The notes: generated from the sequence alone by a model not told the origin. DNA of 64,000 nt from Anthoceros angustus (GCA_010909165.1 VJWM01000068.1:310001-374000), one strand, 5' to 3'. Positions 1-64,000 are shown, counted from the stretch's first letter. Made by a program: numbers and translations.

Positions 1-1278
1 TGCCAGCCAGCCAATGGTTTATCATTCCCAGCCTCTTAATATTCCAATATGGATTGCTTTCTCTTCCTCAACCAGGTCTGTCATTGACAAACTTCAAATT
101 GCAGGCTATTATCAGTTTTGTGCCTACAACTTATAATGTGCAATATTCTTGCCAAAGCTATCCAATAAACGGATGCAAAGTGAGAGCTTGGGATTATTCT
201 GAGATTGACAAGAATCCGTTGTTGTGTATGCCTTTTGCTAATGAGTGGATATTTGCCATTTGAAGCCCTGTTAGTAAGAAAGGATATAGGATTTTCGATG
301 CAGTAGCAGTGAACTTCCCTGCAAAATAATACAACAAAGGTATGCTAATTTACCCAGCCAGGTTCTTCAGCTCGGGAGTTGGTTTGAGAAGTGCAGGGTT
401 AACAGTTGACAGTAGCCAGTGCTTGGCAATGGCAAGGATGGCCAATCTTCAGGATAATGGCATTTAAAAGTATGTGAACGTGTATTGCACCCCAAAAACT
501 ATCCGAGGGGGAATGATAAACGCAAGTTAGTAACCTATCCCTGGCCAACACAATACCCATTCGATTTTTACTTGTAACATTTATTGCGGAGAAGGTGTTC
601 ACCTCAAACACACTCTTCAACAAACCACCCGGTGTCAGCAAGTACATGTTGCATACTAGAGGTTGCCTCCGTGGTCTCCGTGTGACCCTGTGTGATTAGG
701 GCACATAACACCTCTTTAACGGACTGTCTTAGCGGACTGTTTGCGGAACTGTCTTAACTGTCTGTTTGCTACCAGAATTAATAGCCTATCAGGATGAAAT
801 AGTGATCTCAGTTTCCACGTTAGACAAATGAACGGCCGGAGCGAAGAATCTGGAGTGGAGAGACGGTAATTTTGAAAACTGCGAACTCGCGCTGGCTCTC
901 GGACGCTGAAGTGTCGAGGCCAGGGAATGCGGTGACCGGAGACTTCTCTTTGGGACTCAACTGCGGCTAAGATGCAGCTCCGGCCCTGCTTCCTGTGGGA
1001 TAACTTCATAGCAGTCTCAATTTCTTCTCAATCACTTAGTGTCGGTTCAGAGCGTTCAGCTGCACTGAACGTGGGAGACTTGATATTTAGTGTGCGAACT
1101 TCATCCCGGTACCATGGACCTATTCCGCCCTTCACACCAGGTCGAATTCTCACCCTTTGACCGCATCTCCGCATACTTTTTGTCAACATTGCTGCTGATC
1201 ACAAGGGCCTCGATAGTTTTGTACACCTCCTAAAGCATAATCCTATTGTCCAAAGGCAATTGCAGCCACAACAGGTCA

Positions 1279-1520
1279 CAGGTTGGTAAGATTGCCCAGC
1301 TGCGGGGGGATGCGTCCCGCTAGTTCCTGCGAGTTCCCTTGAAGTTAAGCCACTCTAAACCCTTGGCAAGGTTCCCGATGGCATGGAAGCGGGGATGCTG
1401 CCTTCGAACAAGTTGAAACTGAGGTCCAAAACCTAGAAACTTGTGCTGGCATTGTCGGGAAAGCTTCCTTGCAAACTGTTCCCCGAGAGATTCAAGGAGG
1501 TGAGCAATGGCATGGAGAAG
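1279..1520 (-). pseudogene. Plant extracellular LRR (RLK/RLP-type) gene fragment, frameshifted
   Basis: Manual minus-strand translation gives LLTSLNLSGNSLQGSFP, VLDLSFNLFEGSIPASM and IGNLAKGLEWLNFKG..GRIPPQLGNLTNL. These match the plant LRR consensus LxxLxLxxNxLxGxIPxxLGxL. The region has stops and frameshifts. Confidence 0.85.
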
Positions 1521-1531
1521 AGCAGACAATG

Positions 1532-4510
1532 TTGATTCTATGAGCAGACAATATGGCATCACGCCCACAGTGGATCTATATTGTCTGCTCATAGAATCAA
1601 AGTACGCTTGCCCCTTGCTCACTAGACCTGTATGACTGCATACTGTTAGAAAACTCAGAAACATGACGCCATCTGGTTGTATGCCATCCTGTCTCATGCT
1701 TACGAACAGGTCAAAGACCTCTTTACTGAGTCCTTGACGTGTGTATCCTGCGACCAGTGCTCTCCAGGTGATAATCTTCCTTTTGGGCAACGCATCAAAC
1801 ACCTGCTGGGCATCAACCATGCTCCCAGCCTTTCCGTACATGTTTATCAAGCCGCTGGCTATAAGCACATCATCTTGAAGGTATTGTACTTTAATATGGG
1901 CGAGTAGCTGCCGTCCCAGGTGCAAAGCTGCTAAATTTGCGCAAACTTGCAGGAGGCAGACAAATGGAATTGAGTCAGGTGCAACAACACCTTCTTGCAT
2001 AGCCCTGTTAAGACCTAGGGCCTCCTACCCCATACCCTGTTGGGAATACCCTCCAATCATGGCATTCCATGTCGCCACATCTTTCTGAAGCAGACTATCA
2101 AATGCGCCCTGAGCACCCTCCAGGCTGCCACACTTTGCGTACATGCACACCAAACTGCCAGCTAACAACAAATCCGGTTGAAGACCTTGTTCTTTAATGG
2201 ATACATGAAGCTGCTTTCCCGTCTCCAAAGCTTGGGGCCCAACACTTGCTCATGTCACAGAACCGGGTGCAACAGTGCCTTCTTCTTGCATAGCCCTGTA
2301 AAGGTGGAGTGCTTCCTGCCCCATGCCCTGCTGGGAATATCCAGATATCATGGCACTCCAAGTCACCACATCTGTCCCCGGGAGGATATCAAAATGACTC
2401 GAGCATCCTCTAGGCTGCCACACTTTGCATACATGTTCACCAAACTCTTGGCCACAATCACATGACGTTGAAGTCCTTGTTCTCTGATTTGTGCATGAAG
2501 CTGCCTTCCGTTCTCCAAAGCTGGACTGCCAACAAGTGCACATGCAAGTAGGAATCATACAAATGTCACAGAATCAGGGACAATGATGCCTTCTTCTTGC
2601 ATTTCCCTGTAAAGACCAAGCGCTTCCTGCCCCATCCCCTGCTGGGAATATCCTGCAATCATGGCGTTCCACGCGACTACATCTTTCTGACCAAGTCCAC
2701 CAAACACACCCTGAGCATCCTGTATGCTGCCACACTTAGCATACATGTTCACCAAACTCTTGGCCACAATCACATGACGTTGAAGTCCTTGTTCTCTGAT
2801 TTGTGCATGAAGCTGCCTTCCGTTCTCCAAAGCTGGACTGCCAACAAGTGCACATGCAAGTAGGAATCATACAATGTCACAGAATCAGGGACACGATGCT
2901 TCTTCTTGCATTTCCTGTAAAGACCAAGCGCTTCCTGCCCCATCCCCTGCTGGGAATATCCTGCAATCATGGCGTTCCACGCGACTACATCTTTCTGACC
3001 AAGTCCACCAAACACACCCTGAGCATCCTGTATGCTGCCACACTTTGCATACATGTTCACCAAACTCTTGGCCACAATCACATGACGTTGAAGTCCTTGT
3101 TCTCTGATTTGTGCATGAAGCTGCCTTCCGTTCTCCAAAGCTGGACTGCCAACAAGTGCACATGCAAGTAGGAATCATACAAATGTCACAGAATCAGGGA
3201 CAATGATGCCTTCTTCTTGCATTTCCCTGTAAAGACCAAGCGCTTCCTGCCCCATCCCCTGCTGGGAATATCCTGCAATCATGGCGTTCCACGCGACTAC
3301 ATCTTTCTGACCAAGTCCACCAAACACACCCTGAGCATCCTGTATGCTGCCACACTTAGCATACATGTCTACCAAGCTGTTGGCTACAAACACATGAGCC
3401 AGAAGTCCTCGTTCCTGAATTTGTGCATGAAGCTGTCCCACACTCCCACATGCCTGCAAGAGGCACACAAATGTCACAGGACTGGGTCCAACGATCCCTT
3501 CATCTTGCATAGACCTGTAAAGTCGAAGGGCTTCCTGCCCCATGCCCTGTTGGGAATACGCTGCTATCATCGCGTTCCAAATCACCACGTTCTTTTCACC
3601 AAGTCCACCAAAGACTCTTTGAGCGTCTTCCAAGCTACCACACTTGGCGTACATGTCCACCAAGCAACTGTAAACAAACAAATTAGGCTCAACACCACTC
3701 GCTGTCCACGCGTTGATGAGCGTTGATGTCCAATTAGACCATGTCCACTCGCCAACACATCAGCATGCACCTACTGCACAAATCTCAAGTCTGCTCCCCT
3801 CCCACAAGCCTGAAGTGCTGCTACAAACCCATGAGCATCGGGCTTCACACTTGACCTCCGCATCCGATGATACAGTAGTATAGCCTGCTTATCTTGCCCG
3901 TGTTGAACATGTCAGAAATTATGGCAGACCACGTAAAGACATCTGGTTTGGCAACCGAGGTGAACACACCCATCGCGTCTTGCAACCTTCCAAGAGAAGC
4001 ATAAATTCTCGTAATGTGGTTGCACAAGAACGTGTCCGAGTTGTATCCCCCTCTCATGGTGAGAGCATGGACACGCCGACCCAGAACCAGATCCTTCTGA
4101 ACCACACAGCTTTTCAACAAAGTATAGAAGAGAGACTGAGATATCCGGCAATCTGTCTGTACCAAAACTCCAAGCGCCTCTACAGCCTCAGTGAGCTGCC
4201 CATGACAACATACTTGGCTCAAGGTTTCCATCGTTTGGGCTCTTTCATATCCTGCATCCCTGTAGTTGGATGTAGGCCCACAAAGGCCCATCTGCATGTC
4301 AAGAACAGCCAGCTCGGTTGGCTCAGCCGGACAGCAGCCCTTCCTAAAGCACCGGCTCTCCAACCAAACTTCCCGTCGCCCTGAGCGAGTGGAGGGCAAT
4401 TCAGATTGTCCGGAAAAGCATACGCCCCTGACCACCAGCAGCTGCGCTAGTGACTTATCTCCATACCCATCATACATTCCTCGGCAATCTCGACAGCATT
4501 GTCTTTGCAA
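1532..4510 (-). pseudogene. PLS-class PPR pseudogene, 3'-truncated in the L2 motif; paralogue of 4625-7690
   Basis: ORF pieces 3845-4510, 3175-3681, 2770-3138, 2555-2830, 2025-2228 and 1320-2000 carry P/L/S motifs. Lesions: CAG>TAG stops (~3775, ~2025), a 50-bp insertion (3703-3752), deletions, and loss of S2/E/E+. Confidence 0.92.
2414..3367. repeat. About three near-identical tandem copies of a 312-bp unit (one P-L-S triplet, 104 aa)
   Basis: catgacgttgaagtcc recurs at 2461, 2773 and 3081. The middle copy lacks 4 single bases. Confidence 0.95.
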
Positions 4511-4624
4511 ACAATTTGTGTCGCCCTTCCTCTAATTCTGGTCCTGTTTGTTCCAGGAGCAAAAATTGTCAGCAGTGATCCATTCAGACACATGGACTTC
4601 CGCCATGCATAGGCTCATCAGCTT

Positions 4625-7600
4625 GTGCTCCTGAAAAATATGTCTGTCTGGGCCGCTACGATTAAGCCATCGTGCAAAGGGCAACACGACCCGGTGGGTG
4701 GACAGTTTCCGTGGACCCAGCAAGGTGGTTGTTTGACGGGCAATCTGGGAGCTCCCTCTGACCTGACTTCAAGCAAGAAAAGCAAGGAAACGGCCAGGTG
4801 CAGCAGCGTCGCAAGATGGCCAGCCCGTAGTGAGGAGAAAAGTGATGGGAAGGATGACCAGCGTTTTCCTCTGGATGGGGAGATGGGTTGTGGTGCCTCA
4901 AATTTCAACCGGAGCTTCTCGGATAATCCGAGGCCTGCAGGATACGAAAGGGGTGTTACGGCAGAAGCGGTGCGGAAGCTGTGTGACGGGGGCCATCTCG
5001 CTGAGGCTGTTGAGGCATTGGGAATTCGGGTGCAGACGGAGTCCGGTATTTCCAGAACTCTCTTCTATGCTGTTCTGAAGAAATGTGTAGTAAAGAAGGA
5101 TCTTGTTCTGGGTCGACGCATGCATGCTCTCACGGTCAAAAGAGGGTATCACACGGACACGTTCCTATGCAATCACGTGCTGCGGATGTATGCTTCTCAT
5201 GGCAGGTTGCAAGACGCGATGGATGTATTCACCGTGGCTGCCAAACGAGACGCCTTCTTGTGGTCTTCGATAATTTCCGCACATGTTAAACATGGACAAG
5301 ACAAGCAGGCCATAAATTTGTATCATGAAATGCGGAGATCAAACGTGAAGCCGGATGGCCATTTATTTGTGGCAGCTCTTCAGGCGTGTGCAAGGGGAGC
5401 AGACTTGAAAACTGGGCAGCAGGTGCATGCTGATATTTTGACCAGTGGCATTGAGCCTGATATATTTGTTTGTAGTTGCTTGGTGGACATGTATGCAAAG
5501 TGTGGCAGCTTGGCCGAGGCTCAAACAGTGTTTGACGGACTTGATGAAAGAAATGTGGTAACATGGAATGCCATGATAGCAGGGTATTCCCAAAAGGGCA
5601 TGGGGCAGGAAGCGCTTCGTGTTTACAGTGCTATGCAGGAAGAAGGCACCGTTGCACCCAACTCCGTGACATTTATGTGCCTACTGCAGGCATGTGCAAG
5701 TGTTGGTGCTCCGGCTTTGCAGAAGGGGAAGCACCTTCATAGACAAATCAGAGAACAAGGACACCTAGGAGATGTGTTGGTGGCCAACAGTTTGGTAAAC
5801 ATGTATTCAAAGTGTGGCAGCCTAGAGGATGCTCAGCAGGTGTTTGATGGACTTCATCAAAAAGATGTGGGGACGTGGACTGCTCTACTAGCAGGGTACG
5901 CTCAGCATGGTATGGGCCTTCAAGCTCTTCACCTTTACAGTGCTATGCAAGAAGACGAGATGGCTGTACCCAATTCTATGACGTTTGTGTGCCTCCTGCA
6001 GGCATGTGCAACTGTGGGGCCCCCTGCGTTGGTAAAGGGAAAACAGCTCCATATTCAGATCAAAGAACATGGACACCAAGTTGATGTGTTTGTAGCCAGC
6101 AGTTTGGTGAATATGTATGCAAAGTGTGGCAGCTTGGAAGATGCTCAGACTGTTTTTGATGGGCTTCTTGAAAAGAATGTGGTGACATGGACTGCGATGA
6201 TTGCAGGGTATTCGCAGCAGGGCATGGGGCAGGAAGCCCTTTGTCTCTACAGCTTAATGCAAGAAGAAGGCATGGCTCTACCCGACGCGGTAACCTCTGC
6301 GTGCCTCCTGCAGGCGTGTGCAAGCGTGGGGACTGCAGCGTTACAGAAGGGGAGGCAGCTTCATGCTCAAATTACTGAACAAGGACATGTATCGGATGCA
6401 TTTGTGACCAGCAGCCTGGTGAACATGTACGCAAAGTGTGGCAGCCTAGAGGATGCTCAGACACTGTTTAATGGACTTGCTAAAAAAGATGTGGTCACAT
6501 GGACTGCTTTGATTGCAGGATATTCCCAGCAGTCCATGGGCCAGGAAGCCCTTCAACTCTACAACGCAATGCAAGAAGAAGGCATAGCTGTGCCCAATGC
6601 CATGACATTTGCATGCCTCCTACAGGCATGTGCAAGTGTGGGTGCCCCAGCTTTGGAGAAGGGAAAGCAGCTTCATACACAGATCAGAGAACAAGGATTC
6701 CAAGCAGATGTGTTTGTAGCAAACAGCTTGGTAAACATGTACGCTAAGTGTGGCAGCCTAGAGGATGCCCGAAGAGTGTTTGATGGACTTGGCCATAAAG
6801 ATGTTGTGACCTGGACTGCTTTACTTGCAGGATATTCTCAGGAGGGCTTGGGACAGGAAGCCCTTCGTGTCTACGGTACAATGCAAGAAGAAGGCATAGC
6901 TGTACCCGATGCCATGACGTTTGTGTGCCTCCTGCAGGCATGTGGAAATGTAGCAGCTTTTCTTCTGGGAAGACAGCTACATGCACAGATTGAAGAACAA
7001 GGCCTTCAAGCTGACTTGTTCGTAGCCGGCAGTTTGATAAGCATGTATGGGAAGTGCGGGAGCACAGTTGATGCACAGAAGGTGTTCGATGCGTTGCCCA
7101 AACGAGACGTTGTGATCTGGAGTGCACTGATTGCAGGCTACACCTCGCAAGGAGAGCACGAAGTGGTCTTTGAGTTGTTGAAGAAAATGAGAGAGGATGG
7201 CATACAGCCAATTGGGATCACATTCTGCAGTGTCCTAACAGTATGCAGTCATGCCGGTCTAGTGAACCAGGGGAAAGAGTACTTTGAGGATATGAGCAGA
7301 CAATTTGGCATCACTCCTACGATGGAGCACTACACATGCATGGTCGATCTGCTGGGCCGTGCAGGCCGACTGGACGAGGCACTAGGTTTTGTAACGACAA
7401 TGCCTGTACTCCCAAGTGTTGCGGTTTGGCACACTCTGTTGGGTGCTTGTCGAAAGTGGAGCAACGTGGAGGTGGGACGAGCTGCGTTCACTCAAGCAGT
7501 GAAGCTAGAGGAGAGAGATCCTGCCACATATTTGCTGATGTCTAGCATATACACCGGTGCCCAGATGTGGGAGCAAGCACAGGAGATGCAGGCGAGGAGA

Positions 7601-7690
7601 GTAAGAATTCAGGCATGGAAGCAGCCAGGTCAGAGCTGGTGGACAGACATGGACGGACTGGTGCATAGTTTCCGAGTTGGGGATAAGTAA
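4625..7690 (+). CDS. PLS-class PPR RNA-editing factor: ~23 P/L/S motifs + E1/E2 + truncated DYW:WW-type PG box (E+)
   Basis: Intact single-exon 1021-aa ORF with repeating S(31)/P(36)/L(37) motifs and P2-L2-S2-E1-E2. It ends WKQPGQSWWTDMDGLVHSFRVGDK*. The true start codon is uncertain (4625 or later). Confidence 0.97.
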   Translation: MLLKNMSVWAATIKPSCKGQHDPVGGQFPWTQQGGCLTGNLGAPSDLTSSKKSKETARCSSVARWPARSEEKSDGKDDQRFPLDGEMGCGASNFNRSFSDNPRPAGYERGVTAEAVRKLCDGGHLAEAVEALGIRVQTESGISRTLFYAVLKKCVVKKDLVLGRRMHALTVKRGYHTDTFLCNHVLRMYASHGRLQDAMDVFTVAAKRDAFLWSSIISAHVKHGQDKQAINLYHEMRRSNVKPDGHLFVAALQACARGADLKTGQQVHADILTSGIEPDIFVCSCLVDMYAKCGSLAEAQTVFDGLDERNVVTWNAMIAGYSQKGMGQEALRVYSAMQEEGTVAPNSVTFMCLLQACASVGAPALQKGKHLHRQIREQGHLGDVLVANSLVNMYSKCGSLEDAQQVFDGLHQKDVGTWTALLAGYAQHGMGLQALHLYSAMQEDEMAVPNSMTFVCLLQACATVGPPALVKGKQLHIQIKEHGHQVDVFVASSLVNMYAKCGSLEDAQTVFDGLLEKNVVTWTAMIAGYSQQGMGQEALCLYSLMQEEGMALPDAVTSACLLQACASVGTAALQKGRQLHAQITEQGHVSDAFVTSSLVNMYAKCGSLEDAQTLFNGLAKKDVVTWTALIAGYSQQSMGQEALQLYNAMQEEGIAVPNAMTFACLLQACASVGAPALEKGKQLHTQIREQGFQADVFVANSLVNMYAKCGSLEDARRVFDGLGHKDVVTWTALLAGYSQEGLGQEALRVYGTMQEEGIAVPDAMTFVCLLQACGNVAAFLLGRQLHAQIEEQGLQADLFVAGSLISMYGKCGSTVDAQKVFDALPKRDVVIWSALIAGYTSQGEHEVVFELLKKMREDGIQPIGITFCSVLTVCSHAGLVNQGKEYFEDMSRQFGITPTMEHYTCMVDLLGRAGRLDEALGFVTTMPVLPSVAVWHTLLGACRKWSNVEVGRAAFTQAVKLEERDPATYLLMSSIYTGAQMWEQAQEMQARRVRIQAWKQPGQSWWTDMDGLVHSFRVGDK

Positions 7691-8423
7691 AGCATGGCTG
7701 TCGAAAGTAAAACATGTCTCTGTCTGCCGTTTCTCCATGCTTTCTCCGAGGTGCCTGGAACGCGGAGCTCACACTCCGCTGCTACAGTTGCTGCCGCTAC
7801 CGCTGTTGGTACCGCAGATGGAGCCCGGTTTTGCCAGATGAGCAGAGCGGGCGCGGCTACCACCATCGTCGTAATCGCCGCCACTGCTTTTCTCGTTTTC
7901 CTCCGTCTGCAGTAACATGGGTATCGAGACTGCACTGAGCATATCACGCTTTCAGCCAAGTGGCAGCTGGGAGCCAGTCTGAGCCAAGTGGCAGCACGCC
8001 AAGCAGGCATCTGCCACTCTGTTCACGATCTGTGGGACTTCTTGGGCTACGACAGAAGCAGATGGGTGGCATCGCAGCATTCTCGATCTTCTTGGGCTAC
8101 GAGAGAAGGCAGATTGGCAGCATTGCAGCATTCTCGATGTGCCTGCGGTTGTAATATGAATCGGATCTTCACTGAAAGATGTTCATCTGCCTTCTTGAAT
8201 GCTTCATTGCAATTCAAACAGTGGCAGGCACATGACCTGGGATCGGGAGCGCAAGCTTGGCAAGGGCGTGCCGATCAGCTCGATGATTCGCCGTGCCCTT
8301 GATCGAAACAAGGGTGATCGGCGAATTCGCCAGCTCGCCCAAGTGCGCACCCTACACAAGAAATGGGAGAGTCGCACAGGCTTCGGAGCTGCAGCTCACA
8401 TTTACTGTGCTCCTCGGTTGCTA

Positions 8424-9990
8424 TCACAGACCCAGCACCATCCTGAGCATGCCGGCTCCGCGCCCTATCCACAGTCTGACCTGGTCTTCCCTGATGTCAT
8501 CCAAGACGTCTGCCAATGTCACACCCCTCCTTCTTGCTGTCCTGCATATGGCAGTGATTGCACGGTGGATGCAAAACAAGTCTGGAAGGAAATCCGAGAA
8601 TTGCAGGCTTGCCGTGAAGGCGTTCTCCCTCGCCACCAACAAGTCCTGCGAACGGAAGCCATGGTCAGTACACTAGACAATCAGTGCACACAACAACAAG
8701 CAGCCAGCCACCCAGCCAGCAACAGCCACCCAGCTCGTAGCTCGCACCCCGGTTAGCAACTGAATGTCTCTGAGAGGAGACACCTCAGGTGCCACATTGC
8801 GTGTGTATCCCCTGGCCTCTCGACGGTCCACCAAATTCTCCACGCCTTCTTCGTATGGTGGTGGTGGCACCAACCCTGCTGACCTCGCCTGCTCCTGAAA
8901 AACATCTGCTGGCACATGTGCTGGCATCGCTCGGCCTGCCTTCACCGGGTGCCGATTCCAGACTCTGCGATACTCTTCTACAGCAGCTTTCATAGCTGGC
9001 AAAAAGCTCTCATGCAAGGAGTGGATGTGCCAGGGATTGGTCCATCCAACTCCCCGCTGTCTTCCAAGTCCTGCATGCAGCCTGCATAATAAAATGCCCA
9101 CTTCTGCCAAAGCGAACGCCAGAAATACCGAATCCGCTGCCAAAAGCAAGCCCCAAATAGTATCTCCCAGCACAACCAGGCAACCGATTGCAACGCACAC
9201 TAACCTGCACTGGAGGCTCCCGGATGAAGCTGCTGCCTCGTGGACTTGGTCTGACTCTCAAAATGTCAGCTGCAATCAGATGATGCTCGACAGCAAAATC
9301 GGATTGTTGGAGACATTGCGGGTGTCCATATGTGCAGACAGCGTCTGCGTAAGCGGTTGTCTCCAGCTTGTTGTCTTCAACCTGAGGCCGAGTGAGAAAG
9401 TGCGTTCCCACATCGATGGCAGCATGCACCCACAGGTGATATCGGGAAAGTTTGTCGTATACTGCACCCACATACCACCAACACCCAATTAGCCTCACAC
9501 CACCGACCCTGCTGACAACCAAAACACAAGTCTAACTCACATCCTATCTCCCACATGAACATGGGCATGTTGGAGGTAGTCTGGATACGATGAATTTGAG
9601 CTCGCCGAGCCACAACACAGTCGGGTTGCAGAACACGGATTGCCTCGTCCACCTGCCGGCTGGATACTCGAATCCCCCTGATACGCAGGGCTGCTCTCAC
9701 AAAGCCCACATCCCAGCTCACTCTTGCAAATGAAATGCCCTCGACAATCAACCTACACACCTCCTCGGTTGTTCGAGGTGCGAGGCGTGCTGGCCGAACC
9801 TCATCCTGCAATGCACCGAGCCTCTACCATTAGCACCCAACTGCTTGTGCCCACCAGACGAGATTCAGCCCATCCTTACCATCTCCCGCTTTCCTCCCCT
9901 TCCGACCGCGCAGCGCCTTCGTCCCCATGCCACCAAATTTTTCTCCACGACCTGGTCCTTCAAACGAAGTGCAGGCTGCGCAAGCGGGAG
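8424..9990 (-). CDS. Spliced eukaryotic IS3/IS481-like integrase-core (DDE) gene; one frameshift; possibly domesticated or pseudogene
   Basis: Motifs: GFVRAALRIRGIRVSSRQV, YDKLSRYHLWVHAAID, DNKLETT, YGHPQCLQQSD, RIRYFWRSL, LEDSGELD, HSLHESFLP, WNRHP. GT-AG introns 9879-9806, 9540-9462 and 9204-9137 join the frames exactly. A further acceptor lies at 8646. Confidence 0.75.
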
Positions 9991-10148
9991 CCTTACGCAC
10001 TTACCGGCTTACTGAACCTGGTTATGACAAGCTTCTCAGTATCCGATAAGGTAGGTCTTTAGCCGGATGAAGAGCTTCACCCCGAAGGCCTTGGCACCAG
10101 GAAGCAAGTGAAGGCTTTGAGGCTTGAGGATCACACAGTGCGTTCAGG

Positions 10149-11786
10149 ATGGGGTGGGAGGGTGGCGATGGCGACCTGCATGCGCTGCTGGACCTGGAGC
10201 TCATCATGGACGGCAACATCGACCGGGTCCTGGCCGACTTCCCCAGCCTGAATCCCGTCCCCTCAGCCATCCAGAGCCCGGCCACGGAAGAAGCAGCGGC
10301 AGCAGGGGAGCAGGAAGATGCAGCAGCAGCGGCGGCGGCCTCTGCCCCCTCGGTGCCATTCCGGCCACATTTCGGTGGGGTGGCATCCGTCTCCCTGGCC
10401 CTAGGCTCGCTCCTGGCTCCCTCCAAGCTCGCCTTCAGGCCGGCTTTGCCTGCATCCGGCTCGGCCCCCAAGGCAGCAGCAGCGGGTGCTCAAGCTGCAC
10501 CGGCATCGCTGCCCTCGCAGAAGCGGAGTGTGGCTCCCGTGGCTGTGGCTCCGAGCTCGAAGCTGGGAGTGACTGTGGATGCCGCGGCGCAGGCTGTGGA
10601 CGGGAGGGTGCAGAGCAGAGCTCGTGTTGGCTTTGCATCTGCGTTTCCGGATTTCCTCAGGCTGCGGGATTCCGGGAGGGCCTTCAACAAGCCGGGGAGC
10701 GGGGCTGCGTTGCGGCGGGCCTGCATTGTGTGGTTCAGGAATGATCTGCGGGTGCATGACAACGAGGCGCTGGTGGCGGCGAGCCACGATTCCATGAGCA
10801 TCGTGCCGGTGTATTGCTTTGATCCGCGGGACTACGGGAAGTCGTCTTCCGGGTTCGACAAGACGGGGCCGTACCGGGCGCAGTTTCTGCTGGAGTCGGT
10901 GGGGAATCTGCGGGAGAGTCTTAGGGAGCGGGGGTCGGAGCTGGTGGTGAGGGTGGGGAATCCGGAAGACGAGTTGTCGAAGCTGGCGAAGGCGGTGGGG
11001 GCGGATGCCTGTTATGCGCACCAGGAGGTGTCGTACGAGGAGCTGCACGCGGAGGAGAAGGTGAGCTCGGCGCTGAAAGAGGAGGGGGTGGATGTGAAGT
11101 TCTTCTGGGGGAGCACGCTGTATCATGTGGAGGATCTGCCGTTCAGCTTGGAGCAGATGCCGCCGAACTACAGCGGGTTCCGGGACCAGCTGCAGAACGT
11201 GCAGGTGCGGCCTGTGATCGAAACCCCCAAGCAGCTCAAGGGGCTGCCAGCGCTGCGGGGGAAGATCAGCGAGGGGGAGATTCCTACATTGCAGCAGCTT
11301 GGCCTGAGCCCTGCTGCTCCGCCGAGGAATGGCGGGGAGCTGGGGGGTAAGGCTGCAATGGTTGGAGGGGAGGCGGAGGCGTTGAAGAAGCTCAGCTTGT
11401 TTGTTAGGGATATGCTGCCTCAAGCCACGGGGTCGGGGTCTGGGTCTGGGTCAGGTGCTACGGCTGCCGCCTCAAGTGGGACACAGGATGCGTCTGGGAG
11501 CAGCATGTTCGTTGCAAACTTCTCTTGCAAGATATCGCCCTGGCTGTTCATGGGATGCATGTCCCCTCGGCGAGTCTTCGCGGATCTGAAGGAGGCGGGT
11601 GGTAGGGTTGTCAACTCAGTATCTTCGGATGCTTCCCGGCCTGGGAGTGCGGATGTGAGATTGAATTCGCTCCTTTTTGAGCTTTTGTGGAGGGACTTCT
11701 TCAGGTTCATCACGAGAAAGTATGGTGCGAGCAAGAAAAACCTGCAGAGCTCTCCGTCTGAGGTTTCCTCTCCTGTACCAGCATAG
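10149..11786 (+). CDS. PHR2: Photolyase/blue-light receptor PHR2 (cryptochrome/photolyase family)
   Basis: CIVWFRNDLRVHDNEAL, PVYCFDPRDYGKSSSGFDKTGPYRA, FANFSCKISPWL and ELLWRDFFRFIT match plant PHR2, which has a naturally short C-terminus. The ORF is single-exon and the start codon is uncertain. Confidence 0.93.
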   Translation: MGWEGGDGDLHALLDLELIMDGNIDRVLADFPSLNPVPSAIQSPATEEAAAAGEQEDAAAAAAASAPSVPFRPHFGGVASVSLALGSLLAPSKLAFRPALPASGSAPKAAAAGAQAAPASLPSQKRSVAPVAVAPSSKLGVTVDAAAQAVDGRVQSRARVGFASAFPDFLRLRDSGRAFNKPGSGAALRRACIVWFRNDLRVHDNEALVAASHDSMSIVPVYCFDPRDYGKSSSGFDKTGPYRAQFLLESVGNLRESLRERGSELVVRVGNPEDELSKLAKAVGADACYAHQEVSYEELHAEEKVSSALKEEGVDVKFFWGSTLYHVEDLPFSLEQMPPNYSGFRDQLQNVQVRPVIETPKQLKGLPALRGKISEGEIPTLQQLGLSPAAPPRNGGELGGKAAMVGGEAEALKKLSLFVRDMLPQATGSGSGSGSGATAAASSGTQDASGSSMFVANFSCKISPWLFMGCMSPRRVFADLKEAGGRVVNSVSSDASRPGSADVRLNSLLFELLWRDFFRFITRKYGASKKNLQSSPSEVSSPVPA

Positions 11787-13004
11787 GATGACCTATTCGT
11801 GGAGACCAGCGATTTCTTCTTCCGTGCCTCTACATTCGTCGCAGGCTACTCCTTCTGTGGAGTTGTATGGGCTGCTCTCCAGTTCTCCTACTTCACCCAC
11901 AGTGGTGGCTCACCAAAGAGCCGGGCTTATTGTCTTAAGCGTGGCTTAGAGGAACTCGTTGTGTAATTGACATCCATAACTTTCTCTTCTGCCGTATCGT
12001 ACAAGTGTATATATGTAGCTGCCGTAGGGGGCTACTGGTCAATACAAACTAATGTCTGAGTCCGAAGCGTGTGCCCAGCAGCATGTCGCCATGCCTCAAC
12101 CATGACACGGTTGTGACGCCCAAACCGTGGCCTGTTCCTGTCCGGTCTGATAATGTCTCCTGGTTAAATACCAGGCCCGACAGGGGAGGGGACATGAGCA
12201 AGGGACAACACTTGTTGATGGGTTTTCGGGTTTAGCGACGATGTCTTCAGTAACTTGCACTTACATTCCCTCAAGCAATTCGTCAGGCTGCTAAAGGGCA
12301 GGGTAGCTAAGGCATATATATACTAAGATATTTTTATACCAAATAATTTTGGCTATGATCCAGGCGATATTGACAGCGGTTTAAATGGAAAGGTGTCTAT
12401 TTGGAAAAACAAGAGCGCTTAAAATATTCCACTAAATCATAAAGAACCAGCCCTTGAAACTAGTGAGACGGGGAGTCCACATTTAATTACTTGACAAATG
12501 TCAGTTGTCTAAAACTATAGTACAAGCTTAGGAATCACTATATCCATGGGTTGGTCGGAGCGCGCCAGTTTTATAACGTTGAAATTTGGTCAAGAAATTA
12601 TTATTTCCATAGGCTCATCAAAGTCCAAGAGGACCGGTTCTAATTTTAGCTATGTTTGTGATAAGGCCGATTTGTAGGAGTGAAAGCCTATTTCACTATG
12701 TTTCACAATTCATCATTTACTCTATAATAACCTTGGTAGATTTGTAGTACATTTGCATCCATGCTTCAAATGTATTCAGTGCTCTAAGATAGGTATTCCA
12801 ATCATGGAGCCTAGATTCATCTTCCTTTTACAATTTTGCTTCTTCTATGTAGTGTAATTAGTGCATTGCACCATTTTCAATGTTATGAAACCTATGCAAC
12901 ACATAGCCGATTACAAAAGACATTTAGTAGTAGTTGACACCTGGACATGATCGCAATAAAATAATATTAAAAAGAGAGGCTATGTTTTATTGAGGAAAAA
13001 ACGA

Positions 13005-13320
13005 GTGGAAAAACCCATCCAGCATAGGGCAACGATGTGGACCCTGGGGGTGAAAAGGAGCGACAAAGCTCCTTACCTAAAGTTACCTACCACTCCTAGA
13101 ACATCATATGCAGGAAGAACGGTTAGTGATAACCTAAGCGGGAATGGTCTCTCAAGCAGGGTTACTAACCACCACGTCCGCCACCAAAACTTGGTCACCG
13201 CGGACAAAGTAAAAGTCAACCCTTTCACAAGCTATGGCAAACATGACATCGCACATAGCATCATAGGTGGCGATGCGATGACCTCCATGGGTACAACGAG
13301 CAAGGTGTACCCCAGAGTCA
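13005..13320 (-). mobile_element. Internally deleted 3' fragment of a CRE-like RLE LINE
   Basis: Translates DSGVHLARCTHGGHRIATYDAMCDVMFAIA..VDFYFVRGDQVLVADVVVSNP, homologous to the endonuclease at 25.4-25.7 kb. It shares the 3' motif tggatgggttttcc with that element. Confidence 0.8.
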
Positions 13321-14314
13321 ATTATATTTATATTTTAATAATATAAATAATATAAATATATCAACTCTATGTAATAAAAATTAATTCATATGAAAAACGA
13401 CTTAGGTTGACACCTACAACCATGGCTGAGGCAATTCCGAATTCTTCTCTTCGTTTCAATAGTTTCAGAGGGCATCCGTCTTTTGTGAAGCTGGGTAGAG
13501 TAGTGCCCTAGATTGACCCCTCACTATGCAACCAGTAAAGAAGCGGCAAGTGTTGGCTTCCCAGCGATCTAGGACCTCGCCTATTCACTCCACGATAGAC
13601 TTGCACGATTCTCAGTGCTCTCAACCTCGCAACACAGCACTAGGCTCCAAGTAGCCCGCCGTCCACTGACGACTCGCAGGCCACCTCCTCGAAGTGCTGC
13701 TCTTTATTGAAGAATACAACGATGGAGTCTGGCTATCTACACCCAACTGGCTCCTGCCCTTGACTCCACGACAAGCTTGCTCACTAACCTCTCCACAGCT
13801 CTCTCTCTCTCTCAACACAAGGCTTGCAGCGCACACTTGCCTGCTCTCTCCATGAGTGAGTGTATGATACTCAAAAGCCCTTGCTCTAGCCCTTATAAAT
13901 CCCACATCCTGACCCCAACTAGGTAGCTGTTAACTTGGAGGATTCTTACATACCATTAATCACTAAGAATCCTCTCTAGGCAGCTCTTCATTAGTGGTTA
14001 TAGCAATTCCTCTCTAATAGGAGATTGCATGAAGTATGCAACACATGCATCTTCTTAACAGGGCAGCTACTAACTTAGCTTTTTACCTCTTTTAACTTTT
14101 CATCTTTCTATCTTATTTCACCAGTACCGTTACTCTCTCCCCCAATGGGAAGATGTCATTGTCCTCAATGACCTCCAATGTAACGCGAGATCATCCATGA
14201 TTCTCATTGCACATCTTCAAGAAAAACCCAGACAAGATCTGCATAACCACAAAGTCTTACTATATACTCTCATTACCACGGACATCAGGCGCTTCTCTCC
14301 ATGAGTGAGTGTAT

Positions 14315-14886
14315 TCTGGATTTTCTTTGTTTTTTCTGAAGTCATCAAGAGACACACCGGAAGAACTTGATAATTTTCCGCTTCGCTCTTCCGTCTTGTG
14401 ACTTCTTTCCAGATGGGCCTGCTGTGTTCTCATGCGACACTCTCACTTGGCACATCATGACATTTTGTAAGCAACTTCTTTCTCAACTCTTGAGAATCAG
14501 GAATCACAATCTTGTTTTGCTTGAACATCAACAAGCCATCCCTAAGCTTAAACTTAGATATCTACTTCCTTGATCTACGTGATCCGTTGGTATAGGACTG
14601 GATCAATGAAGTGGAGTAACCGGGATCTAAGTTTAAGCTTAGGGATGACTTGTTGATATTCAAGCAAAACATGATTGTGATTCCTGATTCTCAAGAGTTG
14701 AGAAGGAAATTGCTTGCACAGTGTCATGATGTGCCAAGTGAGAGTGCCGCCTGAGAACACAGCAGACCCATCTGGAGAGAAATCAGAAGACTGGAAGAAA
14801 CAGATGGTGGAAGTGCTTTATCAAGTTCTTCCAGGTGTCTTGGAAGATGTGATGACTTCAAGGAAAAAGGCAAAAAAGAATCCAGA
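14315..14886. repeat. Long imperfect inverted repeat (arms ~14315-14558 and ~14626-14886, ~67-bp spacer)
   Basis: Mirror ORFs 14367-14573(+) and 14575-14760(-) encode near-identical peptides. Arm complementarity was checked by eye. Confidence 0.92.
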
Positions 14887-15309
14887 GCCCACAGCTTAAC
14901 AAAGAGAAGATGCGGAAGATCAATAAGAAGAAATCTTTCCGGCGAGGTGTTGCTCCTTATTGAAAGAATACAACGATGGAGTGTGGCTACCTACACCCAA
15001 CTGGCTCCTGCCCTTGACTCCACGACAAGCTTGCTTGCTAGCCTCTCCACAGCTCTCTCTCAACACAAGGCTTGCACCGCACACTTGCCTGTTCTCTCCA
15101 TGAGTGAGTGTATGATACTCAAAGCCCTTGCTCTAGCCCTTATAAATCCCACAGCCTGACCTCAACTAGGCAGCTGTTAACTTAGCGAATGTTTATAGAC
15201 CATTAATCACTAAGAATCCTCTCTAGACAGCTCTTCATTAATGGTTGTAACAATTTCTCTCTAATAGGAGATTGCATGAAGTATGCAACACATGCATCTT
15301 CTTAGCAGG

Positions 15310-15550
15310 TAGCTACTAACTTAACTTTTTACCTCTTTGATCTTTTCACCTTTCTACTTTATTTTATAGGCAACTACTAACTTAACTTTTTACTTCTTTA
15401 ATCTTTTCACCTTTCTACTTTATTTTATAGACAACTACTAACTTAACTTTTTACTTCTTTAATCTTTTCATCTTTCTACTTTATTTTACGGGCAACTACT
15501 AACTTAACTTTTTACTTCTTTAATCTTTTCACCTTTCTACTTTATTTTAC
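15310..15550. repeat. 61-bp tandem repeat x4 inside the right LTR-like repeat
   Basis: Unit gcaactactaacttaactttttacttctttaatcttttcacctttctactttattttatag, period 61. Confidence 0.95.
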
Positions 15551-16403
15551 CAATATCGTTATTGCTGAGGCAATTCCAAATTTTCTATCTTCGTTTCATT
15601 GAGGCAATTCCTAATTCTTCTACCTTCGTTTCAATTGTTTGGCATCTGTCTTTTGTGAAGCTGGGTAGAGTAGTGCTTGGATTGGCATTGCGATTTCAGC
15701 TGGGCAGCCCGTTTTTTCGGCGGCAAGACAAATGCACGCTCAAAGTCTCAATTTAGAGACGGGGTGGGGACTAAGCAAGTGGCATTGGGTCCACTAGTCC
15801 TTATACCGCAGTTCCCCCGACCGATCGACTCCCATCTCAAACCCGACCATGAGATTCCACGATCCCCACTCCGCCTTAAGGTGCTGTTTACCACAAAGGT
15901 AGGTAGTTTCTGCCAACATCCAAGGTATCCGGCATATCATACGCGGCGTACGGTATTCCGCAACGGTAGGCACAACCGTGACACAAGCAATGGCATTTAT
16001 GCTGACATGCAGGATCAAAATCTTGCCTAGCCGTCAAGTAATGAAGCTTTGCTCCGTGTGAGTCTTTCAATAGTGAAAGAGTAGATCAACATGCTAACCA
16101 GACCGCTACCAAGGCAGATATTGTGCTACCTTCCTCCTTCTGTCAACTGGAGATACGGTTAACGTGATTAGCATTTCGATATATAAAAACAAAACACACC
16201 AACAGCCTCAACCCAAACATTTTGATAACATACCTCACGTGATGTGCGGGCAATTGAGCAGGTAGCTTACGAAAGCGCCGCAGAAAAGTCTGACAAGATA
16301 GGAAAGCTTGTTCCGTTCCCCAATATTCCCACATCGCAACTGTGCTTCACCTACAAAGGAAGACTGATTCTCTTGCCAGTAATCCCAGATCAATGCGCTC
16401 CAT

Positions 16404-19400
16404 CTACGAAGGATGATCATCCCCAAATTTCTGTAGCAGGAAATCGTCGAGTTCCCCTTTCTTCTGTGTGCCATCCCGGTTCAAGGCATCTGATGGCAGA
16501 GTATGCATACATTGGAGAATAAAGTGGATATCGCGGTACAACCTGGACCAAAAGGGAAGGTTTGTTGTCAGTAGACACCACTACTAGAACATGCTGGAAG
16601 GAGACTCCCCATCGAGGCCAAAGGTCAGGGAGAGCTAAAAACCTCCGCTTCGCCTGAGGACTGTTCACTTCGACCTTCAAGAAGGCGTCAGCAAGTTGTG
16701 AATGAAACAGGGCTACAACGCGCCTGCAGATTCAAACGTAGAACAGCTAAAGTGGTCAGAAACACGGCCTTAGCTTCAGAATATAATCCAAAAATATAAA
16801 GAACCTCCATAGAACACTGTTAACCTGGAAAGTCATGATGTTTCCTCTGCAACTAGGAAGTCCTAGGACAGAAGCAAACAAAACTTACGTGAAAACTGAC
16901 TTGACATCAGCTTCAAGCAGAATAGGCGACAACACTCGATGCAGGACTCCCACTTCCTAGGAATGTCAATAAGCATGCAGCCAGAGAGTCAGTAATTGGG
17001 ATACAGGCAAAGGATCCTCAGACATTGTATGTCAGATCGCAACTCATAAATCCATAATCAAAGTGAAAGGTGTAGCTTCTCACGTTACCTTGGTAAGCGC
17101 ACGAGCAAACTGACTTGGTTGGACATCAGAGTCGTCAGTCTTGTTCCACATCTCCACAGTCTGAGGGATTGCCCGCAGATGAGCTGCGAGGCGCTCTTTC
17201 ATTATTTGAACCAATTTGGAGTGAATCTCGTCCCTATGCACTCTGTAGTCCTGGTCACAGGATTCAACTTTTTACAGTTATGTCACTAGGCTTAGACACG
17301 GTTGCCCAAGTAAGCAAAAGCCCCAAGACCTTGCACTGACACTTGAAGTAAGCCTAGGGCAAGTGCCATCCAGTCGCCCCCAGAATGTTTATTTCAAAGA
17401 GGTTCACTGTACCTTTTCTCCCTAGTTTTGGCTTCTAACTTAGCAAGCACGTCAAAACAGAAAGACATAAGGCCTTGGTCCACTTAACTTGAAATTCGCT
17501 TCAAAACAAAATTTAAGGCACACAAGACATAGTGATGACTTACTTGTCCGATTCGTTCAAGCTCAGTCAATAATAATGCTTTCCGTGATTCTGGAATGTG
17601 GAACGACAGCAGTCTTCTAATATCTGCCAGCTTAAATTTGTCAGTCCATCAGCTTTCAAATAATAATGGTGCATAAGTGCATGCACGTTGAACCTGTAAA
17701 TTCACATCAGTCAGTACAAGCAACACTAACCTGGAATCAAAGCAAAAAAGAAGCTTATGCTTTGACTTGATAATGCAAGGTGCTTCGCTGTTATTGACTT
17801 CAGACCAGATACCTAGCAGGTGATTCACAACTCATAGTTCAACCACCCAAGCCTTCTCCAACTAAACAAAGATGGAAGTAATTTCAGACATTATCACAAC
17901 CTGCATAGCACCAGCACCTAGGACAAGCTGGCATGTCCGGGAATTGAAGAGCTTGAGAATTTCGGCGATCCGATGCACTACTTCGGTCACTAATGTTGGG
18001 AGAGCATTTGTAATGTCCATGTACTCAGAAATCATCTTCAGCAAGATAAGACCACTGCACGAAGCCAAAGAGCAGTGAGCAGATAGAAGAACAGCTGAAT
18101 ATCACAGCAATACAGTGAACATAATGTACATCAAAACGTCAGTGTACAGCAGCATACATAGAGAATGAGTAATACTTACCTATTTACAGCATAATAACTT
18201 GTGCCCCGAATGACTAGAGTCTTGACAGATGGTTTCTCCCTGCCCCTTTTGGGTTTTGGTGGAACTACTTCCAACTGCAGACTGCCGGGGGACAGAGCCT
18301 GACCCTGAGGTGGCTGTTTCGGTTCAACACCATTTTCTTGCCCACCCTCAGATCCTCCTGTTGTAGCCACGCCTTCAGTCTCTTGAGTCCTATGCTCTAC
18401 AGCATTGATAGACTGCTCAGGTTCCTCGCTGCCATTCACCTGAGTGAAACTGACAGCAACACCAGTAGTTCCACTCAAAGGCCTGCTAAGCAAGACAACT
18501 GAGTCGGCCTGACCAGTGCTCAGTCTGTTGTTTGTGAAAGAATCCACAATCAGCTGAAATTCTTCAGGAGCATCAATAGCCACCCATGTCTCCTGCTCCA
18601 AAACAGCTGTGATCTTTGAGACCTGTGACAGTCAACCAGAACAATTTGTCAGGAAAAGCTTCCTCATACGCTCTGATTGCATATGAGCAACCAATAAACC
18701 AATGTTCTCAGACTTCTTCGAATCAGAAAGTGCTCTGGAAGAAAATTACACGCATGGTGTGCTGAGTGTCCACAAATGATTTGGACTGTGACTGCAAGGT
18801 ACCCCGAATGCTGTAACCCAGACGGCCCCCAACCTGCTTAGAGGGCAAATGTATCATAACAGGTTCTGCAGAAAAACTCCTTGAATATAGATCACAGACA
18901 GTTACCCAGATCTAGTGATAAGCTATGTACTGACCTTTTCGGTCGCTGAGATAAAATCCTGAGTAGTGCAGTATATGCTCACAAACTCCTGGAGACGGAG
19001 CTTTGGGTGGATAGCTCCTCTGACACCAAGCAACTTAGCCCAGCGCTGATGTGCTGCATCACATGCAGCACAGACAGCTTCTGTATTCTCCCTCAGGACA
19101 TCCGCCCTGCAATTTCCCCGTTGCAATTTCAGACTATTTGGACATAGGGCACACTCCTTAAGAACTGAGAACCTCCAAGTCTAAGCACTCTCACCGTCAA
19201 AAAGAGTGCCGATAGAGGGAGTTACCGGAATTGTTTGGACATATTCGAAGCATTGCCCCTGGTTAGGGATGACAGACTGCTCGAAGCTGACTCTCGCATA
19301 ACAGCACCGGACCCAGCACGTAGTGTGTTCTGTTCCACCTCCTGAGCTGCTTCAGCAGCAGCTGCTGCTGCTGCACCTGAGGCAAATGCTGCAGCAACAG

Positions 19401-22207
19401 CAGCTGCGGCATAGCTGCCCTGTAGACCCCCCACAATCTGCTCGATCACTGCCCTGACTTGTGCAGCTCTGTTCAGTCGAGCCTGCAAGTACCCAAGAAT
19501 TCACACACATTAATCCTGCAACATAAACTATTAAATGAAGCAGATCCTGTTCAATGTGCTGCGAATTTCACTGCACCTGCACGATCGAGAATACAGCAGT
19601 AAGCAACTGCACAAAGTTCTCGGCTGATAATCCCTTAAGTTTGTGGGCACCACCCACTGCTACACAATCGGAAAACCAGAATTGTATGTGAGCATTAGAG
19701 CCTAGCCACATTACTTGCTATTCCGACCTAACAACAAGGTTAAGGCAACCTCACCCTCTGAATCAGTCTTGTCAGCAGGAGGCACATTACTTTCGGGAGC
19801 AGCACGAGTAAACAGAACAGGAAGCAGTTCTGTCACAACAGACTTGATTGCCGCCTTGATATCGGTAATCAGGGTGTCTCGGTAGATTCTGAGGACTGCA
19901 GGCAATTTTGACTGTCTCACAAACAACCCTCTATTAGCAGAGGGTAAATGTCATTTGCAACTTCAAAAAGTCAGACCATACTGTTAAAAGCTTGGAAGAG
20001 TGGAGGTAAGGTCAACATTTTTAAGAGGGAAAAAAAAATCTGATCATGTCACCTCCCTTAAGCCTGCCTAGAAACTCCACAGAAAGTGAAAACCCTCTGC
20101 CAAAAATAGCACTCGAAATAACTTACGGTTCTCAGTAATCCAATAACGAGAGGCAAGAGCTGCTCCCGTAGTCCAGCTTCTTCCTCCTCGTCCATTTTAG
20201 CCTGCTCATGTTGATCATGTCAGACTCTAAATTACCAGCATCCTAAGCCTGTAAATACATCAAGGGTGAGAACTGCTATTTCCTTGCTGCCAGAACCACC
20301 ACATAATCTTACTTTCCGGGTATAATGCCATCATGGATAGGCAGGGCTTGGAGGCAGTGTGCAAGTCAGCATCTGCATCCTATGCTGACGTACAAAATCA
20401 TGGAATACAAGGAAAGGTCCAAAAGTTACCTCAAACAGCACGAGTTCCTTAACAGACGAAAATTGTCGCTTCTTCCTAATATTGTGACTTGCTAATAATG
20501 CTGATGGCAATGTATCTGACGTATGGTGAATGGCTGTCCGGACAAAGTCAGCTGCCAGCATACTGCACGGAAAGATGTCAGGATAGTGCAAAGGGTGCCA
20601 ATTGCAAGAGCACAAGATCCAAAATCTAGACTTACTTGTTCACATCGTCCATGGCAGAGGTCAGCTGTTCACCAAGATGTCTGAAGCAGTGCAGCCCAAC
20701 AAGCTCATCACCTTCCTACAACATGGTTCCAAAGTTCGACTGATGTACGTGGAGAACCGTCACAACAACTAGAGTACATTACTACACTACTCCCAGAAGC
20801 AGGCATAGAAATGAAGGAGCCAAAAAAGAGCACCATGAGACCTTCCGTCTCTAACCTTACTACAGGGCCAACGCCACACTGACAGAAATAATACAGAATT
20901 TATGGAAGGATGTATCTTACCAGCAACTGCTGTAAGTTGTCAACGACATCAAGAGCACCCCCACAGTCTCCGGCCACCACAAGCTGGCAACATGTGCACC
21001 CAAGTTAGCAACCAAACGACTAAGCCAGATCTATACTATGAACTCCCACAGATGCCAAACCGAAGTAGCAGCGTCCCAATCCTAGCCAATAACGCTGGAT
21101 CAGTGGATTGGATGCAGAAAGTACAAAGCAAAATCCCTGCTATCGGCCCGCACACATTCTCAAATCGAGGAAACAGCGGGGGCTAATCCTAGCCAATAAC
21201 GCTGAATCATCGGATTGGATGCAGAGGAAAGATCTCAAACTTACGAGTCGGAGAGCTGAGATCGCCTGACTGACATATCCTATAAGCTTCAACTTCTGAT
21301 GAAGCGCCAGCAAGTTGTTGCGACGACTGCTTAACATGTGAATACGCCTTGCACAATCAACAACATCCCCATCCAGGAGCTGCACCGTAGCCTGGAGCGC
21401 TCGAATCTGTTCACAAGTCTGTACAATTGTGGTGTTCAAGCCCTCCAGCTGCCCTTGGGCGTCAAAAAATGAATCTGATCGTGCTGCTATCTCCCGAACC
21501 AAATGTACCTCCACCAGGTCTAAGTACGATGTCAATTTCTCCTGCAGCATCATATTCTGAGGTATAGTGGAGAAAGGGCATGCTGCTTGGAAGGTTGATC
21601 CATTTTCAAGGGCGAAATCCTCATCAAAATACAAGGCCGGAATCTCACGAAGACAAGCTGTGAGCCCCTCACCCTGCTGTCGTCCATCAATTTCCACAGC
21701 CCCTTCTCTACTCGCAGCTGACACCTGATCGACAAGCTCCCGATTTAAATGTTCTCGCACATCCACAAATCGACCATACGATTCCGAGATCGAGTCCAAA
21801 TAAGGCTGCAAATCAGCCCTGGATATGTCCGGCAGAGTTCCTGGAGCTAAGGGAGGAGGAGCTGAATCGAGGAGAGGATCCGCAGTGGTGGGAAAAAACC
21901 AGGACCCCCAGGAGCCATCAGAGCTGTAGATCCCTGCTTTACCGAGCTTCGGGTTGTTCAGCACAGATGCCAAACTCTGAGTGGCGCTGTATGCACTGGG
22001 ATCAAACTCTGCGATCTGCTTCTCCTCACTAAAAGACAACGCTGTTCTGCTCTGATGTGAGGAACTTCGTTTGGCCTCCCCTCCACCGGACCCTTTGTCA
22101 GTACCCCGTCTAGAGAAGCCCTCGCTGAGCTGCCGGCGAGAATAATCAGGCGCCTTTCTAACCAACCCGTCAGTGGATGGCCTGCCAGCAGAGGATTGAG
22201 GATCCAT
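16404..22207 (-). CDS. VPS54: Vacuolar protein sorting-associated protein 54 (GARP complex), multi-exon
   Basis: Exon 1 (22207-21245) gives QSLASVLNNP, LQEKLTSYLDLVEVHLVREIAARSDSFF and LLALHQKLKLI. Later exons give LVVAGDCGGALDV, EGDELVGLHCFRHL and a terminal RLYRDIHFILQCMHTLP..GELDDFLLQKFG..* (TAG ends at 16404). GT-AG introns. Confidence 0.95.
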
Positions 22208-23749
22208 TCGCTCGCCCTCTTTGACCCTCAGGATCTGAAGGCTCGCATCCTCAGTGTCTCAGACCCTCATTCGTAGGAAGAATTCTGGTGCGAGAAGGAC
22301 AAGATGCAAAATTGTGTGGAACAAGGACCTGGGAAGTCGGTAATTTGAGCTGTCCTTCGTGAAATACTCGGCATGGAATGTAGTAATCAGCCACCTCCCA
22401 GCATTTGAGGCCGGAACCGAACCCCGACTTGATCAGATATCAGATCGTCAAGCCCGAACCCTAATCCTAGAGACGATCTGCAGACCTCGCCTTCAAAGTC
22501 GATCCAGTCGTCCCACCTCAGTTCTTCCTTCAAGACTCGTATTTCCCACGGCGCAGTCGGGGGGGGGAGAGCGGGGGGGAGGGGGGTTACCCTATTTTCA
22601 ACTCTCTTATGGAACAAGAGTTTCATTTGTGGGGCTTTCGTTTTTTATGGAACAGCTTTTCAGCTTCCTACAGTTACTACAGACTCGTAGCCACCGGCAG
22701 AGCTTTGATTTGAAGGGCTTTTTTTGTCTAGTCCGGCGGGTTTCATTTGAAGCGGAGACGAGGGTACGGCGAGGCGACGGGGCTGCGGCCATGGTGCAGA
22801 GTCGCTGGAGCGGGCATCAGGGAGATATTCTCCTTCCGTTTTGCCCTCCCCTTCGGTTTGCCTTTAGCCAGGAAACGTGGAAACGTCGCTGCATACGCAA
22901 CCCTCCGGCTATGGGGTTTGCAGCATGCCCCTGCTGTCTGTGAATGCGACTACCATAAATTTTGCTCTTGCATATTGCCCAGGCGAAGCGTTGTGCTGCC
23001 GGAAGCCCAGGCAGTTGAGTTTGTTCCACCTGCCTGGGGAACATGTATGGCCAATGTGGTGAAGTGAAGATGCACGCCGGGTTTTTCACATTATGGACGC
23101 AGCAATGTGATAACATGAAATGCCCTGGATGGACGGATGGATCACAAGGGCCTCACTGTATCTGACCCATCTTACTTTTGGTTGCAAGTGCCTTACTTGA
23201 AGCGGCTTTCGCCTGGAGCTTTTCATTCCATGCCATGGTTCTTCACAATTCTCTGCAGTGATGATCCGTAAACCTCAGAGCAACCAATCTCAGAGTTTGA
23301 AGCTTTCCAATCTCGGCCTGGATTGGGAGCCCGACAGAGACATGTTCAATCAGTTCATGTTACTAGGGCCCGCCGGGCAGTTCTAACTTCTCTGGCGGAG
23401 ACGGATCCTACTATTTCTCGGGCACTGTTTTACACTGCTTAGAAGGATCTGCCTATCTAGGACTGGACGCCCTGCCTCTGCTGACTTGGGCAGGCCAGAG
23501 GTGCTCTTAAGCTAGAGCACCTCTGGCCTGCCCTTAAGTCGTTTATATTTCTGGCTGAGAAGTGCACCCTGATGTGTCACAAATGTAGCATTCCTCGTGA
23601 GGGGCTTCTTTGAAACTGCCTACTAAACATGCATGCAAAATGTGGCAAACTGAAAGACGCACGCTAGGGTTGGGAGAACTTGGCCAAATGACACGGACAC
23701 GAGCCGCCCGATGGTAATAATAAAATTAATACAGAGAGAAATTTAAACC

Positions 23750-24330
23750 TATTCACCATGATGCCAATCAATGAACACAGACCCTAGACCGACATGACCA
23801 ACATGGCCAGAGAGACAGCAGTGAGAGTGCAGCGACGCGGACGTTGTAGAGAGGAATATACCGGGCAATACCAGAAGCTGCGGTCGGTATCTGCCCCGGT
23901 GTGTGAGAAAATAACCTCCCTCACAGGCGAACGGAGAGCTCGGGGTTGAAGAATCGGTGACGGATCCAGGGTTTGATGAGTCTTGGTTAGGTAGCTGTGT
24001 GCCGCAATTTTCCATAACCATGCTAGGGAAGTCCTGGATCTGCGGAAAGGAACGCTAAGCTGAGCTTGTGGACCTTGTACCTTGCCAGAACAGGTATGTC
24101 CTCGTTCTCACCTAACCGGTATCCATGCCGGTGGACAATCCCACACAAAAAGCGGCCGGAGTAGAAGGCCAGGGCAGCGCTGCATGTCTGGAACTCGGCG
24201 GACGTTAGACGCGATAGCCAAGCTCTGGAGACAGCCCGGAACCTAGCCTGGCTGGAGGGGGGGGGGGCAGCACAAGCAAGATGTTGTCCACGATCTCCTG
24301 CGGCAGGAGGCTCCACAAGGCACTGTCCAT
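23750..24330 (-). pseudogene. F-box gene remnant
   Basis: ATG at 24330 gives MDSALWSLLPQEIVDNIL, then a frameshift near the poly-C run, then ACxPPSSQARFRAVSRAWLSRLTSAEF (F-box motif) and later HKLSLAFL. Confidence 0.75.
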
Positions 24331-25307
24331 CTGAACTGGAAGCTCTAAGCGAAGGTTGAGAGGAGAAATCCTCCTCTTCCAACATGTAAACCCTGAGATA
24401 ACCTCCAGCTTCTCCCGCCATCCCAGTGCCCCCAGCCATCACCTATGAAAGGATAGGAAAACCCATCCACCCAAAAACAAAGGCGGAAAACCCACCATAA
24501 CGTCGTGCTGTGGGATTTTGCCCCACGATCACGCATTTCAAAATTACCAATTCAAGAACTTCGTGGTCGTGGATGTGAAAAGGCCTACTTACCACCGGGT
24601 GTCAAGAAGCTGCATCTCCAAAGACTACCGTCGCTCTATATACCGCATTAGCTAACGCCCGCAGAGCGATGGAAACCCTCCGCCATGTAAGAAAGCAACA
24701 ATACAAGAAAGGGGAGGCTAACCCCATTCCTGTGCTATGATAAGCCTTGACGCAGCCTTGATTTAACCTAGAGAAATCCTTGCCCATGGCCGGAGCACAA
24801 GCAAGATGTTGTCCACGATCGCGGTGAGGCTCCACAAGGCACACCATCCGAATCGAAGCTCTAAGCGAAGGTTGAGAGGAGAAATCCTCCTCTTCCAACA
24901 TGTAAACCCTGAGATAACCTCCAGCTTCTCCCGCCATCCCAGTGCCCCCAGCCATCACCTATGAAAGGATAGGAAAACCCATCCACCCAAAAACAAAGGC
25001 GGAAAAACCCAACGAAGGGCATCGTGCCAGGGGGATTTTGCCCCCACGATCACGCATTTCAAAATTACCAATTGCCCGAAGAACTTCGTGGTCAGGGATG
25101 TGAAAAGGCCTACTTACCACCGGTGTCGAAGAAGCTGCATCTCCAAAGACCGCCGTTTCTATATACCGCATTAGCTAACGCCCGCAGCGATGGAAACCTC
25201 CCAAGAAGCAACAATACAAGAAAGGGGAGGCTAACCCCATTCCCCGGCTATGATAAGCCTTGACGCAGCCTTGACGAACCTAGAGAAATCCTTGCCCATG
25301 GCCTGGA
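24270..25307. repeat. Tandem duplication of ~525 bp (LINE 3' end + F-box 5' start)
   Basis: gcacaagcaagatgttgtccacgatc occurs at 24270 and 24795. The downstream blocks repeat colinearly. Confidence 0.93.
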
Positions 25308-28090
25308 GTCCGAATGGCAAGGGGACGGCATGGCTGGCCCCGCATAGGAGAGTACTTGAGGACCTTAGCCGTCGCGCATCCCTCCGCCGCCCAACCTGGA
25401 GGGTTAAGAATAACATGTTCGTAGACACTCTCCCGGGTGGGATCGGTTGCAACCACATCAGCAACCGAAACCTGATCCTCCCGGGTCAAAAATAGGTCTG
25501 CCCTAAGCGAAACCCAATTGAGCAAGGTGTAAGGGCGCTCCCTAAATGGATGGAACCCGCATTCCCTAGCAATAGAGAACATGATGTCCCAGACGGCGTC
25601 ATGTGTAGCGATATGCTGCCCACCCGCGGGACAGCAAGCCAAGTGTGTCCCAGAGTCATCGAGAGGAGCCCCGCAGCTACAAGTAGAAAGAGAGCAAGCC
25701 AGAGGATGGACCAAGCCAAGGCGAAAATGCATCGCGGTGGAAAAAGTTGTTGGTGAGATGCGGAACGCCTGAATACTAGGTCAAGCTGGCTGTGAACCCG
25801 CCCCCCGAGCAAGAGCGGAGACGTGCATGAGTGGGCCTAGGAATGGAGGAATCCCGGAGGAGGGCCAATTGCGCCTGCCCATACTGTTTCTCCAGGAGGG
25901 ACGCCTCCTCGGAGCCCAACCTCGGAAAGCGAGGAAAAAGACGGCATGGCAGCCCTCGCCTCCGAGGATAAAGAGTCCCTGGCTAATCTTATTGAGGCCT
26001 GCATGGGAAAAATCCCCTCCTCAACGCCCGCGATAAAAGCCTCCAGGATATGTGAATGCCAAATTAAGAAACGGGAGGACAAGATGGGGGCAGAGAGAGC
26101 CCAGCTCCCTAAGAAAGCCGTTAGCGCGGAGGCGTCCGTGTCTAGCAAACCTGTGCCCCCAAAAGTGATGGGAAGGAACGCCTGCCGCTTCGCAAGATCC
26201 CCGGCCGCACACTCGAAGGTGCATGGGCCGATGATGTCGCCTAAAACCTGCATAAGCCGCTTGTCGAAATGCCTTAGGCTAGACAAGAAAGCAGGGAGGG
26301 AGCAACCGTTCGGAGAAGGTACCCTGGCCGGCGCACAAAACAAAAGGAGAGGATCCCAAACACCACTTGCGGGTCTCCCAGTTGAGAAAGGTCGTCGATG
26401 TGTGCCAAATCCTCGCCCAAAGCCGCCCACATAATCCTCGGTGAAGGGAGGCCCAATCGGGACACCAAGAACCCAAGCCCCATGGAGAAGCAATATCCTC
26501 CGTGACACGGAGAAAAAGGCACAACGCTAGAGGGAGACCAAATCTTGCACTTGATGATTTTGACCTTCAAACTGAGGCGGGAGAGCTCTGAAGCGAAAAA
26601 ATCACATGCCACTTTAACCTTGTCTCCCCAGGATATACACACGCTACGGATACAAGCATTCCCACAATCAAGAGGTGAGGAAGACAAAGCCTCGAATACG
26701 CCATGGCAAAGAGAGCACCTCCCAGAGGGCCACCTTGCCTAGTGCTCGTCGTCAAGCTCAACACAGGGACCCCTTCCATTGAGGGGCCATGCTGATAATA
26801 GAGGTTGGAAGGAGACTCATAAAAGGAGCGGACAAAAGGAATAAGGCTGGCCAACTGTCCACCTGTGTTCTTGAGCTCGTCGAAGATGGCCGACCGTGAG
26901 ACAGAGTTGAAGGCATTCTCCACATCGACCTGAAGTGCTAGCAACCCAATCAGGGTGGGTCTCGAGAACCACATCCACCCCAAAAGCCACAGACTCGCAG
27001 GCCCCCGGCGTAGCAATCCCAAACGGATGAGGACTAAGATGGGCCTATAATCGCCCCTGCCGGATGGCAATACTACGCCAATAAGTCAGGAACGCCTTGA
27101 AGGTGATAGACGCACTGGGTGGGCTTCTCCATTGCCGTCAACTTGCTCGCACCCAACACTTGAGAGATTCGAGGAGGAGTCTCCCCCCTCGCCACAGCGA
27201 TAGCGAGAAGAAAACAGCTCGGAAAAATCGCTAGAAGGATCCTTAGGAATAAAATGGTCTCGAAGGTGGTCATGGACCGTTCCAGACATGCCACCTGAAG
27301 AGAAGCGTGGGGCAGTGGTTAAGGCCCGACCGAAGACGGCCCTGTCAAGACAAAAGAGCTCCTCCAGGACAAAGTCCCCAATATCCTGCGAAGTGGAGCT
27401 CCTTTGGCCCGGATGAGGGGCGTGAAGAGCATCAATGGTCTCCTCGGAGGCAGACGCCATGCACGTGAGCCCGAGCCTTTAGTAAGCATACTCCACCCAA
27501 TAGGACGCACCGTTTGAGACGCGCCTTTGCAGGGTCCAGACGAACCTGATCCACCTTTGCAAAATCCAACCAAGACCTCGCTGCGCGCCCGGCCTCTTCC
27601 CGTAAACGCTCCCAATCCTCCGCCCGGAAATGACGAAGACGGGAGGTGACCTCCCGATGCCCGGAAAAACCATCACGGGAGCGACGGAGACACCACCGAG
27701 GGAGAAATAGGAACAAGGCCCAGGCAGCCTCGTCCCCCGGGTCCTGTGCGAGGCGGTCCAAGGGAAGGCGATAGGCAAGGCAGACATCGTCCTAAAGGCG
27801 CAGCGGGAGGCGCCAAAGACTGGGAAGGCCAGACAAAGCCAAGATGATCGATCGCCTCAAGCCACAAGACTCCGGAGAGGGCTCAAGTGGGTTACTTGGG
27901 GCAAGTGGTACAGCAGTGGAAGTAGATGAAGATGCAAATTGCAGCTGAGCCTCCCAAGTCGTCCGATCAAAATCCTTGTGGACCCGACCTATGTGGTTCC
28001 TGACCCCACGAGGCTTGAATAATTTCCCACACATGGGACATAGAGTGTCCTTCACATGGACGGGAGAAGGAGGCCCCATGCATCGAAAAA
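24440..28090 (-). mobile_element. CRE-clade non-LTR retrotransposon (C2H2 finger - RT - CCHC - restriction-like endonuclease), frameshifted
   Basis: CPMCGKLFKPRGVRNHIGRVH, ALQVDVENAFNSVSR, TRQGGPLGGALFA, LGVPIG, QAFLPITFGGTGL, RLGL..CSCGAPLDDSGTHLACC..HIATHDAV, RADL..VADV, RVSIAL. Confidence 0.88.
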
Positions 28091-28129
28091 AGAAAAACCT
28101 GAATGCGGCTACCCTTCAAGGTTCACCTT

Positions 28130-28600
28130 CCTCGCTGTCAACAACCATTGCCAATAATCCCACATACCAAAGTGGAGCACTTTGGAATTTGTGAAGCATG
28201 TGCACTTGGTAAAAGCCATTGCAGCCTTTTTCCCAAATATGGTTCAAGGAATACACAGATTGGGCAGAAAAACAGACTGGAGAACACCTTCTCACACTCT
28301 GAAGCGATGGTGGTGGAGAGTATACCTCCACCGAGTTTAACCAATTCTGCCCAAGACATACTGGCCGGAAGCAATGGCCCATGCAGTCTATCTTATTAAT
28401 CGCAGCATTATGCCTGCTCTCCCAAAACAAACTCCTTATGAAGTCTGGATACGCCGCAAGCTTGACCTCTCCAACCTTCGTGCTTTTGGCTCCTTGGTGT
28501 ATGCCCACGTTCCAAGATCTGTCCGAACCAAACTGGACGACAGGGCCACCAAATACCTGTCCAAGCTGAATCCGACAGCGACGACGAACAACACATCGTC
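28130..28600 (+). mobile_element. Deleted Ty1/copia integrase fragment
   Basis: CEACALGKSH, SDGGGEYTSTEF and AVYLINRS..TPYEVW..DLSNLRAFGSLVYAHVP..RTKLDDRA. Confidence 0.88.
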
Positions 28601-29214
28601 ACCGACGCTCCCAGCCAATTGCAACCAGCACCTGGCGCTCCACCTGCAGTGCTGGCCCAGCCAGATCTGGTGTTCGGCATCTTCGACTTTGACACCATTT
28701 CCTCTGCATCGTGCCTTCTACTCCTCGGGCCCCGACAACGCCTCGGCTCAAAGGGGAACACCAAGAAGCCCGGCAAGAATCCACGCCATTGGCAACTCCC
28801 TCGACGATCTCTTCCAAGCTCCAAGTATATAGGCACATCACAAGATGCGCATTCTCAAGGCGCACACAATGATTGGCGAACTGCACAAAACGGCCAACAA
28901 TCGGAGACGCTAGGCTCCGCATAAGATCGGCACCACCAAGGACCTCAAAGCAGCCCCCCTCGACTTCAAACCCGCTCCCACGACTTGAACGAGATAAGCC
29001 ACACTTGGATATACCACAAAGCTACATATACTTGCACGGACAGCAAGGCTATACAGAAAACAAGCAGCGCGGAATGTCATCGAAAACGCAGGTGGCCTGA
29101 CCACGACCAGGAGGGTCAGCCTCCGTCGGGCTCAGCTCCGTCCCAATGAGCCCCTCTGTAGTCCATATTATTGGGTCATATCTCCATGTCATGCCATTCA
29201 TTCATGGATACTCT

Positions 29215-29470
29215 TGGGACATCGTGAGCTAGGGGCTTTGAGTGCCTTATGGGCGATCTGGCCCTGGCAAGCGTCCATGCTAGTGCAATTCTAGGGGATC
29301 AGTATACTCTCACCGGAGGTTTCTCACCTGGCGTCTTTCTGGACCCTATCTATCCTTGCTTTGGCCTCTTACTTCATCCTCCATGATATGCCCTTTTTGG
29401 AGGATCTCGTTTTTGGTGTGGAGGAGGGAACTTTCCCTCCCCAAATGTCCTTAAGGCACGCCGGGGATAT
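29215..29470 (+). mobile_element. Degenerate CRE-like LINE fragment
   Basis: LEDLVFGVEEGTFPPQMSLRHAGD aligns with LEAFIAGVEEGIFPMQASIRLARD of the minus-strand LINE. Confidence 0.7.
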
Positions 29471-32400
29471 ATCTTCGTGTCACTGCCTTCGTGTTACTCT
29501 GGAGCTTTGCATCCTGAGTGGCCTCTCAATCTTGACTTCCACTCCAGCATTTTGCCAAGTTGCCTTCTTAATTGCTTGCAAAGTATTTCCCGAGGTAGGC
29601 GGAGGCAAGCTTGGAAATGTCGGAAAGCATTAGAAGACGGATTCTTGAATGTGTCCTTACAGCATGAAGGGCATATTTCAAGCTACAAAGGTCGTCGGAA
29701 TTGAGGCCAACAATCTCCACAACCCTACGATGGCTTTGTATGTGACACCCACGATGACTTTTTGATGAAGCGGCTTGGGCTGCCCTCTTGTGGGCTAGAC
29801 TTCAAGACACAAATATCAACCTTTGAGCTAGCAAAAAAGCGATTCCATATCTCAAATATCTTGAACTTGTTTTATGGCGGAGAGAGTAGCCCTACTAGAA
29901 AAGGGCACCCTATGTTACAGTGGATGTTGCAATTTTTTGTTACACTTCCACATTGCAACATGTTTTGGAGGGTTGGTATTAAGTTTGTTAGTTCCCCTTG
30001 GTGTGCCATCTTAACACGAACTGCACTCTCTTCCCACCTCCCCTTCGGTACACCCTCTCTCACAAGCATTGTTAATAATTTCCCACCTGCCATTGTTACA
30101 GTCGTGTTGCAATTTTATGTACCACTTCCAACTTCCATCATGGTTTAATGGCTTGGTGTTAAGTTGGTCCATTCTTTCTCTTCGATCTCCCACCATCCTA
30201 ACACAATGCTTGGTCTCTCACTTCATGTACCACTTCAAAATTGCAACACTTTATGGTGGCTAGGTGTTCATGGTGTCCTTTTCTTATCCACCTTCTCACC
30301 CCATCTTAACACAATACTTGGTCTCTCTCCTCTCACCTCACCCTGCTATTTATTGCCCCCTTATCACACCCTTTTATACTCTTTCACTTCTCCTCCTCCT
30401 TCATGACTGTGAGGAGGACCTCCCCTATCACAGCCATTTTATACTCTTCCACTATTCCTCTCTCACCTTGCTTGTTACAATGACCTCTCTCCCTCTTCCT
30501 TCCTTTTACCTCCTTTGCATATACTCAATATACATATATATGTTTGTAGGCTTCAAGACATAAGTATGTGTACGCTTATATGTACACATCCATCCGTTAT
30601 ACTTCTATTATATTAGTGTATTTACATGCCTCTTTGTATACGTATATACGCACGTATATATAGGCATCAAGACTTGTTTATATAATAATATATATGTGCT
30701 AACCCTTACGTCACTCTCATACCTTATATATCTAAGTGTTTGATTTTATTGACAATTTAAATCAAATTTTTGGACACTTCAATCGTCCTCTATCCCTTGC
30801 GCCTTTGTTTCCACCGATGCAATACGAACTCCACGTGATATGGGCATATGCGGGCGTGCACCACCAACATGTGCCTCGAATCGGCGACGCGACGCCACTT
30901 GGTGACTCTTCAGACCAACACCATTGGTTTCAGGGTTCCTCCACATCTTCCTACACCTATCCAGCGACCTCTATAACCACTTTCACGGCAGAGGACCCAT
31001 GTCAATGCTAGGCTACAAAGGTGGGCAGACCAATTCCCTCTTGTTTGTTGCTAATTGACCATCACCGTCCACCCATGCACGCGACTCCATCGTCCGCAGG
31101 AAAACATCTCGACCATTTACATTCCTCCACAAACGGCCCCTACCCATAGATCGGTACCAACCATTCCTATGTCACTTGCGCCTACACCCCTTCGCCACCG
31201 TCCGACTCGACTCCTCTTGCAGCTTCAACACCGTTGTCTTTGCTTGACCCTCTTCGCAAGACCTCCTCGTTCCTCCGTGTGGTCCACCTTCGGGGCGACC
31301 ACCCACTAGCCTCAATGGCTAGCCCTTCACTCCGGCCCCATAGGCTGCCAAATCACCACTTCCACAATTCCATGGCAAACGAATAGCATTCAATCTCTCG
31401 ATCCGGGTTGCCACCCTACTCACGCTTTTGACACGGATCGTGATACGCCTTGTCGGTGGCACGCCATCACACCTCCGTGATCCCCACCATCCACGTTGCC
31501 TCCGGCATCACTTGACGGTGACGCTCCCTGCTTGGCACCTTCCTCCATCTTCCTTCTCCACCGGGTTCTGCCTTCCTTCACGACCGCCTTCACCTTCCAC
31601 CGCTTTTCCTTCCCTTCTTCCCTGCAGTCATGCACACGCATCACTTACAGCTCACGCCCCTACATAGCGAAACCTACATATCACAACCAAGCATTCCATT
31701 AACCGTCAACGACTATTTTACCACTCCAAGATTCTAAGATGTCCAATCCATGCCTTGCTGCCCACTTCAACTCATCCAGGTTGCGCCCTCCCCGTTGGAC
31801 ATACGTTTCTCGAACTCCTTTGCTCCCACCGGACCAAAGGGATTCGTCCCATGCTCGTGCTTGCAATTCTTGCCGACGCTTGCCTGGTGTTGGCCACACA
31901 CCACCATGCTTCAACAACGCCACCACGGCTTGTCGCACGCCTTTCTCCATGCCTTCGTGCTCACATTAGGCGGATGCAACCATTTTGCATCCTTCCCTTC
32001 TCCCTCCATTGCGACTTGCCGCACCTTCTTGCCCACATTGTGGTTCCTTGTCCGCGATGCACCCGCAAACCCGGCCACAATATCCTCGCCTATACTTGCA
32101 AACTCATACTCTACCTTCCTCACCGCCTTTCTCGCAAACTTCGTCGTGGCTCGACCATGGCATCATCACCCATTTTGCACACACTAGCTCCAACACACTG
32201 GTGAAGGCCTCCCTCACTCGTCCTTCCTCATCGGACGACTCTTAACATGGTAATTCTGTAAGGAGGTTAATATACGAACCCCCTTTCGGTGTTGCAGAAC
32301 CCCTTTGACGAAAATCACTCGGTATCTAAATCACGCAAAGCCATCACGCCTCCTCGACAATGGACCATTCTTGGCCCCCGACTAAGTCATGAACAACACA

Positions 32401-32559
32401 ATTGAGGCATACACACAATGATTAACAGTGTGCGCCCGGCTGGATGAAGCCATGATAGTGGAAGAGGGACGTTTTTAAATGTGCACTTCACAAAATGGCA
32501 CCGATAGACACATGGCATAATGAAGTTTATGTCAGGAATCCTAATACATTGGATCCGGT

Positions 32560-35310
32560 TACTCATGCGGGCTATTCTGGATCTCAACTGGGCCCTGAAC
32601 AGAAGCGGAATCTAAAACTACAGCTAGGTTTCGCATACGCTCCAGTTCTTCTTCACAAACTGCTATTCTCTCACCCAAAGCGTTGTCATCGTTATTAACC
32701 TCCGCTTGGACCTGTACGACGTGGGAGGTTGCCATATGGTATCCGCTTTCTGTCCTTCCTCCAACACCCGCCTGCTCGTCTTCATCCTCCTGGCACTCAA
32801 AGAAACAACTTGGGCCTTTGAACAATCCTTTTCACTTATACAAACCTCCTTTGCCCAGAACTGTGAAGGGCCTTTGCGGTGGGGCTCGAAGGTAAGCTCT
32901 TCTTCAACATCCGGGAGAACCTCGTATCCGTGGATGCGCTGGGGGATGTATCCAACACACCGTAAGTCTGCTTTGATGGCGATACAGTTTCTTCCACATA
33001 GCAAGGCTGCAAGTACCGTTGTGCCACTTCCGGAGCATGCGTCCACCACCCAGTCCCCTTCTTTTGAGAAGGTCTTGATCAATTTCATCATCAGCCCAAG
33101 AGGCCTTTGGTATGGGCATACCACCAACTTGTCATGGGACAAGTACACCTGCTTCTTTACCACATTGTCATGTCCTATGACGGACCTCCCATTGTTGAAA
33201 GTGCCATGCATGGCATTCGGCATCATCGGAGCTCGATCCTTTGAACACCCATCCTTCAAGCCCCATCCGACAGTCACATACTCCACTGTTTCAAATCCGC
33301 CCCTATCATTGCTCATGTTAGTTTTATCCCACACGAAAGACACCAGGCCACCCTTCTTACACCACTGCGCATCGATTCCGTCTTGTGTGGGCTTCCTCCA
33401 CTCCATGCATGACAATCATGCGGAAGTCTTATAGTTTTCTCAAAAGCTGAAATACTCAACATAGTGGCATCCATCCGTTTGTCCATAGGCCCAATATCAA
33501 AGCCTGGGCACATCCATGACTAACGGTGTACCTCCTCACCAAGGTAGCCCGCATCTCCAAAATATCTCGCTTCTCCACTTGGTAATGAACCTCCTTCTCA
33601 CCACGAACGAAAATGTGCAGCCCTTCATGAAGATCAGACCGCCATGTGCTCGTCTTCCAAACTCTTCCAATTATTGATCTCGAAAATGAAATTTTAAAGT
33701 CCTCCGGCATTTTACGCAAGTTGTCTATATCCTTCAATTGCCGCAAGGGCAAAACGTATAAGTGCATACAGCTGATGCATGAAACATTATGCACTAGATC
33801 TCAAAGGCATGGTGAGGCGCCGGCCGCCTCAAGCCTGAGTTCTATGGAGTGGATGAGGCGCCGGCCGCGCCTTCTAAGGCAGGTCCCCACATCACATGTG
33901 GAAGTGGCCTCCAGCCGGCGCTGCAAGAACGTTAGGGTTTGTAAGCAGAATATGAGAGAATTAGAAAACGATGGGTAGTATGGCACACCTTCCGTGAATG
34001 CCGTCTGAACCGAGCTATCATTTCGTCCGAATGCAAAGGATATTCCAGCCTAACCTCTTGAATGATGAGCAGCCCAAGTGTTTTACCATAGCCACTTGTA
34101 TAACATGAAACTTCTTCCGTAAGGTAATCTCCTCATCCATACCTTTTAGGTCGATAATTGTCAACACCTTCTGTCTACGATGAGTATCCACGACCGCACT
34201 CTCCAGGAATCCTTGAACGATTTCCACGGCTTTGCTAGCATATCCTTGACTTCACGTAACAAAGTGTCAACAACCTTAGCCTCCTCTTGTACCTTCCGCT
34301 TGCCTTTGCCTTCTTACTTGTTTTAGAACATGTTTTTCCGCTCGCAATTCTCCAGCCTCCATTTTGAAAATATTCGATCCACGTTGTCCCAAACCTTCCC
34401 TCTGCTTCGCAATGCATAAGATGTGGGTCCGATTGTCCACCTTATTCGCTTGTAAACATCGCCTTCCGACCTCCGTCGTCCTCAATCAAGCCCAATACAC
34501 GGTATAGGTTGAATTTCCAATTCATGGTCATCTGGACATCATCTCGGCAATAAGCGATTCGTCCCTCAAGTACCGACCCGCTCAATGAAGGACATCTTCT
34601 TCCTTTGTCCGACATCGATTGTGGTCTGCCGCATTCGCATTTCCGCCATCACCCATTAATACACATGAGCTTCCACATATTGGAAGCGTGTTTTCCTGGA
34701 GATATATCTCGCCAAATGTTTCATGGTGCAAAGGTATGGTTCCCACCAAGAACCCCCATAACATATTTCTTACGAACCTTTTCGGTCCAACTTGAGGTTG
34801 TCACACTCGTCGGGTCGATCATGCAAAGGAGAGGTAACACGCCTCCTCAATCCTTCCCTTCGATATTACACGAGCCAAATAATTTGCCCATGCCTCGTCC
34901 ACTCTCCTTATCTGCGCATACGGTGTAATATGGGATGCTGGTTTCAAATTCTCCACTTCACTAATACTGCTTCTGAACCACCTTCTTGGAGTAAGCCGAG
35001 TCAATTGTCAAAGTGCATCTCGATAGCATCCTCCGGCCTTTCCTCGTCTGCACGAACATGAGCAGTGGCAATGTTTTCCGGATGGTCCCCTTTCCTCCAT
35101 CTCTTCGACTTCTTCTTCCCACTACCGCCGCCACATCGCCATCGCCGTCTGGTTCACCGGCAGAGACATCCGTAGTGCTCTTCCGCTTTCCACCTCGCCC
35201 ACCACATCACCGCCTCGCCTCCTCTTCTTCGGCTCACGGGCCGGCCCCACCTCCTCCTTCTTCAACAGCGGCCAGGGCGCCCCGTCGCCTAGTCCATCTC
35301 CCCAATGGAA
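32560..35310 (-). CDS. ParB/Srx-like domain + beta-class N4C/N6A DNA methyltransferase fusion (frameshifted as assembled)
   Basis: ParB-like: YAQIRRVDEAWANYLARVI and VLGGNHT (34747-34733). MTase: motif IV-like LVMDVP(Y)GFD (33514-33506, 2-nt lesion), CPYQRPLGLMMKLIKTFSKEGDWVV, motif I DACSGSGTTVLAALLCGRNCIAI (from 33043). The C-terminus is coiled-coil-like. Confidence 0.85.
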
Positions 35311-35416
35311 ATCGACAAACCGGTTTGGGTTTAGTCATCGCCTTCCCCGTCGTGATAGTAGCCGGCCGCCATTGTCATCCGATCGACAAGTGACGGTAGG
35401 AACAAGGTCTACAAAG

Positions 35417-38400
35417 TGACGATTTGTAGAGATAATGCATTAATTAAATCGATAAAATAATTACATCATTGATAATCAAGAAAAGAACCAAAGTGTTTAT
35501 GAGACTTGGACAACTTAACTAAACCGAAAAGTCATGTCTGTTTCGCTAAAGGTCGCAACCCTAATGAAAGGGTATATATAACTTAAGCTAAGTTATATGT
35601 GTGACTAATAAGCTAACCCTAGGTTACTTAACATTATGATAACACCCTAAGTACTCATTACTTCATCACTCCCACTTGTTGAATGCATGTTAAGTACATT
35701 CCTTCCTTGTGCGGTCCCTTGTGAGCGTGAGCGTCACTTGAGCCTCCTCCTTAGCGCCATTTACGTCAGGAGCAATGGAGCGTGAGGATGAGATGCCTCG
35801 CCCGAGGTACGCTGGTATTTAACCGCAGCCACGCTTCCTGCGCCTCATTTCAAGATTCCAACTTTGGAGGAGAGCGCTTGTCGCTATGTCTTCTATCACA
35901 ACACCATCTCGATGATGCCCTCGGGGGCTTGCCATAATCGTGATCCCCTTGGTCGATTTTCAGCTAGAACACCTGCTGAGAAGCCCAAAGAACTCACATC
36001 ACTGCTAAAGGTCCCCGCCGCCTAGGCGTCCAAGAGGGAGGCCACCTGGCGGCGTAGAGGAAGGGCACGAGTGCCATCGCGATGCCACTATGGGGCTTCT
36101 TCTCGCGGTGCCCCACGAACTAACAAGCAAGTGATTGCTGATGCGAGGAGGTTCGACGAGGGTGAATATGCCTACTCGGGATGAGGCGATTCCACCTTGC
36201 CATTTTCCTTCCCCGCCATAAGAGAGTATGATGAAGAGAGTTGTGTGCCTGAAACATAAAACACCCGGATCGCCACTATGGTATCGATGTCGGGTGACTG
36301 ACATACTTCGTCGCAGGAGGTCACCATGTGGAATACCCGCACACGCAGCCGACTTCTCATGAAGCGTTGATTTCCGCCTGCTTGCTTTAGCCCCTTCGCT
36401 TATTGTGCTCCACTACTTTGAGAAATTCTAACATCACCTGCAGATCTTGTAGGGACCGACATCCGGCTCAGGGAGGAGGAACGTCTCGAACCTGAAGAAC
36501 GAATATCTTATCAGGAAAGGAAGAGACGTAACAGCCCTCTCGAAGGAGAAAGCTTCTCCACACCTGAAGAGCCGGATTCTGAGAATCCTGACGAGGAAAA
36601 TAACAACATTGATGATTCTGATGAAGCGAGCTTCAACTGGGATTAGGGGCTAGGCCTTTTTCTTTTGCTTTCAGACTGCTTTGAGGAAGTCTTGCGACCT
36701 CCCGAGTCCCAGACTCTTTACATGTTTGTGGTGTAACTCTCGGCCTAGAGCCTTAGTCAGATATCCGCAGGGTTGTCATTGTTGGTATGTAGTCCAAGTA
36801 TATTTTCCTGCCACCGCTTCTCTAATGTAGTGATACTCGACTTCCACATGCTTTGTACGTGAGTGAAAGAGGATTCTTTGCTAGAGCCATGGAGCCTTGG
36901 TTGTCTCAGATAGATAGGGCTGTGGTAGGTGAATTCCCATCTCCTAAAAATTAACTTACACCACACTATCTCTTTTGTTGCACTGCGAACTCTATACTCG
37001 GCCTCAGATTGATGGCCACCGTAGGTTGCTTCTTGGATGACCAACATATAGGTCCATGACAAAGGAGACCACATATCCAAACCGACTTTCTCGTGTCAAT
37101 GTCTCCAGCATAGTCAGAGTCTGTAAAAGTCTCTAAGTCTAGAGTCTTTCCTTCCTGGTGCTCATACCTTAAGCCTACATCTGATGTTCCTTTCAGATAG
37201 CGAAACGCCCGTTTCAAACTCTGCCAATGTTCATGGCCTGGATGTTCAAGAAATTGGGATAAGGCGCTGGTTGAAAATGCAACGTCTGGCCTCGTAGTGT
37301 TTGAAGCATAGATAAGTTTACCTACCCCTTTTCTCAGATGGTACATTTGCCATAGCATCCTTTTCAAATTACTGTGGACACATTGACTTACTCAACTTCA
37401 ATCCACTAGGTAAGGGTGTTGATGCCGGTTTGGCATCTTTAAGGCCCATCTGCTCCATACCTCATAAGGTATCTCGGCCGTGTCAAGGTAATAATTCTTC
37501 TATCTCTATCCCTTTGAATGTGAACACCAAGACACTTTCTAGAGGTCCGAGATTTGTCATCTCAAATTTCGTGTTAGCGCAGTTGAGCTTGGTGATGTAT
37601 GCTCCACTATTGCAAAGCATAATCAAGTCGCCCACATAGATCGCAAGGTAACAGACTACGTTGTCTCGATCCAGAACGCATGTGCCGCCATCCGCTGCAC
37701 TTTACAAAACCTAGTTCACGCAGCTCCTCATCCAGGACTGCGTTCCATTCCATAGCAGACTGCTTGAGCCCATACAGAGTTTTGATTAGCTTGAGGACAT
37801 AGTCCTCTTTGCCTTTTACTTCATAACCTGGAGGCTGCTGCATATATATCTCTGTATCTAGCTTCCCATGTAGAAATGTTGTTTTCACATCAAACATATC
37901 TAACTCATAGTCTTTGTGGGCTGCAACAGCACATAGGATACGAAAAGTTGCCATCTTGACAACTGGAGCAAATGTTTCCAAGTAGTCTAGGCCTGGCACT
38001 TGGGAAAATCCTCGAGCTACGAGTCTTGCTTTATACCTATCAAAGGTACCATCAGCTTTCACTTTTAGTTTGAAAACCCATTTACATGAGACCATTTTGC
38101 GGCCTGGAGGTAACTTGGCTAGCTCCCAAGTCCCGCTTTTGATCAAGGATCTGTGACTATCGTATGGCCTTTTTCCATTCAAGAAGATCGTCTACTAAGT
38201 GCCTCCTCATATGAGTGTGGCTCGATGGGGTCCAAAGAAAAGAGTTGACTTGCTGCCCTAAAGTCATGTGACCGATAGTAACTGAGGATGTCGCTCACTG
38301 GGTAGCGCTCAGTTGAGCAGCAGTGGGTCTTGCTCACCGAGGTGCGAGTTTCAAGATCCGATCGTTCAAGATCCGCATCGCCGCATCGCTTCCTCCATAT

Positions 38401-41400
38401 CTAAGTCCACATAAAAGGTAGAGGATCTGAGGATGGGGCTGCATTTGATCAACGACATCCTCGAAATCTTGTTCTAAATTACGACAACGCGTGCTAGGTC
38501 GGTCGCACCGTGGATCCTCTTGTTCCCCACCGCAGGAGCAACATCCTCGTGAAGATCCTCAAAATGCGAGACATCTTGTTCAAGATGTTCCCAATCATCT
38601 TCGGGCGTAATCGCCGAAGCTCCCACGCCGTAAACGGTTTTCATCAAAGGTAACGCCCCTGGAGTAGATGACGTGATTAGTAGGCACATCATACAACTTG
38701 TATGCCTTGATGCCTTCAGTGTAACCTAACATCAGCAACTTTTGTGCTTTGTTGAACAGTTTCTTGCGCTTCTCCCTGGAGATGAAGGCATAGGCTACAC
38801 AACCAAAAGTCCTCAAATGCAAGATCTTGGGCTTATGTCCATAGAAGGCTTCATATGGAGTCATCCCTGCGACAAGACAGGCACTGTTCCTTAGGTAAAC
38901 AGAGGTTGTAAGGGCTTCGGCCCAATAGGACAGAGGGAGGTGAGCATGGTTCAGCAAAGAAGATGTCATCTCCTGCAAAGTGAGGTTCATGTGCTCAGCC
39001 ACCCCGTTCTGTTGAGGTGTATAGACCACTGTTAACTGCCTGCCAATTCCTTCATCTGTGCAGAAGGCCTGGAATTCTTGTGAGGTAAATTCCCCACCAT
39101 TATCCGAACGCAAGGTCTTGAGCTGCTTCCCAGTCCAGCGTTCTGAGAACTTCAGATAAGCTTTGAAGTGTGAAAAGCATTCACTTTTAGCTTTAAGGAT
39201 ATAAGCACTGACAAAACGTGTCGTGTCATCTGTGAAGGTCAGAAAATATTTCCCGCCGCCGAGGGAAGTCTTTGACAAGGGGCCACACAAGTCTGTGTGC
39301 ACTAACTCCAGGACTTCTGAAGCCCTGTGAGGAGCCTTGTTTCTAAAGGCTGCTTGATGGCGTTTTGCAAGAACACAGGGTTCACATAAAGGTAAAGGCA
39401 CTAATTTGCCAATAGGACCATCAGCATAGAGGTCACTAGCAGCTAATTTCTGCAACTTGCTGCTGTGTGGGTGACCTAATCGAGCATGCCACAACTTAGA
39501 CTTCGCTATCACAGTGTGAGGTGGGAGTCCTCATGTGTTAGATGGGACTGTACTACTCCACCCTTAGTGTGAAGACGAAACAGGTCATGTTCAGAAGACC
39601 CGTAGGCTAGAACTCTGTTAGAATTAAAGGCATCTATGACCTTACACTTTGTAGCTGTGAACAGAATGTGACTGTTATTGTCTATGTTTAAACGCCTAAC
39701 AGAGATTAGATTGCGTGTCATCTCAGGTACAAAATAAACATCTAAGAGAGACCTGACAGCCTGGATGGTACTGGTGAATAGTCCCCATCCCTGGAGAGAC
39801 AAGAGACCTATTATCGCCAAGGTAGACAAACCGGTCCTTGATCGACTGAAGTCAAATGCGTTTCTATCAAAACACATGTGAGCAGTGGCACCTGTGTCTA
39901 AGTACCACTCTGTGAATTGCCTAGCATTTGTCTTTGCTGACAAGGACTGGATTAGTATACTCCCCTGTCCCAACCATGAGGGCTGATGGCGATGGCTGCT
40001 TCTTAACCACAACATTGGTTTCAGCGTTTCCCTCCTTTCGAGGTAAGCCTCGCTAGCTTTTCCTGCATTCACGCTCCCGGACTGTGGATTTTGCACGATT
40101 GCAAGTCCCCGACTTCTTACTTTTCTTGTTTGCAACCGGCCGAGTGGCCTCCTTGCGAGCCGCCACCTCGGACGAACCAGATCCACCGCCTGAGTATGGT
40201 CTTGCACCACCGCCCACTGCTTGGATGTAGCGCCGCGACGCCGCTTGTCCTCCTCTGGTCGCCTCCTCTTCCAGGAGGGACCCAACAAGTTCTGCAAATG
40301 TTAATTCTGGTACTTTGAGGCTGGCTGATTTCGCCAGTTTGGCCACCTGTGATTGGGATGCATGAATTGATGTCACAAAGTGTGACCATGACTGAGTCAA
40401 TGATAGCAACAGGTACAATGTCAGCATTTCATCCTTGATGGTTTCCTTGGTAGCATTTTCCAGTTTAGAGACCAAGGTTCTGAAAGTCATTATATGTTTT
40501 TCCACAGATTCTCCTTCACGCATTTTACATTCTTTGAAGGTTGTTGAGACGGTGATTTCTTTGAGTTCTTTCTCGCGTCTGACTCCTCCAGCGATCCGAT
40601 CAGTTAGCCTCACAACCAGCTTGCCTCATCATGTCTGCGTGAGTCCACTTCTAATGAAATACATGGAAGATTCATTTCGAGTTCTCGCTTCCTTTTGTGC
40701 AAGTTTCACTCTCGTGCATCTAAACCTTGTGTGGTTTTCCGAGTTTTACGTTGAAGTGCGCCTTTCATGCGCATGACCCAAATATCATCGACGACCATCA
40801 AATCTATCCTTTTCTTTGAACCCTTCCCCACCTACGGATGAGGAGCTGATTCCCATTGTAAGGGCTTATAAAGGGTTTAAAGCTACTATCTATTGCCTCG
40901 AGGCATCTACGGAGGTGAGCAAGTATGTTAACAGGTCTAATTACTTCATGTAAGCTAGATGCCTGCTGTGCCTCCTTTTCTGCAATCCTTTCTTAATGTG
41001 AACCTATTGTAAGTGTAGGTTGCACATGAAGGACAAGAGTTGGGATCATCAAACCGCTGATTGCTATTAGTACAGTTGATTGATCTAACTGCAAAAGTGC
41101 GAAATTCAGGGTTTTTCAACAATTCTGGCTTTAACAACACATGGATTTTATAATCCAGGTGGAACAGCTGCTCCCTTAGATCCTGTAAATCCACACTTAC
41201 GCCAGCAACACTCTTATTCAGGTTTACATAACGCCTATCTACAAATAGGGCGTGAGATTCAATTGAAATAATCGGAAGCTGTGGTGTGTGGTGGTGAGGA
41301 AACCATTAGGGTTTCCATGTACATCAGGTGAGAGCCTAGGACGCAACTCCAGAGGGTTGGCTTCCGGAACTTGCTCACGGGGACCAACTAACAAATGTTG

Positions 41401-42235
41401 AAAGTCTGGGTATAGGGTGGAAACCAGAAAATTGTAAGCCTCACGCAGCCGTGTGCTGTGTGCAGGCCTGTCTTGATTTCTGTGTGTCCACTCCTCAGTT
41501 TGCTGGTGAATGCGCTCAACAATGTTTCTGTCGTTAGGTTGTCCCCTGAGTGGTCGATTGCGTTGGTTGACTCGCTCAGCAGGTCGAGGCTACCAGATTT
41601 GGCCCTCGTTGTGTGCCATTTTTAATGGCTTGTATTCTGGCTGTTAGAATGCTAAATTTATGCATTCTGATTGCTATTTATCAATTTACAAAAGCTATTT
41701 GCACTATCTAGCGTGTGTTCTAGTGAAGTTCTATCGAATTGCTATAGGAGCAATCAATAGAACTACATTAGAATGCAACTACTAGATTTGCAAAACAGCA
41801 ATTTGTAAACAAGCAATTATAAAGAAAACAACCAGAAATTTAAGTTCTTGATTTTATTTTGGGTTTCATTTCAAGAAAGCATTCTTAAACATAAAACAAC
41901 CAAAATGCATGTTTGTGCATATCCCGAAATGCACATTTGATGTGCATTCTTTAGAATAAAGCGCATCATCATGCTCGATACCATGACGATTTATAGAGAT
42001 AATGCAGATTAATTAAATCAGATAAAATAATTACATCATTGATAATCAAGAAAAGAACCAAAGTGTTTATGAGACTTGGACAACTTAACTAAAGCGAAAA
42101 GTCATGTATTCGCTAAAGGTCGCAACCCTAATGAAAGGGTATATATAACTTAAGCTAAGTTATATGTGTGACTAATAAGCTAACCCTAGGTTACTTAACA
42201 TTATGATAACACCCTAAGTACTCATTACTTCATCA
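35417..42235 (-). mobile_element. Complete Ty1/copia LTR retrotransposon
   Basis: 252-bp TG..CA LTRs (35417-35668, 41984-42235) and a perfect 5-bp TSD CAAAG. PBS tggtatcgagc (41983-41973); PPT next to the left LTR. ORFs cover gag (40053-40613), protease WYLDTGATAHM, integrase (38595-39512), RT (37607-38182) and RNase H (36757-37367). Confidence 0.98.
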
Positions 42236-44099
42236 CAAAGTTCAGATGTCCTCTGATCCCTATCCTCGCCTTGGTCGCCGACTTCTCCATCCGAATGACC
42301 CAAAGATATCTGGATCGGCCATCATCCTCGGATGGTCCCAGCCACTATCTCGCATCCTCGATGCTGTGGCTATCTCGCATCATCCTCATTCCTGGCAATG
42401 CTTCTCGCTTCCCTCATAGACAATACGCTACTGTAAGCAACAAGATCCACACCTTTCCACACAATACCGATAAGAGCTCTTCCTACTGGGTGGCTAAACA
42501 AAGAAAACATGATGCAAATCGAGGAGAAAGCACATCGAAGATGACAAATCGAAAACAAAATTCACATGTCCATGGCATATCTCGGTTACAATGGCTTGAT
42601 TGCCTCAAATACCTCGACAAGCTCAGAGGACCACATTTCTTAGCTCGAAACCCAAGGACGCCGAGCTCATACGCCCTATACATTTGAGGGTCTTGAATCA
42701 TCACAAACTCCCGAGGCCTTGTTGTGCAAAACAACGTGAACACCGGTTCTTCTCGTCCATGTCCGTGGTCGCCCATACTACCCATCCACTCGCTTTGGTT
42801 AGGCAATGCTCCCTGTAACCCATGATCCACAATTTCAATAGTGGAGTCCGAACGCTCATCCTCCGCTCGCATCCCGTGGTCACCATCCAATCTTTCTCAA
42901 GCAGATTGACAGGATCCATCCGAGCATCTGACGCCGAATGATCGCCTCCTCGTAGGTGAAGGCGAAGGAATCGGCACAGTACGGGCTTTGTGACTTCTCC
43001 ACTCCAGCTCCCCTCTTTCCACCGCCAGCCGGCCTTCGCAGACGCTGCCAGCGGATTTCGCTTGCCCGATGCATGCCCACCCTTGGCTTGCTCACCACCT
43101 CCAGCATCACGCGATGGTCGCCGCCTCCCAAGTCCTCCGCACTAGCCGCTACTCTCCGGATTTCTTCGCTTGGGAGGAGGTCACCGGCACCGTGATCCGC
43201 CAAATCCTTCTTGCTCCGCCGTCTTGCCATCGCTCACCACTGCCCGCCTGAATTGAGCTACACGAAAACAAAGTTGCATCACTCACAAATTGGGCTTGAA
43301 TGGAAATTGTGGAGTTCTCGCCGCGGTGGATGCCTTGTGCACCGCTGACACGGAACACGCTCTTTGCAAAGGCGCACACCGTAGGTCCCTCCTTCACGCA
43401 CGCCACACCGATGGAGGCCTCTCATGGACCGTGGAGCGTTACGGCGCTTGAACAGTTGCAAGTGGAACACCGCTACCAAAAGGAACTCTTAACCCCTGGA
43501 CGATTAGGGTTACCGCTCACCACGTTAACCAAAGTTAGAAACCCCGATGTCGTGTGAAAGGTGGTAGTTAAGTGGACCTTATTCTCCTATGCATGTATTT
43601 ATGACATCGTGACTTATCCATCGATTGCGGTGTTATTCTTATCCCGCGGACCGCGATATCCGCCTCATTGGATTTCCTCGCTATGTGCAATGAAGTCGCG
43701 TCAGAGGCGTGGTACTAAGTCACGCCGACGCAAACCACTTACCAACCATTTCGCTTGCAAGGAGTCTACCAAGGTGACTTGTCGACCGACTACCACGGCA
43801 ATGTTGCGCGACACACATGCATTTATATGGAGGACGTGAGTGGAAAGTGCACCATGTGTCCGTTCATCATTTGTGCTATCACCAGCTGCTGTTAACCCGG
43901 CAAGTTCATATTTGCACGCAGGCATCGGCTTATGTAGAAGAACCCTCCCGATACTTGAGGCCTGCAGTGGACTCCCAGAAAAGGGCGAGGAGGCTTGCTC
44001 TTTTAAACCCACCGCCACCTCTGCCTCGCCATCCTCCGCAAGGTTAGTGTGTTATGGGGCTTGAGTGAAGAGTCCGCTATAGCATATTGTGGGAAGTCA

Positions 44100-47000
44100 G
44101 TAGTGGATGTCACTTGTGCAGGGGAAAGACGCCGACGGAATTGTCTTCGCCAAGTATGCCGCATGGTGTTCTGGCTGACGCCAAGAAATCGAACTTGTAT
44201 GCCATAGACGGCAGCCTCCATGAGGAGAGTTGGGGTTGAAGGACTGATGTTCGCATGATTGCCCCGTGGCTTGTTCATGGCGATGGGTATGGGTAGGCAA
44301 AACATACCGGTCCCGAGGAGCTAGACGGCCGTCCGATAGAGGTCCCATCGAGCATTTACTTCCAATCACCTCCGGAGGATGATGTGCAAAGATCGCTTTC
44401 ACCAAACCTTTGAGCGAGACATTGCGGGACTCTCTGCGTTATGTCGAAGACGGGCAGCGTGTCGTTGAGGAAGAGTGAAGTGGACATTGTGACCGACTAC
44501 GGAAACCTTGTTGCAATCGGATGTGCTTGCGTAAATTGACGAAGAAAGATTTCGTGAGCGGTATAGATTCATAAGAATGTGCATAAGAGCAGAGACATTC
44601 CTTCGCCTCTAGTCCATCGCGACGAGGGACCAATGATAAAGGAAAAGTTGTCACTCATGTTATGGGGAGTGTTCGTCGAGATGTTGTCTCAAGGCTTTAA
44701 GGGTTTATTGTGTGGGACACATCGGTATGAGGAGTTGAAGGCTAGAGTTCTTGAACTCACCGTGGATGGTTTCGAACAAACCCATACGCAGCTCCGCATG
44801 CGCTAGGGGCCATAGCTTGATGGACAAGACTTTTATGTACATGGTGAGAGGCTCCCAAATGTGGAGGTTTTCAATCTTCCCGACACGCATACAAAATTAG
44901 AAATATGGTTGCTATACAAACGAGAGTGCGAAGGTCGTGGCTCGATATGTCACCTACGCGTGGTTCTTAAAGCTATGGAAATGCAACTACAGAGTGAAGA
45001 TCCCAAAGTCAAACCGGTTCTCGACATGCTCGCTGCAGGATTGAAGACAACTATACGGAACTCAACACGGAAGGTCGATCAAGGTGGGCACTCTTGTTCC
45101 TCCGCATGTCAGTCCTTTCTAACCTTTTTGTGTGAACCACTGTCGTCGTCGACTGGTCCTAGGTGTCTGCTGCATCGCTTGGAGGTTTGGGCGCCATCGG
45201 ATGGAGGTTTGGTTAGCGGTCGTGGCGCCCCTTATATCACAAGAGTGGCGCCGTGCCCTCTTCTCGCTTCACAAGAGGGCGTCCGACTGCGGATGGTTAG
45301 TTGCCTGCACTACTCCCTCCCCTCCTCCTCCTCCTCCTCCTTGGGTGGGGGCCACGGCCGCCCACCTCAACTAGTGGTGGGCCCCAAGACCACCCTTGTT
45401 AGTAGCAGAGGGGTGCGGCCGCCGCGCCTATGTCCTGCTACGGAAACCCTTGGGTGGAACTCCATAAGTACCGACCTTGGCTCCCACCTACACCAAAATC
45501 CGCCCTCATGTGAAGTATATGTGTAATGATAAATGAGAGGGCATGACTAGAGTGTTTGCAAAGAATGGATTTTGAAACCGACCGTGAAGTTCTTGTTTTG
45601 TAACAATGAAATATCAGTCGCTACGGACATCGTGCGCCCGCACGAGGAACGACGAAGATGGCCAAACACAGGAGCAAAAGCGTAGATCCGCATAAGTACA
45701 TATTACATGCCTATAGATGGGATGGACCAAGAAAAACGAGGTACCACACTTTTGAGGTGGTCAAGAACTGGATGAGGAGTCCCGATCTCGCCCACGTAGT
45801 TGGGTGTATGATTCACAACTACACGTATAAAACGAGGGCCTTCTTGCATTACGCAAATTTGAGAAATGACGCCAATTTTGACTATCATACAGGTGATGTG
45901 ATACACAACTACGAGGAGTATTACAAGGTTTTATACTTGCAATTGGACAACACTTGTCGGAGAACAAGAATCAACTTCTTTTGCATATCCGAACATGTTA
46001 GTGGATATGGGAACTTTTGAGAAAGTAAAGGTGGGGTTTCTTCTCGTTGGACATACTCATGATCAAATTGACCAAATGTTTTCATGTTTTCAAAGAGCTT
46101 GAAACATGTGGAAGCTCATACTCTCCCGCATTGGCGGCAATTTTGAAAGAGGCGTACACTCCAACACGAGGTGAAGGTATTAACGGAGGTTCAGACTTCC
46201 GCTCCTATGTTTGGTCACGACAAGGGGATGGACGCCAAGCATACGGAGTCATGGTGCGAAATTGAACAACTGTCATTCCAAAGACCAGCTCAAAATTACA
46301 AGAGAAGAAAACTCGACCGTGGCCTTGTGATGCCATTAGAAGCAAACAATATTCGACATCGCCACAATGGGAAGCGGAAGCCGGTTTGGAGTTTTGAAGT
46401 TTGTCCCATCCAACGTAACCGACTACCGACATCCCTTCGCGTGATAAGAAAGGCACATCGTCGTGGTTATCCCCAACCGAGGGTGTGGCTCACTTGAAGG
46501 AGGGCCTCTCGGCTTAGACCATATGTCACCGCAGAGGAATATAAATGGTGGGAAGAATTTTGGGTGGACCAAGAGGAGATCGTTATTGTGGAGAATAATA
46601 TAGGGCTCGCACTCAAGACGCATGGAAGTGGTTTTCATGACCAAGTGGAAAAAACCGAGGTTCTTCACGTGCTCGATGAGGCGTTGCTAGAGGAGGCTTT
46701 ACTCGTGACCTTCCCCAACGGATATGTACCTTGGTGCATATCAAACCGTTGTTAGACAAGAACAAGAAACGCATTGAATGGTGACATTTGAAATAAGGAA
46801 AGACATGTTCATTGCGCCCCCGCACCACCGGCTGCATGAACAGCCGCTTTTGGATTGGCAGGTCATTGATGTTCACTTAGATGCACCGGATCCTCACTTT
46901 GTCGCTTCATTGGTACATGACCGAGCACATGATGCGTATGAAGGAAGGTATGTTGAAGAATTTATAATCCGACATGAAGGGACCCAGAAATCGGGAAAAA

Positions 47001-47120
47001 GGAGGAAAGCTAATTTGCACAAAACGCATAAAAGGTTTTTGTGAACAAAACTGATCATATATTATGGTTTCAACTTGAATGCTCGCAAACATTTATATCT
47101 GTGGACAAGAAGGCGATCGA
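44100..47120 (+). CDS. Sola-like DDE transposase (frameshifted; ~540-bp interruption at ~45073-45617)
   Basis: Motifs across frames: CCNRMCLRKL..RERYRF; LPDTHTKLEIWLLY; FLKLWKCNYRVKIPKSNRFSTC; IDGMDQEKTR; HVVGCMIH; LYLQLDNTCRENKN; FLLVGHTHDQIDQMFS; EEYKWWEEF; C-terminal FWIG.VIDV..HWY..YEGRY. The 5' boundary is approximate. Confidence 0.8.
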
Positions 47121-48330
47121 CTAAAATTAAATGAATTGCGGCTTCATACGCCAAAGTAGCCAAAGTGGCCCAAAGATAGTGAAGATAGTGGTGGTGATGC
47201 AGCTCATGCGATGATGCCAATTCGTAAGACGATCGGAGTTCATGAACATATGCCAAGATGTTTTGTCTTATGTGGACACGTTTTTCTTCCCTTCCTCTCA
47301 ATAAGTTTCAATAGATTCTCCAAATCATATTGTCCGTGGAAGGCTATTTTTCCCAGCCCGCACTTAACGAAAACCGTTGTCTTCCGCCAAGTTGTCATTA
47401 TTATGCGATTACAAAGACCAGTGGAAACCAGCCTTCCTAAGCATAGCGACAAATCCATACGACGAGACATCGATGTAAGATGGTGTTCATGTGCAAGACG
47501 ATTGCGAAGCGTTGCTAGAGGAGGCTTTACTCGGGGACCTTCCCCAGCAGGATATGTACCTTGGTGCATATCAAACCGTTGTTAGACAAGAACAAGCTGC
47601 GGTTGAATGGTGACATTTGAAATAAGGAAAGACATGTTCATTCGGTCCACACTGCAAACGAGCAGGCCGTTTTGGATTGGCGAGGTCATTGATGTTCACT
47701 TAGATGCACGGATCCTCACTTTGTCGTTCATTGGTACATGGTGAGCACACGGTCGTATGAAGGAAGGTATGTTGAAGAATTTATAATCCGACATGAAGGG
47801 ACCGGTGGCATGAAATCGGGAAAAGGAGGAAAGCTAATTTGCACAAAACGCATAAAAGGTTTTTGTGAACAAAGCGATGATCATATATTATGGTTTCAAC
47901 TTGAATGCTCGCAAACATTTATATCTTTGTGGACAAGAAGGCGATCGGACTAAAATTAAATGAATTGCGGCTTCATCTGACCAATAATAAAGTGGCCCAA
48001 AGATAGTGAAGATAGTGGTGGTGATGCGAGCCTTGCGATGATATTGTAATTGAGGAGTTCATGAACATCTGTGCCAAGATGTTTTGTCTTATGTGGACAC
48101 GTTTTTCTTCCCTTCCTCTCAATAAGTTTCAATAGATTCTCCAAATTACATTGTTATTGGTGGAAGGCTATTTTTCCCAGCCCGCATAACGACCGTTGTC
48201 TTCCGCCAAGTTGTCATTATTATGCGATTACAAAGACCAGCGTGGAAACCAGCCTTCCTAAGCATAGCGACAAATCCATACGAGACATCGGCGGAAGATG
48301 GTGTTCATGTGCAAGACGCATTGCGAGCGT
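46680..48330. repeat. Tandem duplication of ~825 bp (transposase C-terminus + end of convergent ORF)
   Basis: cgttgctagaggaggctttactcg occurs at ~46682 and ~47511, and colinear blocks repeat with a period of ~820-830. Confidence 0.93.
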
Positions 48331-49821
48331 TAACCAAACCGTAACGTTGTTTGTATGTCCATAGGCCACCTCACCGACTGCCCTGTATGACTTCTTTGCA
48401 TGTTGCTCACCCCAAAGTGGGGAACACTATTTCTCCGCGTGTACAATGGGGGCCACAATTACACACGGTCAAAGGGTGTCCATGGACGAGGAGTGAAGAG
48501 GCGCCGGTCGGCCGGCGCCGCTGTCTAGATTGTGTTTTCCGAAAAGGGGCGACATTGACCCTCGACCATTGTACTAACGGCGTAGAGTTGTACTTAATGG
48601 AAAAGGACCCGCACCATGTTTTTCGAGTTGCCGGGTTTTGCTCATCGGTCTTCATCATCACTGCACAAAACGGTCGTCCCATCCGGTCCGAAATGGAGCC
48701 AAATGGATGTATGAGGGGTTATCAAAACCCTTTGCCTCCTACATCGATACACGAAATTTGTGTGCACGTGATGAACACCCTATTTTTCCGAGGCATTTTG
48801 GACCACACGATTCAAAACCCTAAATGGAGACCCATTGGAAACCCTCATTGCGAATAAAAGGCGTAAAACCCCATGGTGCATATTAACCTCCTCATGTAAT
48901 AATTACCTTGTTCTTCATCCGCCTCCCTCATTCTCTACCCACCCTCCATCGTGACAACCGCCTCAAACCATGTACACTCTACGCCCATGTAGCCTCAGAC
49001 AACACTGCTATGACATCGCTCAATGGCTTACCGGCCAGTGCTCCAATTCTCCACCTCATGTGGTGGCAATGTAGTCGGCATGTGTTCCTCGACCTCGGAT
49101 CCGCCATCTCCACATCTTCCTCCTCGCCTCCCGCCTCCCCATCCTCTCATTGCGGTGTCCTCCTCCTCACCGCCCTCCTCACCATCAGCATGCATGCGCC
49201 TTGGCCCTCCTCCGCAACCGCGCCACTGCCACACTGGGCCTCCAATCCCACCATCACAGGAGTTTCCTCCCTCCAAAGGCTCCCTCCGCCACGTTGTTGG
49301 GGTTGTCCGCCGCCACAGCGTAAGGTCCACAAACGTATGCCATCTCTCGGCACCCACATGTGGTCACCTCTTGTGCACCACCACCATGTTTCCCTGTTGG
49401 ACACACCAAGCTCCAGACTCAGGCCAATGTCCTCGCTCCTCCCGGATGTCGCCTCGGCATCCCTCCTCGACGCCTTGAATCTCTCCCAGAAAACAAATGG
49501 CTCCCACCTGTGGAGACACCTGCCCACTCACTGTCACGAGCATCGCCCGCCTCGCAGACTCCACTCCTGCATGAAGGTGCTCCCAAGCACCTCCACCGCC
49601 CGCCCCGCCCACGCCATGAGCATCCACCCTCCACTTGGAATCGGCTTTTCCACGACCGCGCCCACCTCACTTTGCCGCTTCCACCATCCGCCGCCCGTGC
49701 TTCCATCCACCTGCCAGTTGCCGCACTGCCAAGTCCCTTTGTGGACCATTTTCCGGCCATTCTCTCCTCTCGGCTGGCGCAAACGGCCGATGGGCCCCCA
49801 CCTCCTCCTTCCAAGCGGGCC

Positions 49822-50860
49822 GACGTTATGGGCACCGACATCCACAAGACGGATTGGCGGGGTTTGTTCCAGCTTAAGCCAATGCCATTAAATCTTCAAA
49901 GTCAACGTCCCAAACCATGGTCGAGGAAGGTGTGTGGGCTACGGACTTCCTTGGGGGTTAGGAATAAGTGGGGTTTTGTTTTTTTGTAGGTTGGAATAGT
50001 AAAATAAGGCGGAAAAGGAGGAATAAGCAACGGACCACTCCTGACTAAGCAACACCACCACGGGAGTAAGCAATCTGACCTTTCTGCACGGGTAAACGGT
50101 GAGGAGAGCTAGAGGAGGAAATGGCTCCTTATCCGATTACGGAGACGGAAGGGGGCTCCATGGCTACCGCCTGGCGAGCCAGACAAAGGAGGAGGAGCTG
50201 CTGAGTGCAGCAGGCCGCAGGAGGTCGGAGGCCGCTTTGGTGGCTTCAAGGAGTCCCGGCTCGTTGGCAAGCCCGGGGCGACGGAGACGAGCTGGCCGAA
50301 CAACACTCCCACCGCCGAGCACCTTGGCGACGGACGTTATGGGCACCGACATCCACTTCGCGACGGATTGGCGGGGTTTGTTCCAGCTTAAGCGAGCCTT
50401 CAACCCAAATTTCAAATCTTCGAAAATCTTCAACGTCCCAAACCATGGTCGAGGAAGGTGTGGGCCACGGACTTCCTTGGGGAGTTAAGGTAAATAAGTG
50501 GGGTTTTGTTTTTGTAGGTTGGAATAGTAAAATAAAGAGTGAAAGAGGAATAAGCAACGGACCACTCCGGACTAAACAGCGGACCACCGCTGGGAGTAAA
50601 CAGCGGACCTTGATGCAGGTAAGCGGAGGAGGAGGAGAGCTAGAGGAGAACGGCTCCCTTATCCGATTACAGGGAGGCGGAGGGCTGAAACTCCAGCGAT
50701 CAGTTGACTGACAAAGGAGGAGGAGGCGCGTTGGCGGCTGACAAAGTGCAGGAGGTGTCGGAGGCCGCTTTGGTGGCTTCAAAGTCTGCGGCCGGTTGGC
50801 AAAGCTGGCGGCGGAGAACCCACCGGCCGGGCAGCAACCTCAGTGCCGGGCACAGAATCT
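49822..50860. repeat. Tandem duplication of ~510-525 bp spanning flank + start of the gypsy 5' LTR
   Basis: gacgttatgggcaccgacatccac occurs at ~49822 and ~50333. The LTR start tgtgggc(t/c)acggacttcc occurs at 49933 and 50459. Confidence 0.85.
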
Positions 50861-53800
50861 GGTGCCGAGGCCATGTGGAGGAGGCGATTCAGTGGTCGAC
50901 TCCGACCCGCCTACAGCAGCGGAGGCTGCTCAAGCGCTGAGGCACCACGTCACCCTCGGCGGGAGGCCGGACTTCAGAGCCAGGTCGAAGAGGCGAGAAG
51001 AAGGCCCGAGGATGAGTGCGGCCACGGACCTTGGGCGTTGTTCGGCAGCCGGCGGTGGCGGCGGTGGAGCGGAGGAGGCCAGGCAGCGAGGAGGCGGCGA
51101 ATGTAAGTGGCACCACACCTCACCATGGAAGAAGGGCCCTAACGAGGGAGTCGCTTGAGGCGATGGGGAGCAGCGGAAGGACTCGAGGAGAGCCACGGAG
51201 GAGTCCCGTGAGGAAGAAACCCAGTAGCAGTTCGGACCACGAGTCAGGACTCACGACCGGACCACGAGGGGGACTCCTGAGCCGGACCTGGTCCGGACCT
51301 CGAGGAAGACGGACCACGAGGTCGGACCCCGAGACAAGGTCGGACCTGGCGTGGGACTGGAAATAATGGGACTCACGAGTTCGGGAGTCGAGGGGCGGAC
51401 CTCGAGGTCCGGCTGCGGCGATGGAGGCCCCCTTGCCGACTTCGCTAGGGAGGCGGATAGCCGGTGGCCCCACCGGCGAGGACCGAGGAGGCGAGGAGGA
51501 TGGCGTCGTAATGCGCGGTTGTCGACCCGGTAGTAACACAGGAGTTCGGAGAGAGGAGGGGCCCGCCTCACGGATCATCGATTGGGGCCACAAGCTGTCG
51601 GGGACGGAGATTGGACCACCATCCGGGCGGAACCCAGTCTTGACCCCCAGCCAAGGAGATAGGGGAGGAAATAGGATGGTAGGCGGCCGATTAGGGCATC
51701 TGGGCTGGCCATCGGCTCGAATAGGTGTAATAAAGGCGCCGACCTTGGGCGTAGTATAAGAGGAGGCCGCTCTAGTAAAGTATCTTTCTCTTGGTGTTGA
51801 TGCAGCGTTCTTGCGGACCTTGTGCGTCTTCTTGCTACGAGTCACGAGTCAAGGCGGGCACGGCGACTCGGGAGATTGATCAAGGTCCCGTGACGGACTT
51901 AGCGTTGTGGTGTGTGCGGGGAAGGGGGACCCTTGTTCGCTCGAGCGGCGGTCCAACGTCGAGCGGGCCGGGCGTGTGGGCGGAGGAACTCGGGAGGTGT
52001 CGAGAGCCGGACGGAGGCAGAGCGGAGGAGGTCGACGTACCACGTCTTTTCTAAGGTTGATAAGTGTAGAGGCGTGAGAGGAGAGATGAAGAAGCAGTGG
52101 AATGACAGAGCGGACAAAAGGTCCTTAAGCGTTTAGCCTGCAAGACTGTCTCGGTGAACGTTATAAATAGGGGTATGCGAAGATTGTGTGTTGGTGAAGT
52201 GGACCCAAGAGGTGAGAATCGGTGAAGCGCAAGCGGGCCTATCATTCTCTTGGAGCGGACTTCCATACCACAACGACCACGGGATTGTGCGGCCCGTCGT
52301 GACGCGCCACATTTTGGCGCCGCGGGAATGAAATCGAGTGCGTGGATGCGTGGAGGTAGAGGTAGTTGGAGACGGTCTAAGAGGCGGCGGTGAGCGGAGG
52401 CGCTCGGTGGTCACGTGAAAGGCTCTCGAGCTCGGGGCGGGGACACCAGCCAGCGAGGAGTAAGCGAGTGGACTTGGTCGGATCGTGAGGAAGAAGCACC
52501 ACGCCAGGCGGAAGTAAGGGGGAGCGGTTCCTCAAACTTTGCGGCGGCGAAATGGCCACTCGACCAAACAAGCGTACTCCATATTTGGAGGAAGAAGGAG
52601 AGGAGGAGACCTTTGTGGAGGACTTCATGTCAGCCAACTCAATGGGAGGGATCGGTGCACTCATCCATTTTCAAGGGGTCCTCAGGGGACGGCTCTCGGT
52701 CGGAGAAAAGTACCACCCCTATGCCGCCCAGCGTTGAAGGATGCCTTCTTAGAGCAGTTCGAGGATCGACCAAGGGTATGTATTATCAAACTCGGAAAAG
52801 GCGAGGAAGAAGGAGGGGCGTACATCGAAGCGGTTCTATGCCGAGGATCGACATCCACCCATACCACCATGCAGGACGTGGTTGGCGGCTTACCAAATGG
52901 CTAAACACGTCTTCTGGCGAAAGATGTGAGCAAGGCGGTCGGGCGGAGAGAAGAATCGATGCACCAGCGGCGGAGGGGCGCTCAAGGAGAAAGAAGAAGA
53001 AGAAGAAGCAGGGGGGTTCAGATGAAGAGTCTTGGAGGAGGAGATGAGGCGGGTGGCTTGGAGGAGGAGGAGGACTCGAGGAAGAGGATGCCATGGAAGA
53101 AGAAGAACCTCGTCAAGAAATAAGAAGAAAAGCCCGTAGAGCGAGGGTGGAAGAAGGAGGTTATGACACGGTCGAGAGGTTCCGACCCGGAAAGTGGCGG
53201 GAGGAAGATTTGGAGTGATGAAGAGGGTGGAGGTTGACGATCAACCAAGTGAAGGACAAAAGGCGGAGAAGCCTGTTCGAACCCATCTGGTGTGCGGTAT
53301 GCCACGGCCATTGGGGCACTCAAGGCTGCCCCTCCGGACTGAACCGGTGAAATGCGAGGGAGGAGCAATGGGAAGGATGCTTACAGTGCAGAAGCCCCCG
53401 GGCGCGATGCAAAACCATGTATCAGCGGAGGTCCATCCATACACCGCCTGATGCAACCGATGGGAGGACCCGGAATCCTTGGCGTGTGGTCATTGGGCTG
53501 GAACCCCGCATTACTCCAGCCCTGTCCAGGCAAGGTAATGGACTTGAGCGTGTGTGGGATTGTAGCGGGCATATGGCGGTGATGTGTCCAACCCCGTTCA
53601 AGAACAGTGCGATATGCCACCACGGCGAGAGGAGACCGCGCCTCCCTTCCTAAGGCCGTGCTACAAATTGAGGATGCAGTGGCGGAGTGGGAAGGCGCCG
53701 AAGGGACTTGGCAGGTGAGTGGGCGAGGAGGAAAGGCGGGGTCTTGGAAGTGGTGTCAAGGCGGAAGGAAGCGAGAGGAGGCGATTTAAGAGGAAGAAAA

Positions 53801-56800
53801 TGAAAAGTAGCGGAGGAGGAGGACACGCAAAGGCAACTCAGCTAAGGAAGGAGGTTAATCGATGACTCTGCGGAGGGGGTCGAAGCCTCCGAGCGTTGGG
53901 AGAAACGGACCACCAGCAACACCTCGGTTTCCACCGGATGTGGCCAGAAGTGGCGGAGATGCTTGGGGAGAGATCCAGCAGACCCGGGGTGGTCAGACCA
54001 CCACGAGGGGGAGAGGACTCGGCGGGCACGCTCCGTGAAGCCACCCACACCTTTCAATGCGGACGATGATGGATCAACAACATTTGGTAACGGCAGGTTA
54101 AAGACAACCAGTATCGGCAAGTCGGGCCATCGGGAGACACAACCACACAAACCCCGTCGAAGGACAAGAATGTGGAGGTGGTGGTGTCCCATACGGACCC
54201 AGGCGTGGTTGGTAGTGAGGGTGTGTGGATGTATCATCTGGATACGGGTCGGAGTCAACCTCATCACTGAAGCCACCGCAGGCGGTTGGGCTTCATCCTT
54301 GAGCCTCACCAAAACCGAGAATGGCGGACATGTCGAGAAGGGCCCGGGAGTTGTCAGTCTTAAGCCACCATAGCGGGGCACCCTACATTGGACTTGTGAT
54401 CACGGACCGGACCTGTGGAGGTCTTTGGGACGTCCATGGCTGGGCCCGGACAAAGCTACACTTTGGAAGGAAATCCACTTCAAACCCGTGGATTGGGACC
54501 CTAAGGTGTCGAGAAGGAGGTGGCTATCACTTGGAGTAAGGATACATCAGGAAGCCTTGTGAGCACCACGGAGGGTATACCTCCGAGGATAGTACGGATG
54601 ATGAAAGAAGATAGCACCCTTTCCCCAAAATCACATGGTCGAGGAGGAGATGGACTTCGTGAGGATGCCTTTGGCGAGGTGGACGAGGAGGTCTTGATTG
54701 CTTTTCGCGGCTGGAGGAAGGAAGTGAGAGGCGGGGCGGTGAAGAAGAGGTCCGGAAAGATGAAGAGGTGGGGACCAGAGTAACCCGATTCACCTCCGAG
54801 CTCTTGAGAGAATGGGGATGCGAGAGGGCGATCCCGAGTGGAGGGCGAGGGTTTGTGACGAGCAGGAGGCAGTGAACCCGGACGGCGTGGAAGAAGTGGA
54901 GGTCCGGCCGAGGCAAATTCACGAAGTTTAAGAAAGGCATGCCTCCGGACTGAAGGAAGGACTTGCATTTCTTGGGGGAGTTTTCAGGTGTTCGCCTTCA
55001 AGGTCACGGACATGAAGGGCATTAGAAGAAGTGGGGAGCATAAGATCGATTTGAAGCCGGGAGGCGGTGCGGTCAATCCGACAATACAAGCTCAACCCCA
55101 AGTATTCGATCAAGGTGAAGGAGGTCCTTGATAAGTACAGAGACATCATTTTCCCCATCGTCAGCAGTGGTTCGTGGGTGTGGTGGTCCCAAGAAAGCAG
55201 CCGGGACAAATTGGTATGCCAAGATTGGAGGAAGCTCAGCGCGAGAAGGACCACTTCCGATGCCATTCGTGAGCGACATTTTGGACAAGGTGGGTGGACG
55301 GACTACTCCTTCTGGATGGCTACTCGGATACAACCAATTGCACCTAAGGGGTGATGGGACAAGGCGACCTTCACTCTGAATTAGTCGTTTGCCTACAAGA
55401 GAAGTGCCTTTGGGATGGCCGGGCGCGGTCGTTCATGCGTATGGTGACCAACGTCTTAGTGACTTCTGAGGACTTCATGGAGATATTCTGGATGATTTTG
55501 TGTGCATGGGGAGGCGGGACAAACACCTTGGACATCTAAGAAAGTGCTTGGGGAGCTGGGAGACTCAATTGAGCCTACACGAGAAATGCTACTTTGGAAT
55601 GACGGAGGAATCTTGTTGGGACATCGGTGTCGGTAGCGGGGAATCGAGGTGGACGGGACAAGGTCCGGTCATCCGATCTCTCCGGCCGCGAACCTAAAGG
55701 AGGCGAGAGGTTTCACAGGAATGGTGGGATACTACCGGTTTATTAAGGACTTTCGAAGGCGGCTAAGTTGGCGGAACTCTGCGGAAGGAGGAGGTTTGGA
55801 CACAGTCTCGGGAGAGAGAGAGGAGGCCTTCCGGGTTCTGAGAACACCTTGGTAAGCCGGCTAAGAGGACCGGATCGAGCAAGAAATTTCATGTACGTAG
55901 ATGTGTCCGCTTTTGCTATCGGAGTAGTCTTGAGCGGAAGGGACAATGAAGGGATTATCCGTATACTACTGGGCCGAGCTCACCCAGCGCAATACACAAC
56001 TACTGAGGCCTTGAAGCCTTTGGGTATAGTATATCTTTGTCAAGAAATTCCGACACTACGCTACCGGTGAGTTTGTGTTCTATAGACACACTTTTGAAGC
56101 ATCACGGTGAATAAGGCGGACTGTCGGACGGATAGCAAGGTGGATATTGTTCTGCGAGGAGTTCACGTTGAAGTGGAAACAAGACAAGGCGGCACCAAAA
56201 TCAATTTCTGTCACGATTGAAAAACACGGTGTTGAGAGATCGAGGAAGATGCGTTCCGGATGAGACATTGGTTGCCTTGTAAAAGTACAACCGGAGGAGC
56301 CGGCCGAAGCTACGAGCTGGCGGCCTTAGCGAGCGGAGAAGGGAGGGTCCGCGGTCAGACCTCGAAGAAATGTACCTCACAGGAATGGAGCTTCCATCGA
56401 CTCGTGGACGGAGGAGGCATTCGTGCACTATGCTCGACCCTTGAGAATGTACAAGGTGTGTGTTCAAATTAGGGCGGACGGAGTAGAGCAGAAGGTACTG
56501 GCCAGCGAGGCAGGCGGTCGTCGGGGAATGCACGAAGGATTGGGGGAGGACACTACAGCACAGTCACCACCAAAAGATTTTAGGCAGGATCTTGGTGGCC
56601 AACAATGTATGGGGACACCCACCGGTTTGTGAAGAAGTGTGATGCTTGTCGGGATCGGAAGCCAACTCCCACAACACAATGGCTTGGGTGCTTATGCACA
56701 GCGCCTTTTGAGAAGTGGGGCATCGACTTGGACCTACTCGACCAGCAAGACACACACATTTGGTGGCAGCGGACTCATGCCGGTGGGTAGAGGCGGTGAG

Positions 56801-59320
56801 AGCGGACTCTGAGCACGGTGGCAAAGTTCCTTTGAGAACATCATCCGTATGGGTGTCCATTTGGGTGATAGAGGACTCCATTTCCTCAATGATGTGGATC
56901 CGCAATGACGGACTATTTTGGCATCACGCCATGAGCCGGCCTACAATCCCAGGCTAATGGGTTGTGGAGAAGACCAATGGGCTCATCTGCGATCGAATAA
57001 ACTTACGGTTAACTATGCATAGGATACCAAGTTGCCATCCACTCTGGGCTTTGGGGCGCGGAGAAGGTAACCCACAAGCGAACTCAGACCTCTGGGCATT
57101 CTGCGTTATGTGGAGTTTGCGGTACCAGCACGGATTATGATGGAGGCCGGTTGATGAGGAAAGCGCCGCTTCTTGGGGTTTGTCCAACACACGGAGGGTC
57201 GGGAAGGCTCGGCCGGATGCAACAGTAAGAGTGTGGGCATGAGCGCCTTGAATCGGGAGTATGTGAAGGGAGATTTGGCCCTCCTTTATGAGGTAGCATA
57301 TACTTTCGGGCAAACTTCACTTGAGGTGGATGGGTCCTTACCGTGGTGCGGTGTCATGAAATGGGTCTCAAGCGGTTGGATGGGAAGCTGTGCCACTCGG
57401 GTGAGCGGGTGGCGGGTAAAGAAGTACCATGCCTAGTGTTGGCGGAGGCGTAGCAGATGAGAAAAGGAGTATGTGGGCTACGGACTTCCTTGGGGGTTAG
57501 GAATAAGTGGGGTTTATTTTTGTAGGTTGGAATAGTAAAATAAAGTAGGAAAGGAGGAATAAGCAACGGACCCTCACGGACTAAACAACGGACCAGGGTA
57601 AGCAACGGACCTTGCAGTAAACGAGGAGGAGGCGCTGGGGAGGCGGCCACTTGTCGGTCTTGGACAAGGAAGGGGCTGGGCTCCAGCGATCAGTTCGAAA
57701 ACTCTGACAAAGGAGGAGGAGCGTTGAAAGCGTGACAAAGTCAGGAGGTGCTCCGAGCGCTGGGTGGCTTCAAAGTCTGCCCGGCTTGGTTGGCAAGCTG
57801 GGGCAGAGCGAGCAGTGGGCCGAATAACACTCCACGCCGGAGCACCTTTGCACGGAGTACCGGTGCCTAAAGCCAGTGGAGGCGATTAAGATCGACTCAG
57901 GCCCCATACCACCACGCAGTGCCTACTAGCGCCAGAGGCACCACGTCACCCTCAGCGGAGGACTGGACTTCCAGTGGTCCGAAGGAGAGGCGAGGGAAGG
58001 CCCAGATGGAGTGCGCCTGAGGACCTTGGGGCGGTTGTTCACCCAGCGGTAGCAATGTGAGGGAGCAGCGGAGGAGGCGGCCCGAGGAGGCGGCGAATGT
58101 GGCGGAGGTACACGCACCTCACCATGGAAGAAGGCCAGCGAGGGAGTCGCCGGCGATGCGGGAACCCAGTGGAAGGACTCGGGGCGAGAGGAGTCCCGTG
58201 AGGGAAGAAACCGGTGAGTTGGACCACGAGGTCCGGACTCAAGGAAGACCGGACCACAGGTCCTGGGACTCTCAAGGAAGACGACCCGAGGTCCTGGACC
58301 TGGAAGGAAGGCCGGACCCGAGGTCCGGACCCAGACAAGTCCCGGACCCAGCTGCGGACTCGTGAAATAGGCGGACTCACGGAAGTCTGGGGGTCGAGAC
58401 AGACCTCGAGGTCCCGACTGCAGCGAGGAGGCCCCAGGCTTACGCTAGGGGCGGATGGCCGGTGGCCCAGCGAGGGACCAGGGGAGGCCGAGGAGGATGA
58501 CGTCGTACCCATATGGCGGTTGTGAGGCCGCCGCCCGTGTAACCTCGAGGATTATGGAGAGAGGAGGCCCGCCTCACGGATCATCCGATTGGGAGCGCCA
58601 CAACCGCTATCGGGACGGATTGGACCACCCATCCCGAAGGCGGAACCCGGAATCTTGACCCCCCGGCCGAGAGGAGATGGGGAGGAAATAGGATGGTAGG
58701 CGGCCGTTAGGGCATACCGAAATGGCCATCACCGCTCGAGAATGAGGATGTAAGACGCTCACCTTGGGCGTAGTATAAGAGGAGGCCGCTCTAGTAAAAT
58801 ATCTTCTCTTGGTGTTGATGCCGCGTTCTGCACTTGCGTCTGCCTTCTTGGTCTGAGTCATGGCCGAGCCGCAGCGACTCGGAGATCGGTCAAGGTCCCG
58901 TGTGGACTTAACGCGTGGTGGTGTATGCGGGGAAGACGGCCGAGGACCCTTATTCGTCCAGGCGGTCCAACGTCGAAGCGGGCCGCAATGTGTGGAGGTA
59001 CCGGAGGGTGTACAGGCCGACGAGGAGGCCGGTGAGCAACGTAGAGGAGGTCCCATTGTAGCTCAACCACTTGCTTCTTTTCAAGGTTATTAAATTGTAG
59101 AAGGCGATGGGAGGCAATTTGAAAGCAGTGGCGAGCGAAACGGGCAGCAGGTCCTTAAGCGTTTAGCCACACGGAGCTGTTAAATTGAGCGTTATAACAG
59201 AATTGAGTGTGGGTGAAGTGGACCAAGAAAGGCGAGAATCGGCCTGCGCAAACGGAGCTATCATTCTCTTGGGAACGGACTCATACCACAACGACGGATT
59301 GTGCGCTACCGCTTATCAAC
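50459..59320 (+). mobile_element. Ty3/gypsy (non-chromovirus, Athila/Tat-like) LTR retrotransposon with ~1.85-kb LTRs, degenerate or error-rich
   Basis: 5' LTR 50459-52311 is followed by PBS ttttggcgccg. Internal motifs: gag zinc knuckle ~53300, protease DTGSGVNLI ~54238, RT DHFPMPFVSDILDKVGG / FLDDF, RNase H DVSAFAIG, integrase PFEKWGID / PQANG. A purine tract precedes the 3' LTR at 57472, which runs to ~59320. No TSD found. Confidence 0.9.
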
Positions 59321-59479
59321 AAAGTCGCCACGAACAAAGTCACCACAAGATGCACAATCGACAACCGCGATAAAGTGAACAGAACTAAGTGACGATGGCC
59401 GACGAGGGAGGTGAGGTAACCCTGGTGATGGGGAAGAGGGGCAAGAGGAGGGGGAGTTTAGGGCGTAAGTCCAGGGCAT

Positions 59480-62400
59480 GCCACCGCTCTTGTGCCACCA
59501 TGCCGTGGTAGATAATCAAACTGTGGATCCGGTAAACCTCTAGCCACTTATCGCCTGTATCTCTCAATGGAACCATCAATTTTTCGCTTGATTTTGAATA
59601 CCCACTTGCTAGTCACTATTTTTCTCGCTCTTAGGTGGTTTCACCAATTCCCATGTCGAGTTTTTAACTAATGAGTTATACTCGAATCATCGCTACTTTC
59701 CACAAGTCTTTTCTGAGAGGAAAATGCTTGTTTCAAGGTCGAGGTTCTTCGGGATCAGTGGCTTTATAGATGCCGGTGAAGAAGGAGAAATAGGATCATC
59801 AAAGGTAGCAAGGTATCCTGGGGTGGTTCTTTCCATCCCGCAGTCTGAAATAAGCGGTCTAGTTCTCGTGTTGTACCTTGGTTGTTCATCATCAACGGCG
59901 ACCTCTTCATGAGCTGGTTCAGATATAGGAGAAGCAGGCTCATCTTCGACCAGATAATCATCCTCAAGAGGTTCTTGATGTCCTCTCGAGGATGTCCTCA
60001 AGGTGTTGAGGTTCTTGATCGGGATCCGAGTCGAGTGAGGCCGAGGATATGTAGCTCCTCCTCCTCCTGCAGTATAGGTGCAACAACAGGAACAGGAGCA
60101 GGGACAATATGTTGAGTTATGAAATCATTATCATCAAAAGATGAATACTCGGTGTTCTCAGGAGGAAGAACATCATGAGTAGTGTCCGCAGGAGCTCCCA
60201 CTGGAGGTGAAAGTATGTGGGACTCATTAAAAGTGACACTCCTGGCATATAAGAGCTTCCTGGTAGCAGGATCAAATAGTTTGTATCCTTTGATGCCTTC
60301 TGTGTAGCCAATGAAAGTGTACTTGGCTGCCTTAGGATCTAGCTTCACGTGCTTTAGGTATAAAGACATAAGCGGAGATCCAAAAACTCGAAGATGGTCG
60401 ATTGAAGGCTTCCTACCAATAAAGGCTTCATGGTGTCATACCTTGACCGCAAATGTCGAAGTCTATTGATGAGATAGGTTGTCAAAGCATGGCCTCCGCC
60501 CAATAAGTCTTGGATAATTTAGCTTGGGAGAGCAAGCAACCCGTGATCTCTTGGGGTTCTTCTTCGCTGCTGAGGTGTATGTACAATGAGTTGAGTTGTT
60601 GAGCTATGCCTCGACAAAAATCAGCAAATTCATGAGATGTAAACTCTCCTCCATTGTGGAACGGAGGGTCTTGAGTTTTCATGAGAAGTCTCTCGCCCAC
60701 ATCATGTAGTCCTTGAAAACCGAAAGGCTTGGCTTTTGTGTTTCGTGATGTATGTGAGGACAAACGAGAATAATCATCTATGAATGTTAAGAAATATCTG
60801 AACCCAGAAAGGATGCGTAAAAATGTCGTGTGGACCAACTCAAGGCCGGCAGGGGAGTGGTTGTGGAAGGAGCCTGGTGCCTTTTGGTGGTGACACAGCC
60901 GCACTGTGATAGGTTCTATCTTGGATAGGGAAGGTGTTCTATAAAATTTCCCTTAGACATTTGGATGAGTTTTTGGCTATTAGGATGACCTAGTCGGCAA
61001 TGCCAAAGTGTGGTGTTGGAGGAGGTGTAATTGTGGGTGGCTACATTCATGCTATGTAAGGGACCCACTTGGACGGATAGTTTGTATAGGCCCCTCTAGT
61101 GTGCCGAGCGTAGTATGTGACTTACTTGTGAGATGGGAAATAAGACAACTATCTCGCATGAAGAATGACTTGCATGCTATGTTCTAACATAAGCTAGCGA
61201 GACACTAGATTTTACACATGGATGGTACGTGAAGGACATGGGAGAGAGAACTTCGAAGAACATCCGAGAACAACCGAACCTACACCAGAGATGGGGAGGT
61301 TGTGATCATCGCCAAGAGACACCGGTGTCCTGTGGCGAATAAGACTCAAAGAGTTTTTGTTGTGACAGATATGTGATGTAGCTCACTTTAAATACCAATA
61401 TTGGTTTGATGGCTTTGATGATGCCATGCGCATGAGAGCTGTTGTGGAAGATTGTTTCTTCACTACAACATGCTCAGGCGGCCTCCTTCCTAGGCTCGCT
61501 TCTTTTTCTTGCGTCCTTCTCCATATGGTTCGAATCGCACCAATTACAAATAACTCAGCCTTCTTATTACCTTGGTCAAGAAGAGGATTCACCGCCATGA
61601 ATATTGGTTGGGATTGGGTCGTGAAGAACAGTCCTCCGCGACCTCGGCCTCGACCTCTTCCTCTACCCCTTCCAGTGAACATCACCTGCTGCGGTTGATC
61701 TGGATTCATGTCGATGACTTTGGTCCTCTGTATGATTGCTCCAATCTTGACGCTTAAATCCAAGCCGCATCACCGAGGCTTCATGATTTTCTGAGATGAG
61801 AACTGCATTTTGAGTAGTCACGAAAGCCACAGAGAGGGTGGTAGAGGCGAAGAGTCAAAAGTGATTGTTCACCAACTTGGTGCCGGATCTTCAAGGTTGG
61901 ACTTGGCGATTCGAAAATGCCGATATGATTATCAATGGAGTCATTCTCTCTCATCTTGAGATTATGTATGGGTGGACAACAAGCTCATTACATCCTTAGA
62001 TGAATATAATCAAGGCGGTCCCACATGTCCTTGGAGGAATCGGCGAAACTTGGCGAACCATGGATTGAAGTCCACTCACTAGAATATCTTGGGCCTTGAT
62101 CCTTATTGTCCCATTCTTCTATAGAGTCGAATCCCACATGGACGATCATTGGAACCACTCACTATATCCCATAGTTCACGCCGCAATACTCCTTTCATGC
62201 GAATACTCCATACATCATATCCTTTTCCATTGAATCTATCCTTTTCCTTAAAGCTATCTCCATGAACCACGCTGACGTCTTTGGATCATGTTTGAATTTT
62301 CTTCTTTAGCCTTTTGGCTTCCCAACTCTTCTTCTCATCTTCAAGCCATTTGGCCTTCTGCTCCTCTAGCCACTGCTTTTTAACTTTTTCAAGTTGATTA

Positions 62401-63456
62401 ATATCGAGTCGTCAACATTTACTCAGCCATCGCAGTGAGTTCAAAATAGATTAATTTGTCCGATAGGCACTTGGTTTCGATCGCGGTGAGAAGGACATGC
62501 ATTCGAGCAAATCATCTTGGCCAGCTATATTTACGGAATATCTGTCTCATCATCAAAATCGAATCTCCTTTGGGAAGGAGCCTATCTAGATGATCTCGAA
62601 TATTGCTAATTTCTTGTTGCAAAAGGCAAAATTAGAATGATTGGATTTTTGGGTAAGTCTAATGTTACTCTTTATGCAACCAAGAGTTTCTAGCAAATTA
62701 TTCAAGCCGGAAATGAAGGGCCAGCAACCAAGTTAGGAATATGTTGAAGAGCTAATTGGATTGCGTAAACTTGCAATAAATCAAAGAGGTAAGTAGGTCT
62801 CTAGCAAGTCTAATCAAATTCCCTTGATCCGGTGACTTAATCAAAATAGATCCAATGAAATTAGCAACTTGTTTAGAGACTACTTCAAGCTCTTCTGCCC
62901 ATGCACTTTGTTGTTTTGTGGTCCTTCGTCGCTTCTCTTGCCTTGCGCCTTGATCTTTCCAAACTCCTTGTTTAGTGGGATTTGGAGAATCCATGGTAAG
63001 GGCAAGGATTTGATGCACAAATTGTGCATCCTTAAAGCATGATGCCGAGCTTGATCCATTTGCCAAAGGCGAGATCTCCACGCATAGAAGTTCCATTTAA
63101 AGATCTAATTGGAAAGGAAGCATAGGAGAATGGATGCCTTAGGAGGAAATAGGAAAGTAGCTCTAGCATCAAGAGCAAAGCTCGATACCATGATGAAAAT
63201 CATGCTAAGCTCTAGCATAAAAGATGCTTGCATTACAATGAATATAAGAAAGTACAAAGCCTATTTATAGGCAAGGTGGTTAGGTGGTTAAGTGGTTACA
63301 ACCATAAGTTGTTGTAACCACTAGGTAGTTGCAACTAATATAACAACTAACTACCTAGAGCAACTAATTAAGTAACTACTTAATGCCCTAGATATATATT
63401 AATGTTTAAGTAAGGTGCCCTAATGAATAGTGCCCTAACCTAGATATATTTCATCA
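59480..63456 (-). mobile_element. 3'-truncated Ty1/copia element (5' LTR 63191-63456, PBS, gag-protease-integrase, start of RT)
   Basis: TG..CA LTR and PBS tggtatcgagc (63190-63180). Motifs: gag DRFNGKGYDVWSIRMKG, integrase FLTFIDDYSR / NGGEFTS / YWAEA / KLDPKAAKYTFIGY, RT TWELV..VTSKWVFKIK..DGSIERY. The sequence then breaks off. Confidence 0.92.
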
Positions 63457-64000
63457 AAGCCATGTCTTATACACCCCTCAAGCAACCATGAAGACATTTA
63501 GCAGGAAGCTACTTAGAGAGGTTTGGCAGGATCGGATGAGCCCAAAGATATTGCCCCTCTCATTGAGGCAGAATGAGTAGCGCTTGATGAAACTCCACCC
63601 TTGAATGTTAAGAAGGGCTCACTCAACTTATTGGTAGGAACGAGTGGAAACAAGATAAAACGCCGGCTGCTGCCACGAGAAGATTGAACATGCTTTGGGT
63701 ATGTGCTTCTCCATGTTTGCAGATTGTAGAGTTCATATCTCTATTTAGTAGTGTTGGATGATGACCAACGATTGTTCAGTTGTACCCACAGCTATGCTTG
63801 GAACTACTGGGTTGTGCTCACAAATGTCCTTGGAACCACTCAGTTGTGATCACATATGTGCGTAACTGGAACTACTATGTTGTGTTGGGTTCTGCCTACT
63901 ATTGTGTGAGACCTGGCTGGAATTAATTTGCTTTTGCTCTCTTTAAGGACAGTGTCCTGCATAGAACAGAGGTCACGGTTTCGGGGTCCAATATTACTTG

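Follow-up and report, generated by a model that had tools for sequence, protein, structure and literature searches.

Positions 32244-48912 of the window, the stretch of 64,000 nucleotides of Anthoceros angustus DNA analyzed here, are very probably one old, inactivated copy of a Sola1 DNA transposon that later acquired a copia retrotransposon and a duplication, and that belongs to a family with divergent transposase and ParB-methyltransferase genes. A Sola1-family cut-and-paste transposon would have inserted into a high-copy repeat of the plant genome, and this event would have been followed by the insertion of copia into the intergenic region and by an internal tandem duplication of 850 bp. 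Both element genes are pseudogenes, and the copy is not an autonomous element with intact reading frames. The original prediction, made from the sequence alone, had proposed an element bounded by terminal inverted repeats (TIRs), with a transposase on one strand, a ParB-methyltransferase gene on the other and a nested copia, and this structure proved correct.

Ends and content of the element

The following features define the element and its insertions:

32240..32243: left target-site duplication, TCTT if taken as 4 bp, or only the final CTT of it if taken as 3 bp
32244..32273, plus strand: left TIR, starting AACATGG; its end is fixed by a loose contig end at 32243, and the AACA terminus is common to the Chara and metagenome relatives
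32276..32303, plus strand: left subterminal repeats, GAACCCC twice
35417-42235 (35412..42240 with duplications), minus strand: nested Ty1/copia element with gag, protease-region, integrase and RT domains
46664..48331, plus strand: internal tandem duplication of ~850 bp, copies 46664-47513 and 47486-48331, 96% identical outside gaps
48725..48872, plus strand: right subterminal repeats, AAACCC four times, on the same strand as the left repeats
48880..48912, minus strand: right TIR, its reverse complement starting AACAAGG
48913..48915: right target-site duplication, CTT; the T at 48912 just before it would complete TCTT

From 32244 the left end reads AACATGGTAATT...AGGAGGTTAATAT, and the right end at 48912, when reverse-complemented, reads AACAAGGTAATT...AGGAGGTTAATAT. 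The TIRs match in blocks of 11/12 and 13/13 with a small indel between the two, and these blocks sit at 32244-32273 and 48880-48912 as predicted; the predicted CTT is present on both sides of the element as the sequence stands. In two contigs of the public DNA run X1, the match to the left flank ends at 32243 and is followed by a 30-nt consensus that aligns with the right flank from 48916 in 27/31 columns, its best match in the window. The contigs read ...GACGACTCTT and then directly CATCC. This junction of ...GACGACTCTT with CATCC... is the empty site that had been anticipated from the sequence, here in a paralogous copy. Positions 32244 and 48912 are the true ends of the element, and both are independently confirmed by the empty-site contigs. 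Run X1 contains multiple copies of the element interior, represented by many contigs that are 90-99% alike.

We also considered whether the gene remnants had come together by chance among nested repeats, with coincidental TIRs. By our estimate, chance alone would give an exact 13-mer inverted match about 2 times per 17-kb stretch. However, the ends were defined independently by the empty-site contigs, the TIRs lie exactly at those ends (an 11/12 inverted match at ends so fixed has a chance of P ~2e-6) and the two-gene architecture recurs elsewhere. Chance juxtaposition is hardly conceivable and was rejected on the basis of the ends fixed by the X1 contigs.

Without copia the element comprises 9,845 bp, in agreement with the ~9.8 kb first given, and its size is ~9 kb once the tandem duplication is removed as well. 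The copia LTRs are 253 bp long and identical at 247/256 positions, a 5-bp duplication, CAAAG, lies on either side, and the insertion lies in the intergenic DNA that separates the divergent genes of the element. The tandem duplication spans the 3' part of the transposase gene. This duplication at 46664-48331 and the breakage of both element genes were two features that the original prediction had missed. There are 6 AACCC pentamers in the 400 terminal bases, versus 1.16 per kb across the whole window. RNA evidence for the element was searched for and none was found.

Transposase remnant and assignment to Sola1

Two features describe the transposase gene:

44479..47741, plus strand: Sola1/DUF7869 transposase pseudogene, with remnants colinear with profile positions 41 to 659 of 757
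45610..46099, plus strand: transposase catalytic core, with WDG, LQLDNTC and VGHTHDQIDQMFSCFQRA, then a stop

In addition to the stop, the core carries a frameshift between 45969 and 45983. Assignment to Sola1 was based on Pfam DUF7869, which has a match on the plus strand of the window, and on a motif-level comparison with one curated transposase, that of Sola1-1_Ec32 from Ectocarpus, which was placed in Sola1 by its best blastp match to Repbase Sola1-1_PPa (PMC12477816). The window motifs WDG, LQLDNTC and VGHTHDQIDQMFSCF match MDGANQS, VQVDNTVAENKN and VGHTHIQIDQIFSCF of Sola1-1_Ec32, LQLDNTC corresponding to VQVDNTVAENKN, and the window VGHTHDQIDQMFSCFQRA stands against VGHTHIQIDQIFSCFAKA in the curated protein. 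Sola1-1_Ec32 has AACCG-CGGTT termini and 4-bp duplications (Genome Biol 2025; PMC12477816), and the window termini AACATGG/AACAAGG fit its AAC...GTT terminus type. Judged by sequence, the transposon is a Sola1 element with a DDD transposase; the Sola-type call made earlier was borne out by the DUF7869 match, the colinear profile matches and the Ec32-like motifs.

The target site could suggest that the element lies outside Sola1, in a superfamily with 3-bp duplications, its likeness to Sola1 being limited to a shared DDD core. As it stands, CTT is found on both sides of symmetric AACA...TGTT ends, whereas Sola1 makes 4-bp duplications, and no clean 4-bp duplication was found when the ends of a metagenome relative, contig L002, were checked. 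However, a Chara relative with nearly the same terminus (AACATG) has a perfect 4-bp duplication, GCTA, and the curated Ectocarpus Sola1 combines AAC...GTT termini and 4-bp duplications with a near-identical catalytic motif. For TCTT to fit as a 4-bp duplication of the window copy, the right junction must have lost a T; deletion of one T from the TTT run there would reconcile an old copy with TCTT. We regard a placement outside Sola1 as improbable and retain the Sola1 assignment.

The ParB-methyltransferase accessory gene

The second gene of the element lies on the opposite strand and is represented by these remnants:

32663..34846, minus strand: ParB-like/DNA amino-methyltransferase pseudogene, with remnants colinear with family profile positions 115-691 (profile, tblastn)
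32663..33415, minus strand: C-terminal half of the methyltransferase, a 250-aa ORF with PYQRP and the SAM-binding motif I VVDACSGSGTT; N6_N4_Mtase PF01555, E 1.2e-12
33497..33514, minus strand: motif IV remnant, DVPRL then a stop; the family has D-x-P-Y-G
34691..34846, minus strand: ParB-like core remnant, ...LPLLCMIDP...YVMGVLGGNHTFAP, then a stop; profile match E 4e-4

The methyltransferase stop lies ~420 bp inside the left end and not ~300 bp inside the left TIR as originally given. The ORF at 32663..33415 has its best match in Ginkgo Gb_37443 (43% identity), and the family has relatives in Ginkgo, Chara, Logan assemblies and a JGI metagenome. In-frame stops interrupt the ParB core, the linker and the motif IV region of the accessory gene. 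Because both genes hold in-frame stops and frameshift damage, the window copy cannot work.

The pairing of the two genes recurs in relatives. In the metagenome contig L002, a transposase lies head-to-head with a methyltransferase, a single uninterrupted ORF of 789 aa, inside 28-nt TIRs that start AACAC. A complete element of 11,945 bp with the same head-to-head pair is present in Chara braunii (L005, GCA_003427395.1), where a perfect 16-nt TIR starting AACATG (AACATGC) is accompanied by the GCTA duplication. The remnants in the window have the same head-to-head orientation, the methyltransferase on the minus and the transposase on the plus strand. In 4/6 related loci the methyltransferase occurs without a head-to-head transposase: no transposase was found within 10 kb of the methyltransferase in three of them (L001, L003 and L004), and in the other (L006) one lies ~8 kb downstream on the same strand.

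The methyltransferase could in principle be a host gene, or a horizontally acquired bacterial gene, captured by one element in the manner of Pack-type transposons. Its domains are typical of prokaryotes and many Chara methyltransferase copies have no transposase nearby. Nevertheless, the head-to-head pair is found inside TIRs in Chara braunii, the metagenome contig, the window plant and Ectocarpus, and the methyltransferases are homologous over their full length, L002 and Chara being 45% identical over residues 29-761. Capture by one element is very unlikely, and the methyltransferase is a conserved accessory gene of this Sola1 lineage. It is not incidental cargo, and the claim of its novelty was overstated, because the pair recurs inside TIRs in Chara and the metagenome and has been published for Ectocarpus Sola1-1_Ec32 (PMC12477816).

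The N-terminal domain of the family is predicted to adopt a ParB/sulfiredoxin fold, followed by a helical DNA-binding region, as modeled for a relative with an intact gene; in the window only a remnant of it is left, which was also recovered by tblastn with the relatives P0095, P0013, P0012 and P0073. The AlphaFold model of residues 95-330 of P0012, built from a 16-sequence alignment, had a pLDDT of 82.8, and nearly all of the top 50 PDB matches in Foldseek were to ParB, Noc, KorB, PadC or sulfiredoxin (E as low as 2.5e-4, TM 0.33-0.47). The family motif GGGHSREAR resembles the GxxRxxA nucleotide-binding box. Searches of the family sequences with Pfam ParB models gave no ParBc match and only a weak DUF6551 match in Ginkgo (E 0.005), and a PDB profile search with the family found no ParB.

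In the methyltransferase half, all family members have D..SGSGT (motif I, FxGxG type) on the C-terminal side of motif IV, as in beta-class PF01555 enzymes. Motif IV takes the forms DFPYG, DLPYG, DAPYG, DIPHG and DMPQD, with DIPH in Ginkgo. Catalytic activity is not assured because this motif is D-x-P-Y in the family and not the canonical (D/N/S)PP(Y/F/W). It is possible, though we would not favor it, that the accessory protein lacks methyltransferase activity and is a pseudoenzyme that binds SAM or DNA and acts for the transposon as a regulator or targeting factor, as the family-wide D-x-P-Y/H/Q could indicate. However, motif I and PYQKP do not vary among the Chara, Ginkgo, metagenome and Logan members, whose overall identity is only 20-45%; motif IV keeps its Asp, its second Pro and for the most part its Tyr; and the family profile matches active N6-adenine enzymes such as DpnA, M.RsrI, MboIIA and CcrM (E 1e-13 to 3e-8). 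D-x-P-Y is a variant motif and is not proof of inactivity, since the fold and the other motifs fit.

Proposed function and known systems

Three parts would make up the family protein: a DNA-binding domain with a ParB/sulfiredoxin fold, a linker of helices and a SAM-dependent DNA amino-methyltransferase of the beta class. The ParB-like domain encoded by intact copies may recruit the methyltransferase to the element's own DNA, perhaps to subterminal or intergenic repeats, and the enzyme would then mark this DNA, with 6mA more likely than 4mC in view of the closest solved relatives. The mark could serve to control transposase expression or excision timing, or it could shield the element. We infer self-methylation for the family; the window copy itself is incapable of it. 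That intact streptophyte copies in Chara, in the window plant and perhaps in Ginkgo encode an active enzyme that is directed by its ParB domain to their own repeats and writes 6mA or 4mC is a doubtful proposition. If true, it would amount to a transposon-encoded epigenetic self-marking system in the plant lineage, whose mark could time transposition or help it to evade host silencing, in a manner comparable to the gating of bacterial IS10/Tn10 by Dam methylation. Transposons with their own DNA-modifying enzyme could explain the entry and spread of bacterial-type amino-methyltransferases in eukaryotes and could show how a mobile element marks itself.

The two-gene design is already known from Ectocarpus (2025), with earlier hints in green and red algae. 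The opposite-strand accessory gene of Sola1-1_Ec32 encodes ParB-like and N4C/N6A DNA methyltransferase domains, and in the proposal of its authors this protein would bind the transposon that encodes it and modify it (PMC12477816). The window element shares with it near-identical transposase catalytic motifs, AAC...GTT termini and the opposite-strand ParB-methyltransferase gene. According to its published description, Sola1-1_Ec32 has 21.5 kb, 282-bp TIRs and a 1104-aa accessory protein, whereas the window element is a dead copy of ~9 kb in a plant host, with TIRs of ~30 bp and family proteins of ~670-790 aa. The window adds the presence of the same Sola1 lineage in a plant genome, where it is multi-copy and has precise ends verified by an empty site, AACATG termini and a two-gene layout common to Chara braunii, and a non-canonical D-x-P-Y catalytic motif across the whole lineage. 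Because the copy is a fossil, it is of value for annotation and comparison and not for any function of its own.

The Chara and L002 elements (8.9-11.9 kb) resemble the window in the head-to-head DUF7869/ParB-methyltransferase pair, the AACA termini and the D-x-P-Y-G family motif IV, and Chara also shares AACATG with the window left end. Their genes are largely open, unlike the window pseudogenes, and the annotation found for them was limited to hypothetical or DUF7869 proteins. The window copy has 30-43% identity with their proteins over the methyltransferase half.

Among bacterial beta-class enzymes, the DpnA-like 5hek, M.RsrI, M.MboIIA and CcrM have the N6_N4_Mtase domain in the same permuted order as the family, with motif IV before motif I, and likewise hold PxQKP and SGSGT motifs. 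The family differs from them in that the first Pro of motif IV is replaced, a ParB-like domain is fused and a eukaryotic transposon encodes the protein. The Marchantia sperm 4mC enzymes MpDN4MT1a/b are likewise bacterial-type DNA amino-methyltransferases of a seed-free plant; they are host genes with a TSPPY motif (bioRxiv 10.1101/2021.02.12.428880), which is typical of N4C enzymes, and the paper does not mention a ParB domain. Compared by motif, the window family has D-x-P-Y in place of TSPPY, and its nearest solved relatives are N6-adenine enzymes. A link to antheridia or sperm is without support here because of this difference.

Giant Plavaka/EnSpm transposons of the red alga Bostrychia, a superfamily other than that of the window, carry a ParB-domain accessory gene, PAG3, and repeat arrays near PAG3 have been proposed as its binding sites (bioRxiv 10.1101/2025.02.11.637652). 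There, PAG3 joins the ParB domain to a 2OG-dependent oxygenase, and a separate PAG2 combines an N6-adenine methylase with a SET domain.

Boundaries and empty site of the element

The sequence at 32244-48912 is a bounded, multi-copy, two-gene Sola1 element that is dead in the window copy. Its features are as follows.

Features of the window copy (window positions, strand in brackets)
32244, start of the left TIR: AACATGGTAATT, a short variable stretch, then AGGAGGTTAATAT
32276-32303, left subterminal repeats: two GAACCCC
32663-33415 (-), methyltransferase ORF: Pfam N6_N4_Mtase, E 1.2e-12, C-terminal half of the model
near 33514-33497 (-), motif IV region remnant: DVPRL, then a stop
34400-34176 (-), linker remnant: two in-frame stops
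34846-34691 (-), ParB core remnant: ends GGNHTFAP, then a stop
35417-42235 (-), nested copia: gag, integrase and RT domains
45658-46020 (+), transposase ORF: weak DUF7869 match
46664-47513 and 47486-48331, internal tandem duplication: 96% identical outside gaps, adds 0.85 kb
48725-48872, right subterminal repeats: four AAACCC
48912, end of the right TIR, in reverse complement: AACAAGGTAATT, a variable stretch, then AGGAGGTTAATAT

Both terminal blocks lie at the positions originally predicted, with CTT immediately outside the left and the right end. Because 17 kb is long enough for a 13-mer inverted match to occur by chance, the ends were checked independently with X1, a public DNA run from the source organism or one very close to it, whose contigs were placed on 30500-35400. 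Two X1 contigs track the left flank to exactly 32243 and then continue into a 30-nt consensus that is absent from 30500-35400. This consensus agrees with the right flank from 48916 in 27 of 31 columns, better than anywhere else in the window. The contigs therefore contain the junction that had been predicted for an unoccupied target, a paralogous empty site reading ...GACGACTCTT up to the junction and CATCC... beyond it. The flanking DNA is repeated at high copy number (summed contig depth 100-950 in X1), which implies that other repeat copies exist without the insertion. With the ends fixed by the empty site, an inverted match of 11/12 across the terminal 12 bases would arise by chance with a probability of about 2e-6. 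The interior of the element lies under many short X1 contigs of 90-99% identity, indicating that the family is multi-copy in the X1 organism. Nothing from X2, the one possible RNA run, aligned to the stretch, which does not count as a sign of silence.

As it stands, the target-site duplication is CTT. Of the 3-4 bp originally predicted, the three bases on both sides are present, and the 4-bp form TCTT fits if one T has been lost from the TTT run at the right junction or if the element stops one base earlier on the right (TCTT then CATCC at the empty site, ...CCTTGTT CTT CATCC at the right junction). We favour the 4-bp reading, which rests on one old copy here, because 4-bp duplications are found in a Chara relative and in Sola1-1_Ec32, an Ectocarpus element with AACCG-CGGTT termini (PMC12477816). 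The target itself is a very high-copy C-rich repeat (30500-32243 and 48916 to about 50000). Just upstream of the flank, at 28374-28832 (+), is a copia-type integrase SH3-like domain, so the element may have inserted into part of an LTR retrotransposon.

Anatomy and coding remnants of the window copy

From left to right, the element comprises the TIR, the two GAACCCC repeats, the methyltransferase gene on the minus strand, the copia, decayed intergenic sequence, the plus-strand transposase gene with its internal tandem duplication, the four AAACCC repeats and the right TIR. The copia LTRs are 253 bp long, agree in 247 of 256 columns and are accompanied by a clean 5-bp duplication, CAAAG. A search with the copia integrase produced no close match with a name, the best being a Logan contig at 73%. 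Removal of the copia leaves 9,845 bp, as anticipated (~9.8 kb), and subtraction of the 0.85-kb duplication as well gives an original element of about 9 kb, near the 8.9-kb metagenome and 11.9-kb Chara relatives. Pfam searches of the element ORFs returned only the methyltransferase C-terminus, the weak DUF7869 match and the copia domains. The two ORF regions that the original prediction had left unnamed gave no Pfam match; the most likely explanation is decayed intergenic sequence for one (42.2-44.5 kb) and, for the other, the duplicated 3' portion of the transposase gene (46.7-48.3 kb). A short CCT/AGG trinucleotide run is present at 45321-45341, within the decayed 5' transposase region.

An exhaustive search of 1.8 billion representatives with the methyltransferase yielded 24 proteins at E < 1e-10, headed by Gb_37443 of Ginkgo biloba (43% identity) and followed by several Chara braunii proteins, Logan contigs and a 789-aa JGI metagenome protein. 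The domain plan was read from an alignment of eight long family members. Their N-terminal region carries a GGGHSREAR-like box and is followed by a helical linker; PYQKP and the motif I D..SGSGT are invariant, and motif IV is D-x-P-Y-G (DFPYG, DLPYG, DAPYG; DIPHG in Ginkgo) as opposed to the canonical (D/S)PPY. Retention of motif I, PYQKP and the D, P and Y of motif IV across members that are 20-45% identical argues for selection on the domain in the family; given the variant motif IV, its role could still be non-catalytic. The alignment profile matched solved N6-adenine beta-class enzymes best (DpnA-like 5hek at 1e-13, then M.RsrI, MboIIA and CcrM), whereas N4-cytosine enzymes scored far lower. 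Since the closest solved enzymes are N6-adenine methyltransferases, the mark would more likely be 6mA than 4mC.

By sequence, ParB gave no Pfam match at E up to 10 and no PDB profile match. For the metagenome protein, residues 95-330 were modelled with AlphaFold from 16 sequences (mean pLDDT 82.8). The Foldseek PDB matches of this model were nearly all ParB, Noc, KorB, PadC and sulfiredoxin, and the modelled fold supports the label 'ParB-like' for the family. In the window, the family profile and tblastn located the remnants of the ParB core, linker and motif IV region, which are colinear on the minus strand and interrupted by stops; the C-terminal half is still open. Hence the window methyltransferase gene is a pseudogene.

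For the transposase, a profile of 14 family members detected colinear pieces between 44479 and about 47741, which cover positions 41-659 of the 757 in the profile. The metagenome relative encodes a 580-aa DUF7869 protein and a 385-aa upstream ORF, and residues 23-178 of the former match 45655-46099. The catalytic core of the window copy is legible as WDG, LQLDNTC and VGHTHDQIDQMFSCFQRA; a frameshift between 45969 and 45983 and a stop codon immediately behind the third of these motifs disrupt it. Proteins with DUF7869 are frequent in Chara, Cymbomonas, bivalves, echinoderms, corals and amphioxus; a literature search for DUF7869 found no paper. The transposase of Sola1-1_Ec32, whose best blastp match is Repbase Sola1-1_PPa, contains MDGANQS, VQVDNTVAENKN and VGHTHIQIDQIFSCFAKA (PMC12477816, curated library). 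Because the third window motif matches it at 15 of 18 residues, we file the element under Sola1, a placement by short motifs and not by full-length profiles. The predicted Sola-like affiliation is borne out at this level.

Pairing of transposase and methyltransferase in relatives

Two of six loci with related methyltransferases carry the gene pair head-to-head. In the JGI metagenome contig (L002), the transposase (-) faces an uninterrupted 789-aa ParB-like methyltransferase (+) between 28-nt TIRs starting AACAC. In Chara braunii (L005), the pair lies in a complete element of 11,945 bp with a perfect 16-nt TIR starting AACATGCACTTCGTGA, the first six bases being identical to the left end in the window, and a perfect 4-bp duplication, GCTA. 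Sola1-1_Ec32 likewise has an opposite-strand gene for a 1104-aa protein with ParB-like and N4C/N6A methyltransferase domains, and earlier reports from green and red algae are cited in the same paper (PMC12477816). Three loci (L001, L003, L004) have no transposase within 10 kb, and in L006 it lies downstream of the methyltransferase on the same strand. The pairing is thus a family property and the linkage is not universal: as to whether the two genes always travel together, the pair recurs in L002, L005 and Ectocarpus, but L001, L003, L004 and L006 lack it in head-to-head form. These four loci may represent fragments or non-autonomous derivatives, or else neighbouring copies; TIR scans of L001 and L006 gave weak candidates only, with three mismatches.

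The two-gene Sola1 design is already published for Ectocarpus (Genome Biol 2025, PMC12477816), and its extension to a new host lineage by the window copy is well supported. Three results are new: reads establish an empty site for the window copy; a Chara element is fully bounded, has a 4-bp duplication and shares the AACATG terminus; and the transposase motifs directly match those of the curated Ectocarpus protein.

Two minor observations concern these loci. The TIRs of L002 (1-30 and 8860-8915) are good and show no clean 4-bp duplication; GATAT occurs at both sides, its left copy parted from the terminus by GG. In L004 (Chara, 49.5 kb), P0024, annotated as a protein of 1825 aa, extends over about 30 kb and combines at least two separate ParB-methyltransferase copies (10.0-12.8 and 35.7-38.5 kb), so that its gene model resembles transposon copies fused together; a third, fragmented copy is located at 44.4-46.3 kb.

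Subterminal repeats and a possible mode of action

AACCC is about 13-fold enriched in the terminal 400 bases of the window element. The Chara element has TTCGTGAAAACTGGAC as its subterminal repeat, and TTCGTGAAAA[A/C]TGGAC occurs twice at its left end. In L002, direct and inverted copies of an ~18-nt motif, GACCGATAGCGATATACG, cluster just upstream of the methyltransferase gene, and others lie close to where the transposase begins and in the gap between its two ORFs (2254-2373, 3613-3642 and 5676-5941); the ParB-like domain or the transposase may bind at these copies. In intact relatives, the transposase would cut and paste the element and the ParB-like domain would tether the methyltransferase to element DNA, with AACCC in the window, TTCGTGAAAA[A/C]TGGAC in Chara and GACCGATAGCGATATACG near the L002 methyltransferase gene as candidate tether sites. 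The suggested link to sperm 4mC is not supported: the Marchantia sperm 4mC enzymes have TSPPY and no reported ParB domain (bioRxiv 10.1101/2021.02.12.428880), whereas the family described here has D-x-P-Y.

The AACCC/AAACCC repeats (two left, four right) share one strand at the two ends and are thus direct, whereas inverted copies would be expected of symmetric binding sites. A third occurrence of the 11-mer TATTAACCTCC from the inner TIR block is at 32693-32703, about 450 bp inside the left end in the methyltransferase 3' region and in right-TIR orientation (about 0.004 expected by chance in a 9-kb element); the transposase may bind at this internal copy, or its presence may be coincidental.
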